A stretch of DNA of 52,321 bases, taken from assembly GCA_040755335.1 (NCBI GenBank), contig JBFMAU010000002.1, forward strand, positions 1-52,321. Direction: 5' to 3'. This document shows positions 1-52,321 of this stretch, one piece after another. A program made the translations under genes and the position numbers. How positions within the stretch are numbered: position 1 is the stretch's first letter; the number at the start of each line of letters is the position of its first letter. Source of the DNA: Acidobacteriota bacterium (GTDB lineage Bacteria > Acidobacteriota > Blastocatellia > UBA7656). The notes under the pieces are model-generated. The model saw only the letters and a list, made by a program, of their open reading frames with translations. It searched no databases and was not told the origin of the DNA.

Positions 1-429
1 TGGTTTTCCCTGCGTTTTGATCTCCCGCAGTTTATCCGCGAGCGTCTTTATCGCCTCGTCCCAGGTTATCTCTTCGAACTGACCCGCGCCGCGCTCGCCC
101 GTTCTCTTCAAAGGCCCGCGAATTCTATCGGGGTTGTAGAGCAATTGAAGCCCCGCCTGACCGCGCGCGCACAACGCGCCGCGATTGACGGGATGCGCCG
201 GGTTGCCTTCGATCTTGTTAGCCCTGTGTTCGCGCGTTCGGACGATGATGCCGCAACCGGCGTCGCACAAACAGCACGCGCTCGCCTTCCAATAATCTAT
301 TCCCGGCACATACTCGTCATCAGGTATGAGAGCGGGTATGAGTTTTTCTTCCGGGTGGCGACAGGCACTAAGCATACCCGCGCTCGTCGCGCCCACACCG
401 GTCAGTACGATGAATTTTCTTCGATTCAT
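1..429 (-). CDS. Molybdopterin-oxidoreductase-like subunit with Tat-type signal, ActB-like (alternative complex III). Only the N-terminal 143 codons are in the window; the gene continues past the left edge.
   Basis: Absent from the ORF track because there is no stop in the window. My translation from ATG 427-429 (minus): MNRRKFIVLTGVGATSAGMLSACRHPEE...WKASACCLCDAGCGIIVRTREHRANKIEGNPAHPVNRGALCARGQAGLQLLYNPDR. It has an RRxF-type signal and a CxxCxxxC N-terminal Fe-S motif. It lies directly downstream of a pentahaem cytochrome gene, as in actA-actB. Confidence 0.75.
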   Translation of the reverse strand, partial: MNRRKFIVLTGVGATSAGMLSACRHPEEKLIPALIPDDEYVPGIDYWKASACCLCDAGCGIIVRTREHRANKIEGNPAHPVNRGALCARGQAGLQLLYNPDRIRGPLKRTGERGAGQFEEITWDEAIKTLADKLREIKTQGKP

Positions 430-435
430 AACTCT

Positions 436-504
436 TCAAAAAAAGTCTGGAGTCGAGAGTCTGGGGTCTGGAGTCAGAATAAAACCACTGACTACTGACC
501 ACTG
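436..504 (-). repeat. Composite intercistronic short-tandem-repeat element: (GGTCAGT)n - TTTTATTCTGACTCCA - (GACTCCA)n - T-run
   Basis: Minus-strand reading: TAG CAGTGGTCAGTAGTCAGTGG TTTTATTCTGACTCCAGACCCCAGACTCTCGACTCCAGACTTTTTTTGAAGAGTT ATG. It shares exact 16-nt and 22-nt blocks with the element at 32004-32097. Confidence 0.85.
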
Positions 505-1041
505 CTAACGATGGCACACATAGCAATCGTTGCTCACCTGTTTTTGAGCGTGGCACTCGATGCACCAGCCCATGGTCTGATTGACTTCGCGTCGCACTCT
601 TCGCATATTGCCGATGTCGCCGTGGCACTCCTGGCAACTGATCCCGGCGCGGATGTGCGGCTTGTGAGTGAAGTATGCGTTGGCCTCCCTTTTGAACCAG
701 TAGACTCTCACCCACGCAGGCTGCTCGTTGCGGGCGGCAATGGAAGCGAGTTTTTGCACCTCGGAGCTTTCTGTCGCGATGCTTTCGTGACAGACCATGC
801 AGGTCGAGATATTGGGGATAGTGGCGTGCGCGGACTTGTCTGCGTGTTCGTGACAGAAAGCGCATTCCAGTTGCGGCCCTTCTTCTTTCGTCACGTGCTG
901 CCAGTGATTGTACTCGATGGGCTGTACGGGCGCTTCAGGCTTGCCGAAAACATCGAGCAGAATGAAGCCTGAAACTATTATCACGGCTGCAACGAGTATA
1001 AGGACTTTTGACAGTCGCTTCATTATCTCCATCGCCTGCAA
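505..1041 (-). CDS. Membrane-anchored pentahaem cytochrome c (ActA-like)
   Basis: Five CxxCH motifs (CAFCH, CMVCH, CQECH, CIECH, CYVCH) and an N-terminal TM helix. The start is ambiguous (TTG 1041, ATG 1032 or ATG 1023). Confidence 0.85.
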   Translation of the reverse strand: MQAMEIMKRLSKVLILVAAVIIVSGFILLDVFGKPEAPVQPIEYNHWQHVTKEEGPQLECAFCHEHADKSAHATIPNISTCMVCHESIATESSEVQKLASIAARNEQPAWVRVYWFKREANAYFTHKPHIRAGISCQECHGDIGNMRRVRREVNQTMGWCIECHAQKQVSNDCYVCHR

Positions 1042-1225
1042 TGAGCCAGACTTTCGATTCCCACCTTGTTTGTTATTGTGTCGCCGCGAGACTCAACGAC
1101 TGATGTGGCGGATTGAAACTCTGAGATGATACTACCCCTAAGAGAAAAATGCACAGCGAGATCGGCAGGCCGCCAGCGCGCTGCACATCGACCGGGGCAG
1201 CTTCGTTGAAAGAGCATGTGATGAA

Positions 1226-1774
1226 CTATTCGATGCCCAATCGGAAAACGAATCCGACCTGCGCGCGGAAGTTGTGCGAGGTGTCGTCTTCGCCTCTGAT
1301 CGGAAGATAGTCGAACTGAATCAATCGCACCCCCAGACGTTTGCTCACGTTGATGTCGACGCCGCCTCCGACGGCGAATGCGAAATCGGTCTCCGAGTCG
1401 AACGTCTCGACTTTAGTCCTCGCCGCGCCGAAGAGAACATGGCCGAAGAAATTAGCTCCCCCTTTGCGGTGAGTGAGACGCGGGCCGAAAAGAAAAGTGT
1501 ATGTGTTCACGTCGAACTGAGGGTTCAAACGAATGCCCGGTATGGTCGCCTCTCCGTACTGCCCGCTTATTTCCGCCGCCACGCCGAAATAATGATTCAC
1601 GTTTCCGGCCACGCTTGCGGTGAATCCGGGAACGTGAAGACTTTCACGCTCGATGAATTGATCAGAGTTGAAATAAGAGTAGCCTCCGAAAATCTCGAAG
1701 CGCGGATAACTCTCCTGAGCATGAGCCTCACAGCAGGCCGCGAAAAAAACTGCGAGCAAAATAATTTTCTTCAT
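1226..1774 (-). CDS. Outer-membrane beta-barrel protein (OmpA-like/porin-type small barrel)
   Basis: Signal peptide MKKIILLAVFFAACCEAHAQ and an alternating aromatic/Gly beta-strand pattern. ATG 1774 is preceded by AAGGTGA. The track start at 1783 is a GTG. Confidence 0.75.
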   Translation of the reverse strand: MKKIILLAVFFAACCEAHAQESYPRFEIFGGYSYFNSDQFIERESLHVPGFTASVAGNVNHYFGVAAEISGQYGEATIPGIRLNPQFDVNTYTFLFGPRLTHRKGGANFFGHVLFGAARTKVETFDSETDFAFAVGGGVDINVSKRLGVRLIQFDYLPIRGEDDTSHNFRAQVGFVFRLGIE

Positions 1775-1848
1775 CGCTCTCACCTTTCAAGTCATCTCGA
1801 AATTCGGGCGAGAATAATAAACTCCGCAATGAGAAGTTTCAATCCATT

Positions 1849-2045
1849 CCACGAAGGAACACGAAGGGGAGGAGAAAGAACACAAAGGGGTTCGCAAGGC
1901 GCGACTTCCCTTCTTCGCTATTCTCCTTGAAGCAGCATGAAGAAACTCGAAGACGGTTCCGCGAAGTGACTCGAAGAAACTCGGAGAAGGAATCGTTCTT
2001 CGCTTTCCTTCGTGTTCCTTCGTTTCCCTTCGCGTTCCTTCGTGG
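1849..2045. repeat. About 200-bp imperfect palindromic element built from CGAAGGAAC-type ~10-nt units (MITE/REP-like)
   Basis: The left end CCACGAAGGAACACGAAGGGGA is near-complementary to the right end TTCCCTTCGCGTTCCTTCGTGG. The right arm is a tandem array: TTCCTTCGTG TTCCTTCGTT TCCCTTCGCG TTCCTTCGTGG. Confidence 0.7.
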
Positions 2046-2985
2046 AGTGGAGTTGTCTCCTCAAGGCCGAATCCGTAAACTTGAACGAGCAGTGCTGAAG
2101 ACTCTGGACAACTACATAGAATCAAAAGCGACGGAGCGCGACCGGAGATTCGCGCGCATACTCGCCGCGTCGGTCGTCTGCCACATCGTATTCTGGTCTG
2201 TGGTCATCAGACTCGACATCTGGACGAAGTGGGAAGAAACCCGCGCGGCGCAGCCTGAACTCGTAGTGGTCGCAGAGATCGCGCCTCCGCCTGAGCGACC
2301 CTTGCGCGCGACTCCTGAAAAACTGGATCGCGTCGATAAAGAGAATCTCAAGTTCGATCCACGTCGCGCCGATGATATAAACCTCGTCGCCCGCTCGCCT
2401 AAACTCGGAAGCCCCGCCGGAAAACAGACTGGATCAGTGAAACCTCAAACCGCAAAATCATCCGCGTCGCCCGCTCCACCTGCCGCCGCTGATGATAAAA
2501 GGTTGATCGCCATCGCTCCGCCCTTGCCTGTAGTGACGGCTCAAACGCCAGCGCAGACGAGTAACGTCCCGGCAGCTTCTCTGCCTACTCAAACCACAGC
2601 CGCGCCTCCCGCGCCTCCCGCTCAATCGGGCCAACAGTCTGAGCGCGAAGAGAGACAGGGAACGAGAGAGCTTTCTCTTCAGACTATCGAGAGCCAGTAT
2701 CTCGCTTACGTCAGAGCGAGGATTCGTCAGGCCAACGAACGCATCATGCCTGCCGATTGGATCAGAGATGTGCTGACTCAGAGGGTGTCGGCTGATTTCG
2801 AAATCATGATTGCGCGCAGTGGTCAGTTGCTCTCGGCCCGACTCACAAGGTCGAGCGGTTATCCCACGCTTGACGACGCGGCGCGTCAGGCTATATACAT
2901 AGCCAGGCCCTTCGAAGGATATCCCCCCGGCGCAGGCGACACGCTCACATTGAAAGTGACCGTCTACTACGCGCCATCGCGGTGA
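1927..2985 (+). CDS. TonB-family protein (TM anchor, Pro/Ala-rich linker, TonB C-terminal domain)
   Basis: TM helix ILAASVVCHIVFWSVVI, a PAPPAA/Pro-rich spacer, and a C-terminal ...SGQLLSARLTRSSGYPTLDDAARQAIYIARPF... The first ~40 codons of the track ORF lie in the palindromic repeat, so the true start is probably downstream (GTG 2047 or 2089). Confidence 0.7.
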   Translation: MKQHEETRRRFREVTRRNSEKESFFAFLRVPSFPFAFLRGVELSPQGRIRKLERAVLKTLDNYIESKATERDRRFARILAASVVCHIVFWSVVIRLDIWTKWEETRAAQPELVVVAEIAPPPERPLRATPEKLDRVDKENLKFDPRRADDINLVARSPKLGSPAGKQTGSVKPQTAKSSASPAPPAAADDKRLIAIAPPLPVVTAQTPAQTSNVPAASLPTQTTAAPPAPPAQSGQQSEREERQGTRELSLQTIESQYLAYVRARIRQANERIMPADWIRDVLTQRVSADFEIMIARSGQLLSARLTRSSGYPTLDDAARQAIYIARPFEGYPPGAGDTLTLKVTVYYAPSR

Positions 2986-2991
2986 ACTTCA

Positions 2992-5472
2992 ATGAGCAGT
3001 TCCAAAAATACAACAGTCGGCTTCACACTGGCCGCAGTGATTGTAACCCTTCTGTCTCCGCTTCAATCCCTCGCGCGTCAGCGCGACTCGCGCGCGGATC
3101 AGGATTCGCGGCCCCGCAGGGTCGAGTATAAAACCGCCGACGGGCCTGTGATTCGCGTGGGGCTGATGAGGGATGTCGCGTCTGTGACGGTGAGCGCGCC
3201 CTTTGGGATCAACGCTCGGCGCTTGAGGGATGATGAGAAAGATCGAAGGCCGGTTTATGCGGAAGCGCGCGTGGAAGTTCGCTCTGCGCCGGTCGCTGCA
3301 CCTCAGTATCGCGTCGAAGTCATAAGCACTTCGGATGCGGCAACGGCGCGAAGAACATCTGATGAAGTGAAGAAGAAATTTCGCGAACAGGTCTCGACCA
3401 CCTATGACGCCGCGTCGAAAAAATACACCGTTCTGATCGGGCAGTTCGAATCGAGAGAAGAAGCCTCGAATATGGTCGAGCGACTTCGCCGCGCCGATTT
3501 CAAATCCGCTCGCGTAGCAATGGATTCAAAAGACGCAATCGCCGATGATGAGAAACGAGGCTATCAACCTCGCTACACCCAGACGCCAGCGCGAGCCGTG
3601 CGGCAAAACCGTTTGCAGTTGGTCGCTTTCGACGCGGGCAAACTCGTAGCATCAAGCGACGATCTGATCATCATCACCCCGGCAGAGTCACAGGAAAAAA
3701 CCGAACCGACCAGGACCGTCAAATTCGACCGCGATAGCGCAGTCAAAAATGAGCGCGATCAAAATTCGCGTCGCGATGAGATAGAAAATGATCGCGCCGT
3801 GACAAAACCGCTCGCTGTCAAAATCGGAAATCGGGAGTATCGCGGCGAGATTCATCTCGCGCTCAACGAGCGCGGGCGAATCAATGTGATAAACGCCCTT
3901 CCGCTTGAGCAGTACCTTCGCGGAGTCGTGCCGATGGAGCTATCGCCCGGAGCCTTTCCCGAAATCGAAGCCCTCAAGGCTCAGGCCGTGGCGGCGCGCT
4001 CTTACGCCATCTCGCAGCAGGGCCGCTACAGCGCGGAAGGATTCGATCTGAGAGACGACGCTTACTCGCAGGTCTACGGCGGGCTGACCGCCGAGCGACC
4101 GCTCACGAATCGCGCGGTCGAAGAGACTCGCGGAATGGTGGCTATGCATCGCGACGAGGAGGGGCGCGACTCGTTGATAGAAGCTCTCTACACTTCGACC
4201 TGCGGAGGGAGGACGGAAAACAACGAAGCGATATTTTTAGGCAGGCCGCTTCCCTATCTCCGCTCTGTAGAGTGCGCGCCTGATTCTCAATCGGCGCGCG
4301 AAGTGAAATCAAATCGTCAAACTGAGATCGTGAGCGCAGACGGGCGAATGCTTGGGCGCGAGATAGCGATTATGGATGTCGCGGGGTTTTCGATTCCTTC
4401 TCGCATCGCTCCTCAATACCTGCGCGCTCAGGCTGACAGAGATGAACTTTTTCGGTGGGCCGATAATCTGGCCGCGCTCGCTAGGCGCCCGCGCCCGCGC
4501 CTGAAAGGAGATGTCACGCGATTGCCCGCCTTCGCCTCGCTCATCGCGTCGGCTCTTTATGGAGAAAGCCGCGCTTCATTGCTTCTTTCGTCGGCGGATG
4601 TGGATTACATTCTCACGGGGCTTGGCGGCGATGACATAGCGCGAGAGATGCGCGCCGACATAGCTTTGCTCTTGAAAGAAGGCATACTGCGACTAGCAGA
4701 AAACAGATTGAGCGCCTCCATCACTCGCGCTTTTGCTGTTGAAACAATCGCCCGCGCTCTTTATCTCAAACCCCAACTCTCGAATCTTAAATCCGCCGCC
4801 TCGCGCCCTGCGGAATCAGGCCGCCTCGCGATCAATTCCGATGCAGCGCGTTCGCAGGCGAAGCAGTCAGCGACAGACGCGGATCGCGCCGCAGGCTTTG
4901 AGATAGAAAAAAACGCATGGCTGTTTCGCCGATTGGGAGGAGAAAGCTATGCGACAAATCGCCTGACGATCATAGGCGGCGAGAAAATCACTTATCATTT
5001 GAACCTCGCCGGTCGCGTTGATTTTCTGGAAGCGGAAGTCGCCGAGCGCGGAGCCGCAAGCGACCGATTCTCCTCGGTTTCTTACTGGCAGGAGCGAGTG
5101 AGCGCGGACGAGTTGAAGCGAAGGCTTGCTCGATTGCGCTCAGTTGCGGGCGAGATAGACGACCTCGCGCCTGTCGAGTATGGCGCGTCGGGTCGGGTGA
5201 TCGAACTCGATGTAGTGAGCGGAGAGCGGAAAGTGCGGCTTCGCGGCCATCAGATTCGCAGCGCACTGGGACTCAAAGAGAATCTCTTCGTAATCGACAC
5301 CGAGAGAGACGAGCGAGGTCGCCCGACAGTTTTTATATTCACGGGCCGGGGCTGGGGCCACGGAGTGGGCTTGTGTCAGACCGGGGCTTACGGTCTGGCG
5401 AAAGAAGGCTATTCCTACTCGGCCATACTCCAGAAGTATTACACCGGCGTGAAGGTGAAGAAGATTTACTGA
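2992..5472 (+). CDS. SpoIID/LytB-domain protein with SPOR-like domain (cell-wall amidase-enhancer family)
   Basis: Signal/TM at the N-terminus. SPOR-like segment YRVEVISTSDAATA...YTVLIGQFESREEASNMVERLR. SpoIID motifs LEQYLRGVVPMEL, ALKAQAVAARSYA, YTSTCGGRTENN and a C-terminal GWGHGVGLCQTGAYGLA. Confidence 0.85.
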   Translation: MSSSKNTTVGFTLAAVIVTLLSPLQSLARQRDSRADQDSRPRRVEYKTADGPVIRVGLMRDVASVTVSAPFGINARRLRDDEKDRRPVYAEARVEVRSAPVAAPQYRVEVISTSDAATARRTSDEVKKKFREQVSTTYDAASKKYTVLIGQFESREEASNMVERLRRADFKSARVAMDSKDAIADDEKRGYQPRYTQTPARAVRQNRLQLVAFDAGKLVASSDDLIIITPAESQEKTEPTRTVKFDRDSAVKNERDQNSRRDEIENDRAVTKPLAVKIGNREYRGEIHLALNERGRINVINALPLEQYLRGVVPMELSPGAFPEIEALKAQAVAARSYAISQQGRYSAEGFDLRDDAYSQVYGGLTAERPLTNRAVEETRGMVAMHRDEEGRDSLIEALYTSTCGGRTENNEAIFLGRPLPYLRSVECAPDSQSAREVKSNRQTEIVSADGRMLGREIAIMDVAGFSIPSRIAPQYLRAQADRDELFRWADNLAALARRPRPRLKGDVTRLPAFASLIASALYGESRASLLLSSADVDYILTGLGGDDIAREMRADIALLLKEGILRLAENRLSASITRAFAVETIARALYLKPQLSNLKSAASRPAESGRLAINSDAARSQAKQSATDADRAAGFEIEKNAWLFRRLGGESYATNRLTIIGGEKITYHLNLAGRVDFLEAEVAERGAASDRFSSVSYWQERVSADELKRRLARLRSVAGEIDDLAPVEYGASGRVIELDVVSGERKVRLRGHQIRSALGLKENLFVIDTERDERGRPTVFIFTGRGWGHGVGLCQTGAYGLAKEGYSYSAILQKYYTGVKVKKIY

Positions 5473-5494
5473 TGGTCAGTGGTCAGTGGTCAGT
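5473..5494 (+). repeat. Heptamer tandem repeat (GGTCAGT)x3 abutting the stop codon
   Basis: TGA TGGTCAGTGGTCAGTGGTCAGT. The same heptamer array follows the stops at 505 (minus) and 32003. Confidence 0.85.
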
Positions 5495-5526
5495 ATGTCG
5501 ATCATCTCTTCACCTTTTCTCTCTAT

Positions 5527-5570
5527 CTCCCACACTCCCACACTCCCATTCACCTCATCACCTCATCACC
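5527..5570 (+). repeat. 8-nt tandem units (CTCCCACA)x2-3 then (CACCTCAT)x2-3
   Basis: The sequence reads ctcccacactcccacactcccattcacctcatcacctcatcacc. It is the inverted counterpart of the GGGAG-type array at 6223-6256. Confidence 0.8.
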
Positions 5571-5688
5571 TTTTCACCCCCGCGCCTCTTCATTTCTTTT
5601 CCATTGCGCGAAAATCAGGTAAAACTTATCCGACGATCGCGAGGGCCGCCATCGTGATTGCGCATCATCATTTTCATGGGAAGAAGAA

Positions 5689-6213
5689 ATGTCGGCATTT
5701 TCGAGAAAGATCAATATCGAGATGGACTGGATCGACGCGACGGCGTTCGAGATACGCGGCTCGCTCGACGATGAGGTTCATTCGCTCACGGCTCGACTCG
5801 TGGTGAGTTTTCCCGAGTTCGTCATTCGCAGAGCCGCGGGCGAGATAACACGCATGCCTTACATGGGCTATTGCACGGGCGCAGTGGGGGCGCTCGCGCG
5901 GCTCGAAGGCGAAAAGATAGGTCGCGGGTTTCGTCGTCGCGCCGCTGAAATACTCGGAGGCGCGGAAAGCTGCAATCACCTGCACACTTTGATTTTCAAC
6001 ATGAGCGCGAGCGCGTTTCAGATGAATTACGTCGCGGCGAAGCAACGCCCCGGCGCGGAAGAGTTCATCCGTCAGGCAGGCGATGACGCGGCTCTGCGTC
6101 GCCAAATGGTGCTGGGATGGATGCCACAGTTGAAAAATTCGTGCTACCTCTTCAGCGACGCCGCCGACGCGCTCTTTCAGATCGAAAGCAAACGTGTTGA
6201 GAGCGACGAGTGA
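5689..6213 (+). CDS. Conserved hypothetical protein, possibly DUF2889 family
   Basis: Clean 174-aa ORF whose pattern (DDEVHSL...RMPYMGYCTGA...GAESCNHLHTL) resembles DUF2889. This is recalled from memory only. Confidence 0.55.
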   Translation: MSAFSRKINIEMDWIDATAFEIRGSLDDEVHSLTARLVVSFPEFVIRRAAGEITRMPYMGYCTGAVGALARLEGEKIGRGFRRRAAEILGGAESCNHLHTLIFNMSASAFQMNYVAAKQRPGAEEFIRQAGDDAALRRQMVLGWMPQLKNSCYLFSDAADALFQIESKRVESDE

Positions 6214-6222
6214 TGCGAGGAT

Positions 6223-6280
6223 GAATGGGAGAGTGGGGGAATGGGAGAATGGGAGCGATGGCTTTTAATCTCCCACTCAT
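6223..6280 (+). repeat. GGGAG-type short tandem units plus a complementary CTCCCAC arm (hairpin)
   Basis: gaatgggagagtgggggaatgggagaatgggag cgatggcttttaat ctcccactca. It is the reverse complement of the unit family at 5527-5550 and 40160-40190. Confidence 0.75.
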
Positions 6281-6298
6281 CTTCCTGGGAGGAGCGAT

Positions 6299-6739
6299 AT
6301 GGGTAAATACTTTGAAGATTTCGAAGTGGGTCAGGAGACTCTGACCGCAGGGCGCACGATAACCGAGACTGACATCGTGAACTTCGCCGGAATCACCGGA
6401 GACTGGAACGAGATTCATACCAACCGTGAGCTTGCTGAAAGCGGCCCCTTCGGTCAGCGCATAGCCCACGGCGCGTTGATCTTTTCCATCTCTACCGGCT
6501 TGAATGTGAGGCTTGGTTTGACTTACGACACGATCATCGCCTTCTACGGGCTTGATCGTTTGAGGTTTGTAAAACCGACTTTCATCGGCGACACGATTCG
6601 CGTGCGCACAGAGGTGAAAGAAAAAACCGAACGCGACCGCGCGAGCGGCATCATAACCACGCTCAACGAGGTCATCAATCAGCGCGGAGAGGTCGTCATC
6701 AGTTACATCGCCAAATCTCTCATCAAGCGCCGCGCATAG
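6299..6739 (+). CDS. MaoC-like (R)-specific enoyl-CoA hydratase/dehydratase (hot-dog fold)
   Basis: MGKYFEDFEVGQ...TETDIVNFAGITGDWNEIHTN...RIAHGAL. RBS GGGAGGAG lies upstream. Confidence 0.85.
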   Translation: MGKYFEDFEVGQETLTAGRTITETDIVNFAGITGDWNEIHTNRELAESGPFGQRIAHGALIFSISTGLNVRLGLTYDTIIAFYGLDRLRFVKPTFIGDTIRVRTEVKEKTERDRASGIITTLNEVINQRGEVVISYIAKSLIKRRA

Positions 6740-6740
6740 A

Positions 6741-7259
6741 TCAGGATTCGACGCGATTGTAGACCATCTTGATCACCTGAATCCCGCGCGGGCCGCTGAT
6801 CGATATCGTTATGGTCAGAGTCTTGCCGTCCTGCGATAGCTCGCGCCGCTCGGAGGTGTCGGTGTGAAACACATCGCCGCCGCCTCGGAGTTGAAACGAA
6901 GATGAAGATTTCGATTCAAGCTTCATCTTGTCCCATTTGGTTTTCGACTTTACATCGCCGTTGCCTATGAGGGCGGGGTTGGTCTCGCCGCGCCCGTCGC
7001 TGTAGTATATGCGCTCCTGGCTCGAAGTGTTCCCGTTGAGGTCGATCTTTTGCAGGATTTTAAGCTCAGGCTCTTTGTGAGTGATGACGAGCGTGATTTC
7101 GGCGTTTGCGGCGGGCGCGCGCTGGAGCGGCCCCAGATTGCTTTTCGATCTGTCGAACATCCACGTCCCGCTGAAATCCGGCTTGGCGTCTTTGGGTTTG
7201 TCGGTCTGCGCAAGCGCGAGGCTCGCGCACATAAGCAAAAATACAATCATCTTTTTCAT
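6741..7259 (-). CDS. Secreted hypothetical protein
   Basis: Signal peptide MKKMIVFLLMCASLALAQ and coding-like composition. No family recognised. Confidence 0.6.
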   Translation of the reverse strand: MKKMIVFLLMCASLALAQTDKPKDAKPDFSGTWMFDRSKSNLGPLQRAPAANAEITLVITHKEPELKILQKIDLNGNTSSQERIYYSDGRGETNPALIGNGDVKSKTKWDKMKLESKSSSSFQLRGGGDVFHTDTSERRELSQDGKTLTITISISGPRGIQVIKMVYNRVES

Positions 7260-7306
7260 AAGCCGGATAATCTCTCCTCAGTCGCGCGCAGTCAAGCCGC
7301 GTTTGA

Positions 7307-7335
7307 TTGTCCGCTCTCTGCGGCTTGGATATAAT
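7307..7335 (+). promoter_or_regulatory. Candidate sigma70-type promoter (TTGTCC-17 nt-TATAAT)
   Basis: -35 at 7307-7312, a perfect -10 TATAAT at 7330-7335, 17-nt spacer. Lies about 130 nt upstream of ATG 7465. Confidence 0.4.
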
Positions 7336-7363
7336 CTGGCCGCTTCCTAACACCATTTTCACA

Positions 7364-7464
7364 GGAGCCTCGTGGCGCAATCTGACGGATTGCGCGTCCT
7401 GAAAATATGAAAACCGGGGGCCACGCAAGACGAGTCTTGCGCCACTTTTTCCAAGGAGTCAGTA
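7364..7464 (+). promoter_or_regulatory. Conserved structured 5' leader motif, copy A (hairpin - GAAAATATGAAAA - hairpin - SD)
   Basis: GCGCAATC(7375-82)/GATTGCGC(7388-95) and CGCAAG(7424-29)/CTTGCG(7436-41). Alignable over about 100 nt with 23510-23616. In both copies the motif ATG lies exactly 58 nt before the gene ATG. Confidence 0.6.
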
Positions 7465-8799
7465 ATGATCAGATTTCGTTTGTTCGCCTTCTTTTTCGTA
7501 CTCGCTTCAATCGTTTTGCCTGCTCTGAGATTTTCCGGCGCAGGGGCGCAATCCGCAGTGAAAGTCGTTTACGCCGGACGCCTGATCGATGGCACATCGA
7601 ACGCGGTTCGCTCGAATGTCTCGATCGTCATCGAACGCGACCGCATACGCGAAGTAAGAGATGGTCGCGCCTCAATCGAAGGCGCGGAAGTCATAGACCT
7701 GAGCGACGCGACCGTCCTTCCCGGATTGATAGATTGTCACACTCACCTGACGATGGAGCTTGGGCGCGGTTCAGGGAACGTCTTTTTAGGCATGGGCCGC
7801 AGAGATTCCGACATCGCGCTCGCTTCGACCGTCTACACTCGTCGGACTCTGATGGCGGGATTTACTACCGTTCGCGATGTCGGAGCGGCTAACTTCATCG
7901 ACATAAGCCTGCGCGATCAGATCAACGCCGGAGCCGTCACGGGGCCGAGGATGTTCGTAGCTACTCGCGCGCTTTCGATAACGGGCGGGCATGGAGATTT
8001 CGGAGGCATAAGGGAAAATCTCGTTCCTGAGCCGGGTTATCGCGAAGGGATAATCAACTCGCCCGAAGACGGAGTGCGCGCGGTGCGTTATTTCGCCAAG
8101 TACGGCGCGGATCACATAAAGATCACAGCAACCGGCGGCGTGCTGTCGATAGCCGATTCCGGTTCGGGGCAGCAATTCACTCTCGAAGAGATGAAAGCTA
8201 TAGTCGAGACGGCCCGAATGCTTGATCGCAAAGTCGCCGCGCACGCGCACGGAGTTGCGGGGTTGAAAGACGCCCTGCGCGCGGGGGTAGCTTCAATCGA
8301 GCATGGAACATATCTCGATGACGAAGCCATTGCGTTATTCAAAAAGCACGGGGCGTATCTCGTGCCGACTATCATCGCGGGAAAGACGGTAGAGATGGCG
8401 GCAAAGGTGCCGGGATTTTTTCCGCCTGCGATAGAAGCGAAGGCGCGAGCGATAGGGCCGCTGATTCAGGGCGCGTTCGGGAAAGCCTACCGAGGCGGAG
8501 TGAAGATAGCCTTCGGCACTGACGCGGGGGTTTTCCCGCACGGTCAGAACGCGAAAGAGTTTGAATACATGGTCGAAGCCGGGATGCCTGCGATAGAAGC
8601 TCTACTTGCGGCCACGCGCAACGCGGCTGATCTGATGGATCAATCAAATAACATCGGCAGCATTCAATCAGGCCGCTTTGCTGATATCATCGCGGTCCGA
8701 GGCGACCCGACATCTGATATCAAGCTGCTTCAAAGTGTCAGCTTCGTGATGAAAGGCGGCACCGTTTACAAGCGAGACGGCAAGCCCGTCGTGCAGTAA
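7465..8799 (+). CDS. Secreted amidohydrolase-family metallo-hydrolase
   Basis: Signal peptide, PGLIDCHTHL, AAHAHG, IEHGT and FGTDAGV motifs. RBS AAGGAG. Confidence 0.85.
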   Translation: MIRFRLFAFFFVLASIVLPALRFSGAGAQSAVKVVYAGRLIDGTSNAVRSNVSIVIERDRIREVRDGRASIEGAEVIDLSDATVLPGLIDCHTHLTMELGRGSGNVFLGMGRRDSDIALASTVYTRRTLMAGFTTVRDVGAANFIDISLRDQINAGAVTGPRMFVATRALSITGGHGDFGGIRENLVPEPGYREGIINSPEDGVRAVRYFAKYGADHIKITATGGVLSIADSGSGQQFTLEEMKAIVETARMLDRKVAAHAHGVAGLKDALRAGVASIEHGTYLDDEAIALFKKHGAYLVPTIIAGKTVEMAAKVPGFFPPAIEAKARAIGPLIQGAFGKAYRGGVKIAFGTDAGVFPHGQNAKEFEYMVEAGMPAIEALLAATRNAADLMDQSNNIGSIQSGRFADIIAVRGDPTSDIKLLQSVSFVMKGGTVYKRDGKPVVQ

Positions 8800-8927
8800 T
8801 CAGTGAGTTGGATTTTGATTTTTCTGTAGGCCAGGTGCAAGCACCTGGCCGCTTACAACTGCTGATCGCTTGCCGTGAGACCGCTCTCAATACCATACTT
8901 GAAAGCGAATTCCCAGGAGCTATGCGG

Positions 8928-9284
8928 ATGGAGAAGCATTTCATGATTGAAACAAAGCTGGAGCAGATCATTGAAGCTGCCGACGCGCTCCCGCCTGAGG
9001 ATTTGCGCCGTTTGCGCGAGTGGCTGGAGCAAAAAGAACGTCAGGCGGCTGACCAGGGGCAACTCGAAAAAGAAGCAGAGAATTTTCGCAAGGCTATGAC
9101 GTGGCTTGATGAAAATCGCTCGAAGTATCTCGGTCAATGGGTCGCGCTGGATGGAGATAAATTGATCAGTCACGGTTTGGACGCTCGCGAGGTATATGAA
9201 GCCGCGCTTGCCGCAGGAATCGATTCGCCTGTGCTTGAGCGAGTCGTCGAAAAAGAAACCCAACCTTACTGGGCAGGGTGGTAG
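8928..9284 (+). CDS. DUF5678-like small protein (antitoxin-like fold)
   Basis: C-terminal GQWVALDGDKLISHGLDAREVYEAA pattern. Start chosen at ATG 8928, 8 nt after AGGAG. The track ORF extends upstream through a hairpin. Confidence 0.6.
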   Translation: MEKHFMIETKLEQIIEAADALPPEDLRRLREWLEQKERQAADQGQLEKEAENFRKAMTWLDENRSKYLGQWVALDGDKLISHGLDAREVYEAALAAGIDSPVLERVVEKETQPYWAGW

Positions 9285-9286
9285 CT

Positions 9287-9697
9287 ATGGCTGAAACGCT
9301 GACTTTTGCCGTGCTTCACAAATACGACACCAGAGAGACAGGCATCACCGTGCCGGTCGTGATGAAAGTCGGCAATAAGAGCGTCAGGTTTTCAGCAAAA
9401 CTGGATACCGGCGCGAGCGTCTGCATATTCGACAGAGCGCGAGGCGAGGCTTTGGGACTCGATATTGAAAGCGGCCTTGCTCAGAAGATAAGCACTGCGA
9501 CAGGAAGTTTTCTCGCCTACGGACACGAAGTGACGCTCTTTGTAGCAGGCATTGAGACATACACCACCGCCTATTTTGCCGACGACGATAATTTCACGAA
9601 AAACGTGCTTGGCAGACAGGGCTGGCTGGAGCGTGTGCGGCTGGGGCTTGTAGATTACGAAGGCAAACTCTACCTGAACAGATACGACGAGGAATGA
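9287..9697 (+). CDS. Retropepsin-like (clan AA) aspartic protease
   Basis: KLDTGASVCIF (DTGA active-site motif), about 137 aa. Its start nearly abuts the upstream stop at 9282-9284. Confidence 0.75.
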   Translation: MAETLTFAVLHKYDTRETGITVPVVMKVGNKSVRFSAKLDTGASVCIFDRARGEALGLDIESGLAQKISTATGSFLAYGHEVTLFVAGIETYTTAYFADDDNFTKNVLGRQGWLERVRLGLVDYEGKLYLNRYDEE

Positions 9698-9833
9698 GAC
9701 GCGCCGATTGAGGGCGAACGACAAGCGATATGGAAAAAGCTCGCCTCGAAAAAGCGGCGCGAGAATCAGAATCCTACGCAGCGATGGCCCGCGCCGCAAT
9801 CACTTCCAATTTTTGCAGAACGCCTGACACTGT

Positions 9834-11207
9834 TCACTGCTGTCGTTTGGCCGCGCGAAGAGAGATGTGCAGATATTCGGCTCTGCCGTCCGCGCCCGCT
9901 ACGAGCGCGAACGGCTGAGAGCCAGCGGGCATCGCGATTGAAAATCTCCCTTCGCCGATCTTTTTAACGACTCCCTCCGTGTTGCCTCGTTTGCCATAGA
10001 GCTTTCCGTCTTTGATCAATAGCTCGAATCGCTGCGGCTGCTGAACGTACACTCCCACATAACGAGCCATCTCCGCTTCGCTCATCGGTATCTCTTTTTC
10101 TGATTCTTTGACTTCGGGCCCAAGCGGCAGCATAAGCTCCATCGCTTTTTCCGCCGTCCGACTGAGCGATACGCCGCTGCGATTGCCAAGCGCGATCACC
10201 CCGAAACCGTGTTCCGGCGACATAGCGATGATCGAACCGTAGCCGCTGCGCGAGCCTCCATGCTGAATGATGCGCACGCCTCGATGCTCTCTTATCACAA
10301 GACCGTATCCGTAATGCGAATCCGAAGCGGGTATCTTCACCCGCGGCTCGGAGAGTTTCGCAATCAGAGAGGCTGAAAGAACCTGTTTGCCATCGAGCTT
10401 GCCTCCATTGACGAAAGCCGTGACGAATCGCGCGAGATCTGCGACGCTTGAAAAGATCGAACCTGCTGGCCACGATGCTGAATTATCGGCCATCGGTCTT
10501 ACGACGACAGGCTTGCCATTCGAGATGTTATGCCCCTGCGCCAGAGGAAAGGTCATCGCCATAGTCGGGCGAAGCGTCGTCGAGTTCATACCTGCGGGTT
10601 TGAACAAAGCGTCATTCAACTGATCGGCGTAAGGCTTGCGGCTCACTTCCTCGATGACGAATCCGGCGAGCCAGTAGCCCGGATTCGAATAGGAAATGAT
10701 CCGCCCCGGCTCCGTAAACAATCGGTCTTCCTTCCACGAACGCACTTCGTTCGAGAGCGCCGAATCATCATGCAAACCATACATAGGCGCGTCGTCTCTT
10801 ACGCCTGCCGTGTGCGTGAGGAGTTGATGAGCGGTGAGTTGCGCAAGACGGGGGTGAAGCCCGCGCGTGTAATTGCCTACGGGAAGGTTGAGATCGATTC
10901 GTCCTTCTTCAGAGAGAGCCACAAGAGCCGCAGCCGTGAACATCTTCGTAGTCGAACCTAAACGAAAGAGCATATCCGGTGTCACAGTTGCGCCGGTTTC
11001 GACGTTCGATATGCCGAAGCCTTTGGAGAAAACAACCCGGCCTTTGCTGATTACGGCCACTGCCGCTCCGGGCGCGTTTTTCTCTCGGATCTCTTCGAGT
11101 ATTACTTTTTCGAGCGCGCTGAAATCCGGCTCATTCGCGCGACGGACAGGAGCGACGATGGATACGAGGAGCAGGCTCATCGAAAGAATAAAAACTTTTC
11201 TGCGCAT
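9834..11207 (-). CDS. Beta-lactamase-related serine hydrolase (class C/PBP4*-like), secreted
   Basis: SxxK motif in FRLGSTTKMF, YSNPGY motif, signal peptide. ATG 11207 is preceded by AAGGTGA. Confidence 0.85.
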   Translation of the reverse strand: MRRKVFILSMSLLLVSIVAPVRRANEPDFSALEKVILEEIREKNAPGAAVAVISKGRVVFSKGFGISNVETGATVTPDMLFRLGSTTKMFTAAALVALSEEGRIDLNLPVGNYTRGLHPRLAQLTAHQLLTHTAGVRDDAPMYGLHDDSALSNEVRSWKEDRLFTEPGRIISYSNPGYWLAGFVIEEVSRKPYADQLNDALFKPAGMNSTTLRPTMAMTFPLAQGHNISNGKPVVVRPMADNSASWPAGSIFSSVADLARFVTAFVNGGKLDGKQVLSASLIAKLSEPRVKIPASDSHYGYGLVIREHRGVRIIQHGGSRSGYGSIIAMSPEHGFGVIALGNRSGVSLSRTAEKAMELMLPLGPEVKESEKEIPMSEAEMARYVGVYVQQPQRFELLIKDGKLYGKRGNTEGVVKKIGEGRFSIAMPAGSQPFALVAGADGRAEYLHISLRAAKRQQ

Positions 11208-11243
11208 GTCTTTCACCTTTTAGTTCGAGGATTGCCGGACAGT

Positions 11244-11426
11244 TCACTCTTCGACATTGAAACGTCGAAGGTCTTTTTTATGTTTCTCTCTTCGTTCGGC
11301 GCGAGTGCGTTTATCTTCGATCTTCTTCGAAGGAAGAATGGGCGCGCGCTCCTTTGGTCGGAGCTTTTCTTTTTTTATCGTTATCTTGCCGAGTTTTTTC
11401 GCCATAGTCGCGCCAATTATAATCAT
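11244..11426 (-). CDS. Possible small Lys/Arg-rich protein
   Basis: 60-aa ORF ...MAKKLGKITIKKEKLRPKERAPILPSKKIEDKRTRAERREKHKKDLRRFNVEE upstream of the hydrolase on the same strand. No clear RBS and no family recognised. Confidence 0.3.
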   Translation of the reverse strand: MIIIGATMAKKLGKITIKKEKLRPKERAPILPSKKIEDKRTRAERREKHKKDLRRFNVEE

Positions 11427-11530
11427 CGCCTGCGCGCGGGGCCAACTGGTCAGCCCCAGCGCGCCTGGGGTATGCTTGCACGGGGCGCTCCGGCGGCCCC
11501 TGCAACACAGTGTCTCGGAGAAAAATTTCT

Positions 11531-12943
11531 ATGAAAGCTATCCCCTCCGCTTCACATCGAAGCAGATTCGTCTGGCTCATTCTCATCGCTCTCACGCTTG
11601 CCGCGCCCAATTATCTTTTCTCTTCAACTCAGGCTCAAACGGACCGCCTCGCCGGTCAACCGCGAGCGGATTACAAGGCTCGGCGTGTGCGTCTTATGGA
11701 GCAGGTAAAAGATGGGATAATCGTCCTTGTCGGCGCGCGCGAAGAAGACCTGGGAGAAGTGGGCCGCTTCCGTCAGAAGAATGATTTCATGTATCTGACC
11801 GGAGTCGAAACGCCGGCGGCCTTCCTCATACTCGTGCCTGCGGGACTGACAAAAGAAAATCGATATCAGGAAACTCTCTTCATTCCGCCGCGCAACCCTT
11901 CGAAAGAGAGATGGACGGGCGTGCAGATGGGGCCGGGAGCCGAAGCTGAACAAAGGCTGGGCATCATGGAAGTCGCAAGCTCGGACACTTTTTATGATCG
12001 TCTGCACACGATGCTCTCCACTCTCCCGTTCAAAAGCGAAAGCGCGCCTGCCAAACTTTATACAGTAGTCGCTCACGGAACCAATGCGCTTACGGTCCGC
12101 GAACGGGAATTCACAGATCGCGTCAAACAGATGGCTCCGCACGCGCAGATAGCCGATGTGTCAGGCGTGATCGCAGAGATGCGCAAGATCAAATCGAAAG
12201 ATGAAATCGCGCTTTTGCAAAAGGCTATCGACATAACGGGCGAAGGCCAGCGCGAGGCTGCTGCCGTGATACGCCCCGGAGCTTTCGAATACGAAGTTCA
12301 AGCCGCGCTCGAATACGCCTTCACCCGCAACGGGGCCGAAAGAGTGGGCTTTCCGTCAATCGTCGGTTCGGGCTTCTACTCGACCATACTTCACTACAAT
12401 GAAAACCGGAAGAAGATCGAAGCGGGCGATACAATAGTCATCGACATAGGAGCCGAGTACAGTTACTACACGGCGGACATCACGCGCACATATCCGGCTA
12501 CGGGAAAATTCACCCCTCGGCAGAGAGCCGTTTATCAACTCGTCCTCGACGCGCAGCGGGCAGCCGAGCGGGCTTACAAACCGGGCGTGTCGCTGGGTCA
12601 ACTGCAACAGGCGGCAAGAGACGTGATGCGTCGAAGCCCGCTTCGCGACCGCGCGGGCAACACGCTTGATCGATATTTCATTCATGGGCTGGGACACTGG
12701 CTCGGAATGGATGTTCACGATGTGGGAAACTACGGGCCGTTGCCTGTCGGAGCGGTCTTCACCATCGAACCGGGTATATACATCCCCGACGAAAAACTGG
12801 GAGTAAGGATCGAAGACGATTACCTCGTGACCGAAACGGGGCTGGTGAAGATGAGCGCGAAGATTCCATCGGAGATTGAGGACATAGAACGAATGATGGC
12901 AGGATCAAAATCCGCGCCCGCTTCGTCGAGAGGCAATCGTTAG
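11531..12943 (+). CDS. pepP: Xaa-Pro aminopeptidase (M24B), secreted
   Basis: Creatinase/AMP_N region plus HGLGHWLGMDVHD, FTIEPGIY and RIEDD metal ligands. ATG 11531 lies after GGAG. Confidence 0.85.
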   Translation: MKAIPSASHRSRFVWLILIALTLAAPNYLFSSTQAQTDRLAGQPRADYKARRVRLMEQVKDGIIVLVGAREEDLGEVGRFRQKNDFMYLTGVETPAAFLILVPAGLTKENRYQETLFIPPRNPSKERWTGVQMGPGAEAEQRLGIMEVASSDTFYDRLHTMLSTLPFKSESAPAKLYTVVAHGTNALTVREREFTDRVKQMAPHAQIADVSGVIAEMRKIKSKDEIALLQKAIDITGEGQREAAAVIRPGAFEYEVQAALEYAFTRNGAERVGFPSIVGSGFYSTILHYNENRKKIEAGDTIVIDIGAEYSYYTADITRTYPATGKFTPRQRAVYQLVLDAQRAAERAYKPGVSLGQLQQAARDVMRRSPLRDRAGNTLDRYFIHGLGHWLGMDVHDVGNYGPLPVGAVFTIEPGIYIPDEKLGVRIEDDYLVTETGLVKMSAKIPSEIEDIERMMAGSKSAPASSRGNR

Positions 12944-12957
12944 AGACTGGACACCTT

Positions 12958-13063
12958 CCTGGGGGCGCACGCTTCCAGCGTGCTTGCTTGTGGAGTCGAG
13001 ACCACAGGGCTTTTTATAAGCTCTGCATTTGAAGTCCAGCACGCAGGATGCGTGCGCCCCCAG
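12958..13063. repeat. Nested palindromic (REP-like) element
   Basis: CCTGGGGGCGCACGC (12958-72) is perfectly complementary to GCGTGCGCCCCCAGG (13049-63). Each arm also forms its own GCACGC-N5-GCGTGC hairpin. Confidence 0.75.
12987..13016 (+). terminator. Intrinsic terminator candidate after pepP
   Basis: CTTGTGG-agtcgaga-CCACAGG followed by GCTTTTT. Confidence 0.55.
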
Positions 13064-13067
13064 GCCG

Positions 13068-15260
13068 CTACTTCATCTCCATCACCCACACGTTGCCTGT
13101 GGTTTCGGCGTATTCGTAAACGATCTGATTTCCGAGAGGCGACCACACGGGATAGCGGACATAAGTGTTCGGTCGGGTGTGAGAAGTCAATTGCCTTTGC
13201 TCTCTGGTGCTGCGCGAGACCCAGTAGATATTCCATACTCCGCCGCGCTCTCCGGCAAACACTATCTTGTCTCCGTCAGGAGACCACCCGCCTGTCCAAC
13301 TCTGCCCTCTGTCGGCTGTCAACTGAATGGCTTCGCCTCCGCCGGAGGGGATGATCGCTATGTGAGAGTCATCTCCGCGCTTCATCTCCATCGCAAGCCA
13401 GCGGCCATCGGGAGACCAGTGAGCAAAGCCCATCATCTCGCTGTCGAAAGTCAGTTGCCGCGGCTCTCCGCCTTCCAGAGGAGCTATCCACACGTTGACC
13501 GTCCCGCTCCTTCTCGAATTGAAGGCAATCGATTTTCCGTCGGGCGAAATTTTCGGGTTGAAGATATCGCCTGTCACCTCGGTGAGCAGCCGTTCTCTGC
13601 CGTCGCGAAGGTTTATCGAGCATATAACGGGGCGGCCTTCTCGCTGCGTCCGTATCGCGATGGCATCTCCTCCCGGAAGCCAGTCGACGAGGCTCAATCC
13701 AACGGGGTCGGTCGTCATCTGTGTGATGTTTTTTCCGTCCGTATCCACCACCCACACGTTGAAAGGCACGCCCGCGCGCCACACGTTGAAGGCTATGCGT
13801 CGGCCATCGGGCGAAAAAGCCGCGTTCGTTTTTCTGTAGCTCGTGTCGCTGGTAAGCATCCGAGGTTCAGACGCGGCTTTGAAGGAATCCGCAGAAAGCG
13901 CAATCGTTGCGAGATCGCTCGTCTGATTGAGCAGAGTGTAGGCCAGACGTTTTCCGTCGGCTGAAATCGAGAGATGCTTGGCGAGCGAAAGCCCCGTGCT
14001 TGTCACCTCGATGGGCGTACCTTCCCCTTCGCCCGTCTTTGAAATTTTCAGCCTCCACAATCCGAAGTTGATGGAGCCTGAAGACGCGCTGTAATAGATC
14101 CATTCTCCGTCGGGCGAATAGAGGGGATCGAAATGAAATTTGTGAGTGGGCGCGAGTCGTTTCAAATCGCCGCCTCCTGATGAAACCGTCCACATCTCCG
14201 AAAGCCCCGTGTCGCTTGCGACGAAAACCAATCGCTTGCCGTCGGGCGAAAAACGCGGCGACCCATGCCCGCCCGACGGCTGCCCCACCTGAGTGACGGG
14301 CGTCGGATGTCCGCCCTGAAGCGAAACCCGCCAGATAGTCGAAGGCGGCATTGTGAAAGCAGTCGTGCCGAGATCAGATATCCCGCCTGATTGAAATGCT
14401 ATCGCACCGCCGTCGGGCGACCACGAAGGGCGCGAGCCGAATTCCGAAAGTCTTCGCGCCGCGCCGCCAAGAGCCGGGATGACCCAGATGCCGCCGCGCG
14501 TCTTCGAGTGATAAGCGATGAGCTTTCCGTCGGGTGACCACGCGGGCTGAAGATTCTGCCCTCCGTCTGAGGTTAGCTGTATCTCGCGCCCGCCTGTTGC
14601 GAGCGGTTTGACATAAATTTCAAAGCTCCCTGCATGATCGGAACTGTAAGCGACCGAACTCCCGTCAGGCGAGAGAGTCGGATAGATATCCATGCCGGTC
14701 CACGTGGTTATCTGCGCCGTCCTGATCGGCGACGCGGGAGCGGTCGGACTCTCCCCGGTTTTGAGTTTCCAGACAAAGATAGATATGACGACGATTGCCG
14801 CGAGAGCGATGGCTGATAAAAGCAACGTCGCGCGGCTCACTCTGATTTTATTTCCGTGAGACGCTACCGTAGGTATGACGACAGGTTCGACGCGAGGCGC
14901 GGGCGAGCGGATAAAGTCGGCGTCTTCTTTCACGTCACAGATGAAGCGATAGCCGCGACGCGGAACGGTTTCGATGTAGCGTGGAGAGTCTGCATCATCG
15001 CCTATCGTCTGGCGAATCTCTTTGATGGCTCGCGTCAATGCGTTGTCGGTGACGAAAGCATCTTTCCAGATTTGGTCAAAGAGTTCCTGTTTTTCGACCA
15101 CCCGCCCGCGATTCTCCACAAGGAAGAGAAGCACGTCGAAGGCGCGAGGCGTGAGCGAGCGGGGCGTTCCATTTTTTTGAATGCTGAAGTTGTAGCAATC
15201 GATCAGCACATCATCGAAGTGATAAGAAGTTGCGCGAGGTTGACTCGATACTGCCATAGT
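13068..15260 (-). CDS. CadC/OmpR-type winged-helix DNA-binding protein with TM helix and periplasmic TolB-like (PD40) beta-propeller
   Basis: N-terminal LTPRAFDVLLFLVENRGRVVEKQELFDQIW...TVPRRGYRF, then a TM helix, then repeated SPDG..IA(F/Y) PD40 units. ATG 15260 lies after GGTGA. Confidence 0.85.
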   Translation of the reverse strand, partial: TMAVSSQPRATSYHFDDVLIDCYNFSIQKNGTPRSLTPRAFDVLLFLVENRGRVVEKQELFDQIWKDAFVTDNALTRAIKEIRQTIGDDADSPRYIETVPRRGYRFICDVKEDADFIRSPAPRVEPVVIPTVASHGNKIRVSRATLLLSAIALAAIVVISIFVWKLKTGESPTAPASPIRTAQITTWTGMDIYPTLSPDGSSVAYSSDHAGSFEIYVKPLATGGREIQLTSDGGQNLQPAWSPDGKLIAYHSKTRGGIWVIPALGGAARRLSEFGSRPSWSPDGGAIAFQSGGISDLGTTAFTMPPSTIWRVSLQGGHPTPVTQVGQPSGGHGSPRFSPDGKRLVFVASDTGLSEMWTVSSGGGDLKRLAPTHKFHFDPLYSPDGEWIYYSASSGSINFGLWRLKISKTGEGEGTPIEVTSTGLSLAKHLSISADGKRLAYTLLNQTSDLATIALSADSFKAASEPRMLTSDTSYRKTNAAFSPDGRRIAFNVWRAGVPFNVWVVDTDGKNITQMTTDPVGLSLVDWLPGGDAIAIRTQREGRPVICSINLRDGRERLLTEVTGDIFNPKISPDGKSIAFNSRRSGTVNVWIAPLEGGEPRQLTFDSEMMGFAHWSPDGRWLAMEMKRGDDSHIAIIPSGGGEAIQLTADRGQSWTGGWSPDGDKIVFAGERGGVWNIYWVSRSTREQRQLTSHTRPNTYVRYPVWSPLGNQIVYEYAETTGNVWVMEMK

Positions 15261-15542
15261 TTTCACCAATTGGTCGCTGCGCGGTCGGGCGACACTGAAA
15301 AGTCACGCTTCAGTCAGGCATCTGTCATTACCTGCTGGCCTTTCTCGATTATAGTCCCGGACTGTGGGTGAACAAAATCCACAGCCCTGATTGCAGATTG
15401 AATTCGGTTTGGGAAGGCGCGCGGATGCCTGTTTCCGCTCTTTGGGTTGTGCCTCTCAGCGGAGCAGGACGGCCTTCCCTATTTTTGCTCAACCGTCATC
15501 AACCTGCAATCCGGCATTTGAAAATGAGGAAGGGGTAGGGTT

Positions 15543-15965
15543 ATGAAAAAACGAATCATTCTGGCAATGGCTTTTATGTCTTTCGTCGCAGCGGTGTCGC
15601 TTTCTGCCTTCGCTCAGGCGCGAGGGTTGACAGCCGACATACCTTTCAACTTTACGGTCAAAGAGCGCGCGCTTCCCGCAGGCCATTACACCATCGAAGC
15701 GGTTCGCCTCGCCGGGTCGGATGCGCTTCGAATCATCAGCGCGGACGGGCGCATCAGCGCGACTGTGCTGGTCAGAGCGGAGAGCAGGGAGTCCGGGCAG
15801 GAGCCGCGTCTCGTCTTCAATCGCTACGGCGATCAGTATTTTCTCGCTGAGGTTTTCGGATTCGAGCGACGGACGGCGCATCAACTCGCGAGGTCGAAGC
15901 GTGAAGACCATCTTGCAAAGCTGGCTGACAGGTCTCGCGTGACGGTCGAGGCAAAGCAGAGGTAG
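15543..15965 (+). CDS. Secreted hypothetical protein
   Basis: Signal peptide MKKRIILAMAFMSFVAAVSLSAFAQA and a good RBS. No family recognised. Confidence 0.6.
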   Translation: MKKRIILAMAFMSFVAAVSLSAFAQARGLTADIPFNFTVKERALPAGHYTIEAVRLAGSDALRIISADGRISATVLVRAESRESGQEPRLVFNRYGDQYFLAEVFGFERRTAHQLARSKREDHLAKLADRSRVTVEAKQR

Positions 15966-15978
15966 AAGAAAGGAAAAA

Positions 15979-16040
15979 GCAAAAAGGCAAGGGGCAAAAG
16001 CTGCTGTTCGAACTTTTGCCTTTTGCCTTTTACATTTTGC
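15979..16040. terminator. Bidirectional hairpin made of TTTTGCC/GGCAAAA heptamer units between convergent genes
   Basis: gcaaaaaggcaaggggcaaaag - ctgctgttcgaa - cttttgccttttgccttttacattttgcc. Confidence 0.6.
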
Positions 16041-16044
16041 CTTC

Positions 16045-18123
16045 CTACTGGCCCGGCGCGCGGCGAGTCGGGCGCGGGGGCGCGGGCGGCGCGACCGGTC
16101 GTATATCGCCTTCAGGCGCTTTGACTATGGCTGTATCTATCACCTTCTGATAAATCTTGATCTTGCCCTGCTGCTGAAGCTGTTTTTGCGCCCACGCCAG
16201 GTAAGACATAAACATCGCGTTGCGCTTTGTAGCAAGCAGGCCTTCTTCTATCGAGCGGCGCTGTTTTTGAAACTCCGCGCCCATGTCTGCGTCCGCGCGC
16301 TTGACCATAGAAGCGACGAAATAATTGTCGCCGTCTTCGAGTTTGATAGGCTCTCGCAGCACCTCGCCTTCCTTGAGCTTGTATATTTTCGCTCGCTCCG
16401 CCTCGTTGGTAAGAGAGCCTATCGAGTCAGTGCCTGAGAGAACCCTCTCATCGGGTTTGAGTTTCCGGGCGTCGGCTGCGCTTTTGAGCGCGTCGGGCGA
16501 GGAGGCTTGCGCGATCTGGCGGGCGAGGGCGAGGGCCTGCTCGCGGGCTTTATCCGTGCGATAGCGGTCCTGAACTCTAGCTTTGACTTCCTCGAAAGTC
16601 GGATCGTGCGGATCGCGTTTTTCTATGTACTGAGGAACGGCGAATCCGTTGTTGACGTTGAGGTAGCTGCCTATGTCGCCGGGATTTTGCAATTCGAAGA
16701 CCGAATCCTGAAATCCGACAGCCGCGCCGAGGTCGGGGAGCGAGTCGCCTTGGGCAAAAAAGGGCGTCTCTTTTACCTCGGCCACCTGTGCGTTGTACTT
16801 CTGATTGATCTCGGCCACAGTCGCTTCGATGTTGTTCGTCTCTTTGAATTTCTGCTCGGCCTCTATGGCGATGTCTACGGCTTTCGTATAGCCCTTCTCC
16901 GAGCGGACATCCTTGATGAGTTGCTCGCGCGATTCTTCAAAGGTGGGGAGTCTCCGGTCTGTGACTTTGAGTATGTAGAACCGGTCGCCTTTTTTGATAG
17001 GCTCGCTGATCTGGTCTTTCTGCATATTGAAGACGCGGTTGAGCGGATCGTCAGTTTCGCGTTTGTCTTTCTTGTTGACCCATCCGAGGTCGCCGCCTGC
17101 GGGTTTGGTCTTTTGATCTTCGCTCAACTCGCGCGCGAGTTTGGCGAAGTCCTCGGCGGGTTTTCCTTCCGCGCCGCGGGCGCGACCGACTATCTCGTCA
17201 GCTTTCTTGCGCGTTTCTTCTTCGGGCGTGGGTTTGTCTTCATCCTCTGTTTTTTTGCTGTCGGTCTTATTGTCAGTTTTGGGTTTTGGGATGTTGAGCG
17301 TGATCTGGCTCACGCGAACCTGCTGGACATTGCGTTCGGGGTTGAATTTCTGTCTGAGTTCGTCGTCCGATATTTGAATCGTCTCGCCCGCTTTCGCCTG
17401 ATTGATGAAGATGTAACGGGCGCGCCGCTGATCGGTGTTGATGCGAAAATCGGATCTGCGCGAATCGAAGTAAGCGCGGATATCTGCGTCGGTGAATTGG
17501 ATCTTGTCGCGGAAATTATCGGCGCGGACTTCGGCCCATCGAATAGTGTATTTGGAATTCCTGCTGCGATAATCTTCCTCGACTTCGCTTGCGGGAGCCT
17601 GAGCGGCTGCCGTCACGTAGCTGCGCAGTTTCTGTTCGGTGATGCTTGTGCGGACGCTCTCCTCGAATTCGAAAGCGGTCACTCCCATCCGGGCGAGTTG
17701 CTCTCGATAAACTTCCGGGCCGGGCCAGGGACTAAGACCCGGCAGCTTCTTGAGATTATCCTGCAACTCGGTGTCAGTAGTCTGCAGGTTGAGCCGTTCG
17801 GCTTCATAGAGGATGATCTTCTGGCGTATGAGTTCTTCAAGCACCTGCTCGCCGTAAAGCTCATAGACTTTGGCCGGAGAGTCGCGCCTTACGGCTCCCT
17901 GTCCCTGAGCTATTTGCTGACCGTAGCGAGATAGCGCATCGCGGTATTCCTTGGCCGTGATTTCGAGGCTTCCGACCCGCGCCACTACCGAATCGTCTGC
18001 GGAACCGGCTGATTGCTGCCAGACGATAGTGAAAAGACCGAGCATACCGAGCGCAAGCACGATGATGATGCCCCACAAAAAAGTGCGGGCTGTTCTCTTG
18101 CGACGGCTTAAAAACTTCAACAT
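16045..18123 (-). CDS. PpiD/SurA-like periplasmic chaperone, peptidyl-prolyl isomerase (parvulin domain)
   Basis: N-terminal TM anchor, SurA-N-like region, parvulin signature ...AGGDLGWVNK. RBS GGGAGG lies 8 nt before the ATG. Confidence 0.8.
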   Translation of the reverse strand: MLKFLSRRKRTARTFLWGIIIVLALGMLGLFTIVWQQSAGSADDSVVARVGSLEITAKEYRDALSRYGQQIAQGQGAVRRDSPAKVYELYGEQVLEELIRQKIILYEAERLNLQTTDTELQDNLKKLPGLSPWPGPEVYREQLARMGVTAFEFEESVRTSITEQKLRSYVTAAAQAPASEVEEDYRSRNSKYTIRWAEVRADNFRDKIQFTDADIRAYFDSRRSDFRINTDQRRARYIFINQAKAGETIQISDDELRQKFNPERNVQQVRVSQITLNIPKPKTDNKTDSKKTEDEDKPTPEEETRKKADEIVGRARGAEGKPAEDFAKLARELSEDQKTKPAGGDLGWVNKKDKRETDDPLNRVFNMQKDQISEPIKKGDRFYILKVTDRRLPTFEESREQLIKDVRSEKGYTKAVDIAIEAEQKFKETNNIEATVAEINQKYNAQVAEVKETPFFAQGDSLPDLGAAVGFQDSVFELQNPGDIGSYLNVNNGFAVPQYIEKRDPHDPTFEEVKARVQDRYRTDKAREQALALARQIAQASSPDALKSAADARKLKPDERVLSGTDSIGSLTNEAERAKIYKLKEGEVLREPIKLEDGDNYFVASMVKRADADMGAEFQKQRRSIEEGLLATKRNAMFMSYLAWAQKQLQQQGKIKIYQKVIDTAIVKAPEGDIRPVAPPAPPRPTRRAPGQ

Positions 18124-18505
18124 AGTTTGTGCCTCCCAGATTGAGGAAAAGTCGGTTTGAGGAAAAACCGAATTTTAGTCGAACGCGTCGGAGATTGACA
18201 ACCAAAGAGGGGGCCGTCCGAACGGATGGTCGAAATCAAAAATCAGGGCTTGACAATCTCTGCCGAAAAAACAATCATATTGCCCGTCAGGAATCTCTCT
18301 GAAGTTTTAATCAAGGACAAGACTGCTTTGCGGGGGTTGAACGACCCTTTGAAGTTCATCGCTGATGCCGGATCGGTGACTGTTTCCGAGTGATTCAGAG
18401 TCTTTGTCCGATCAAGGTGCAACCCGTGTAACACAAAAGAACAATTCAGGCTCAATCCATTTGGGTACCTATCCGCCTGGCAGGAGTTTGAAAGGAGAAG
18501 AGGCT

Positions 18506-21500
18506 ATGCGAAAAAAGATCAATTGCTTGCTGCTTCTGGTCACTGCGTTGACACTGGTGGCAAGAACCGCTCTGCCCGTCATGGCTCAACAGAGTCCTAC
18601 CGGCTCGATCAAGGGAACGGTGACAGACGAGCAGGGAGCAGTAATCACAAAGGCCACCGTCACGGTGACCAACAAAGCGACCGGTGAATCGAGAAAAGTC
18701 AATGCTGGCGATGATGGCATATATCTTGTCAGCACTCTTCCACCGGCAGAATATGAGGTGAAGATCGAAGCCGAAGGGTTTTCAACCCATATCTTCACAA
18801 CTGTAATCGAAGTCGGAAAGACCAACTCCGGCGATGTGAGCATGCGCGCTGGCAGTCCGAGCGAAATAGTCAACGTAGAAGCTGGCGCTGCCGTCATAGA
18901 CAAAAGCAGCAACCGCATTGAAGGAGTCATCTCGCGGCAGAAGATCGATTCTCTTCCGCTCAACGGGCGCAACTTCCTTCAACTCGCTTTGCTCGAACCG
19001 GGAGTGACGGTCTCGACTTCCAATCCCGGAAACGCCAACAACTTGTTCAACGTCTCGTTTGGCGGTTCCAATTCGGCCAGCACCCGAATCACGGTCGATG
19101 GAGGGAGCGTACTCGATCTGGTCACGGGCGGGGCCGCGCAGAACTTCTCGACCGAAACTATTCAGGAGTTTCAGATTTCCTCGTTCAACTTCGACCTCTC
19201 GACGGGCGTCACCTCAACGGGAGCAGTCAATATAGTTTCCCGCACAGGGACGAACGAGTTTCACGGGTCAGGCATCTTTTTCGCCCGCGACGATCAGTGG
19301 GCCGCCGTCCCGACGCTTCGTCAGGGAGCGCCTGATTTTCGCCGCTACCAGTACGGCGGGTCTTTGGGCGGGCCTATAAAGAAAGATCGCGCTTTCTTTT
19401 TCGGCAACCTTGAATTCCTCAATCAGGACTCGGTGTTTTCGACCGTCACCAGCGGGTTCAGCGGGTTCCGACAGTTGGATAACAACTTCGGCAGCCCGTA
19501 TGACGGACTGGTCGTCAATGCCCGCTTCGACATACCGAAGTTCATCAGCGACAAGAACAACCTGTTCCTTCGCTACAGCTATGACTGGAACGACACCTTC
19601 GCGCCTGTCACTCTCAACACCTTCCCGTCGAACTGGCGCGCAAATGAAAATCGCGACCACAATGCGATAGGCGGTCTGACGACCGTATTCACTCCGAACT
19701 TCGTCAACGACCTGCGCTTCAACTACCAGCGCATAGATAACGACAGCACCATCCCTACGGAAGAGGACTGCCCCTCGGTCAATCCCGGATGCGTGGGGCG
19801 CGGGGGGGTGCAGGTGATAGTGCTTGGCAGCGGCATACAACTGGGCAACTCGACAAACGCGCCTCAGAGCCGCGTGCTGAACCGCTATCAGACGACTGAC
19901 AATGTGAACTGGCAGAAGGGCGCGCACCGCATACGCTTCGGCGGCGAGTGGGAGCATAACCTCGGCAAGGGAGGCTGGGCATTCCTCGATCCTGCGCTCG
20001 TCGTCCTGCACGATCCCAACAACGTGTTTGCCGTCAACGCGGCGGTCGCCGCTGCGCCTATTCCCGCTCCGCTCAAGGCGGCTCTTACGATCCCGCTGCC
20101 TGCGGTGTTTTCAAATCCGACTCTGCCCATAACGGTAAACGATATCCTTCAGCTTCCCATCGCGGTGGCTTTCATAGGCATCGGCGATCCTATCCAGCCG
20201 CAGCCCTTCAATCGCGAGATAGCGCGCCGCAGCCATCGCTTCCGATTCTACGGGCAGGATTCGTGGCTGGTTCGTCCGGGGCTTACTTTCAACTTCGGCG
20301 CGTCCTACATGTTCGAGACGAACCTCTACAATCACGATCTGGCCAAGCCCGCTTTCCTCGCTCCTCTCGTCGGCCCTGATCTTTCTCCCTCGAAGAAGGA
20401 TAAAGACAACATAGGGCCATCGCTGGGGTTTGCCTGGGACGTTAAAAACGACGGCAAGACGGTCATTCGCGGCGGCGGCGGGATGTACTATGACACGGCG
20501 CTGTTTGTGACTCGTCTGCGCGAGCGCAGCTTCATCGCCCCGCTGCTCAACGGGCGGGTTCCGATCACGGGCGATTTCTATCGCAATCCGTTCACCTTCG
20601 TGCCGCTCCCGAATATCCCTGCGCTGGGGCCGTTGAATCTGATCAACGTCACTCCGGGTACGCCGATAAACTTCCAGGTCATTCCGACCAAGTTCACGGG
20701 CGCGCACTTCCTCCAGATACTCGGCCCGCAGAACGCCACCATCAACTCGGCTCTCAAGCAGCTCGGTCAGGCGGGATTCACGGGGATAGATTTCTTCAAG
20801 AACGGCGAAGAAATACTCGATCCTCAAAACGACACCCCCTACACGCTCCACTACAATCTGGGCGTCGCTCGCCAACTGCCGTGGAATATGACCGTCTCGG
20901 CTGACTTCGTGCTGCGCAAGGCGGTGCATTCGCAGTTCATCACCGACTACAACCGCTTCAATCGAGCGCCTGCAAACGGCGGAGCCAAGATTCGCAAGTG
21001 CGCAAACGCTCAGGAAGCCATCGATCCGACGGTGAGATGCTCGAACGGAGCCATCAACTTCGTCCAGCACGGCGGTCGCAACGAGTACCGGGCGCTGCTT
21101 GTGAAACTCGACAAGCGGTTCTCGAATCGCTTCCAGTTCACGGCAAGCTACGCGCTGGCTCAACTGCACGGCTATGTCACTGGCGAAAATCTCGACAACC
21201 TCTTCGAAAGAGTCGTCGATTTCGGAGGAGACGCGCGCCACAGCTTCGTCTTCAGCGGCATCGTGGAATTGCCCTGGGGGATTCAGGCGTCGCTCATTTC
21301 CATAGTCCGCAGCCGCGGGCCGTTCAACGCCCGCGTGCCGAACACCATCGACCTCAACGGCGATGGAACGCGCGGTGACACGCTGCCGGGTCTGACCCTC
21401 AATTCGCTCAATCGCGGAACGAGCAGGGAAGAACTCTTCCGGCTCGTCAACGAATTCAACGCACGGTTTGCGGGCCAACTCGACGCGCAGGGAGCTTTGA

Positions 21501-21790
21501 TCCCCGCGCTCGCCCTGCCGACCGATTTCGAATTCGGCGATAACTTCATGGCTCACGACGTGAGATTCGCCAAGAACTTCAAGTTCGGAGAGAAAGTAAC
21601 CGTTCAGGGTCTCTTCGAGGTATTCAACGTCTTCAACACCGCCAACCTCGGCGGATTCTCTACGACCCTCGACCGAGCGACGACCGCGCCGATAAATCGC
21701 GCCTACGGTCGGGCCACGCAGCGCGCGGGTCAGGCATTCGGATCGGGCGGGCCTCGCGCCTTCCAGATCGGCGCTCGCGTAACTTTCTAA
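18506..21790 (+). CDS. TonB-dependent outer-membrane receptor with N-terminal carboxypeptidase-regulatory-like domain
   Basis: Signal peptide, GSIKGTVTDEQGAVITKATVTVTN...YEVKIEAEGF (CarboxypepD_reg), plug region SLPLNGRNFLQL, terminal ...GARVTF. ATG 18506 lies after AAGGAG. Confidence 0.9.
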   Translation: MRKKINCLLLLVTALTLVARTALPVMAQQSPTGSIKGTVTDEQGAVITKATVTVTNKATGESRKVNAGDDGIYLVSTLPPAEYEVKIEAEGFSTHIFTTVIEVGKTNSGDVSMRAGSPSEIVNVEAGAAVIDKSSNRIEGVISRQKIDSLPLNGRNFLQLALLEPGVTVSTSNPGNANNLFNVSFGGSNSASTRITVDGGSVLDLVTGGAAQNFSTETIQEFQISSFNFDLSTGVTSTGAVNIVSRTGTNEFHGSGIFFARDDQWAAVPTLRQGAPDFRRYQYGGSLGGPIKKDRAFFFGNLEFLNQDSVFSTVTSGFSGFRQLDNNFGSPYDGLVVNARFDIPKFISDKNNLFLRYSYDWNDTFAPVTLNTFPSNWRANENRDHNAIGGLTTVFTPNFVNDLRFNYQRIDNDSTIPTEEDCPSVNPGCVGRGGVQVIVLGSGIQLGNSTNAPQSRVLNRYQTTDNVNWQKGAHRIRFGGEWEHNLGKGGWAFLDPALVVLHDPNNVFAVNAAVAAAPIPAPLKAALTIPLPAVFSNPTLPITVNDILQLPIAVAFIGIGDPIQPQPFNREIARRSHRFRFYGQDSWLVRPGLTFNFGASYMFETNLYNHDLAKPAFLAPLVGPDLSPSKKDKDNIGPSLGFAWDVKNDGKTVIRGGGGMYYDTALFVTRLRERSFIAPLLNGRVPITGDFYRNPFTFVPLPNIPALGPLNLINVTPGTPINFQVIPTKFTGAHFLQILGPQNATINSALKQLGQAGFTGIDFFKNGEEILDPQNDTPYTLHYNLGVARQLPWNMTVSADFVLRKAVHSQFITDYNRFNRAPANGGAKIRKCANAQEAIDPTVRCSNGAINFVQHGGRNEYRALLVKLDKRFSNRFQFTASYALAQLHGYVTGENLDNLFERVVDFGGDARHSFVFSGIVELPWGIQASLISIVRSRGPFNARVPNTIDLNGDGTRGDTLPGLTLNSLNRGTSREELFRLVNEFNARFAGQLDAQGALIPALALPTDFEFGDNFMAHDVRFAKNFKFGEKVTVQGLFEVFNVFNTANLGGFSTTLDRATTAPINRAYGRATQRAGQAFGSGGPRAFQIGARVTF

Positions 21791-21811
21791 CCTGAGCCTC
21801 AAGGCTTGAAC

Positions 21812-21846
21812 AGAAGAAAGGGGCCGCGCGGCCCCTTTCTTCTTTG
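21812..21846 (+). terminator. Intrinsic terminator
   Basis: AGAAGAAAGGGGCCG-CG-CGGCCCCTTTCTTCT followed by TTG. Confidence 0.8.
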
Positions 21847-22013
21847 ACCTGAAATTCTGTAACCGACCGACCGGTCGCACTTGAATTGGCACCGAGAAAT
21901 AAGTAGACTCGGCTCATCCCTTTAATTTCACGCGCCTGACCTTGATTGCAGCACGCGCTGCGAATCAAAGCGCGGAGTCTTCATTGAAAATAATCGAGTG
22001 AAAGGAGCGCGCC

Positions 22014-23444
22014 ATGTGGGTTCGCAAGTGCTACGTTGACGATGATTCGGATATTCAATCACCCATCCCCGACCGCATCTGTTCCAACGAGGAATTCATT
22101 CCCCCAATGCAATCGGCCAAAGAACGCGAAGTCGTAGAACGCCTTCGCGCGATGGCAGACCGCAACGCAAAACGACTGGGCCTTTCTCGCAGAGCATTCC
22201 TTCAGACTTCGTGCGGCATGGCTGCGGCTATGATCTGCTTCAACGAAGTTTTCGGCAAAACCTACGAGGTAGACCCACTGGAAGCTCTCGACCCGGCAGT
22301 ATCTCAAGAGAAATGGCCCAAGGATCAATTCATATTCGACAATCAGACCCACCACATCGATGTCGAGTCGCGATGGTTCGAAGAAACCGAGGCCGGACGT
22401 GAAGCTTTCAACTTCCTGCGCCGCTTCCGACCCAACGAAAAAACGACCGCCGATGTGCTGGCCGCCTTGAACGAAACGCACTATGTCAAAGAACTCTTCT
22501 TCGACTCAGACACCGTTATGGCCATCATCAGCGGCGTGCCTACTTCGGAATGGCGGGAAAACATCCTCCCGCCGGATAAGATGGTCAAGACCCGCAACGA
22601 TATAAACGAGTGGGCAAAATCTCCTCGCATGCTCAGCCACGGACTGTTGCGCCCCAATATGGGGCGGGCGGAATTCGAGGAGATGGAACGACAGCAAAAG
22701 GTTCTCAAGATCAATTCGTGGAAGATGTACACAGGCTCTATGATAGGCAGCGGCCCTTACTGGCTCGACGACGAGAAGAACACTTATCCCTTCTGGGAGC
22801 GAACGCGCAAACTCGGCATAAAGAATATCTGCATACACAAGGGACTCCCTCTGGGACTGTTCAACGAAGAGCATTGCCATCCGAAAGACGTTGAAAAAGC
22901 GGCGAAGGATTTTCCCGACCTCAACTTCATCATCTATCATTCGGGCTGGCATCCGACGGCGCGCATCAAGGAAACAGACCGCGCCAATCCGCAGTACATA
23001 CCCTGGGTTTCGGAACTGATCGATATAGTCAAGCGCAACAACCTCCGAAATGTTTACTTCGAGCTTGGCTCCACATGGAACGGAACTTCATTAGGGCGGC
23101 CTGAAGTGGCGATGCACATGTTCGGTCAGATAATGAACCTGCCGGGAGGCGAAGACCATATCATCTGGGGGACGGATTCGATATGGGGCGGCAGCCCGCA
23201 GAGTCAGATCGCCCGCTTCCGCAGTTTCCAGATTCGCGAAGACATCGCCGCCAAGTACGGCTACAAGCAACTGACCCCGGAGATCAAAAACAAGGTGTTC
23301 GGGCTGAACGCCGCGCGCATCTACCGTATAGATGTCAAAGCGAAGAGAAACGCCATCAAGACCGACCGCATAGCTCGGTTGAAAGAGGAATACCAGCAAA
23401 ATCCCAAACCGAGCAACACTCAATTCGGCTGGGTGTGGGCATAG
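22014..23444 (+). CDS. Amidohydrolase-family (TIM-barrel metal hydrolase) protein with Tat-like signal
   Basis: LSRRAFLQTSCGMAAAM signal. Amidohydrolase_2-like H..H and DS/HxG features (FDNQTHH, IHKG, IYHSGW, WGTDS). Strong RBS AAGGAG. Confidence 0.75.
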   Translation: MWVRKCYVDDDSDIQSPIPDRICSNEEFIPPMQSAKEREVVERLRAMADRNAKRLGLSRRAFLQTSCGMAAAMICFNEVFGKTYEVDPLEALDPAVSQEKWPKDQFIFDNQTHHIDVESRWFEETEAGREAFNFLRRFRPNEKTTADVLAALNETHYVKELFFDSDTVMAIISGVPTSEWRENILPPDKMVKTRNDINEWAKSPRMLSHGLLRPNMGRAEFEEMERQQKVLKINSWKMYTGSMIGSGPYWLDDEKNTYPFWERTRKLGIKNICIHKGLPLGLFNEEHCHPKDVEKAAKDFPDLNFIIYHSGWHPTARIKETDRANPQYIPWVSELIDIVKRNNLRNVYFELGSTWNGTSLGRPEVAMHMFGQIMNLPGGEDHIIWGTDSIWGGSPQSQIARFRSFQIREDIAAKYGYKQLTPEIKNKVFGLNAARIYRIDVKAKRNAIKTDRIARLKEEYQQNPKPSNTQFGWVWA

Positions 23445-23463
23445 CCTGAAGACATTCTCTTAT

Positions 23464-23495
23464 CGGGGGCGAGCCGCCCGCCCCCGAAAGTTTTT
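23464..23495 (+). terminator. Intrinsic terminator
   Basis: CGGGGGCG-agccgcc-CGCCCCCG followed by AAAGTTTTT. Confidence 0.7.
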
Positions 23496-23509
23496 CCCGC
23501 CATCACCGA

Positions 23510-23616
23510 GGAGTCTTTGATGTGGCACAATCCGTCGGATTGCGCGCGCCCCGAAAGCATGAAAATTCGGGGAACCCGCAAGCTCGCGAGCTTGCGCCAC
23601 CCGGAGGAGTCTGACC
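23510..23616 (+). promoter_or_regulatory. Conserved structured 5' leader motif, copy B
   Basis: GGAGTCTTTGATGTGGCACAATCCGTCGGATTGCGCGCGCCCCGAAAGCATGAAAATTCGGGGAACCCGCAAGCTCGCGAGCTTGCGCCACCCGGAGGAGTCTGACC ATG. Same architecture and spacing as copy A. Confidence 0.6.
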
Positions 23617-25239
23617 ATGCGAAAGATGAAAATATCTCTGTTGATCTTCGTCCTCTCGCTTGCGGCGCTTGCGCCTGCCTTTTCTCAACAATCGGCCAAC
23701 AGTCGCGCGGACGAGATGGTTCCCATGCGCGACGGAGTGAAACTCGCCACAACCATATACCTCCCGGAAGGCGAAGGCCCATGGCCCGTCGTTCTGGTTC
23801 GCACGCCTTATGGAAAAGATACTCAATCCGGGGGCCATGCCTCGTGGACGAAGCGAGGCTTTGCGCTAGTGACGCAGGATTGTCGCGGTCGCTTCAAATC
23901 GGAAGGCCAGTATCGCCCGTTCGTCGATGACCCGCAGGACGGATACGACACAGTTGAATGGATAGCCCGACAGAAATGGGCTAACGGCAAAGTCGGGATG
24001 TTCGGCGCGTCGGCTATGGGCATAACGTCGAACCTTGCGGCGATTGCCAACCCGCCGCATCTTGCGGCCATATTCGTGATGGTCGCCAGGTCGAGCATCT
24101 ACACCCAGTCGGCTTTCAACGGCGGAGTCTTTCGCAAAGAGCTTAACGAACTATGGCTCAAGCGCATGAATGCCGAAGATGTGCTGATGGAGACTTTTCG
24201 TCACAACGTCTACGACGGCTTTTATGATTCGAATGAGATGTCACTTCACTGGCAGAAAATTCATGTGCCGGCCTACAACTACGGCGGATGGTACGACATA
24301 TTTTCGCAGGGCAACGTCAGCAACTTCGCAGGGCTGCAAACGAAAGGAGGCAAGGGCGCAAGAGGCAATCAGAAACTTATGATGGGCCCTTGGGGTCACG
24401 GCGCTATCGAAGAAGTCAAATATCCGGCGAACTCTGTCGTGAATGTCAGCGAAGAAGCGATGCGATGGTTCGACTACTGGCTCAAGGGAGTGGATAACGG
24501 AATCATGCGCGAGCCTTCGGTGAAGTATTACGCGATGGGAGACGTGACCGATCCGAAAGCTCCCGGCAATGAATGGCGCACCGCCGCCTCGTGGCCCGTC
24601 CCGTCGCGCATCACGTCTTACTATCTTCAACCCTCCGGCGCGCTCAGTGACAAAGCCCCGACCATTCAGGAGAGCGCGGACTCTTACAAGTACGATCCGA
24701 AAAATCCGGTGCCGACGATTGGAGGAGCGAACCTCTTCATCAAGAAAGGCCCTATGGATCAGCGCGCCGCGGGAGAACGCAAGGATATTTTGAAGTACCT
24801 GACAGCGCCGCTCGATTCTGCGGTCGAAGTGACGGGACAGATCGAAGCTGAAATATGGGCCGAAAGCGACGCGCCCGACACTGATTTCATGGTCAAACTC
24901 GTGGATGTCTACCCGGACGGAACGGAGAGGCTGGTTCTGGACTCGGCCATTCGAGCGCGGTTTCGCGAAGGGTTCAACCGCGAGGTCTTCCTGGAGCGGG
25001 GCAAGGTCTACAAATTCAAGCTGGATTTGTGGTGTACGAGTCTCGTCTTCAATCGCGGCCATCGCATAGCGGTTCATGTGACAAGCTCGAACGATCCGCG
25101 CTATGACCCGAACCCGAACACAGGCCGACCGATGCGCGCGGATTCGGAAACGCGCGTGGCCACAAACGCGGTTCATCATGATAGAAAGCATCCGTCGAGG
25201 ATACTGCTGCCCGTCGCGCAAAACGGCAATCGTCCCTAA
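23617..25239 (+). CDS. CocE/NonD-family hydrolase (X-Pro dipeptidyl-peptidase S15-like), secreted
   Basis: Signal peptide, MVPMRDGVKLATTIYLPEGEGPWPVVLVRTPYGK, GASAMG nucleophile elbow, C-terminal beta-sandwich. Confidence 0.85.
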   Translation: MRKMKISLLIFVLSLAALAPAFSQQSANSRADEMVPMRDGVKLATTIYLPEGEGPWPVVLVRTPYGKDTQSGGHASWTKRGFALVTQDCRGRFKSEGQYRPFVDDPQDGYDTVEWIARQKWANGKVGMFGASAMGITSNLAAIANPPHLAAIFVMVARSSIYTQSAFNGGVFRKELNELWLKRMNAEDVLMETFRHNVYDGFYDSNEMSLHWQKIHVPAYNYGGWYDIFSQGNVSNFAGLQTKGGKGARGNQKLMMGPWGHGAIEEVKYPANSVVNVSEEAMRWFDYWLKGVDNGIMREPSVKYYAMGDVTDPKAPGNEWRTAASWPVPSRITSYYLQPSGALSDKAPTIQESADSYKYDPKNPVPTIGGANLFIKKGPMDQRAAGERKDILKYLTAPLDSAVEVTGQIEAEIWAESDAPDTDFMVKLVDVYPDGTERLVLDSAIRARFREGFNREVFLERGKVYKFKLDLWCTSLVFNRGHRIAVHVTSSNDPRYDPNPNTGRPMRADSETRVATNAVHHDRKHPSRILLPVAQNGNRP

Positions 25240-25258
25240 CATTGACCCTATCTGTCTG

Positions 25259-25334
25259 GTTCGCAGCGCAAGCTTTGACCGGAAGTCTTCAGCGAAAACT
25301 TCCGATTAAAGCCTGCGCTGCGAACTTTTCTTTC
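25259..25334 (+). terminator. Long compound hairpin plus T-rich tract after the CocE/NonD gene
   Basis: GTTCGCAGCGCA (25259-70) pairs perfectly with TGCGCTGCGAAC (25314-25). Inner stem GGAAGT/ACTTCC. Followed by TTTTCTTTCTC. Confidence 0.6.
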
Positions 25335-25557
25335 TCTCTTCTCCTGCGCACAAAAAATGTCTGCAAATCGAGGGATGCCTCCGCGAAGTTGCAAAGCGCG
25401 TCGGACTCTCTGTCGAGCCTTCCTCAAACAGTTGACTCATGCGCTGGCGGCAGTTATTTGCTCTGGGTCATGCGAGCGCGATGGCTTGTAGCGACTCTCT
25501 GCATCGCAGGCCGAGCGGTGATTATGATACTCTGTGGGTTCTACAGTGGAACCTTTC

Positions 25558-25640
25558 CGGCAGCGCAGACTGGCAGATGGCTGCCGTAAAGCATGAAAAT
25601 CGGGGACGAGCAGGCCCAAAGCCCGCCTCGTCGGAGGAGA
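25558..25640 (+). promoter_or_regulatory. Leader motif relative, copy C (hairpin - AAAGCATGAAAATCGGGGA - hairpin - GGAGGAG)
   Basis: CGGCAGC/GCTGCCG hairpin, a core identical to copy B apart from a 1-nt gap over 18 nt, then an imperfect GACGAGCAGGC...GCCCGCCTCGTC hairpin and the SD. Confidence 0.5.
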
Positions 25641-25658
25641 CATCAATTGGCGACTCGC

Positions 25659-26915
25659 ATGATTAAAATCCTGCCCCTGTGTCTGGTATTTCTGTTCGCG
25701 CCATCCGCCCTGAGAGCGCAGACCTCATCGCCCGAAAGCGGGGAGGTGGAGACGCTTCGCAAAAAAATAGAAGCTCAGGAGGCGCAGATAAAACTGCTGC
25801 GCGAGATGCTCGACCGTCAACAGAGCATGCTCGAAGCCATACAGCAAAAGCTCGCTCAACCGGTCGCGTCGGATCAGAATAAATCCTCTCATACAAACTC
25901 TTCCGAGAGCGCAAAGGCTGCGACTCAGACGACTGAAAGCGTGGAAGCGGGCGCGGGCAAAATAAGATTCAACGGGCTGGCGCAGGTATGGTTTGCGTCG
26001 GGCAACGAAGGATTCCGTGACACCTTTCGTTTGCGTCGCGCGCAGTTGCGATTCAGCGGCGAACTCAATCCTAAACTCAAATGGACGGTGATGCTCGATG
26101 CTGCCAAGGCGCTTTCAGCAAACGACTCCTTCGAGGGGGGCGCATTGAGCGACGTGAAGATCGATCAATCCTCGCGAATACTTCAGGAAGCCTTCCTCAC
26201 GCTCGATTACATTCCGAGAGTTCATCTCGACGCGGGCCAGTTCAAAGTGCCTCTCTCTCTGGAACTGCTGCAACAGGCTTCGGCTCTCGACACAATTGAG
26301 CGCGCGCTGTTCATCTCAGACCGCTCGCGCGGAGGACTGGGAGTCGCTCGCGACATCGGCCTCGCGATGCGCGGTCGCCTGCACCGTCAGGTAGATTATC
26401 AACTCGGCCTTTTCAACTCCAGCGGCGAGCATCAAAACGACTCTGACCGTAACGATCAAAAAGCTCTGATCGGAAGAGTTGCTTTCCGCCCGCCTTTCAT
26501 CAAAGGTTTGCAGGTGGGAGCCTCCGGCGCGTGGGGAGGCGGAGAGCGGCCCGACCGCGTGCGACGCGACCGCGCAGGCGGCGAGGTGCTGTTTGATCGC
26601 AACGGCTTCAAATTCAAATCCGAACTGATGGCGATCACCGACGGCGACACGCATCGCCTCGGTTATTACGCTCACGTCGGCTATCGCATAACTCCGAGGC
26701 TTGAGCCTGTGTTCCGCTTCGATTCCTTCGATCCGAACACCGGTCTCGAAACCGGTCAGGCGAATGTGACCGAGCGCGATTACGTCGCAGGTCTCAACTA
26801 TTACATCAACGAAAACAAACTGAAGCTCCAGATGAACTACCTTCGCAAAACTTTCGAAAACGGATTGCTCCCTTCTCGCAATCTGGTTCTTGTGAATCTG
26901 CAAACCTCCTGGTGA
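25659..26915 (+). CDS. Phosphate-selective porin O/P-like outer-membrane protein with N-terminal coiled coil
   Basis: Signal MIKILPLCLVFLFAPSALRAQ, coiled coil EVETLRKKIEAQEAQIKLL, beta-barrel pattern ending ...LVNLQTSW. An in-frame ATG at 25593 belongs to the leader motif and is an alternative start. Confidence 0.7.
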   Translation: MIKILPLCLVFLFAPSALRAQTSSPESGEVETLRKKIEAQEAQIKLLREMLDRQQSMLEAIQQKLAQPVASDQNKSSHTNSSESAKAATQTTESVEAGAGKIRFNGLAQVWFASGNEGFRDTFRLRRAQLRFSGELNPKLKWTVMLDAAKALSANDSFEGGALSDVKIDQSSRILQEAFLTLDYIPRVHLDAGQFKVPLSLELLQQASALDTIERALFISDRSRGGLGVARDIGLAMRGRLHRQVDYQLGLFNSSGEHQNDSDRNDQKALIGRVAFRPPFIKGLQVGASGAWGGGERPDRVRRDRAGGEVLFDRNGFKFKSELMAITDGDTHRLGYYAHVGYRITPRLEPVFRFDSFDPNTGLETGQANVTERDYVAGLNYYINENKLKLQMNYLRKTFENGLLPSRNLVLVNLQTSW

Positions 26916-27782
26916 ATGATGAAAAGAAAACCAGCGACCGCATTAGCTCTCGTCGCGCTTGTCGCATCTCTGCTTGCGGCAGGCTGCGGCAAATCGACGA
27001 AGCCTCTCACTTTGAGATTGAGCATGATCCCCAATACCGATCCGGGAAGGATCGTGCGCGAAAGTCAGCCTCTCATCTCCTACCTCGAACGCGAAACGGG
27101 AGCGAAGATCGAACTGACCGTCCCGACCAACTACGCCGCGGTGGTCGAAGCTATAGCCAACGATCAGGTCGACATAGCTTACTTCGGCGGATTCACTTAC
27201 GTTCAGGCGTCCGCTCGCGCAGGAGTGCGCCCGCTCGTTCAGCGCGAACGCGATCAGAATTTTCACTCGCTGTTCATCACGCAGGCGGATTCTACGATCA
27301 ACAGCCTCGCGGATTTGAAGGGCCGCACCTTCGCTTTCGGCGATGTCAATTCGACATCGGGCCATCTGATGCCTGAATACTTCATGCGACAAGCGAACCT
27401 CGACAAAGAAGTGATCGAGAAAGCCACATACATGGGCAGCCACGACGGGACGGCGCTCGCTGTGGCGAATAAAAAAGTGGACGCGGGCGCGCTGGATGAA
27501 GCGATCTATCAGCGGATGACCGCAGAAGGCAAGCTTGACTCAGCCCGTGTTCGCGTGTTTTATACTACTCCGCCGTTTTTCGATTACGTATGGGCCGCGC
27601 GGCGGGGATTAGATGAGAAATTGAGCGAGGCATTTTCAAACGCCTTTCTCAAACTCGGCCCTGAAAACCCGGAGCATAAACAATTGTTGGAATTTCTCAG
27701 CGCGACGAAATACGTTCGCGCCGAGGACAGCGATTATGACAAACTGAGACAGGCGGCTCGCGACGCAGGATTGATGAAGTAG
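26916..27782 (+). CDS. phnD: Phosphonate/phosphite ABC transporter substrate-binding lipoprotein
   Basis: Lipobox LLAAGC, then PhnD-like FGDVNSTSGHLMP and IAYFGGFTY. Confidence 0.85.
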   Translation: MMKRKPATALALVALVASLLAAGCGKSTKPLTLRLSMIPNTDPGRIVRESQPLISYLERETGAKIELTVPTNYAAVVEAIANDQVDIAYFGGFTYVQASARAGVRPLVQRERDQNFHSLFITQADSTINSLADLKGRTFAFGDVNSTSGHLMPEYFMRQANLDKEVIEKATYMGSHDGTALAVANKKVDAGALDEAIYQRMTAEGKLDSARVRVFYTTPPFFDYVWAARRGLDEKLSEAFSNAFLKLGPENPEHKQLLEFLSATKYVRAEDSDYDKLRQAARDAGLMK

Positions 27783-27830
27783 ATGTCGGAGAGGGATGTC
27801 ACATCCGGTCTCTGACGCCTGACATCGCTG

Positions 27831-28643
27831 ATGATTTATTCGCTCAAAGAAGTCGCCAAGAAATACTCCACGCGCAACGGATCGATCCATTCCCTCGACG
27901 GCGTGACGTTCGATGTTCGCCGCGGAGAGCGAGTCGCGCTCATAGGCCCTTCGGGCGCGGGCAAGACGACGCTCTTTCGCCTGCTCAACGCGACGCTTCG
28001 CCCCACGAGCGGAGAGCTTCGATTCGACGGCGCTGATGTGGGAGCGATGACGGCGCGCTCGCTTCGCGCCATGCGCCGACGCATAGGCACGATCTATCAA
28101 CAGCATCACCTCGTCCCTTCGCTCACCGCGCTCGAAAACACGCTCTGCGGCAAACTCGGTCAGTGGTCTCTCCTCCACACTCTTCGAAACATCATCCGAC
28201 CCGCGGCGGCGGAAGTCGAACAGGCAATGGCCGCGTTAGAATCGGTCGGACTTGCAGACAAACGCCTAGCTCGCGCAGACGAGCTTTCAGGCGGACAACA
28301 ACAGCGACTCGCCATAGCCCGCGTGCTGATGCAAAACCCCGATGTCATACTTGCCGACGAGCCTTTCGCTTCGCTCGACCCCGCGCTGACGGAAAGCATC
28401 GCCTCGCTGCTCCTCTCACTCGTAGATGGAGGAAAGCGGACGCTGGTCGTCACGCTTCACGATGTAGAGATGGCGATGTGGTATTTCCCGCGCATAGTCG
28501 CCCTGCGTGAGGGACGCATAGCTTTCGACCGCCCTTCGACTGAAGTTAATCGCGACGAGATGGACGCGCTCTACGCGGGCAACTCGAACTTAGTCGATGA
28601 GCAGAGGAGCAGTATAAAACGTGAGCGACATTGCGCGCGCTGA
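27831..28643 (+). CDS. phnC: Phosphonate ABC transporter ATP-binding protein
   Basis: Walker A GPSGAGKTT, signature LSGGQQQRLAIARVL, Walker B ILADEP. Confidence 0.9.
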   Translation: MIYSLKEVAKKYSTRNGSIHSLDGVTFDVRRGERVALIGPSGAGKTTLFRLLNATLRPTSGELRFDGADVGAMTARSLRAMRRRIGTIYQQHHLVPSLTALENTLCGKLGQWSLLHTLRNIIRPAAAEVEQAMAALESVGLADKRLARADELSGGQQQRLAIARVLMQNPDVILADEPFASLDPALTESIASLLLSLVDGGKRTLVVTLHDVEMAMWYFPRIVALREGRIAFDRPSTEVNRDEMDALYAGNSNLVDEQRSSIKRERHCAR

Positions 28644-30354
28644 TTACACGGATCGATTGAATCTCAGACGCGCGACGATTGCAGCGGCGCTCGTCGCTTT
28701 GATCGTTTTTTCATGGCGCATAGCTGAGGTTCGCCCCTCCGCTCTCTTCGCATCAGACGCCATCTCTGCGGTGATAGATTTCCTCCGAGGGCTTTTCCCT
28801 CCTGATCTGTCGGCGGATTTTCTTGGAGTAGTTTTCGTGGCCGCAGGGCGAACCGTCTCGATAGCAATAGCGGGAACTCTGCTTTCGATCCTGATCGGAT
28901 TGCCGTTAGGAGCGGTCGCCGCTTCGACGCTTTTCCGGCGCGGTATTCTCCTTGCGGGCGAGCGGCGAGGCGCGTGGACGTTTCTGCTTGTGGGAGTGAG
29001 TCGGGCGGCTCGCGCGCTGCTGGGATTTCTGCGAGCGGTTCCCGATCTGATGTGGGGATTGTTGTTCGTCGTGGCCGTGGGACTAGGATCGCTCGCGGGC
29101 GCGCTGGCTCTTGCAGTAAGCTATGCGGGAGTGCTGGGCCGCGTCTATGCAGACGTGTTCGACAGCGTTGACGGGCGCCCTGTCGAAGCATTGCATGCGA
29201 CGGGCGCGACGCGCTCACAGGTTTTCCTTCGCGCCGTCTGGCCTCAGTCCAGACCGACGATCATCGCTTACACGCTTTATTCATTCGAGTGCTGCATGCG
29301 CGCGGCTTCGGTTCTCGGATTCATAGGCGCGGGAGGCATAGGATACGAGATAAGCCTTTCGATGCGGCTCTACAGATACGATCAGGTGTTGACGCTGATA
29401 ATCGCTTTCATACTGCTGCTCACGGCTACCGACGCATTCAGTCGTTACCTGCGACGGAGGTTTCGCGCCAACGCTCCGCAGGGGACGCTTGCGCACGAAC
29501 GATTCAACGGGCTTGGGCTGATAACCGGAATCCCTCTCGAACGGGTGATGAACATAAGCATAGCCGCCATTGCAATCGCGGCGGTGACGGCGAGTTTTTA
29601 CGCAAGCGGATTTTTCGACGGCTCTCTGATGGATGCATCTTTGCTCAGTCGCATCAGTCGTTTCGTCGGGGCGATGATGCCGCCCGAACTGAGCGCATCT
29701 TTTTTGCGATCACTCATCGAGCCGCTTTTTCAAACCATAGCGATTTCCGTCATGGGGACGCTCATCGGAATGATTACAGGCGCGCTGCTGGCTCTGCCCG
29801 CGACAGCGACATTGATATTCGTAGAAGAAGACGAAGCGGGAAAGCGATCCCGGTTAGAGCGAGCGGCGCGGAGGATGACATACACGCTTGCGCGAACGGT
29901 GTTGAGTCTTCTTCGTTCGATACCTGAGCTTGTGTGGGTATTGATGTGCATCATAGCCGTGGGTCTCGGCCCATTTGCGGGAGCCATTGCGATAGGGCTT
30001 CACACGGGCGGCGTGCTGGGGAAGCTTTATGCGGAGACGCTCGAAGAAGTTCCGGAGAATCCTCTCGAAGCGTTGCGTTCGACGGGCGCGCGAAGGATGC
30101 AGATACTCGCGTGGGGCATCTGGCCGCAGGCGAGACCTATGCTCGTAAGCTACACGGTGTTGAGGTGGGAGACGAATTTGAGAGTATCGACTGTTTTGGG
30201 ACTTGTGGGCGGCGGCGGACTGGGGCAGGCGATTTACAACAACATTCAGCTTGGGTTTTACACGAAGGTGGCGACTTTAATACTCGCGGTTTACGCGCTC
30301 GTTGTGACGACCGATTGGATAGGCGACCGCGTGCGAGAGCGGCCCGCATCGTAA
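28621..30354 (+). CDS. phnE: Phosphonate ABC transporter permease, tandem-fused double PhnE
   Basis: Two PhnE-like halves, each with EAL.(A/S)TGA....(W)PQ..P and LG.(I/V)G.GG(I/L)G motifs. The GTG start overlaps the end of phnC. Confidence 0.85.
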   Translation: MSDIARADYTDRLNLRRATIAAALVALIVFSWRIAEVRPSALFASDAISAVIDFLRGLFPPDLSADFLGVVFVAAGRTVSIAIAGTLLSILIGLPLGAVAASTLFRRGILLAGERRGAWTFLLVGVSRAARALLGFLRAVPDLMWGLLFVVAVGLGSLAGALALAVSYAGVLGRVYADVFDSVDGRPVEALHATGATRSQVFLRAVWPQSRPTIIAYTLYSFECCMRAASVLGFIGAGGIGYEISLSMRLYRYDQVLTLIIAFILLLTATDAFSRYLRRRFRANAPQGTLAHERFNGLGLITGIPLERVMNISIAAIAIAAVTASFYASGFFDGSLMDASLLSRISRFVGAMMPPELSASFLRSLIEPLFQTIAISVMGTLIGMITGALLALPATATLIFVEEDEAGKRSRLERAARRMTYTLARTVLSLLRSIPELVWVLMCIIAVGLGPFAGAIAIGLHTGGVLGKLYAETLEEVPENPLEALRSTGARRMQILAWGIWPQARPMLVSYTVLRWETNLRVSTVLGLVGGGGLGQAIYNNIQLGFYTKVATLILAVYALVVTTDWIGDRVRERPAS

Positions 30355-30419
30355 GCCATCGGCTTGTTTGATAGAATCATCGCCATCGCAGTTAAAAATT
30401 TTGATGAGGTGTCCGTGCC

Positions 30420-32003
30420 ATGCTGGAAACAAGTGATCAGGCTCCTGCGTTTTCTCTACCACAACTTGATGGAAACACGATACGGCTCGGCGAAGGCAAA
30501 CCGCGTCTCGTCGTTTTTTTGGAAACCGATTGCCCGACCTGTCGATTGACTATTCCTTATCTCAATCGCCTCTCTTCGATACTCGGAGAAAATTCAGATG
30601 CTGTCATAGGCATATCGCAGGACGGCGAGCGGCAAACCAGAGAACTCATCGAGCAGATGCAAATTTCTTTTCCCGTAGTCACGGACAGCGATTTGAAAGT
30701 CTCGCGCGAGTATGATCCTGTGGCAGTGCCTACGCTCTTCCTCATCGATGCAAACGGAAAAATCATTCGAACCCAAACCGCTTTCGACAAGGAAGATTTA
30801 AACGACATCGCTCGCCTGATGTGCGAAGCCTTCAAACTCAGTCCCGTCATCATCGCCGACCCTTACGACGGCGCTCCGCAATCAAAGCCCGGTTGCATGT
30901 CTCGTCATCTTGAAACTGCGACCGAAGACGACGTAGCGGAAGCGATCAACCTTTACGCAAAACGCGGCAGCCGCGCCTCGCGCATCGAGCTTGACGACGC
31001 GACCGACGTTTACGAATACCTGATGCAGTACGATCCGCTGCCCGTAGTGCCTCCCACCACGGAGCGCGTAGAAAGAATGCTTGCGGCGACAACGCTTCCG
31101 GCGGATGAAATCATCGCCCGCGTTCCGCCAAACTATGGCGCGGCTACGGTCGAAAAAATAGCCGCAAACGCCGTGATGGCCGGATGCAAGCCGGAGATGA
31201 TGAGCGTGTTGATACCGCTCATTCGCGCCGCATGCGATGAAAGATTCAACCTTCACGGGGTTCAGGCGACGACTCACTTCGCCGCGCCTCTCATAATCGT
31301 CAATGGCCCTGTCCGTCATCGATTGGGTTTTACCTGTGCGGGCAATGTGATGAGCAACGTCTCGCGAGCGAACTCTACGCTCGGTCGCGCATTGCAACTC
31401 ATCTTGACGAATATCGGCGGCGCGCGTCCGGGCGAGATAGATATGTCGACGCTCGGCAATCCCGGAAAATTTTCTTACTGCATAGCCGAAAACGAAGAAG
31501 CAAGTCCGTGGGAGCCGCTTCAGGTCGAGATGGGACTCTTGAGAGATCAAAGCGCGGTCACACTTTTTGCCGCAGAGCCTCCGCGCGGCGTGAGCGAGCA
31601 TAACGCCCGTCGCGGCGAAACCGTTCTCAAAGCGATCAGCCGCGCGCTTGCGACCTCGTGGACTTATCGCTCCTGTATAGGAATCGAAGCGATAGTCGTG
31701 CTTTGCCCTGAGCATGTGAAAACACTCGACAGCGACGGCTTCACCAAACAGTCGATAAGAGAGTGGCTCTTTCACAACACGGGCATTCCCAAAAAAGAAT
31801 ATACGGACGAAGGCGAGGGGACTCAGTACACGCAGTTTTACAAAGAGGCGGTGATCGCGGGCGAGCCATGTTATTTGAAATTCCCGCACCCATCAGCGAT
31901 AAAAATAGTCGTCGCGGGCGGGACAGCCGGAAAGTTTTCAGCCGTCATCAGCAGTTGGGCCGCAGGAGAACGCGGTAGCCAGATGGTCACTTATCCGGTT
32001 TAG
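30420..32003 (+). CDS. Fusion protein: N-terminal TlpA/peroxiredoxin-like thioredoxin-fold domain (CPTC) plus an unrecognised ~380-aa C-terminal domain
   Basis: APAFSLPQLDGNTIRL...VVFLETDCPTCRL...VPTLFLIDANGKI covers residues 1-~135. I match the remainder to no family. RBS GAGGTG. Confidence 0.8.
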   Translation: MLETSDQAPAFSLPQLDGNTIRLGEGKPRLVVFLETDCPTCRLTIPYLNRLSSILGENSDAVIGISQDGERQTRELIEQMQISFPVVTDSDLKVSREYDPVAVPTLFLIDANGKIIRTQTAFDKEDLNDIARLMCEAFKLSPVIIADPYDGAPQSKPGCMSRHLETATEDDVAEAINLYAKRGSRASRIELDDATDVYEYLMQYDPLPVVPPTTERVERMLAATTLPADEIIARVPPNYGAATVEKIAANAVMAGCKPEMMSVLIPLIRAACDERFNLHGVQATTHFAAPLIIVNGPVRHRLGFTCAGNVMSNVSRANSTLGRALQLILTNIGGARPGEIDMSTLGNPGKFSYCIAENEEASPWEPLQVEMGLLRDQSAVTLFAAEPPRGVSEHNARRGETVLKAISRALATSWTYRSCIGIEAIVVLCPEHVKTLDSDGFTKQSIREWLFHNTGIPKKEYTDEGEGTQYTQFYKEAVIAGEPCYLKFPHPSAIKIVVAGGTAGKFSAVISSWAAGERGSQMVTYPV

Positions 32004-32097
32004 TGGTCAGTGGCCAGTGGTCGGTGGTCAGTTGTTTTATTCTGACTCCAAACTTCTGGCTTCTGACTCCAGACTCCAGACTCTCGACTCCAGACTT
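32004..32097 (+). repeat. Composite intercistronic short-tandem-repeat element: (GGTCAGT)n - TTTTATTCTGACTCCA - (GACTCCA)n - T-run
   Basis: TGGTCAGTGGCCAGTGGTCGGTGGTCAGTTG TTTTATTCTGACTCCAAACTTCTGGCTTCTGACTCCAGACTCCAGACTCTCGACTCCAGACTTTT, then GAGGAG and the ATG. Confidence 0.85.
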
Positions 32098-32111
32098 TTG
32101 AGGAGAACATT

Positions 32112-32639
32112 ATGCCGATAAATTTGATCAATCCGTTTGACGAGACTCCGCGCTCGCACGTCGCGGCGGCCTCGCGACTGAGCGCGCTTGAAGGCAAGAC
32201 CGTCGCTCTGCTCGACATCAGCAAACCGGGCGGAAGCGTTTTTCTGAATCGCATCGAAGCGTTGCTCAAAGATCGCTTTCGAGTCCGCGAGGTCATTCGA
32301 GCGATGAAGCCGACCTTCACGAAGCCCGCGCCTGATGAGGTGATAGGAAAGATCGTCGCGGCAAAAGCCGATGCGGTGATAGAAGCTCTGGCCGATTGAG
32401 GGTCATGCACGACGTGCAGTTTGCACGACACGACCCGGTTTGAAAGCATGGGGATTCCTTCGGTCGCAATAGCCACAGAAGAATTTATGACGGCAGCCCG
32501 CGCTCAGGCCGCAGCATTGGGGCGAGCGGATTTCGACGCGGTTTACGTCGCGCATCCCATACAGGATCAGACCCGACAGGAAATAGAAGCCCGCGCTGAC
32601 GCGGTGATCGAAGAGATAGCCGCGCGGCTCACATCGTGA
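32112..32639 (+). CDS. UGSC-type (UxxCxxC) selenoprotein. An in-frame TGA at 32397-32399 is read as selenocysteine; 175 aa in total.
   Basis: Track ORFs 32112-32399 and 32421-32639 share one frame. Read-through gives ...AVIEALAD-U-GSCTTCSLHDTTRFESMGIPSVAIATEEF... A SECIS-like hairpin follows the TGA. The second ORF has only a TTG start and no RBS. Confidence 0.75.
32400..32436 (+). promoter_or_regulatory. Candidate bacterial SECIS element
   Basis: GGGUC(32400-04)/GACCC(32432-36) basal stem. CGUGCA(32413-18)/UGCACG(32422-27) apical stem with loop GUU. It starts directly after the UGA. Confidence 0.6.
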
Positions 32640-32682
32640 AGGTTGATGACTCGGTTCAGTGATATACAGTCAGAGTGTGTGA

Positions 32683-32711
32683 TTGTGCCGGACTTTACTC
32701 TGTGCTAGATT
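32683..32711 (+). promoter_or_regulatory. Candidate promoter of the DUF433/DUF5615 pair (TTGTGC-17 nt-TAGATT)
   Basis: Hexamers at 32683-88 and 32706-11. The spacer overlaps a CAGAGT...ACTCTG inverted repeat. Confidence 0.35.
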
Positions 32712-32732
32712 CGTTTTCGCAAGGAGCAAATC

Positions 32733-32987
32733 ATGAAGGCGCGCAAATCGGTAGAGCTTGGTCAATACATAATCGCCGACCCGCAGATTTGCCATGGCAA
32801 ACCCACCTTCAAAGGCACGCGCATCATGGTCAGAGACGTTCTCTACTTCGTGGCAAAGGGTTATGATTGGGATCGCATCTCGGCTGAATACGACGGACGC
32901 CTTAGCCATGAAGCTATTGCGGAGGCGATTGAGTTGGCTCGCAAGGCATTGATCGAAAAAACTGAGAAGCCGAAACGGGCAGCATGA
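32733..32987 (+). CDS. DUF433-family antitoxin-like protein
   Basis: ICHGKPTFKGTRIMVRDVLYFVAKGYDWDRISAEY..LSHEAIAEAIELA matches the DUF433 pattern. RBS AAGGAG. Confidence 0.8.
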   Translation: MKARKSVELGQYIIADPQICHGKPTFKGTRIMVRDVLYFVAKGYDWDRISAEYDGRLSHEAIAEAIELARKALIEKTEKPKRAA

Positions 32988-33370
32988 ACGTCCTTGATGA
33001 GAACATCATAGCGAGCCAGCGCAAACAACTTGAATCATGGAAGATTCACTTTCGACGGATCGGCGACGAGGTCGGTCATTTGGGAATGAAGGATATGGAT
33101 GAAATTATTCCGCTGCTTCACGCCCTGCACCGCCCGACATTTTTTACGATGGACGAAGACTTCTATCGCCCTCAACTCCTCCACGCCGGCTATTGTCTGG
33201 TCTATCTCGATGTGTACCCCGACGAAGCCGCTCAATATATTCGCCGCTTCCTGCGCTTCAAAGGATTTCGCACTCAGGCGCAACGAATGGGCAAAGTGAT
33301 TCGCCTTCGACACACTGAGATGGACTACAGACAGATTGGCATACAGAAAGAGATCGCAATTCACTGGTGA
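32984..33370 (+). CDS. DUF5615-like (PIN/Mut7-C-like) putative toxin
   Basis: MNVLDENI...IIPLLHALHRPTFFTMDEDF. ATGA start/stop overlap with the DUF433 gene. This is the usual DUF433 partner. Confidence 0.65.
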   Translation: MNVLDENIIASQRKQLESWKIHFRRIGDEVGHLGMKDMDEIIPLLHALHRPTFFTMDEDFYRPQLLHAGYCLVYLDVYPDEAAQYIRRFLRFKGFRTQAQRMGKVIRLRHTEMDYRQIGIQKEIAIHW

Positions 33371-33380
33371 TCTCGCGCGC

Positions 33381-35105
33381 TCAGTTTGCCGCAAGCTTTA
33401 CGCGAAGAGTTTCTACTACATCATCAATCGCCACGTCTTCCGATGCGCGGGTCGAGCGCGTGAACAATTCGACTTTGCCTTCCTTGATCTTCTTGCCGAC
33501 CGTTATCCGAAACGGCACGCCTATCAAATCTGCGTCGTTGAATTTCACCCCCGCTCGCTCGTCTCGATCATCGAGCAACGCTTCGATCCCTGCCGTTTCC
33601 ATCTCGCGGTAAAGCCGCTCTGCAACGTCGCTCATCGCCTGATCCTTGATGTTGACGGGAGTGATGATCGCATGAAAAGGCGCTATCGATGCGGGCCAGA
33701 TGATCCCCGCGTCGTCATTGTACAACTCGACTGCCGCAGCCATCAGTCGCTCGACTCCTATCCCATAGCTTCCCATCACTATCGGGGCTTCCGTCCCTTC
33801 GGCAGTCAACACTCGCGCGCCCATGCTCTCGGAATACTTCGTGCCTAGTTTGAATATGTGACCCACCTCTACCGCCTTGAACACGTCTATCACGCCGTCG
33901 CATTGCGGACATCCTTCGCCCGCGGCGACCGAACGAAGGCTCGCCCAGCGGTCTACTTTGATGTCGCGACCCATCGCGACTCCGCGCAGGTGGAAATCAT
34001 CCTTGTTCGCGCCCGTAGTCATGTTGCTGCGGCCTCGGAGGGATTCTTCGGCAATGATCAGCTTGATGTGACGATGCGTCTTCGAATCTATCCCCACGGC
34101 TCCGAGCGAGCCTGCCGAAGCGCCCAACGCCGAGCGTATCTCTTCCGGGTGCGCGGGACGCACTCTTATCGCGGCAGTCGCATCGATGAGTTTCGTTTCA
34201 TTGAGTTCGTGATCGCCTCGCATCAACACGAGCGCCAATTTGTCATCGAGCGAATAGACCAGAGTTTTTATCTGACGATCCGCCGCCGCGCCTCCGGGAA
34301 AAGCGGTAAGGTCTGAAATGGTGCGGACGCCGGGAGTCGGAAATTCTTCAGGAGCCGCAGGGCCTTCTTCGTCAGCGACGGCGGCGATGCGCGATGTGGC
34401 TTTTTCGACGTTTGCAGCGTAGCCGCATTTTTCGCACACGGCTATGAGGTCTTCGCCCGCTTCCGTTCTCACCATGAATTCCGTCGATTGGCTCCCGCCC
34501 ATCGCGCCCGAACTCGCTTCGACCGAAGTGTATTTCAAACCGCAGCGCGTGAATATGCGACAGTAAGCGTCGTACTGATCCTGAAAAGCTTTATCCAGCC
34601 CCGCGCGGTCTGTGTCGAACGAGTAAGCGTCTTTCATAGTAAACTCGCGCACGCGAAGCAGCCCCGATTTGGGCCGCGCCTCGTCGCGAAACTTGGTCTG
34701 AATCTGATACCACACCTGTGGAAGCTGACGATAAGAGTTGATCGCATTGCGCGAGATGATCGCGAATATCTCTTCGTGCGTCATACCCAGACACATATCC
34801 GCGCCTCGTCGGTCGCGCAGGCGAAACATGTTATCGCCCATCACTTCCCATCGGCCCGATTCTTTCCACGCCTCGCCGGGATGAATCGCGGGCAGATGGA
34901 ATTCCTGCGCGCCGATTCGATTCATCTCCTCGCGAATTATCTGCATGACTTTGAGCCTGACGCGCTGGGCGAGCGGCAGGATTGAATAAACGCCTGCGGT
35001 GAGTTGACGAATGAACCCGGCGCGAACGAGCAGCCGATGGCTTGCGACCTCGGCATCAGCCGGGTCTTCGCGCAACGTCGGGACGAACAGATTAGACCAT
35101 CTCAT
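33381..35105 (-). CDS. proS: Proline--tRNA ligase (bacterial type with editing insertion)
   Basis: [35 protein letters not shown]..., class II motifs, about 574 aa. ATG 35105 lies after AGGAGAA. Confidence 0.95.
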
Positions 35106-35178
35106 CAGCGATTCTCCTATGTCAGGAAACTTCAATGTAATGGAATCAGCAAAAGTAGCAAGCGAAAAAGTTGACTGT

Positions 35179-35190
35179 CAAGCATGCTTG
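35179..35190. promoter_or_regulatory. Perfect 12-bp palindrome CAAGCATGCTTG (candidate operator) in the proS-guaB divergent region
   Basis: Read directly from the sequence. Overlaps the putative -35 of the guaB promoter. Confidence 0.4.
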
Positions 35191-35217
35191 CAAACCGACG
35201 CAGCCCTTTGATAGCAT
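35188..35217 (+). promoter_or_regulatory. Candidate guaB promoter (TTGCAA-18 nt-TAGCAT)
   Basis: -35 at 35188-93, -10 at 35212-17, about 100 nt upstream of ATG 35318. Confidence 0.35.
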
Positions 35218-35308
35218 CCCGTGCTGGGGTCGAAAGAATCCAGCATCTTTCTTAAAAGCTCCACGAGGAGCTATGTGATTAACGCGCCCTCGCGCGCAAA
35301 GCAGTTGA

Positions 35309-38137
<2,829 letters not shown>

Positions 38138-38152
38138 GATGAGACAAAAGCG

Positions 38153-38173
38153 AAAAGGCGCAAACGCCTTTTA
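38153..38173 (+). terminator. Intrinsic terminator after guaB
   Basis: AAAAGGCG-caaa-CGCCTTTT followed by AT. Confidence 0.75.
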
Positions 38174-38210
38174 TAGCGGCATTCGGATGGGCAAACAGGA
38201 TTTAGTTCTT

Positions 38211-38246
38211 CTCTGCGCAACCTCTGCGTCTCCGCGTCTCTGCGTC
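38211..38246 (+). repeat. Short tandem units CTCTGCG (7-8 nt) x4
   Basis: ctctgcgcaacctctgcgtctccgcgtctctgcgtc. Confidence 0.7.
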
Positions 38247-38290
38247 AGGAACCCTTTTCTTTGTTCATGCATTCGCAAACGGTTATAACC

Positions 38291-39046
38291 ATGAATTTCG
38301 ATGTGAAGAAAACCTGGAATGCCTGCGGCGCGGCCTTCGACCGTTTCACTTCGGCTGAGGATTCCTTCTCGGAAAATATCGAGTGGCCCGCGGTCTCGGA
38401 TATGATCGGCTCGCTCGAAGATCAGCGCGCTATAGATCTCGGCTGCGGGTCGGGAATTTATTCGTTGCGATTCGCCGAACGCGGAGCCGATGTCACTGCA
38501 TTCGATCTTTCGGAGGTGATGATATCGCTTGCGCGCGAGAAAGCGCAGGAGCGAGGATTGAACATAGATTTTCAGGTGGCCGACATAAGCCGCCCTCTTG
38601 CTTTCGACCGCGATCAATTCGATCTCGTGTTCACCGCAACCGCTTTGCATTACATCGAAGACCTTGAAAGTTTTTTTTCAGAAGCGGCGCGAGTGCTAAA
38701 ACCCGGAGGGCGCTTGATCGCCAGCGTGCTGCACCCCATCTCGACTGCCTTGTTTGCTCAATCCGATGGCGAAAGCGTTCAGGGGCATCCGGTTTATTTC
38801 GGCTCGCGCGTGAGGAGGATAGAAACTCCCTGGCTTGAGTTCGGAGAAGTGTCGGGCGAAGGCCGCGAGATCACCTCCTTTCATCACACCGTTGCGGATT
38901 ATTTCAACGCGATCAGATCGGCAGGTTTGAATGTCATAGAAATGCGCGAGCCTCATCCGTCGAAAGAGTTCGCCGCAAGAAATGCCGCGCGTTACGAAGA
39001 AGCCCTTCGCGTGCCTGTCTATCTTATCTTCAAAGCCGCTTTCTGA
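38291..39046 (+). CDS. Class I SAM-dependent methyltransferase
   Basis: Motif I AIDLGCGSGIYS, post-I DLSEVM, LKPGGRL. The start is uncertain (ATG 38291, ATG 38267 or TTG 38261). Confidence 0.8.
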   Translation: MNFDVKKTWNACGAAFDRFTSAEDSFSENIEWPAVSDMIGSLEDQRAIDLGCGSGIYSLRFAERGADVTAFDLSEVMISLAREKAQERGLNIDFQVADISRPLAFDRDQFDLVFTATALHYIEDLESFFSEAARVLKPGGRLIASVLHPISTALFAQSDGESVQGHPVYFGSRVRRIETPWLEFGEVSGEGREITSFHHTVADYFNAIRSAGLNVIEMREPHPSKEFAARNAARYEEALRVPVYLIFKAAF

Positions 39047-39047
39047 A

Positions 39048-39108
39048 CCGATCAATCGCTGATTCGATCAATCGCTGATTCGATCAATCGCTGATTCGAT
39101 CAATCGTG
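39048..39108. repeat. 16-nt tandem repeat GATTCGATCAATCGCT, about 3.8 copies
   Basis: ccgatcaatcgct gattcgatcaatcgct gattcgatcaatcgct gattcgatcaatcgtg. Lies between the convergent ends of two ORFs. Confidence 0.9.
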
Positions 39109-39690
39109 GCCCACCATCACGAATGCCGACCAGTAGTAAGGATGCCTGTAAGCAAGGACGCTGGAGCGGATCATATCCAGCCTTGCGCGCCGCAGCGCAT
39201 CGGAGTTTTTTTCTCCCTTGCGCAGATGACGATAAAACCTCTTCATGAACTCAGCCGTCGAAGAGTCCTGCACATCCCAAAGGCTGACGACCACCGAGCG
39301 CGCGCCCGCGTACAAAAAAGCCCGCGTCAATCCGACTATGCCCTCGCCGCGACTGGGGGCTGAGGAAGTGGCGCAGATCGATCCGGGCTTCTGCCAGAAG
39401 GTCGAGGAAAGCGCGGGCGCGCGAACGCTCGGCGTAATCGAAAGCGCGAGCGTCGAAGCCGGAAAGAGGCGACTCACGGTGCAACCTATAGAGCAGAGAG
39501 ACGGCCTGCTCGAATGCGTCCCCGCGCGATTGCCAGTAGCCGAGTTTGCGGTCTTCGGTCAGGGCTTCGAGCCTCACTCCCTCCAGCCCCCGCGCGCAAA
39601 CTCGCCAATCGTCGCAAAAATCCTGCGCCTCCGAGTATCTTGCCCCCTCACTCAACGCGGTCTTACAATAATTGCACGCTGTAGTTAAAC
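39100..39690 (-). pseudogene. Decayed CHAT-domain (caspase-like) protein gene: a pre-CHAT segment and the C-terminal end in different frames, with the core deleted
   Basis: One frame gives ...AFDYAERSRARAFLDLLAEA. The other gives ...SRGEGIVGLTRAFLYAGARSVVVSLWDVQDSSTAEFMKRFY...HPYYWSAFVMVGHD, a typical CHAT C-terminus. The ~200 aa that normally lie between them are missing. Confidence 0.6.
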
Positions 39691-39723
39691 GGCATCGAAC
39701 TTGCACACGGAGAGACCGACCCC

Positions 39724-40710
39724 ATGGCAAGCAAGCGAGCAACGATAATTTTCAATCCTGCCTCGGGGCAAAGCGGGCGCCGCGCCGAAGACGCTCAACT
39801 TATGGCGCGATTGCTCAAGGAGAGAGGCATCGAAACCAATACTTGCGCTACGCGAGGCCCGAATGATGCCACCCGAATCGCCCGCGAGGTCGTGTCTGAA
39901 GGCGTTGACATAATCGTAAGCTACGGAGGCGACGGCACGCTCAACGAAGTGATTCAAGCGATGGCAAATACTCAGACGCAACTCGCTGTATGGGCAGGCG
40001 GAACCGCCAATGTCGTCGCCGTCGATCTGGAAATGCCAAAAGATATCAACGAACTCGCAGACGTAATAGCCGCAGGTCGACAAAAGCGTATCTCGCTCGG
40101 CGTCGCTCGCGCAGGCGGAGGAGAATGGGAGGGCGAAAGCACGGAGGCTTCTTCCTCCACTCCCCCACTCCCCCACTCCCCTACTCCTTCTTCCGCCCAC
40201 TCCCTCACTCAGCAATCCGGTCGCTACTTCTTCATGTTCGCGGGCATAGGGCTTGACGCTTCGATAGCCCGCAGCGTCAACCACCGGCTCAAGCGACGAG
40301 CGGGCGAGATGGCTTACTGGTTGGCAGGATTCCGTCACCTTTTCACCTGGGAGCCGGAAAATTTCACCCTCGATATCGATGGACATAAGTACGATGCCGT
40401 CTTCGCCCTCGTCGGCAAAGGCAAAGGATACGGCGGCGGCTTTCACGTCACTCCCAATGCTCGATTGGAAGACCCCTGGTTCGAGGTCTACATAGTCCCG
40501 CGTCGCTCGACGAATTTCGCTTACCTCGCCGATCTCGCGCGCTGCTTCCGCGGCGCTCGGCCTCGCGAGGGGGTCAAGCTCGTTCGCGGTCGTCACATCG
40601 AAGCCAACTCGACGGAAAACCCCTGGGTCGAAGTCGACGGCGAAGTGATAGGAAGATTGCCGATGATCTTCGACGTAGCGCCCGACGCGCTGTCGATCAT
40701 AGTTCCGTAA
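39724..40710 (+). CDS. Diacylglycerol/lipid kinase family protein (YegS/BmrU-like)
   Basis: IIFNPASG...DIIVSYGGDGTLNEV...GGTANVVA...FMFAGIGLDA. Contains a ~30-aa low-complexity insert (see the repeat at 40115-40212). Confidence 0.85.
   Translation: MASKRATIIFNPASGQSGRRAEDAQLMARLLKERGIETNTCATRGPNDATRIAREVVSEGVDIIVSYGGDGTLNEVIQAMANTQTQLAVWAGGTANVVAVDLEMPKDINELADVIAAGRQKRISLGVARAGGGEWEGESTEASSSTPPLPHSPTPSSAHSLTQQSGRYFFMFAGIGLDASIARSVNHRLKRRAGEMAYWLAGFRHLFTWEPENFTLDIDGHKYDAVFALVGKGKGYGGGFHVTPNARLEDPWFEVYIVPRRSTNFAYLADLARCFRGARPREGVKLVRGRHIEANSTENPWVEVDGEVIGRLPMIFDVAPDALSIIVP
40115..40212 (+). repeat. In-frame intragenic copy of the GGGAG/CTCCCAC palindromic short-unit element
   Basis: ggaggagaatgggaggg...tccactcccccactcccccactcccctactcc, encoding AGGGEWEGESTEASSSTPPLPHSPTPSSAHSLTQ. 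Same unit family as 5527-5550 and 6223-6280. Confidence 0.7.
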
Positions 40711-40764
40711 TTCGCATTGAAAGGATGATAAACCGGGAGCGCGAGTCAATAACCGAATGCACGC

Positions 40765-40804
40765 ATTCTGACTTCAGACTCCAGACTCGCGACTCCAGAC
40801 TTTT
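40765..40804 (+). repeat. (GACTCCA)n leader repeat, copy 4
   Basis: ATTCTGACTTCAGACTCCAGACTCGCGACTCCAGACTTTT, then CTAAGGAG and ATG 40821. Confidence 0.8.
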
Positions 40805-40820
40805 CTAAGGAGTATCGAAT

Positions 40821-42002
40821 ATGCGCGCTACGATTTCTTTTCTCGCAATTTTAGTTCTCGCCTCGTCGGCTATAGCTCAGTCACCGGCGGCTGATCTCGA
40901 CCGCTTGAGAGTCGAAGGATTCGATGCCGTCTACAACCTCGATTACAAGTCGGCGCGCGAGCGGTTTCTCCAGATGACCCGTCTTGCACCCGATCACCCG
41001 GCAGGCTACCTCTATCTCGCAAACAACCTCTGGCTCGATTACCTCAACTCCACCCGCAGGCTTTCGACTTCGCTCTACACGGGGCAATCCTTTTACCAGC
41101 AGGACAAAGAAGAAGACGCCTCCGATATCCGTCGGGATCGCGAATTTGGCAACCTCATCCGTCAGGCGATTCTCGTCGCTCAGGAGCGATTGAAAAAAAA
41201 TCCCTCTGACGCGGAAGCCCTCTATTATCAAGCCTCCGCGCTCGGCATTCGCGCAGGCTACTACGTCACCGTGAAGCGCAGTTTTCGCCGCGCCATCGGA
41301 GACGCCAACGAATCGGTCGTGCTTCATCGCAAAGTCATAAAGCACGATCCCGATTATGTCGACTCATACCTCAGCATTGGGCTTTACGAATACGTCATCG
41401 ATTCGCTGCCGTGGGTGTGGAGGACTCTTGCGCGGCTTGCGGGGCTAAAGGGGTCGAAGAAGGAAGGCATCCGTCATCTTGAAATGGTCGTCGAGCGCGG
41501 CAAGTACGCTCCGGACGATGCGCGGGTCGTTTTGATAGGGCTTTACAGCAAAGAAGGGCGGACGGATCGCGCGCTTGAGATGATAAGCCAGCTTTCCGCC
41601 AGGTACCCTCGCAATTATCTGTTCGCAATCGAGCGCGCGGGATTGTTTTATCGCGCGGGCCGCGCCGATGAAGGCAGCCGCGTTTACGGCGATCTGCTCA
41701 AGGATGCCGTGGTGGCGCAGATAGCGACCGATCTGGTGAATTATCAGTGGGGCGAATCCCTTATGGCAAAAGGCGATTATCCATCGGCGCTCGAAAAATA
41801 CAATGCCGTAAAGCAGTGGAAGCAATCCGCCCCCGATCTGGTCTCGCTTGCGCACCTTCACGCGGCGCAATCGCTCGACGCAATGGGCAAACGCGCGGAA
41901 GCAGTGGCCGAGTATCAGGCGGTTCTCAAACGCGAAAATGTTTTCGATTCGCACAAGCGGGCCAATGAGTATGTGAAAAAACCGTTCGCGCCTGCAAGTT
42001 GA
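40821..42002 (+). CDS. Secreted TPR-like repeat protein
   Basis: Signal peptide MRATISFLAILVLASSAIAQ and helical-repeat composition (e.g. AEALYYQASALG, GDYPSALEKY). Confidence 0.65.
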   Translation: MRATISFLAILVLASSAIAQSPAADLDRLRVEGFDAVYNLDYKSARERFLQMTRLAPDHPAGYLYLANNLWLDYLNSTRRLSTSLYTGQSFYQQDKEEDASDIRRDREFGNLIRQAILVAQERLKKNPSDAEALYYQASALGIRAGYYVTVKRSFRRAIGDANESVVLHRKVIKHDPDYVDSYLSIGLYEYVIDSLPWVWRTLARLAGLKGSKKEGIRHLEMVVERGKYAPDDARVVLIGLYSKEGRTDRALEMISQLSARYPRNYLFAIERAGLFYRAGRADEGSRVYGDLLKDAVVAQIATDLVNYQWGESLMAKGDYPSALEKYNAVKQWKQSAPDLVSLAHLHAAQSLDAMGKRAEAVAEYQAVLKRENVFDSHKRANEYVKKPFAPAS

Positions 42003-42057
42003 TCAGGCGAAACTGTCGGCGATCAGTCGCGTCATTTTAAGGATAGGCTTTTTACTT

Positions 42058-42702
42058 TCATCCAGCCACAGGCATTTTGAATGGTAGCATGGGAGTTTCG
42101 TAGTGCGCTGATCGCCCCAGTTCGTCACCCCACTGAGACCAACCAAGCTTTGTGTGTCGCGCAAACAATTCCAGATACGGGCCAGGACTGCACGATTCGA
42201 TAATTTTGTAAAGCTCATCGGGTTTTCTCGAATGCTCGCGCTTCCGGCTTACGATAACATTAACCTGTCTACGGCCAGATTCCAAAGTGCGATTATTTTT
42301 CCCGCGCACTCCAAATAAAACCATTTCAGTTACGTTGCGAAAATAGAAACCAACGCCACGCCCATCCGGTCCACCATCTTTACGCACCTTGTACCAAACG
42401 AGGTTCGTCTTGTAAGTGAATCCCCAACGCTCCATTACTTCCAATCCTTCTTTGACCAGAGCGTTGGGTACCCACAGATAAAGGTGGCTCTGGGGCATTG
42501 CAAGTTGCGCGACCGGCAATTCCATAATTTCCTGAAGCGTCATTGTGCCGTATCGTGACAGGCGCTTATGCTCTGGGGCCATCTTGCCGGTGCGGTTAGT
42601 AAAACGCCAGGGCGGATCGGCCAGGATTGTGCGGAAATGACCGAGGTTGCGTGATAGCAAATCCTCAGCAGCACTCAGTTGAAAGCCATTATCTTGTTTC
42701 AT
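42058..42702 (-). CDS. MT-A70-family N6-adenine DNA methyltransferase (type II R-M, M subunit)
   Basis: ADPPWRF catalytic motif, ...HSRKPDELYKIIE...LELFARH..GW..WG. Start taken at ATG 42702, which overlaps the R-gene stop (ATGA). The track ORF extends to 42753. Confidence 0.8.
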   Translation of the reverse strand: MKQDNGFQLSAAEDLLSRNLGHFRTILADPPWRFTNRTGKMAPEHKRLSRYGTMTLQEIMELPVAQLAMPQSHLYLWVPNALVKEGLEVMERWGFTYKTNLVWYKVRKDGGPDGRGVGFYFRNVTEMVLFGVRGKNNRTLESGRRQVNVIVSRKREHSRKPDELYKIIESCSPGPYLELFARHTKLGWSQWGDELGRSAHYETPMLPFKMPVAG

Positions 42703-43289
42703 AAGTCCTCGATCAGAAGCCTGCGCGAAATTCCAAAAACTAAAATTGGGCAACCTCCGCCGCCGCCGCCTTCGATTCTTGGAAGCAATCTACTCATGTG
42801 CGTGGTCGATTGTCCATAGGACTTGCCTCTGCCAAGCTCATCGAATATATCTTGCAGTTCATCGCATCGAGTGATAATGACGCCGACGCTTATGGCTCGA
42901 AGCTCATGCAGGAGGCGAAAATTGTTCAAATCCCTATCGAAAAAAGGATCCTTGTTGTTCCATTCTACTTCGAGGGCCACCCGATTCTTATAGCAATCAA
43001 CTTTATGAGTCGGAGAAACTATCTCTGTTTCGTCGACAACCATCTTGGTGTCAAACTTTTTTTCTTCCCACCCCAGCCCATAAAACGCGCTATCCAGCAT
43101 ACCTGATATAGGTGACTTACGCCCGCCAGGTGTGGCTATGGCTCGTTTGCTCAACCGAAAATCTGTCAACACCCCAACGATATCTCGCCATTCACCCGGA
43201 AAGTCATTGTTGAGTATGGCACAAGCATGCTTCCATTCGTGTACTTCGTAGTTTTCACGAAGAAACTCAGGTAATAGCTCTACTGTCAT
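42699..43289 (-). CDS. BamHI/BglII-fold type II restriction endonuclease
   Basis: HKVDCYKNRVALEVEWNNKD...ISVGVIITRC resembles the D-x(n)-E-x-E core (BamHI RVGMEFETGN, BglII TLVEVQFSN). First gene of the R-then-M operon. Confidence 0.65.
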   Translation of the reverse strand: MTVELLPEFLRENYEVHEWKHACAILNNDFPGEWRDIVGVLTDFRLSKRAIATPGGRKSPISGMLDSAFYGLGWEEKKFDTKMVVDETEIVSPTHKVDCYKNRVALEVEWNNKDPFFDRDLNNFRLLHELRAISVGVIITRCDELQDIFDELGRGKSYGQSTTHMSRLLPRIEGGGGGGCPILVFGISRRLLIEDL

Positions 43290-43328
43290 TCCAAGTCACC
43301 AGTAACGCAAGCAAACTCTGAGTAGTTG

Positions 43329-43356
43329 ATTTTAGCAAGCAACATAATTCGTTCAA
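43329..43356 (-). promoter_or_regulatory. Candidate promoter of the R-M operon (TTGAAC-16 nt-TAAAAT)
   Basis: Minus-strand hexamers at 43351-56 and 43329-34. Embedded in three TTGCTTG direct repeats. Confidence 0.45.
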
Positions 43357-43426
43357 GCAAGCTTGTGATTGACCTTCTGTGCCGACTTTTTTCACAAAAC
43401 ATATTTACCCATCACAGCCCTGCGCT

Positions 43427-44716
43427 TCAACGGAAAAACTCGGCGATCAGATGAGTCATCTCCTCCGCGACTTCCGCAGGGAAGCACACCCGGTCTATGC
43501 GATAGCCCCGCATGCCGCGAACGACTCCTGACACCTCGCTGATCTCGCGTATCGCCGAAAGCGGCCCTTCCGTTTCGATGTAGATCAGACTCTTTCCATC
43601 GACATCGACGGGCGAGTAATAACCGTAGTAAGGCACGTCCGAAGCGCGATCCATTATCAGATAATAATGAGGATCGAATCCACGGCGCGCGATTATTTCA
43701 CTTGCGCGAGAGACGAAATCTTCATAGCGGTCTTCCATCACGGGGATGTCTATCGCCTTGAAGAGCTTTCTATCGATGAAGCGGCGCGCAATATCCGCCA
43801 GCAGCGGGTCGCTCTCTCGCGTCCACTGCTTGAGGTGAAACACCACGTCCGTATCGTCCATCTGCAAATACTCGCTAGTAGTCACACTCTGGCCGCAGAG
43901 CATCTTCTCGAATGCAGAACCGGGAAGGCGAAAGCAGGACTCGCCTCGCTCGATCAGGCACCTCGCTCGCTTGAGCGTCGAGACAAGCACCGCTTCGGCT
44001 GATCGCAGAGTGCGATGAAAATAAACCTGACGGAACATGTAATAACGCGCCTGCAAATACTCTTCGACCGCGTAAAGCCCTTTCGCTTCGACGTAGATTC
44101 GATCCGCGCTCTCGTCTATCTTGAGCGCGTGCAGCACCCATTCGAGGTCATAGATTCCGTACTTGGCTCCGGTCATGAGGCTGTCGCGCAGCAGATAATC
44201 CATGCGGTCGCAATCGAGTTGCGATGATACGAGTTGCGATATGAAAGCGGGCGTATACTCGTGACGATAGAGCGCAGCGAGTTTTTCAGGAAGCGCGGAG
44301 TCGAACTGGCGAAGCGCGCAGTTGACCTCCGTTTCAGGGTCGAGGACTATACTCCGAGACCAGTCTTCGTGATGAAAGCGGAAAACTTTTTCTATGACGT
44401 GAGAAAACGGCCCGTGTCCTAAATCGTGCAGAAGCGCCGCCGCTCGGCCCACTACCCTCGCTTCGTCGCTTACGTGCTGATGCGCGCCGAGGAGTTTCAG
44501 GGTGCGCGTCATAAGATGCATAACGCCAAGGGAGTGAGTGAAGCGGCTATGCTCCGCGCCCTGATAGGTGAACATCGCCAGACCAAGTTGCTTGATGCGG
44601 CGGAGCCGCTGAAACTCTGCCGTATCGATTAGATCGACTATGAGACGGTCGTCTTCTACGGTCTCGTCGAGCGAGATTATGTTATGCAAAGGGTCGCGAT
44701 AATTTCTCTGAGGCAA
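43427..44716 (-). CDS. HD-domain phosphohydrolase, SAMHD1/EF1143-like (COG1078-type dNTP triphosphohydrolase candidate)
   Basis: DPLHNIISL...[11 protein letters not shown]...[13 protein letters not shown]...[12 protein letters not shown]. Start proposed at TTG 44716 after GAGGTGA. The track ORF runs about 93 codons further upstream with no Met. Confidence 0.8.
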
Positions 44717-44832
44717 GGCGTCACCTCTCTGTTTGAAAAAGCCTCCGTCGTCAGATATTACCACATCAATCACAAAGCTATGGTCGCAACTCCGCGCGTG
44801 TTTCGATATAATCGTCCGTTCGCAAAAGCGAT

Positions 44833-44920
44833 GCGGCGCGATCCAAGATTGCGCCGCGCATGGAAAATATGAAAGCGCGCGTCGAATAGTGGTCAGTCGA
44901 AAACTGATCGGCGCGCGGGT
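44833..44920 (+). promoter_or_regulatory. Leader motif relative, copy D
   Basis: GGCGCGATC-caa-GATTGCGCC hairpin, GGAAAATATGAAAG core, then CGCGCG...CGCGCG hairpin enclosing AGTGGTCAGT. Lies about 100 nt upstream of ATG 45019. Confidence 0.45.
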
Positions 44921-45018
44921 GTTCCGGCTCCTGCTTGCGCGGGGGCGGTTGCATCCAGCACAATAACGAGGTGTGGCAAAGCGCCCACAACTCAATCAAA
45001 CAATCAGCGAGGACTATA

Positions 45019-46059
45019 ATGAAATCAGCATTTTTTTCCGCAACGCGGGCGCTTGCCGCTTACGCTGCGATCATAGCTCTGGCGGCTTTGGGACTGGCCC
45101 AGCAAGACCCCTACAAACCTCAGCAGCCTGCTCAACCTCAGCAAAAGGGGCCGCAGGTTCCCGAAGGCGAGCGCAGGGCGGTCGAAAAGATTCAGACTGC
45201 GCCCGATCTTGCGGCCAAGATGAAAGCCGCGGGCGAGTTCGTCAAAAAGTTTCCCAAAAGCACGCTTCGCGCCGAGGTGGTCGGACACATCGGCAGTCAG
45301 GTGACGAAGCTTCAGGATGCGGCCCAGCAGATCGCCAATCTTGAAAGCCTCGCCGCCATGTTCGATCAGCCTTCCGAGGCGCAGACCATCTATCCGGCGC
45401 TGATCGAGGCATACATCAAAGCTCAACGCATAGATGATTCTTTCACTGCCGCGATGAAGTTGCTTGAAAAAAATCCGAATGATGTCTCGACGCTTCTGCG
45501 CATGTCGATTCTCGGCACGGAGCAGATCAAGGTGAGAAATCTCAAGTATGTGCAGACCTCTCAGCAGTACGCGGCGAAAGCGGTGGGACTGATCGAGGAT
45601 GACAAGAAACCCGACACGCTCAACGCCGAGCAGTGGAGCGATTATAAAACCCGATGGCTGCCTCACCTTTATTACCTGCTCGGTTTCATGTCTTACTTTT
45701 CGAATGACAAGCCCGCGGCGGTCGAGCATCTGGAAAAAGCGGTCGCGCTCAAATCCGAAGACCCTATGACTTATGTTTTGATGGGTACGATCATAAACGA
45801 CGAGTACGAAACGCTGGCCAAAAAATTTCAGAGCCTGTCGAGCGGGCCTCTCAAGGATGAAACGCTCAAGCAGGCTCAGGCCAAGATGGATCAGGTCATA
45901 GATCAGTTCGCCCGCGCGGTCGCTCTCTCCGAAGGTCAGGAAGTGTATAAACAGCTTCACGATCAAATCCTGCCCAGCCTGGAGAACTACTACAAATATC
46001 GTCACAACAACTCGACTACGGGACTCAGAGAGTTGATCGATAAATACAAAAAGCCCTGA
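45019..46059 (+). CDS. Secreted helical-repeat (TPR-like) hypothetical protein
   Basis: Signal peptide MKSAFFSATRALAAYAAIIALAALGLAQQ and a Pro/Gln linker. No family recognised. Confidence 0.65.
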   Translation: MKSAFFSATRALAAYAAIIALAALGLAQQDPYKPQQPAQPQQKGPQVPEGERRAVEKIQTAPDLAAKMKAAGEFVKKFPKSTLRAEVVGHIGSQVTKLQDAAQQIANLESLAAMFDQPSEAQTIYPALIEAYIKAQRIDDSFTAAMKLLEKNPNDVSTLLRMSILGTEQIKVRNLKYVQTSQQYAAKAVGLIEDDKKPDTLNAEQWSDYKTRWLPHLYYLLGFMSYFSNDKPAAVEHLEKAVALKSEDPMTYVLMGTIINDEYETLAKKFQSLSSGPLKDETLKQAQAKMDQVIDQFARAVALSEGQEVYKQLHDQILPSLENYYKYRHNNSTTGLRELIDKYKKP

Positions 46060-46154
46060 TGAGTGACAGGAAATCGACTTCTTGTCGTTGGTCACTCATC
46101 GCGCTCGCTGACACTCTTTCATCTGCGCAATGATCGCTCGATTCAGGAGGACGG

Positions 46155-46628
46155 ATGGCCGTAAGCAAGGATGAGTTTCGCCGCGCGATGGCAAGCTTCG
46201 CAAGCGGCGTCAACATCGTCACCACCCGCAGCGAAGAAAACGCAAAACTCGGCATAACGGTGAGCGCGTTTTCTTCGCTCTCGCTCGAACCGCCTCTCAT
46301 TTTGATCTGCATCGATAAGCGCGCTTCGATTCACGATCACCTCCGGGAAGGCCGACACTTCGCCGTCAACATTCTGGCCGAAGGTCAGGAATCGCTTTCA
46401 AATCGTTTCGCTTCGCGCGAGACGGACCGCTTCAACGGGATAGAGTGCGCGGAAGGCGCGAGCGGCTTGCCGCTCATCGGCGGCGCTCTCGCTCATATAG
46501 AATGCCGCGTCGTCGCCGCTTACCCCGGCGGCGATCATACGATTTACGTCGGCGAAGTCGAGGCGACACGAGTCAGCGAAGGCAATCCGCTCGCCTACTT
46601 CCGGGGTCGTTACTCCCGCCTCGCTTAA
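46155..46628 (+). CDS. Flavin reductase-like FMN-binding split-barrel protein
   Basis: FRRAMASFASGVNIVTT...ITVSAFSSLSLEPPLILICI...GGDHTIYVGEV. RBS AGGAGG. Confidence 0.85.
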   Translation: MAVSKDEFRRAMASFASGVNIVTTRSEENAKLGITVSAFSSLSLEPPLILICIDKRASIHDHLREGRHFAVNILAEGQESLSNRFASRETDRFNGIECAEGASGLPLIGGALAHIECRVVAAYPGGDHTIYVGEVEATRVSEGNPLAYFRGRYSRLA

Positions 46629-46768
46629 ATCCGTGTGACGATTCGAAAAGTGTCATAACGCGTATGGTCGCTTTCGTCGCAGGGCTGTATTCTCAGGCTC
46701 GACTTTCAACGGTCTGAAAGCTTCATGGCAAGGCGCGACTCTGTGCCGCAGGCACAGGCTTTCTCTCA

Positions 46769-46812
46769 CGCTCAACCCGGTCATTCATTCCGCCGGGTTG
46801 AGCGCGCTTTTT
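46769..46812 (+). terminator. Strong intrinsic-terminator structure 22 nt upstream of the VWA gene start
   Basis: 12-bp perfect stem CGCTCAACCCGG/CCGGGTTGAGCG, 12-nt loop, then CGCTTTTT. Confidence 0.75.
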
Positions 46813-46833
46813 GTCGCTGTTCGGGAGGCGCTT

Positions 46834-47910
46834 ATGATCTTCAAATCGTGTTGCAGGAGACTCGGCGCTACAGGGATGCTTCTTCTGCTTTCAGTCGCAG
46901 CCCCGGCGCAACAGAAAGATGAGCCGATCAAGCTGGAATCGACTTTGGTGCTTGTAGATGCAATCGTGTTGAGCAGGAAAACCAATACGGCGGTCGGCGA
47001 TCTAAAACGCGATGATTTCAAGATCGAAGAGGACGGCAAACGACAGGCGATAACGCATTTCAGCCGCGAAGGGCTTCCCCTTTCCGTTGTTCTTCTCCTC
47101 GACATAAGCGGGAGCATGTATCCTGTAATCGATGAGCTTCAAAGAACGGCTCTTGATGCTCTCAGTCGGTTGAAGCCGCAGGATAAAGTCGCGCTTATGG
47201 TTTTTGCCAACAGACCCCGACTCGTATCCGATCTGACGACGGATCACAAGATCATCGCCGAAAAGCTGGACGATTTATTGGACGAAGCGAGCAGCATCGG
47301 ATCGTGGACATTTATCAACTCAGGCTTGCTTGGCGCAGCGCGTTACCTGCGCGCAAACACCACTGCAACCGAACGTCGCGCCATAGTGTTGATCACGGAT
47401 GATGTCGATACGAGTTCTGCCGGGTGGGAGAGCGCGCGCAAAACGGTCGAAAGAGAACTCTTTGAGACCGGCGCGACGCTGTGCGCGATAACATTCGGGC
47501 CGGGGGGCGGCGTCAAAAGCAAAGTCATAAGAGCTGGAGCCACAGCGGCAATAACTGTAGCCGCTCCCGGCCTGGGAGCCATACTGATCGCATCAAGATT
47601 GCTGGGCCGACTCAAGCCGACTCGCGGCAGCGCCAAATACTACGCGGAGCGAACCGGAGGCGTCGCCGTTGAGGCAAAACGCGATGAAGCGGCCCTGCAC
47701 TTTGCCGGAGTGCTGGAATTATTGCGCACACGCTACACCTTCGGTTACGCGCCCGCAGACACCACGCCTGACGGCAGATTCCGCGAAATCAGCGTCACAC
47801 TCAGCGACCGCGCGAAGAAAGAAAAAGGCGATGTGCGCGTCCTTGCCCGACGCGGGTATTACATTCGCAAAGAATTCGATCCCCGCACTTACCGCATAAA
47901 AAATAATTGA
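46834..47910 (+). CDS. VWFA-related acidobacterial-type domain protein (von Willebrand factor A), secreted
   Basis: LVLVDAIVLSRKTNTAVGDLKRDDFKIEEDGKRQAITHFS...VVLLLDISGSM (MIDAS DxSxS). ATG 46834 lies after GGGAGG. Confidence 0.8.
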   Translation: MIFKSCCRRLGATGMLLLLSVAAPAQQKDEPIKLESTLVLVDAIVLSRKTNTAVGDLKRDDFKIEEDGKRQAITHFSREGLPLSVVLLLDISGSMYPVIDELQRTALDALSRLKPQDKVALMVFANRPRLVSDLTTDHKIIAEKLDDLLDEASSIGSWTFINSGLLGAARYLRANTTATERRAIVLITDDVDTSSAGWESARKTVERELFETGATLCAITFGPGGGVKSKVIRAGATAAITVAAPGLGAILIASRLLGRLKPTRGSAKYYAERTGGVAVEAKRDEAALHFAGVLELLRTRYTFGYAPADTTPDGRFREISVTLSDRAKKEKGDVRVLARRGYYIRKEFDPRTYRIKNN

Positions 47911-48045
47911 TCACTAGCGCGCGAGTGATTCTGCTGATCGCCGACCCGCGGCCTTCCTTCTGGAATCGCCGTCTTATTAACACTTTTCTCATCAAAGAGG
48001 GGACAGACTCGACCGCCCCGGAACCCTTCCCAGGAGGGCAATGCG

Positions 48046-49452
48046 TTGGTGAGAAAACTGTTAAAACATTTTGCACTACTCCTTTTCGCTTTGTGCCTGA
48101 TTGCGGCAGCGAGTCACACAGCCCTTGCGCAGACCAGTTTCGGCCCTGAGACATTCACGCTCACATCGAAGAGAGCCAACATCACGCGCAACTTTTCGGT
48201 CAGCAACACTGCCATCCCCTACACGCTCACTCTCGCGAACGGACGCGACAGCGAAACCCGGATCAAAAAAGGCAAGGTCATACTCAACGGCAAGGAGATA
48301 CTTTCCAAAAAAGTTTTCTCCTCGAAGTTCGCCCGACTCGTCGTAGCCATCTCTCCCGCGCAGCAGAACGAACTGACCATCAGTCTGAAAGGACGCGAGG
48401 GAAGCTTCGCGACCATTTCCATAGAGCCTACGCCCAACGCGCTCGTCAACGATCCTTCTTCTCAGCAGGGTATAGGCTACCCTTACTGCGTGACCGTAGA
48501 TCAGGCGACTCATCGCGCCTATGTGACAGACCGACATCTTGATTCCATTCTCGAATTCGATGTGGCGCAGGCTCAGATCACGCGAAGTTTTTCTGGCATC
48601 GATGGAGATCAGACCGTAGGCAACGGAGCGACTGCGGGCGCGCATTTCAATCCCGGCTCGCGCGCCATCGTAGCCGTCAATGAAGGAACCACCAATGATC
48701 CGATTGGCAGTCTCGCGGTGCTTGATCTTGCTACCGGATCGATCAACGTCACTCAACTCCTCGATTCGGGCAACAACCTCAATCCCGTCTACGTCGCGGT
48801 CAACCCTGGCAGCAACGTCGCGGCCTTCAACGCCCGCTATAACAGCAGAGGAAGGCGCGCGTACTTTTTCCAGTTAGCGACCGGAACGATTTCATCGCGC
48901 GGCGAGAATATGACTCTCACAGGAGTCGCGGCCAATGAGATGACAAACCAGTTCGTCTTCACCGGAGCAGATTCCAATTCCGCGCCCGCGCTTTTTCTCT
49001 ACAGCGCGCTTGCGCCTTTTCAGCGCATAAAAAAAATAGATTCGACGGCGCGAGCGGGGACGAACTTTGAAAGAATAGCCGTCAATCCGGCTACCAATAT
49101 CGCAGTGGCGGTCAATCAACGCGATGGAGCCGTATTTCTTTTCGATCTGGAATCAGGCAATCAGACGGCGCGCATTCCCATCAATGTGAGCGATGTGGGA
49201 GAGCCGAGCGCGGATGTCGCCATAAATCCTGAGACCAACCTCGCTGTGGTCGTGAGCCGCTACACCCCGCGCGTTTCGGTCATAAGCCTTACGACAAAGC
49301 TGGTGATGGCTGAACTCTTGCTGCCCGAAGGCGCGCGGCCTCTCGGAATTGGAATTGACAATCAATCGAATCGCGCATTGATAAGCGAGAACGGGTTGTC
49401 CAGCACGGAGCGCAACGGCAGTCTGCTTGTTCTTCAACTGCCCGCGCCATAA
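48046..49452 (+). CDS. Secreted beta-propeller repeat protein (YVTN/lactonase-like)
   Basis: Signal peptide, then repeated ...P.GVAVNP.TN.A.V.N... units (e.g. YCVTVDQATHRAYVTD, AVNPATNIAVAVN, AINPETNLAVVVS). Confidence 0.7.
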   Translation: MVRKLLKHFALLLFALCLIAAASHTALAQTSFGPETFTLTSKRANITRNFSVSNTAIPYTLTLANGRDSETRIKKGKVILNGKEILSKKVFSSKFARLVVAISPAQQNELTISLKGREGSFATISIEPTPNALVNDPSSQQGIGYPYCVTVDQATHRAYVTDRHLDSILEFDVAQAQITRSFSGIDGDQTVGNGATAGAHFNPGSRAIVAVNEGTTNDPIGSLAVLDLATGSINVTQLLDSGNNLNPVYVAVNPGSNVAAFNARYNSRGRRAYFFQLATGTISSRGENMTLTGVAANEMTNQFVFTGADSNSAPALFLYSALAPFQRIKKIDSTARAGTNFERIAVNPATNIAVAVNQRDGAVFLFDLESGNQTARIPINVSDVGEPSADVAINPETNLAVVVSRYTPRVSVISLTTKLVMAELLLPEGARPLGIGIDNQSNRALISENGLSSTERNGSLLVLQLPAP

Positions 49453-49532
49453 AACAGATTCTCGATTGGGGAGTCGCGAGTCACCTGGGGAGTCGTCAGA
49501 GAAGTCTGACGACCGGCACGCGATTCCTTGAG

Positions 49533-49649
49533 CAGGGCTGTTGCAAAATTTCGCGAGCCTCGGCCCGCGGCTCTTATGCATACGAAAGCCGCTCTTGAAA
49601 TTTTGTCCGGCTGATCGATTTGATCTTTATCGAGTTTGCAACAGCCCTG
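49533..49649. repeat. 117-bp element bounded by a perfect 15-bp inverted repeat
   Basis: CAGGGCTGTTGCAAA (49533-47) and TTTGCAACAGCCCTG (49635-49). It contains an inner GCGGCT...AGCCGC hairpin. Confidence 0.7.
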
Positions 49650-49736
49650 TCTTCACCCTCCTTCAAAAACCATGATATGCTCTCCCGCGTCTTCGCGCGC
49701 AATGTCGAGACTCAATCGCGATCGCGCCTGTGAACA

Positions 49737-49772
49737 TTCTCGACCCCAGACTCGCGACTCCAGACACCAAAC
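49737..49772 (+). repeat. (GACTCCA)n-type leader repeat, copy 5
   Basis: ATTCTCGACCCCAGACTCGCGACTCCAGACACC, then GAAGGAGG and ATG 49790. A reverse-complement copy GGAGTCGCGAGTC sits at 49470-82. Confidence 0.75.
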
Positions 49773-49789
49773 TCTCGAAGGAGGATGTG

Positions 49790-51391
49790 ATGCTCAAAAA
49801 ACTCGCTCTTCTTTTCCTCATCGCCTGTCTGATCCTTCCCGTCTCGCGCTCTCACACCGAGCCTCAGTATGACCTTGCGATAATCAACGGGCGCATAATC
49901 GATGGGACGGGCAATCCGTGGTTTTATGGTTCGGTCGCCATAAAAAATGACCGCATAGTCAAAGTCGGCTCGATAGATCCGAAAAGCGCCGCCCGCGTCA
50001 TCGATGCCAAAGGCGCGGTCATCGCTCCCGGATTCATCGATGTGCATACTCACGTCGAAAGCAGCCTCGCTGCCAGCCCGACCGCAGACAACTTCGTTTA
50101 TATGGGCGTGACTTCTCTCGTCACAGGAAACTGCGGCACATCCTCTATCGATGTCGCGGGGTTTCTCTCGAATATGGAAAACAGCGGCATATCGGCCAAC
50201 ATAGCCACTCTCATCGGACACGGTTCGGTCAGGCGCGAAGTGCTGAAGGAAGAAAATCGCGAGCCTTCCTCCGCAGAGATTGAACAAATGCGCCAGATAG
50301 TCGACCGCGCAATGCGCGACGGCGCAACGGGAATGTCTACAGGCTTGATCTATGTGCCTGGCACTTACGCGAAAACCGACGAGGTCATAGAACTCGCCCG
50401 TGTGGTGTCGCGATATGGCGGCATCTATGCCACCCACATGAGAGACGAGGGAGATCAGGTCGCGGATTCGATCAGAGAAACTCTCACTATTGGAGAGAAG
50501 GCCGGCCTTCCGGTCGATATATCTCACTTCAAAGTTTCTTCCAAAAAGCGATGGGGTCTGAGCCGCGAGACCTGCCGCCTGGTCGAAGAGGCTCGCGCTC
50601 GCGGCCAACAGGTCACGGTGGATCAGTACGTTTATACCGCTTCTTCGACTTCGCTCAACACGCTCATTCCTTCGTGGGTTCTGGAAGGCGGGCGCGAAAA
50701 AGCGCGAGAGCGGCTCGATAATCCGGAGATGCGCACAAGGATCAAACGCGAGATGATCGCGTCGATTCGCAAAAGCGGCTTCAAAAATTTTTCCTACGCA
50801 GTCGTCGCAGGCTATCGCGCCGATCCTTCCTTCGAGGGGAAAAACATCTCAGAGATAACCAAACAGGTTCGCGGCAAGTCGAGCGTCGAAGAAGAAACAG
50901 AGCAGATAATCGCTATGTACGTGGCCGGGTCGGCGGGAATGGTCTATCACAAGATGGCGGATGCGGATGTTGAGCGGATAATCGCGCAGCCCTATACGAT
51001 GATCGCATCCGACAGCGGGGTGATTCAGATGGGGCGCGGCGCTCCGCATCCGCGAGGCTATGGCAACAACGCCCGCGCGCTTGCAGTCTATGTGCGAGAG
51101 AAAAAAATCATCACGCTCGAAGACGCCATTCGCAAGATGACATCGCTTCCGGCGGCAACTTTCAATCTGTGGGATCGCGGTTTGATAAGACCGGGGATGG
51201 CGGCTGACGTAGTCGTATTCGATGAAAAGCGGGTAGCTGACCGCGCGACTTATGATCGCCCTCATCAGTATGCGGAAGGATTCGCTTACGTCGTGGTCAA
51301 CGGCAAAGTGGTGATCGAGGCAGGCAAGCATACGGGGATGAAATCAGGCCGCGCGCTTTACGGTCCCGGCAAAACGAATCGGGAAGAATAG
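49790..51391 (+). CDS. N-acyl-D-amino-acid deacylase (D-aminoacylase) family amidohydrolase, secreted
   Basis: DLAIINGRIIDGTGNP...APGFIDVHTHVES...GIYATHMRDEGD...DISHFKVS... Confidence 0.85.
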   Translation: MLKKLALLFLIACLILPVSRSHTEPQYDLAIINGRIIDGTGNPWFYGSVAIKNDRIVKVGSIDPKSAARVIDAKGAVIAPGFIDVHTHVESSLAASPTADNFVYMGVTSLVTGNCGTSSIDVAGFLSNMENSGISANIATLIGHGSVRREVLKEENREPSSAEIEQMRQIVDRAMRDGATGMSTGLIYVPGTYAKTDEVIELARVVSRYGGIYATHMRDEGDQVADSIRETLTIGEKAGLPVDISHFKVSSKKRWGLSRETCRLVEEARARGQQVTVDQYVYTASSTSLNTLIPSWVLEGGREKARERLDNPEMRTRIKREMIASIRKSGFKNFSYAVVAGYRADPSFEGKNISEITKQVRGKSSVEEETEQIIAMYVAGSAGMVYHKMADADVERIIAQPYTMIASDSGVIQMGRGAPHPRGYGNNARALAVYVREKKIITLEDAIRKMTSLPAATFNLWDRGLIRPGMAADVVVFDEKRVADRATYDRPHQYAEGFAYVVVNGKVVIEAGKHTGMKSGRALYGPGKTNREE

Positions 51392-51409
51392 AGCCAGACA
51401 TCTGTAGCT

Positions 51410-52246
51410 TCACAAAGCGGCCAACTGATCCGCTTGAATAATTGGCAGAGGAAGAGTCGGGCATCCGCGATAATCATCCAGCAGATCGCTTTCGATCAAC
51501 TCCGACACCGACAGCGGGCGGGCGAAGAGATAGCCCTGAACCAGGTTTATTCCAAGCGCGAGGATCGTGTTGAGGTCTTCGCAGTCTTCGACTCCTTCAG
51601 CGACGACTCTCGCCCCGACCCTTTGGGCGAGTTGCGAGACCGATTCAAGCACGGCTCGCTGATAAAAATCCGCGCACGCCCCTTTGACCAGAGAGCGGTC
51701 TATTTTGAAATAATCTGGCCTGCACGAAAGTATCATTCGATAATTCGAATGCCCCATTCCGAAATCATCCATCGCTATCCTTGCGCCCATTCTTCTCACC
51801 CGCTCAATCGCTTCCAGAAAACGCGCTCCATCCCAGAACGGAACATGCTCGACTATTTCAACCGTCAGGCGCGCGAGCGGGATTGAAAACCGTCTCGCCG
51901 CGCTCTCAAGAAAGAGAGGGAAATCCGCGTCCAGTTCCAGAGTCGAAGCGTGAACATTGATCGAAAGCGGAGGAGGGCCGGGAAGCTCGGCGGCAGTTCG
52001 AAAGGCCACGCGGATGCATGCGCGGTCTATGCGAACTTCCTGTTGCTCGCGGCGAGCGTATTCGAATAGCACATCGGCGGATTCCATCGGCGTTTGGCGA
52101 GGCCCGCGAGCCAGAGATTCAAGCGCGTGCAGACGCCAGCTTCCGTCGCGGATTTCGAATATGGGTTGAAAAAGGACTGAAAGCGATCTGATCGCCTCAT
52201 CAAGCGCGCAGGGGGCATTGCCGCACAGACCGTCTGTTGATTTCAT
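51410..52246 (-). CDS. Stand-alone EAL-domain protein (c-di-GMP phosphodiesterase family)
   Basis: FQPIFEI...LESLARG, LSINVHA, LTVEIVEH, IAMDDFGMGHSNY, YFKIDRSL, VVAEGVED, QGYLFARP. Confidence 0.85.
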   Translation of the reverse strand: MKSTDGLCGNAPCALDEAIRSLSVLFQPIFEIRDGSWRLHALESLARGPRQTPMESADVLFEYARREQQEVRIDRACIRVAFRTAAELPGPPPLSINVHASTLELDADFPLFLESAARRFSIPLARLTVEIVEHVPFWDGARFLEAIERVRRMGARIAMDDFGMGHSNYRMILSCRPDYFKIDRSLVKGACADFYQRAVLESVSQLAQRVGARVVAEGVEDCEDLNTILALGINLVQGYLFARPLSVSELIESDLLDDYRGCPTLPLPIIQADQLAAL

Positions 52247-52321
52247 GAGGAGTCATCCTCGCAGCTTATGTTTTCATTCTCATACCCTGGCTCTTGCCTT
52301 GACTTGCCTAAGAACTAGAAC

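Follow-up and report, generated by a model that had tools for sequence, protein, structure and literature searches.

A dispersed, probably REPIN/MITE-like palindromic repeat immediately upstream of start codons in a small group of Blastocatellia

The leader at positions 7364-7464 of the 52,321-nt stretch of DNA analysed here (the window) is probably one copy of a lineage-restricted, dispersed palindromic repeat of about 100 nt which resembles the REPIN and MITE classes of elements, a reading drawn from sequence comparison and held with a probability of about 60%. The source organism is a member of the Blastocatellia, as judged from the names given to the closest protein homologs, and the repeat is found at many non-orthologous sites in a small group of this class of the Acidobacteriota. 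It is about 95-110 nt long and consists of two inverted copies (H1 and H2) of a GTRG-tagged, GC-rich stem-loop unit, reading GTRG, CGCAAKC, loop, GMTTGCG, placed around a short central stem which bears a strongly conserved 13-nt loop (consensus AAAGYAUGAAAAU). A Shine-Dalgarno-like purine box lies on the 5' side, and a pyrimidine tract and a working Shine-Dalgarno sequence on the 3' side. The repeat is dispersed, turns over fast and directly precedes a start codon in every copy; we do not regard it as a ligand-sensing switch.

Copy A (7362-7464; 88.8 bits, E = 1e-24 with covariance model R2) fills the leader of an amidohydrolase gene (7465-8799; Pfam Amidohydro_1, E = 3e-45) and, like copies B and C described below, is located on the plus strand of the window. 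The TATAAT upstream of it, flagged in an earlier sequence-only reading of this DNA, forms part of a sigma-70-like promoter match (TTGTCC-17-TATAAT, 7307-7335), a consensus match only, with a predicted start near 7342, approximately 20 nt before copy A. The copy opens with the purine box GGAGCCT (the 'L box', 7364-7370), which takes the form RGRGYCK in 10 of 11 aligned copies. It is followed by the left unit (7372-7395), comprising a GTGG tag and H1 (GCGCAATC, loop TGACG, GATTGCGC), and by the central stem UCCUG/CGGGG with the conserved loop AAAAUAUGAAAAC (7397-7419), which at 1.72 bits per column is the most conserved segment of the element. The inverted right unit (7424-7445) comprises H2 (CGCAAGA/CGAG/TCTTGCG) and a CCAC tag, the reverse complement of GTGG. 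Compensatory changes occur at five of the seven pairs of H1 among 11 copies and likewise at five of the seven pairs of H2, where 93% of the cells are paired. The remainder of the leader (7446-7464), as read from the sequence, holds the pyrimidine tract TTTTTCC, the Shine-Dalgarno sequence AGGAG (7454-7458) and the spacer to the ATG at 7465.

Copy B (23508-23616; 95.7 bits with R2) occupies the leader or intercistronic region of an S15/CocE-NonD hydrolase gene (23617-25239; Pfam Peptidase_S15 and PepX_C), with a terminator-like hairpin and T run (23463-23496) between the upstream Amidohydro_2 gene and the copy, and is flanked by a 9-nt direct repeat, GAGGAGTCT (23508-23516 and 23604-23612). The alignment of these two leaders proposed in the sequence-only reading is borne out, and all of the sequence details which it listed were recovered where it had placed them. 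Copies A and B are homologous, with 77% mean column identity over approximately 160 columns including flanks, and an HMM derived from the pair recovers them from the 52-kb window at E = 3e-28 and 3e-32, far beyond chance. The leader is not confined to two secreted-hydrolase genes, as that reading had supposed, as a third, weaker HMM match in the window (25549-25642, nhmmer E = 2e-4) marks copy C (25546-25646; covariance model scores of 63.5-68.8 bits), which precedes a Porin_O_P gene (25647-26915; Pfam) heading a PhnD-like ABC transporter operon. Copy C shares the core AAAGCATGAAAATCGGGGA with A and B and has different hairpins (CGGCAGC/GCTGCCG and GACGAG..CTCGTC). The porin gene starts with a TTG located 7 nt after GGAGGAG, and the N-terminus of the protein read from this TTG (25647) agrees with that of the element-free ortholog in relative L092. 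The porin ORF extends in frame to the loop ATG of the repeat, and ORF listing and gene calling take this ATG as its start (25593 in the window, 11848 in L091), which is likely a systematic mis-annotation caused by the repeat. The distance of exactly 58 nt between this internal ATG and the gene start, reported earlier for A (7407 to 7465) and B (23559 to 23617), is correct for both; it is 54 nt in C and therefore not a general property. A further candidate, 'D' (44823-44930, plus strand), was matched by nhmmer at E = 0.02 but reached only 4.9 bits with the covariance model, is absent at the orthologous locus L097 and was rejected as a fourth copy. It is situated in the divergent region between an HD-domain gene and a TPR lipoprotein-like gene and consists of an H1-like hairpin, GAAAATATGAAAG and a large hairpin (two strong hairpins, z = -3.07 versus shuffles), of which the first hairpin and GAAAATATGAAAG are repeat-like. 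Upstream of the HD-domain gene ortholog, L097 carries a long inverted repeat of 'tagatgttag / ctaacatcta' units (9850-9950), which is unrelated to the repeat studied here.

The orthologs of the copy A amidohydrolase in other Blastocatellia and in Pyrinomonadaceae (L001-L006) carry no element, and the gene-centred search was therefore replaced by a motif-centred one. A scan of one genome per GTDB species with an exact core pattern gave 42 hits, where approximately 35 were expected by our own estimate, and the 39 hits of the same scan in metagenomes are likewise near chance by our own estimate; the only ones judged real came from 'Chloracidobacterium sp. UBA7656' (three) and from the metagenome contig L078. 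The core pattern misses diverged copies (B' with GCGGG, J and K), so that the copy numbers given here are lower bounds. The three full copies of UBA7656 (E, F and G) are located on different contigs (L025, L038 and L041), and the genes which they precede code for an unannotated cytoplasmic protein, a gamma-glutamyltranspeptidase and a 1069-aa HEAT-repeat protein. Contig L078 carries one full copy (H), upstream of a gene for an unannotated 189-aa protein, and a partial copy (M) upstream of a molybdopterin oxidoreductase gene. Three copies (B', C' and K) are held by relative L091 and one (J) by L094-L096, giving a total of 12 copies, a small sample, at 10 independent sites in at least five related genomes or contigs. 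Copies B' and K of L091 have in common the H2 variant GCAGGCTTCGAGCCTGCT.TACC (24 of 25 nt alike), and a relic with a similar H2 variant occurs in L097; on sequence grounds, these common variants point to genome-level sub-families or to gene conversion. The relic (13968-14081, 24 bits, H2 variant GCAGCAGGCTggcAGCCTGCTGTAC) is degenerate, without central core or adjacent start codon, and is the only copy-like sequence which is not found beside a gene start. Other covariance model hits at 20-26 bits, including that in L072, are explained by the search pattern itself and were rejected. In the Terriglobales MAG L016, a 36-nt stretch (1150-1197) is similar to the 3' strand of H1 and the central stem-loop in copy F, also outside the bases which the pattern prescribes; it lies inside an opposite-strand ORF of 468 aa, is not accompanied by H2 and may be a fragment or a chance match.

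The placement of the copies is regular. Every one of the 12, at the 10 independent sites, reads in the sense direction of the gene that follows, and in all 12 the 4-nt tag behind H2 is separated from the start codon by 14-20 nt, with the Shine-Dalgarno sequence in between. Gene context was used in no search step, so this regularity is not an ascertainment effect. The sequence-only reading had named dispersed repeats in random orientation as the finding that would count against it; the copies are indeed dispersed, but every one is in sense and beside a ribosome-binding site. Copies A and C precede the first genes after promoter-like sequences, while B, J and K are intercistronic. The downstream genes are unrelated, coding for an amidohydrolase, an S15 hydrolase, a porin/ABC transporter, a gamma-glutamyltranspeptidase, a HEAT-repeat protein, a molybdopterin oxidoreductase and unannotated cytoplasmic proteins (Pfam), and at 6 of the 10 sites the gene that follows codes for a secreted or periplasmic hydrolase, a porin or a solute-binding protein.

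Comparison of syntenic loci, which we regard as the decisive evidence, shows that the copies come and go between close relatives. The locus comprising the TonB-type OMP, Amidohydro_2, S15 hydrolase and porin genes is syntenic across all four relatives. The B and C sites, upstream of the S15 hydrolase and porin genes, respectively, are filled in the window and, as B' and C', in L091 (94% amino acid identity), and empty in L092/L093 (89%) and L094-L096 (85%). The A site upstream of the amidohydrolase gene is filled in the window and empty at the syntenic locus of L088 (78%) and in L089. The syntenic element-free loci at A, B and C belong to relatives at 78-89% protein identity. Copy J occupies the interval between the porin stop codon and the start codon of the binding-protein gene in L094-L096, while in the window and L091 these codons overlap (TGAATG); because two relatives have overlapping stop and start codons at this position, the sequences make J clearly an insertion. 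Copy K is found in L091 only, within a two-gene island which is absent elsewhere. At the A, B and C sites the polymorphism reflects either gain or loss, and among the four sites only J is clearly an insertion. Together, the missing elements at the syntenic A, B and C sites and the gain of J indicate a rapid gain or loss of the repeat. In L092, the syntenic locus is followed downstream by a gas-vesicle cluster (GvpL/F, GvpG, GvpA and an ArsA-like ATPase; 14168-19182) which is absent from the window.

At the empty B sites (L092, L094), a terminator is followed by about 25 nt and by a single AGGAGYC box 4 nt before the ATG, and the empty A site of L088 reads TATATAAT ... cccatttcAAGGAGattgattATG. 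Where B is filled, this Shine-Dalgarno box is found on both sides of the element (GAGGAGTCT twice in the window, GAGGAGCCT twice in L091), versus once at the empty sites. The left and right flanks match at 9 of 9 positions at B and B' and at 8 of 8 at H, the flank repeats not abutting the inverted repeats. Across six copies, the left and right boxes of the same copy are not significantly more alike than boxes of different copies (59 of 720 permutations, p = 0.08), and a target-site duplication is thus suggested by the sequences rather than established. Ordinary ribosome-binding regions of the clade (40790-40823 in the window; 8255-8270 in L088) are often composed of TTTTCT/CATTTC, AAGGAG, 7 nt and ATG, and this likeness to both flanks of the repeat may be the reason why the 5' and 3' boxes of the repeat look alike. 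Orthologous copies decay fast: the B region of the window and that of L091 form one contiguous blastn alignment with 89.3% identity, in which elements B and B' are 79% identical, and orthologous copies overall show 79-84% identity versus approximately 89% in the flanking DNA.

That a conserved structured segment is present in the 5' leaders, as claimed in the sequence-only reading, is supported, and its two local hairpins covary. In the 11-copy alignment, 86.8% of the cells of the three local helices are paired versus approximately 40% when the partners are slid by one to three columns, and compensatory changes are observed at 11 of the 19 local pairs, a number reached by none of 500 shuffles. 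The support sits in H1 and H2, the central stem contributing one compensatory pair. The count of 16 G-U pairs against 6 A-C mismatches makes the sense strand the more likely bearer of the structure. The A and B leaders are no more stable than their dinucleotide shuffles (z about -1.1). A closing helix of 4-7 bp between the 5' purine box and the pyrimidine tract is possible in A, H, B', G and F, this candidate pairing resting on purine/pyrimidine composition. The central loop, at 1.72 bits per column versus 0.94-1.47 for the stem strands, owes part of its conservation to the fact that seven copies were found via a pattern in this loop; B', C' and K keep GCATGAAAAT in it, and copy J has lost the AUG and CGGGG of the core. 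Its AUGAAAA core is predicted to be unpaired with a probability of 0.86-0.99 in 9 of 11 copies and of 0.46-0.54 in J and K, while for the Shine-Dalgarno region the mean predicted probability of being unpaired lies between 0.26 and 0.71, and no partner sequesters it consistently.

These features also bear on the possibility that the repeat is a cis-regulatory RNA of the host, a three-hairpin 5'-UTR module with the AAAGYAUGAAAAU loop as candidate site for a trans-acting protein or small RNA. Such a module would place the downstream genes, including many for secreted nutrient-scavenging enzymes and transporters, under common post-transcriptional control, with mobility or duplication being only the way in which the regulon grew. 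The strict sense orientation and spacing at 10 independent sites, the covarying stems with their excess of G-U pairs, a most conserved segment which is predicted to be unpaired and the six sites before secreted or periplasmic hydrolases, a porin or a solute-binding protein would all be expected of such a regulator. The remaining downstream genes are, however, cytoplasmic and unrelated, close relatives carry element-free orthologs of the genes concerned, orthologous copies decay faster than their flanks, copy J is without the AUG and CGGGG of the core and the conservation of the loop is inflated by the manner in which copies were found. A regulatory RNA of the host is therefore considered a possible but rather unlikely explanation of the repeat as a whole, in preference to which it is regarded as a REPIN/MITE-like element. 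The conserved central loop nevertheless hints, from its sequence, at a role at the level of the host, for example as a factor-binding site, and provides the best lead to one.

The sequence-only reading had seen in the leader the geometry of a riboswitch or attenuator. The 5' segment GUGGCGCAA would form a local helix or, alternatively, join the distal UUGCGCCAC beside the Shine-Dalgarno sequence, and expression would switch in response to a ligand or signal. Both pairings exist: GTGGCGCAA (7372-7380), which shares bases with the local hairpin GCGCAATC/GATTGCGC, is perfectly complementary to the distal TTGCGCCAC (7437-7445) and also complementary to GATTGCGC close by. The long-range 'rod' is the minimum-free-energy structure of A and B, where it is near iso-energetic with the local fold (ddG of -2.8 and -1.3 kcal/mol, respectively). 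It is 78.7% paired in the alignment, with some covariation, weaker than that of the local helices, and has a U run behind it in A, E and H. In constrained folding, however, A, B and H are the only copies in which the rod comes within 3 kcal/mol of the local hairpins. Its cost is +3 to +5 kcal/mol in F and G and +12.5 kcal/mol in K, and for C, C', E and J some of its base pairs cannot form. The cost rises to +24 kcal/mol in B', which is orthologous to B, and bistability is thus not conserved even at an orthologous site. The alternative helix moreover does not include the Shine-Dalgarno sequence, and the repeat is associated neither with a coherent gene set nor with conservation at orthologous loci, element-free syntenic orthologs occurring in close relatives. 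Since H1 and H2 are inverted copies of one unit, segments pairing as 1:2 and 3:4 can always re-pair as 1:4 and 2:3, and the 'mutually exclusive helices' simply come with the inverted-repeat architecture. Rfam gave no hits at gathering thresholds in the whole window and, at E values up to 10 on A and B, only chance-level hits to unrelated families; the repeat therefore corresponds neither to Acido-1, which had been put forward as a candidate, nor to any other curated family. Control by a riboswitch or attenuator is accordingly judged very unlikely.

The chances of a DNA operator are slimmer still. In this scenario a dimeric transcription factor would sit on the two palindromes, in which the half-site CGCAAKC is present four times, and keep transcription from proceeding beyond the promoter, and perfect 8-bp palindromes (GCGCAATC-N5-GATTGCGC and CGCAAGC-N5-GCTTGCG) are indeed found in several copies. 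Diverged copies, however, have changed the bases of their hairpins and kept the pairing (GGGCGATC/GATCGCCC in J, CGGCAGC/GCTGCCG in C, GCAGGCT/AGCCTGC in B' and K), which makes an operator unlikely, and they tolerate asymmetry of the G-U type, while several copies are located within operons, far from promoters. A leader peptide or uORF, translated from the loop AUG (which opens an 8-codon ORF, MKIG(D/G/E)xAS*, in E, F and G) or from the GTG, ATG or TTG found at Shine-Dalgarno-like spacing after the 5' box in A, B, F and H and controlling the downstream gene, is scarcely tenable because frames and lengths are not conserved (12 codons, more than 130 codons, start-stop or none, with 1-2 nt indels between copies), no Shine-Dalgarno sequence precedes the loop AUG and copy J has ACG in its place. 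A sigma-54 promoter or an internal sigma-70 promoter in the repeat was also rejected, as the spacings do not fit and differ between copies.

The preferred reading as a REPIN/MITE-like element draws on a close likeness to the GTAG/GTRG-tagged REP sequences, which are arranged head to head and have 6-9 bp stems, short loops, outside tags, G-T pairs and compensatory sub-families (PMC3733652). REP doublets constitute REPINs, whose ends are more conserved than the spacer and which are mobilised by RAYT tyrosine transposases, encoded by a single-copy gene that the same REPs flank (PMC3733652, PMC3116915). They are scattered in extragenic space with random placement and orientation, mostly 3' of genes (PMC3733652, PMC3116915). 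The repeat is similarly built of short GC-rich stem-loops (stems of 7-8 bp, loops of 4-5 nt), and its units are GTRG-tagged on the outside, lie head to head approximately 35 nt apart and can fold as one long hairpin. It also tolerates G-T/G-U pairs and displays many compensatory changes, lineage-specific families and per-genome sub-families. The left tag is GTGG in A, B and B', GTAG in G and H and ATAG in F. On the right, A, B, E, F, G, H and M carry CCAC, and C, C', J and K have degenerate tags or none; reverse-strand covariance model hits of 24-36 bits reflect the symmetry of the repeat. It differs from REPINs in that the spacer loop is more conserved than the REP-like ends, which is partly an ascertainment effect and, as far as the sequences go, points to a host-level function. 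It further differs in the sense orientation of all copies 14-20 nt before a start codon, in an apparently low copy number and in that no RAYT is linked to it in the window and the related loci compared. Neither RAYT/Y1 nor other transposases nor IS elements occur among the window genes or at these loci, and BLAST searches against plasmid and phage collections gave no match to the repeat.

Among the traits of MITEs, terminal inverted repeats are present (GTGGCGCAA / TTGCGCCAC, 9/9 in A and 8/9 in B and H) and weaker in the other copies (73.5% of the cells paired), and presence/absence polymorphism is seen at the A, B, C and J sites. Leader-borne MITEs include the Correia/NEMIS elements of Neisseria, the ERIC/IRU elements of enterobacteria and the BOX and RUP elements of pneumococcus, which are non-coding, approximately 100-150 bp long and bounded by terminal inverted repeats. 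These elements are co-transcribed with their neighbours, form mRNA hairpins and are present or absent between strains, in both orientations and at variable distances from genes, and Correia elements make a TA duplication. The repeat shares with these elements its non-coding nature, inverted ends, mRNA hairpins and variable presence, but not the variability, its orientation and spacing being fixed; none of them is known to occur at a fixed distance from a start codon or to duplicate or replace a Shine-Dalgarno sequence. The MIRUs of mycobacteria (Supply et al. 1997) are reportedly dispersed repeats of 40-100 bp that lie between operon genes in one orientation and preserve the translation of the flanking genes. 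MIRUs are tandem direct repeats with tiny ORFs overlapping stop and start codons. The repeat is likewise found between genes, in one orientation and with downstream translation preserved, and differs from MIRUs in its palindromic hairpins and its own Shine-Dalgarno sequence. With riboswitches and the cis-regulatory leaders of Rfam it shares the location in 5' leaders and conserved unpaired nucleotides flanked by covarying helices, and unlike riboswitches it has no Rfam match, coherent gene set, orthologous conservation or conserved expression platform. Strict sense orientation and fixed spacing from the start codon are typical of neither REPINs nor MITEs, and an orientation-specific placement near the ribosome-binding site is unusual for a REPIN/MITE-like palindromic repeat. 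Several features of other kinds were observed in the same loci. The IMP dehydrogenase gene of the window (35318-38137, plus strand) is interrupted by an intein with a LAGLIDADG homing-endonuclease domain (Pfam IMPDH, CBS, LAGLIDADG_3 and Intein_splicing), and intein and LAGLIDADG domains are also encoded in the FtsH gene of a relative (L098, 2304-6839). At 42058-43289 (minus strand) an MT-A70 family methyltransferase gene adjoins that of a BglII-like restriction endonuclease, the two likely constituting a type II restriction-modification pair.

The mechanism which we envisage is that the repeat moves, or did so until recently, as a non-autonomous element of the REPIN/MITE kind, which would insert at ribosome-binding sites in a single orientation. 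Insertion would leave or supply a Shine-Dalgarno sequence, such that the downstream gene could still be translated. The repeat would then be co-transcribed as a 5' leader or intercistronic RNA, probably forming three local hairpins with the central loop exposed, and any effect on expression, through mRNA stability, translation or a factor bound to the loop, would be secondary. An extension of this proposal, the 'portable leader', is more speculative and is held to be unlikely. It posits that a small self-propagating mobile element targets Shine-Dalgarno sites in one orientation, duplicates or replaces the Shine-Dalgarno sequence so that the gene survives and installs a structured 5' UTR, whose 13-nt loop is read by an RNA-binding factor encoded by the host or the element, a post-transcriptional regulon thus growing by transposition rather than by point mutation.

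The recognition of this repeat removes a false riboswitch candidate, whose apparent 'switch' geometry is explained by two inverted REP-like units, and documents a repeat family in the Blastocatellia, a little-studied soil lineage. It also has a practical bearing on annotation, as the conserved loop AUG misleads gene callers, for example in the porin ORF. The combination of sense orientation, a short and fixed distance to the start codon and a retained Shine-Dalgarno sequence can be read as the outcome either of insertion directed to ribosome-binding sites or of strong selection on the sites at which copies survive. If both the mobility of the repeat and a factor binding to its loop hold true, it would constitute a clear case of regulatory leaders spreading as mobile DNA.

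What the first reader, a model, noticed from the sequence alone, without database searches (positions are those of the whole stretch)
30420..32639. Two-gene redox module: thioredoxin-fold/unknown-domain fusion followed by the mini GrdB-like selenoprotein
The 527-aa protein has a TlpA/peroxiredoxin-like N-terminal domain (CPTC) with no signal peptide. It is fused to a ~380-aa domain that I cannot assign to any family. That domain has several conserved-looking Cys residues (AGCKPE, AACDERFNLHGVQATTH, FTCAGN, SYCIAE, LCPEHV). This protein is separated from the UxxCxxC selenoprotein only by a repeat element and a strong RBS, so the two genes are very likely co-transcribed. A thiol-disulfide domain, an unknown catalytic-size domain and a selenoprotein resembling the Sec region of glycine/proline-reductase B subunits together suggest an uncharacterised Sec-dependent reductase. 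The setting is a non-clostridial, apparently aerobic lineage (ACIII genes in the window). I see no GrdA, GrdC/D or PrdA genes nearby, so it is not a canonical Stickland reductase operon.
Basis: inference. Interest (0 to 1): 0.8.

Follow-up and report, generated by a model that had tools for sequence, protein, structure and literature searches.

The report
Selenoprotein UGSC with its obligate partner
The two genes form a real, strongly conserved pair found across bacteria and archaea: the known but function-less UGSC selenoprotein and a large unannotated enzyme-sized domain, here fused to a thioredoxin-like domain. This pairing most likely forms a selenium-dependent reductase, which makes the 20-year-old question of what UGSC does directly testable.

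Summary
Gene 1 (30420-32003, 527 aa) has three parts:
- a cytoplasmic Redoxin/TlpA-like domain with CPTC;
- a flexible linker;
- a ~340-aa domain ("DOM") with no Pfam, NCBIfam or PDB relative.

Gene 2 (32112-32639) is a bona fide member of the known UGSC selenoprotein family. It has Sec-UGA at 32397-32399 and a conserved SECIS hairpin.

New here: DOM is a very large family, with 4711 clusters at 50% identity. It is almost always encoded next to UGSC:
- 73 of 80 acidobacterial loci;
- 76 of 80 loci from other bacterial phyla and from archaea.

DOM also occurs fused to UGSC in both orders, to thioredoxin-like domains and to thioredoxin-reductase-like flavoproteins.

I read this as a two-component Sec-dependent reductase fed by a thiol relay: NAD(P)H, then TrxR-like protein, then the Trx-like CxxC with a conserved linker Cys159, then UGSC U96/C99, then DOM Cys256. 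The substrate is unknown. In other phyla the pair often sits in carboxylate/acyl-CoA catabolic clusters.

It is not a canonical glycine/proline reductase, and "peroxiredoxin/TlpA" annotations cover only a quarter of the protein. UGSC models as flavodoxin-like, not thioredoxin-like. The biochemistry remains inferred.

The parts
30420..32003 (+). Gene 1: 527-aa fusion protein (Trx-fold domain, Cys-bearing linker, DOM), including the stop codon
   Evidence: ORF. Homologues with the same architecture (71-89% identity) are named only 'TlpA family disulfide reductase' or 'peroxiredoxin'.
30432..30809 (+). Cytoplasmic Redoxin/TlpA-like thioredoxin-fold domain (aa 5-130). The redox motif C38-P-T-C41 lies at 30531-30542.
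   Evidence: Pfam PF08534 at 71 bits and PF00578 at 70 bits. CPTC is present in 104 of 120 homologues. There is no signal peptide.
30837..30971 (+). Flexible linker (aa ~140-184) carrying the strictly conserved P-G-C159 motif (TGC at 30894-30896)
   Evidence: pLDDT <50 over query residues 1-44. PGCx[SA][RK] is conserved in all Trx-fold+DOM fusions, including relatives at 34-45% identity.
30972..32000 (+). DOM: unannotated ~340-aa domain, the candidate catalytic subunit. Nearly universal Cys256 is at 31185-31187 (motif NAVMAGC-PE, at the N-terminus of a helix); Cys354 is at 31479-31481. Family-wide invariant residues are D205, R323 and E357, with near-invariant H286 and H432.
   Evidence: No family or PDB hit. 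The family has 4711 clusters at 50% identity. Conservation. AF2 model: pLDDT 83, pTM 0.83.
32004..32111 (+). Intergenic spacer: dispersed heptamer-repeat element that can form an imperfect hairpin, then RBS GAGGAG (32100-32105)
   Evidence: (dG -38 kcal/mol, z -1.4, not significant). The element is not conserved in relatives, whose spacers range from -1 to 1141 nt.
32112..32639 (+). Gene 2: UGSC-family selenoprotein (175 aa with Sec96), including the stop codon
   Evidence: NF041046 at 157 bits against a cutoff of 125, and PF24696 at E 8e-47. The model of a Cys homologue has pLDDT 93.5 and a flavodoxin-like fold.
32397..32399 (+). Sec codon UGA (U96) of the U-G-S-C99-T-T-C102 motif
   Evidence: TGA at this position in 72 of 72 acidobacterial loci. 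In other phyla it is TGA in 62 cases and a Cys codon in 4.
32413..32427 (+). SECIS hairpin CGUGCA-GUU-UGCACG, starting 14 nt after the UGA
   Evidence: The 17-nt motif is invariant in 72 of 72 loci while flanking synonymous sites vary. There is a compensatory C:G to G:C change between clades (GUGCA/UGCAC versus GUGGA/UCCAC), and the apical GU is kept. The single-sequence fold alone is not significant.

Best explanation
The two genes encode a self-contained, two-component, selenocysteine-dependent thiol/selenol oxidoreductase.

DOM (aa ~185-527 of gene 1) is the substrate-handling catalytic subunit. Its nearly universal Cys256 sits at a helix N-terminus. The UGSC protein is its dedicated redox partner: Sec96 and Cys99 cycle between the selenol/thiol state and a selenenylsulfide.

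Reducing equivalents arrive by a thiol relay. In this organism the relay is built into gene 1, as the cytoplasmic Trx-fold domain (C38xxC41) plus the conserved linker Cys159. In other lineages a thioredoxin-reductase-like flavoprotein is fused to DOM or encoded next to it.

By analogy with GrdB/PrdB, Sec most likely acts as the nucleophile or leaving group in the reductive step. That analogy rests on UGSC's weak resemblance to their Sec region and on the rarity of Cys variants. The oxidised Se-S centre would then be re-reduced.

The substrate is unknown. In many phyla the pair lies in clusters for uptake and CoA-dependent degradation of carboxylic acids. In Acidobacteria and Methanobacterium it stands alone.

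Shown: the gene pairing, the fusions, the Sec decoding signals and the conserved residues. Inferred: the direction of electron flow, which residues exchange with which, and the chemistry.
For: Pairing:
- 73 of 80 acidobacterial loci have UGSC next to DOM.
- 76 of 80 loci from other phyla do too, 74 of them within 1.5 kb on the same strand.
- The reverse look-ups from two UGSC proteins also find DOM adjacent.
- In Acidobacteria nothing else is conserved around the pair.

Rosetta-stone fusions: 11 full UGSC(Cys)-DOM fusions, 10 Sec-truncated UGSC-DOM fusions and 4 DOM-UGSC fusions among 150 representatives.

Redox coupling:
- 26 of 120 homologues are DOM-TrxR fusions carrying CAVC.
- TrxR-like genes are adjacent in 12 of 80 loci and in L084/L167.
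- Trx-fold+DOM fusions occur in several deeply divergent lineages, with conserved CxxC and PGC.

Sec usage:
- The Sec codon and a covarying SECIS are present.
- Sec forms greatly outnumber Cys forms: 62 to 4 here and 255 to 21 in GOS (PMC2398784).
- In PrdB a U-to-C change abolishes activity (PMC11229817).
- UGSC members hit GrdB/GrdF models weakly but consistently over the Sec region.

Context pointing to carboxylate/CoA metabolism: CoA-transferase III, ECH, ACAD, SDR, MmgE/PrpD, TctC/TRAP/DASS transporters and GntR-FCD regulators.
Against: - No biochemical data exist for any family member.
- DOM has no detectable relative of known function, so 'catalytic subunit' is an inference from its size, invariant polar residues and fusions.
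- I could not inspect model coordinates or predict the complex, so the proximity of U96/C99 to C256 is untested.
- C354 is dispensable in some members, and the third Cys of UxxCxxC is not conserved.
- The catabolic context is absent in Acidobacteria and methanogens, so the substrate class may differ or be more general.
- The UGSC-GrdB similarity is local and below curated cutoffs.
Confidence: 0.6

Rival explanations
1. Repair or antioxidant enzyme. DOM reduces an oxidised cellular component (a sulfoxide, hydroperoxide, or disulfide/persulfide). It would resemble PilB-type methionine sulfoxide reductases, which also carry an N-terminal TlpA-like domain, with UGSC acting as a fast Sec-based recycling partner.
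For: - The N-terminal domain is Redoxin/AhpC-TSA-like.
- The pair stands alone among housekeeping genes in Acidobacteria and Methanobacterium.
- Many prokaryotic selenoproteins are thiol-oxidoreductase-like (PMC13188914).
Against: - In most other phyla the pair lies inside catabolic clusters with transporters, CoA-transferases and beta-oxidation-type enzymes, and it is multiplied as paralogues in Dehalococcoidia. This is typical of substrate-diversified metabolic enzymes.
- No oxidative-stress genes are conserved nearby.
- The peroxiredoxin motif and Prx equivalog cutoffs are not met.
Confidence: 0.2
2. DOM is a non-redox enzyme, such as a hydro-lyase, isomerase or decarboxylase acting on carboxylates. 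Its catalytic Cys must be kept reduced or be activated, and UGSC/Trx/TrxR serve only as a dedicated activating or regulatory system.
For: - Family-wide invariant residues are D, R and E plus one Cys.
- There is a weak Foldseek resemblance to class I fumarate hydratase and to YjgF/chorismate-mutase-like modules.
- Neighbours include MmgE/PrpD and ECH.
Against: - A stoichiometric, near-obligatory and often fused Sec partner plus fused TrxR is a heavy investment for mere maintenance.
- hhalign against FumA gives 0.1% probability.
- The TM-score is only 0.24.
- Only one universal Cys is present, so an Fe-S hydro-lyase site is unlikely.
Confidence: 0.15
3. It is a divergent canonical Stickland glycine/sarcosine/betaine/D-proline reductase, with DOM as a cryptic GrdE/PrdA-like pyruvoyl proprotein.
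For: - The motif is UxxC(xxC), and UGSC shows weak similarity to the GrdB/F/H/PrdB Sec region.
- The organisation is two-subunit (Sec protein plus larger partner), as in PrdA/PrdB (PMC11229817).
Against: - There is no PF09338 hit in the window protein or in any of 51 DOM members, even at E<=10.
- The GrdB model score is 18 bits against a cutoff of 602.
- No GrdA, GrdC/D, PrdC or PrdH lies within about 5-7 kb or in related loci.
- The pair occurs in aerobes and methanogens.
Confidence: 0.03
4. The adjacency is fortuitous, and the protein is simply a TlpA-type disulfide reductase or peroxiredoxin as annotated in databases.
For: Source annotations read 'TlpA family protein disulfide reductase' or 'peroxiredoxin'.
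Against: - These names describe only aa 5-130.
- The pairing is conserved in about 150 of 160 loci across domains of life, and fusions exist.
- There is no signal peptide, so it is not a periplasmic TlpA/ResA.
Confidence: 0.01

Closest known systems
UGSC family (seleno)protein (NCBIfam NF041046, Pfam PF24696), the 'UGSC-containing protein' of Zhang and Gladyshev
   Same: Gene 2 is a full member. It scores above the curated cutoff, has the U-G-S-C motif and carries a SECIS. The literature lists the family as one of the most abundant aquatic selenoprotein families, with function unknown (PMC2398784, PMC9312934, PMC13188914).
   Different: Nothing differs for gene 2 itself. The papers I could search do not describe the obligate DOM partner or the Trx and TrxR fusions; the 2008 paper only mentions a 'UGSC/Unknown_1 fusion'. 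The 2008 suggestion of a Trx-like fold is not borne out, because the model is flavodoxin-like.
Substrate-specific component B of glycine/sarcosine/betaine reductase (GrdB/F/H with GrdE) and D-proline reductase (PrdB with PrdA)
   Same: A Sec protein with a UxxC motif works with a larger, separately encoded catalytic partner. The Sec region shows weak local sequence similarity. Sec is almost never replaced by Cys. Reducing power comes from a thioredoxin-type system.
   Different: UGSC is about 175 aa, against about 240 aa for PrdB (PMC11229817) and a 431-435-position GrdB model. It matches only ~50-70 residues of the GrdB models. The partner DOM has no similarity to the pyruvoyl proproteins (PF09338). 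There is no GrdA, GrdC/D, PrdC or PrdH. The pair is found in aerobes, methanogens and many phyla rather than in amino-acid-fermenting Firmicutes.
TlpA/ResA/DsbE-type thiol-disulfide oxidoreductases (Pfam Redoxin)
   Same: The N-terminal domain has the fold and a CxxC motif. The best structural relatives by sequence are ResA and Trx-family proteins.
   Different: It is cytoplasmic, with no signal peptide or anchor. It is fused to a linker Cys and a 340-aa domain, and it scores below every equivalog cutoff.
Enzymes with fused electron-donor modules, such as PilB (TlpA-like domain + MsrA + MsrB) and TrxR-Trx fusions (from general knowledge, not tested here)
   Same: The architectural logic is shared: a thiol-dependent reductase covalently linked to its own Trx-like or TrxR-like reductant.
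   Different: The catalytic domain is unrelated, and an additional Sec protein is interposed.

Membership tests
UGSC family (NF041046 / PF24696) | Whole-protein HMM score above the curated cutoff | tested here: met
   157.3 bits against a cutoff of 125. PF24696 scores 159.9 bits, E 8e-47.
UGSC family (NF041046 / PF24696) | U/C-G-S-C motif encoded by an in-frame UGA (or a Cys codon) | tested here: met
   EALAD-U-GSC, with TGA at 32397-32399. TGA is present in 72 of 72 loci and in 62 of 66 motif matches.
UGSC family (NF041046 / PF24696) | Bacterial SECIS hairpin downstream of the UGA | tested here: met
   An invariant 17-nt hairpin motif starts 14 nt after the UGA. It shows a compensatory C:G/G:C change between clades and a conserved apical GU.
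Glycine/sarcosine/betaine/D-proline reductase component B (GrdB/F/H, PrdB) | Full-length match to TIGR01917/TIGR01918 above the cutoff | tested here: not met
   18.4 bits against 602 and 14.1 against 65; only aa 75-126 align. The local hit is consistent, in 12 of 47 members.
Glycine/sarcosine/betaine/D-proline reductase component B (GrdB/F/H, PrdB) | Partner is a pyruvoyl proprotein (GrdE/PrdA, Pfam PF09338) | tested here: not met
   No PF09338 hit for gene 1 or for 51 DOM members at E<=10. A pyruvoyl group itself is not testable in silico.
Glycine/sarcosine/betaine/D-proline reductase component B (GrdB/F/H, PrdB) | Operon partners GrdA, GrdC/D (or PrdC/D/E/H) nearby | tested here: not met
   The ten neighbouring genes (22014-38137) are a hydrolase, a peptidase, a porin, an ABC transporter, DUF433, ProRS and IMPDH. 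No conserved extra gene appears in 81 acidobacterial loci. The rest of the window was not scanned.
TlpA/ResA/DsbE periplasmic thiol-disulfide oxidoreductases | Redoxin-fold domain with CxxC | tested here: met
   PF08534 at 71 bits against a cutoff of 26.6; C38PTC41.
TlpA/ResA/DsbE periplasmic thiol-disulfide oxidoreductases | Extracytoplasmic location (signal peptide or membrane anchor) and equivalog-level score | tested here: not met
   The domain starts at residue 5, and only 4 codons lie upstream before a stop. The ResA model scores 62 bits against a cutoff of 170, and the TlpA model 17 against 230.
Peroxiredoxin (database name of many homologues) | PxxxT/SxxC peroxidatic-Cys motif and a Prx equivalog score | tested here: not met
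   The sequence reads FLETDCPTC, which is T-x-C, i.e. a CxxC redoxin motif. The thiol peroxidase model scores 30 bits against 140, and PrxQ 22 against 260.
Class I (Fe-S) fumarate hydratase (best Foldseek hit for DOM) | Shared fold, profile similarity and three cluster-binding Cys | tested here: not met
   Foldseek E 9e-4 but TM 0.24 and rmsd 16 A. hhalign of the DOM profile against E. coli FumA gives 0.1% probability. Only one Cys is universal in DOM.
Thioredoxin fold (suggested for UGSC in PMC2398784) | Trx-like beta-alpha-beta-alpha-beta-beta-alpha topology | tested here: not met
   The AF2 model (pLDDT 93.5) has five parallel beta-alpha units. The best PDB matches are dipicolinate synthase B, flavodoxins and B12-binding domains, at TM 0.45-0.52.

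The most novel reading that the evidence does not exclude
UGSC+DOM is a previously undescribed, ancient and very widespread two-component selenoenzyme of Bacteria and Archaea. Its catalytic subunit has a fold not represented in the PDB. Selenocysteine acts as the catalytic nucleophile for reductive cleavage of a C-X bond in small carboxylates, which is Stickland-type chemistry. It operates outside fermentative Firmicutes, including in aerobes, and is powered by dedicated Trx/TrxR modules.
Probability: 0.3. Interest if true: 0.85.

Novelty: new variant of a known kind. Interest (0 to 1): 0.7.

Why it matters
UGSC has been listed since the mid-2000s as one of the most abundant prokaryotic selenoprotein families in aquatic metagenomes, and reviews up to 2026 still give it no function.

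UGSC has a near-obligatory partner domain with no family annotation (4711 clusters at 50% identity). That partner is repeatedly fused to UGSC, to Trx-like domains and to TrxR-like domains. Together these turn an orphan selenoprotein into a defined system with a testable electron path and named candidate catalytic residues.

The pair also occurs in cultured organisms that could be used for testing: Robertmurraya sp. 2P01SA, Parapusillimonas granuli LMG 24012, Streptomyces sp. RB5, Nocardioides pacificus and Methanobacterium.

The result also corrects widespread database names ('peroxiredoxin', 'TlpA family disulfide reductase') that describe only the first quarter of these proteins. If the Stickland-like chemistry holds, Sec-dependent reductive catabolism would extend to soil and water aerobes and to archaea.

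Tried and rejected
- Class I fumarate hydratase as a relative of DOM (best Foldseek hit). Rejected: TM 0.24, hhalign against E. coli FumA at 0.1% probability, and no three-Cys site.
- Permissive Pfam scan (E<=10) of 51 diverse DOM members. No family recurred.
- PDB sequence searches with the single sequence and with a profile. Only the Trx-fold part hit.
- BFVD fold search. Nothing below E 0.1.
- Checking whether 'Unknown_1' of PMC2398784 Fig. S1A is DOM. The panel is held only as an image, and motif searches in the truncated dataset were uninformative. The identity is plausible but unverified.
- Literature search for DOM motifs (DGLPVVPPT, NAVMAGC). No paper found.
- Single-sequence folding of the SECIS region and of the intergenic repeat. 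Neither was significant against shuffles. The SECIS was established only by comparative data.
- Promoter/terminator scan of 30200-32900. Counts were not above the shuffle expectation, so nothing can be said about transcription signals.
- A first neighbour-clustering pass with an overlap filter lost real genes to antisense ORFs in GC-rich loci. I replaced it with six-frame HMM scans.
- Complex prediction and residue-distance checks were not possible. Structure jobs are capped at two, and model coordinates are not exposed.
Full report
**1. What is in the sequence**

The + strand ORF 30420-32003 encodes 527 aa. Residues 5-130 are a Redoxin/AhpC-TSA thioredoxin-fold domain (Pfam E 1e-19 and 2e-19) with C38-P-T-C41. 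The best PDB sequence relatives are ResA and Trx-family proteins, and they cover only this part. The reading frame is open for only four codons upstream of the ATG, so the domain is cytoplasmic.

The remaining ~390 residues hit no Pfam or NCBIfam model and no PDB sequence, either alone or as a profile.

After a 108-nt spacer with a GAGGAG RBS, the ORF 32112-32639 reads through a TGA at 32397-32399 to give ...EALAD-U-GSCTTCSLHD.... This protein scores 157 bits on NCBIfam NF041046 'UGSC family (seleno)protein' (cutoff 125) and E 8e-47 on Pfam PF24696. The closest relative is a Chloracidobacterium MAG (90% identity), so the window comes from a Blastocatellia-type acidobacterium.

**2. The UGA is a genuine Sec codon**

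- All 72 related acidobacterial loci that could be aligned at the Sec position (of the 73 with a UGSC hit) have TGA at this position.
- In 80 loci from other phyla the same position is TGA in 62 motif matches and a Cys codon in 4, the latter in Methanobacterium and Parapusillimonas.
- Fourteen nucleotides after the UGA lies the hairpin CGUGCA-GUU-UGCACG (32413-32427).
- The surrounding 17-nt motif is invariant in 72 of 72 loci, while neighbouring synonymous sites vary.
- In other clades the stem reads CGUGGA-GUN-UCCACG. This is a compensatory C:G to G:C exchange that keeps the apical GU.
- That exchange also changes the protein (Cys102 to Trp).
- Folding the single sequence was not significant by itself. 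The comparative evidence is what establishes the SECIS.

**3. UGSC is a known family without a function**

The 'UGSC-containing protein' is listed among the most abundant selenoprotein families of the GOS metagenomes: 255 Sec forms against 21 Cys homologues, and more frequent in non-marine samples (PMC2398784). Reviews of 2022 and 2026 still list it, the latter among families whose functions remain 'largely uncharacterized' (PMC9312934, PMC13188914). The 2008 paper mentions a fusion of UGSC with a conserved domain called 'Unknown_1'. The figure is held only as an image, so I could not verify that Unknown_1 is the domain studied here.

An AlphaFold2 model of a Cys homologue at 50% identity is confident (pLDDT 93.5, pTM 0.87). 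It is a five-stranded parallel alpha/beta sandwich. Its best PDB matches are dipicolinate synthase B, flavodoxins and B12-binding domains (TM 0.45-0.52). This is a flavodoxin-like fold, not the thioredoxin fold suggested in 2008. The Sec sits between strand 3 and the following helix.

Similarity to GrdB/GrdF/GrdH/PrdB models is weak and restricted to ~50-70 residues around the Sec. It recurs in 12 of 47 family members (best E 3e-4), which accounts for most of the members that include the Sec/Cys region.

**4. The unassigned domain (DOM) is a very large family**

- A word-indexed search found more than 7000 clusters at 90% identity. The best 120 are all Redoxin+DOM fusions from Acidobacteriota, annotated only as 'TlpA family disulfide reductase' or 'peroxiredoxin'.
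- An exhaustive HMMER search of 1.84 billion 50%-identity representatives found 4711 clusters at E<=1e-3 and 1093 at E<=1e-30.
- Scanning 51 diverse members against Pfam at E<=10 gave no recurrent family.
- An AF2 model of residues 140-527 is confident from residue ~185 onward (pLDDT 83, pTM 0.83). The first 44 residues are disordered.
- Foldseek against the PDB gave no convincing match. The best hit is class I fumarate hydratase at E 9e-4 but TM 0.24 and rmsd 16 A. Non-significant hits follow to YjgF/RidA, cyanuric acid hydrolase, the tubulin/FtsZ C-domain, HypE and ThiL. From my own recollection of fold classification, not tested here, most of these share a chorismate-mutase-like beta-alpha-beta module.
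- hhalign of the DOM profile against E. coli FumA gives 0.1% probability, so I reject the fumarate hydratase lead.
- BFVD gave nothing.
- No AFDB library was available. I can therefore only say that there is no solved relative, not that the fold is new.

**5. Conserved residues of DOM**

The residues below come from alignments of 120 and 51 sequences and from all copies in 85 loci. Numbers are positions in the 527-aa protein.

| Conservation | Residues |
|---|---|
| Family-wide invariant | D205 (motif W-T-D-G-L-P-V-V-P-P-T), G255, R323, E357, G500 |
| Nearly invariant | C256 (N-A-V-M-A-G-C-x-P-E, at the N-terminus of a helix in the model), T285, H286, N318, N331, D341, K350, C354, W364, E386, E431, H432 |

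C256 is retained in all primary copies, apart from one 50%-identity representative (P0185) that has Ala. C354 is replaced by A, L, V, T or F in about ten of them.

Many loci in other phyla carry a second, divergent DOM copy directly downstream. It keeps C256, R323 and E357 but changes H286, E386 and H432.

**6. The pairing with UGSC is the central result**

- Among the 80 best acidobacterial loci, 73 contain UGSC. Three of the seven without it end at or within ~150 nt of DOM's stop, leaving no room for the downstream gene.
- In 71 of them UGSC lies downstream on the same strand. The gap has a median of 77 nt, is <=50 nt in 31 loci, and is an overlap of 1 nt in one locus.
- No other gene is conserved around the pair in this phylum.
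- With a profile of diverse stand-alone DOM proteins I fetched 80 loci from Alpha-, Beta-, Gamma- and Deltaproteobacteria, Dehalococcoidia/Chloroflexota, Methylomirabilota, Binatia, Acidimicrobiia, Dormibacterota, Bacillota (Robertmurraya sp. 2P01SA), Parapusillimonas granuli, Methanobacterium and Nitrosocosmicus.
- Six-frame HMM scans found UGSC on the same strand in 76 of these 80 loci, within 1.5 kb in 74 and usually within 200 nt. The gene order there is mostly UGSC then DOM.
- Starting from the UGSC side gave the same picture.

Among the 150 best 50%-identity representatives of DOM, the architectures are:

| Architecture | Count |
|---|---|
| Full UGSC(Cys)-DOM fusion | 11 |
| Begins with the post-UGA half of UGSC, then DOM (Sec forms cut by gene callers) | 10 |
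| DOM followed by the pre-UGA half of UGSC, ending ...GD | 4 |
| DOM-DOM tandem | 4 |
| Redoxin fold + DOM | about 14 |

This combination of near-universal synteny across two domains of life and fusions in both orders is as strong as comparative evidence for a physical and functional partnership gets.

**7. Evidence that the system is redox-driven**

- A search with a UGSC-DOM fusion returned 26 proteins (of 120) in which DOM is followed by a low-Mr thioredoxin-reductase-like flavoprotein with a CAVC motif.
- In other loci a separate TrxR-like gene is adjacent: L084, L167, and 12 of the 80 diverse loci.
- Trx-fold+DOM fusions occur well beyond the window's close relatives (34-46% identity to the window's DOM). 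In all of them the flexible linker carries a strictly conserved P-G-C-x-[SA]-[RK] motif, which is C159 in the window protein. The Trx motif is CxxC or, in some, CxxS/T.

This gives a plausible relay: NAD(P)H, then a TrxR-like protein, then Trx-fold CxxC with C159, then UGSC U96/C99, then DOM C256. No individual transfer step is shown.

**8. Clues to the substrate**

In Actinomycetota, Chloroflexota, Proteobacteria and Bacillota the pair lies in clusters with:
- CoA-transferase family III, acyl-CoA dehydrogenases, enoyl-CoA hydratase, SDRs and acyl-CoA synthetase;
- MmgE/PrpD and Ldh_2;
- TctC/TRAP/DASS carboxylate transporters;
- GntR-FCD, MarR or PrpR-type regulators.

Dehalococcoidia carry several paralogous pairs per locus. 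This points to small carboxylic acids.

In Acidobacteria and in Methanobacterium, however, the pair stands among unrelated or housekeeping genes. The substrate here is therefore open, and the family is probably diversified.

**9. Mechanism and rivals**

I favour a two-component Sec-dependent reductase (confidence 0.6). DOM binds and activates the substrate, and UGSC supplies a Sec/Cys redox centre recycled by the thiol relay. Cys variants of UGSC are extremely rare. By analogy with PrdB, where U151C is inactive (PMC11229817), Sec probably takes part directly in the chemical step rather than only in disulfide exchange.

| Rival | Confidence | Main point |
|---|---|---|
| Repair or antioxidant reductase in the manner of PilB | 0.2 | Stand-alone context in Acidobacteria and Methanobacterium fits; catabolic context elsewhere does not |
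| Non-redox enzyme whose Cys is merely kept reduced | 0.15 | A near-obligatory, often fused Sec partner plus fused TrxR is heavy for maintenance |
| Canonical Stickland reductase | 0.03 | Fails the membership tests: no PF09338 partner, no GrdA/C/D, GrdB model 18 bits against 602 |
| Chance adjacency | 0.01 | Refuted |

**10. Novelty and limits**

Gene 2 belongs to a known, named family. The system has three features I did not find in any paper I could search: UGSC with an obligatory, unannotated partner domain; the alternative Trx and TrxR fusions; and the conserved linker Cys. The one exception is the passing 'Unknown_1' remark of 2008.

I rate it a new variant of a known kind: Sec-dependent, thioredoxin-system-linked reductases of the GrdB/PrdB type.

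Everything about activity is inferred. I could not predict the complex, inspect model coordinates, search AFDB, or compare DOM with GrdE/PrdA beyond HMMER sensitivity.

Noticed in passing
window 457-477 (-), 32004-32099 (+), 40768-40788 (+): A dispersed intergenic heptamer-repeat element (CTGACTC/CAGACTC units, with GGTCAGT-type units forming the opposite arm) occurs at three sites: 7 matches against 0.43 expected. At 32004-32099 it can form a long imperfect G.U-rich hairpin (dG -38 kcal/mol, z -1.4). It is not conserved between the two genes in relatives.
   Followed up: partly
window 35318-38137 (+): A 939-aa IMP dehydrogenase interrupted by an intein with a LAGLIDADG homing-endonuclease domain (Pfam IMPDH split, Intein_splicing, LAGLIDADG_3).
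   Followed up: no
window 32733-33370 (+): Immediately downstream of the UGSC gene lie a DUF433 protein (84 aa) and an overlapping 128-aa ORF with no Pfam hit. This looks like a small toxin-antitoxin-like pair unrelated to the module.
   Followed up: no
window 25593-30354 (+): Upstream on the same strand lie a phosphate-selective porin and a phosphonate-type ABC transporter (binding protein, ATPase, double-length permease). This neighbourhood is shared by only 8 of 81 related loci, so it is not part of the module.
   Followed up: partly
L086-L088, L090, L092, L098, L108, L115, L127, L140; L081 7169-8335: In many non-acidobacterial loci a second, divergent DOM paralogue directly follows the first. 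It keeps the AGC cysteine, Arg and Glu but has H286->G, E386->S and H432->L/M (window numbering). This suggests a heteromeric DOM/DOM' enzyme. Tandem DOM-DOM proteins of ~710-740 aa also exist (P0142, P0150, P0226, P0231).
   Followed up: partly
L002, L013, L016, L019, L020, L026, L029, L038: Several public MAGs labelled 'uncultured Clostridia/Heliomicrobium/Heliobacteriaceae' (binchicken co-assemblies) carry loci 69-89% identical to the acidobacterial module. Their taxonomic labels look wrong.
   Followed up: no
window 32406-32429; L086-L165 UGSC genes: The SECIS stem overlaps codons 100-106 of UGSC. RNA pairing therefore dictates protein residues: Cys102/Leu104 in Acidobacteria against Trp/Val-Ile in most other phyla. 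The apparent 'UxxCxxC' motif in this window is partly an RNA-structure by-product.
   Followed up: yes
P0390-P0509; P0145, P0129 etc.: Public gene calls split almost all Sec-type UGSC genes at the UGA. This gives ~96-aa N-terminal fragments, or it fuses the post-UGA half to the following DOM gene. As a result, database architectures of this family are systematically distorted.
   Followed up: partly

Follow-up and report, generated by a model that had tools for sequence, protein, structure and literature searches.

A UGSC-family selenoprotein gene, probably read through an in-frame UGA, and its conserved thioredoxin-fusion partner on an Acidobacteriota contig

We conclude from comparative sequence evidence, with a probability of about 0.88, that positions 32112-32639 on the forward strand of the DNA analysed here (the window, which is a whole contig of 52,321 bp) are one gene of 175 codons for a selenoprotein of the UGSC family, in which the in-frame UGA at 32397-32399 would be decoded as selenocysteine (Sec96), the first residue of a U-G-S-C-T-T-C motif. 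This UGA would be read as selenocysteine because a short mRNA hairpin (32413-32427) lies just 3' of it, in the same place as the E. coli binding site of SelB, the Sec-specific elongation factor, and a second UGA, at 32637-32639, without such a hairpin, would end the protein.

The sequence-only reading that this work followed up had joined two small open reading frames (ORFs) across the UGA, and re-reading the sequence reproduced that arrangement exactly. The upstream ORF (32112-32399) encodes 95 aa from an ATG at 32112 that has a Shine-Dalgarno-like GAGGAG (32100-32105) 6 nt 5' of it. The downstream ORF (32421-32639) encodes 72 aa in the same frame; its sole start is, as had been said, a TTG, which falls inside the hairpin, and inspection of the sequence found no ribosome-binding site for it. 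Between the two lie the TGA at 32397-32399 and seven sense codons. When 32112-32639 is translated in one frame there is a single internal stop, that same TGA, and the read-through product of 175 aa contains the proposed peptide ...AVIEALAD-U-GSCTTCSLHDTTRFESMGIPSVAIATEEF..., with U96, C99 and C102 in the redox motif (U96-G-S-C99-T-T-C102) and the true stop at the TGA at 32637-32639.

Profile searches, run with U written as C in the 175-aa product, matched Pfam PF24696 ("UGSC family") at 8.3e-47 (159.9 bits against a cut-off of 25), with positions 2-171 of the 172 in the profile aligned. NCBIfam NF041046 ("UGSC family (seleno)protein"), whose curated cut-off is 125 bits, gave a score of 157.3. 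The read-through protein therefore matches both models end to end and above their curated cut-offs; its U-G-S-C motif stands at the conserved family position and the protein runs on for about 80 residues past it. That UGSC-containing proteins had been reported from marine metagenomes was stated in the sequence-only reading, and the literature agrees: the family was predicted from the Sargasso Sea and GOS metagenomes (Zhang & Gladyshev 2008, PMC2398784), where it was among the most abundant selenoprotein families, with 255 Sec and 21 Cys forms, and it was described as putatively redox-active and without a known function (PMC2398784). It is listed as a selenoprotein family (PMC13188914) and was still uncharacterised in reviews of 2022 and 2026. 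Judged by these profile matches, the gene is a member of an already described, curated family and not the founder of a new one.

A homologue search with the UGSC protein returned 352 relatives, and about 100 of the best 120 of these have lengths of 96-130 aa and stop exactly at ...EALAD. Could the TGA then be a genuine stop, leaving a 95-residue protein followed by a decaying remnant or by a separate small gene? This is what gene callers give, it agrees with those homologues, and Sec machinery was not seen in the 52,321-bp window. We nevertheless regard it as extremely improbable, given what genome DNA shows at related loci. In a scan of one genome for each species, relatives were encoded at no fewer than 584 loci, and the best 80 of these, which we analysed, span at least eight phyla; their hosts include Longimicrobiales (Gemmatimonadota), Gamma- and Alphaproteobacteria, Dehalococcoidia and other Chloroflexota, Myxococcota, Acidimicrobiia and other Actinomycetota, Binatia, Dormiibacterota and Spirochaetales. 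The Sec codon is TGA in all 80, and in all 80 it is followed in frame by GSCT(T/S)CS(L/V)HD, so that the residues after the TGA are conserved, and they match the second half of the family profile. A separate small gene is further opposed by the TTG-only start of the downstream ORF, lying as it does inside the hairpin and without a ribosome-binding site, and a hairpin whose synonymous sites are frozen over at least eight phyla is not what a decaying remnant would retain.

The homologues that are full length (171-197 aa) read ...AL(A/S)DCGSCT(S/T)CS..., with Cys at the Sec column in 13 of 14 and with H105, D106, G114, F125, Q132, G137, H148 and P149 invariant after the Sec site. Cys homologues thus have their Cys at position 96 and run on over the whole C-terminal half, as the sequence-only reading had predicted for a Sec/Cys pair. 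Because genome DNA shows TGA and then a conserved in-frame continuation at 80 of the best 80 loci, the ...EALAD entries are gene-caller truncations rather than proteins that genuinely end there, which bears out the earlier warning that standard callers would split or truncate the gene. The UGSC family is systematically mis-annotated in public protein sets. Some downstream halves are called in those sets as separate proteins or are mis-fused (P0052, P0105 and P0110). For annotation, the value of the present result is that the read-through product is the real protein and that the present gene and most of its public homologues are truncated at the Sec codon.

A genome-wide reassignment of TGA can be ruled out, because TGA is the commonest ordinary stop in the window (it ends 14 of the 27 family-supported genes) and the TGA at 32397-32399 is the only internal one among those 27 genes. 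Might the UGA instead be read through by a suppressor, by a tRNA-Sec-like tRNA or by near-cognate decoding, with Cys, Trp or another residue inserted? The thought has some basis, since tRNA-Sec-like "allo-tRNAs", perhaps suppressors, have been reported from Acidobacteria (PMC5389517), and since selA, selB, selD and tRNA-Sec are absent from the annotated genes and tRNAs of the 52,321-bp contig, a window that holds no tRNA genes of any kind. We consider such decoding very unlikely all the same: a hairpin stands at the SelB-type position with an invariant G23-U24, the site aligns with a redox-active Cys in the manner of a classic Sec/Cys pair, general suppression would be costly where TGA is the ordinary stop of 14 of 27 genes, and the family is curated as a selenoprotein family (NF041046; PMC13188914).

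The hairpin itself deserves a fuller account, for the sequence-only reading had drawn a SECIS-like structure with an outer GGGUC/GACCC and an inner CGUGCA/UGCACG stem. The minimum-free-energy fold of the window RNA contains both: the outer stem pairs GGGUC (32400-32404) with GACCC (32432-32436), so that the structure extends over 32400-32436, and the inner one is a 6-bp stem closed by a GUU loop (G23-U24-U25, 32419-32421). This inner core (32413-32427) starts 13 nt after the UGA and spans nt 17-31 counted from its U. In E. coli the upper stem-loop of the SECIS covers nt 15-31 and has G23 and U24 in its apical loop, of which G23 contacts SelB (PMC8659212); the position and size claimed for the element, with G23-U24 in the loop, are therefore in the same register as in fdhF of E. 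coli. The folding energy is unremarkable relative to shuffled sequences (z = -0.31, with 69 of 200 shuffles folding at least as well), and the significance of the hairpin therefore rests on comparison with other genes.

That comparison was made at the level of synonymous sites. In 77 of 77 distinct Sec-form sequences, the four codons +5 to +8 downstream of the TGA read (A/T)CG, TGC, AGT and (G/T)TG, which gives a third-position entropy of zero, and the neighbouring Gly, Ser, Cys and Thr codons at +1 to +4 have 1.0-1.8 bits in the same 77 sequences. Ser +2 uses six different codons whereas Ser +7 is AGT in all 77. The core, CGUGCA-GU(U/G)-UGCA(C/U)G, pairs in 64 of 64 distinct Sec-form rows; five of its pairs are invariant and the sixth varies from G-C to G-U only, so that no compensatory changes occur in the core stem among the 64 rows. 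Since the stem is invariant, the RNA evidence consists of synonymous-site constraint and not of covariation. As a negative control we took 120 metagenomic Cys-form loci, which reduce to 92 distinct sequences, and here the entropy at codons +5 to +8 is 0.6-1.8 bits, only 2 of the 92 have AGT, and not one of the 92 could fold into the full 6-bp hairpin. Because the hairpin codons are frozen in the Sec forms and vary in the 92 Cys forms, the constraint on them, as read from these alignments, is one at the RNA level that goes with the UGA.

The outer stem fared differently. Across homologues, about 65% of the cells in its GGGUC/GACCC columns are paired, and a different lower-stem register (columns 10-15 with 36-41) is used in other lineages, among them Gammaproteobacteria; with only 65-70% of cells paired, both candidate lower stems were dropped as conserved features. 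Of the SECIS-like hairpin as first described, then, the fold and the inner stem stood (64/64, in Sec forms only), and the outer stem became a lineage-specific element. A search of the window against Rfam at gathering thresholds gave no match. The claim of a single UGSC-type selenoprotein gene is upheld by the full-length family matches, the Cys/Sec pairing and the conservation of both the frame and the inner hairpin.

One homologue of gammaproteobacterial type (P0003, at 6241-6330 of locus L201) carries GGA (Gly) in place of the TGA with the SECIS hairpin fully intact, and on its contig the partner gene and a CoA-transferase gene are each split in two. We dropped a "Gly-type" UGSC subfamily based on this sequence, given the intact SECIS and the several split genes of the contig; the GGA probably comes from misassembly or from a mutation that arose very recently.

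Upstream of the selenoprotein gene, on the same strand at 30420-32003, is a gene for a partner protein of 527 aa that consists of a thioredoxin (Trx) fold joined to a domain of about 380 aa. Its N-terminal domain is a TlpA/ResA-like thioredoxin fold with C38-P-T-C41, and its Pfam matches, to Redoxin (1e-19) and AhpC-TSA, are confined to residues 5-130. The linker carries C159 (in PGC) and the C-terminal domain carries C256 (in AGCKPE, or AGC-K/R-PE across the family); C38, C41, C159 and C256 are invariant or nearly so among 131 partner sequences. An AlphaFold2 model of the partner (pLDDT 92.1) has a disordered linker at residues 168-184. Foldseek compared the N-terminal domain with ResA at E 9e-11 and TMt 0.85, with ResA and DsbE structures in general at TMt 0.82-0.87, and when run with the partner model it returned Trx-domain matches (ResA, DsbE) only and none for the C-terminal domain. 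The fold of the C-terminal domain stays unclassified because the Trx domain swamped that search. Other routes gave no relative either: four partner C-terminal domains had no meaningful Pfam match at E<=10 (SDA1_HEAT, at E=0.023, fell below its cut-off), NCBIfam matches of the partner at E<=1 all lay within the Trx domain, sequence and profile searches found no meaningful relative of the C-terminal domain in the PDB, and hhalign found no relationship between it and UGSC.

The association of the two genes is far more general than this contig. The partner C-terminal domain is encoded directly upstream of UGSC at 74 of 80 Sec-form loci (the best 80 of at least 584) and, among the 70 Cys-form loci with enough space for it, at 68. 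Overall the partner is upstream at 142 of 150 informative loci, in most of which the genes abut or overlap. No in-frame partner-UGSC fusion (the GOS "UGSC/Unknown_1") was found among 200 loci. More than 6,000 proteins are related to the partner and are named merely "TlpA family", "thioredoxin family" or "peroxiredoxin"; homologues of the present partner, at up to 86% identity, place the contig in Blastocatellia (Acidobacteriota). Because the Cys-form and proteobacterial partners also carry a Trx-like domain, in their case a shorter and divergent one with CETC or CPTC, the layout of Trx domain plus C-terminal domain is general.

Since the genes abut or overlap at most other loci, the 108-nt spacer between them in the window is unusual. 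It contains two heptamer arrays, AGTGGTC x4.4 (32002-32032) and GACTCCA x4.6 (32065-32096), the latter of which can also be read as a 21-nt period from 32040 to 32097. On the minus strand, a 158-aa antisense ORF (32000-32476) lies across the spacer and reaches over the first two-thirds of the selenoprotein gene, and comparable antisense ORFs occur at 64 related loci; we treat it as an artefact, its recurrence being most likely due to conservation of the sense strand.

How far does the wider neighbourhood go with the pair? Directly upstream of the partner, on the same strand at 25593-30354, are genes for a phosphate-selective porin (Porin_O_P), for a periplasmic binding protein of phosphonate type, and for an ABC ATPase and a fused permease. 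On the other side, at 32733-33370, the selenoprotein gene is directly followed by a DUF433 gene (84 aa) and an ORF of 128 aa that has no family match, the two sharing 4 nt; this layout resembles a toxin-antitoxin-type pair and is not kept beside UGSC at other loci. Neither the porin and phosphonate-type ABC transporter genes nor the DUF433, ProRS and methyltransferase neighbours showed co-conservation with the pair at other loci. Further along, at 35318-38137, an IMP dehydrogenase gene (939 aa) contains an intein that bears a LAGLIDADG homing-endonuclease domain, with Intein_splicing and LAGLIDADG_3 matches (Pfam) between the IMPDH halves. At the Cys-form loci (L081-L200, examples being L155, L179, L190 and L196) frequent neighbours of the pair are a divergent GntR/FCD regulator, at 22 loci, binding proteins of the TctC family, at 15, and symporters of the SDF family, at 7. 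TrxB-like pyridine-nucleotide disulfide reductases, which match Pyr_redox_2 and have a CAVC motif, flank it at 8. Sec-form pairs of Gammaproteobacteria have TauD, acyl-CoA dehydrogenase, CoA-transferase and MFS genes around them.

The fold of the selenoprotein was modelled on a Cys homologue (P0002) that is 49% identical to the window protein. The model (pLDDT 92.6, pTM 0.86) has five beta-alpha units and five strands, with the Sec-equivalent residue between strand 3 (87-93) and helix 3 (96-111), at the N-terminal end of the helix, whose first turns carry the cysteines at +3 and +6. Its best structure matches in the PDB are weak (TM 0.52 or lower) and are to flavodoxin-like folds, and sequence and profile searches of the PDB with the UGSC family gave nothing meaningful. 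The model suggests a flavodoxin-like fold and not a thioredoxin fold, the latter having been the guess of the 2008 paper (PMC2398784).

The sequence-only reading had also linked the motif to GrdB, and this link was borne out in part. UxxCxxC is the Sec motif of GrdB (PMC13188914), and the GrdB/GrdF models are weakly matched by 11 of 15 UGSC proteins (E of about 3e-4 to 1e-2), seven of which also match GrdH. These matches cover only about 50 residues round the Sec motif (GrdB positions of about 327-376; residues 75-126 of the window protein), and the scores for TIGR01917 (18.4 bits against a cut-off of 602.2) and TIGR01918 (14.1 against 65.45) are far below what membership demands. We accordingly rejected membership of the Grd/Prd selenoprotein B families, whole-protein scores being below the cut-offs and the match local only.

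What, then, might the pair do? From the constant adjacency of the partner and the weak GrdB-like similarity, and by analogy with GrdB/GrdE and PrdB/PrdA, we tentatively propose, at somewhat less than even odds, that UGSC is the small Sec subunit of a two-gene, thioredoxin-fed reductase that it forms with the upstream partner. In the Prd system the Sec subunit PrdB tightly binds the co-encoded PrdA, and its selenocysteine attacks the PrdA-bound substrate (PMC11229817). In the proposed enzyme the partner's C-terminal domain of about 380 aa would hold a small-molecule substrate near the invariant C256, the U96 selenolate would attack it, as the analogy implies, and C99 or C102 would resolve the adduct into an Se-S bond. 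The partner CxxC would then re-reduce the selenenyl-sulfide, possibly through the invariant C159 on the flexible linker, and would itself ultimately be fed by thioredoxin reductase and NADPH. The TrxB-like genes, the GntR/FCD regulators and the TctC/SDF carboxylate-carrier genes beside some Cys-form pairs fit a thioredoxin-fed small-molecule reaction, as does the setting of the gammaproteobacterial Sec-form pairs. Flanking catabolic genes that differ between lineages may reflect shared ancestry of the loci and not shared function, and it is because contexts differ between lineages, and could have this origin, that we hold the mechanism no more firmly than we do.

Does the pair need so specific a role, or could it be a general thiol/selenol redox or detoxification couple, acting on peroxide, disulfide, or metal or metalloid, and not a Grd/Prd-like reductase? 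The partner N-terminal domain does belong to the Redoxin/AhpC-TSA/TlpA superfamily, UGSC has been treated as a putative redox protein (PMC2398784), and the neighbouring genes are inconsistent between lineages. Against this, a general couple would not need a strictly co-conserved domain of about 380 aa with invariant cysteines of its own, the UGSC model is flavodoxin-like and not thioredoxin-like, and similarity to proteins outside the family was detected only with the Sec region of GrdB, GrdF and GrdH, the part that attacks the substrate. We think a general couple, the main rival on function, somewhat unlikely on this evidence. Going beyond this genome, and with considerable reserve, we raise the possibility that UGSC and its Trx-fusion partner are a widespread, undescribed Sec- (or Cys-) dependent reductase, Grd/Prd-like in plan, with an unrelated substrate-binding subunit and found in largely aerobic bacteria.

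UGSC is among the commonest predicted selenoproteins of aquatic metagenomes and has been without an assigned function since 2005-2008. The near-obligatory Trx-fusion neighbour is a testable lead on that function, and further leads are the conserved thiol/selenol set (C38, C41, C159 and C256 of the partner with U96, C99 and C102 of UGSC) and the TrxB-like genes beside Cys-form pairs. The results of wider use are the comparative demonstration of the UGSC SECIS against a Cys-form control and the near-universal partner gene. If true, the reductase reading would explain what one of the most abundant orphan selenoprotein families of ocean metagenomes does, and would mean that eight or more phyla, with abundant marine and soil lineages among them, have an undescribed reductase pair.

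Set beside known systems, the selenoprotein is closest to the UGSC family as already described, which it resembles in its full-length profile match, in U-G-S-C at the conserved site and in the large excess of Sec over Cys forms; it differs in that the present copy lies on a Blastocatellia-like (Acidobacteriota) contig and not in a marine sample. Its hairpin is like the SECIS of E. coli fdhF in lying within the coding sequence just 3' of the UGA, in ending at nt 31 and in having G23/U24 in the loop, but it has a perfect 6-bp stem from nt 17, a 3-nt loop and a variable lower stem, and the bulged U17 of the fdhF element is absent. The partner is like TlpA, ResA and DsbE in its N-terminal domain only (a thioredoxin fold, CxxC and Redoxin/AhpC-TSA), and is unlike them in having no evident signal peptide or membrane anchor and in being fused to a domain of about 380 aa.

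With GrdB, GrdF, GrdH and PrdB (TIGR01917, NF040794, NF040795, TIGR01918) the likenesses are the UxxCxxC placed at a strand end and helix start, a gene that sits beside that of an obligatory larger partner, and links to the thioredoxin system. The differences are considerable. UGSC has 175 aa where these B subunits have about 240-435 aa; its partner is not GrdE/PrdA-like and has no sign of a pyruvoyl group, profile and PDB searches having detected no similarity of the C-terminal domain to GrdE, PrdA or any other family; and grdA, grdC, grdD and prdC are absent nearby. Lastly, the hosts of UGSC are mostly aerobic soil and marine lineages and not the amino-acid-fermenting anaerobes of the Grd and Prd systems.
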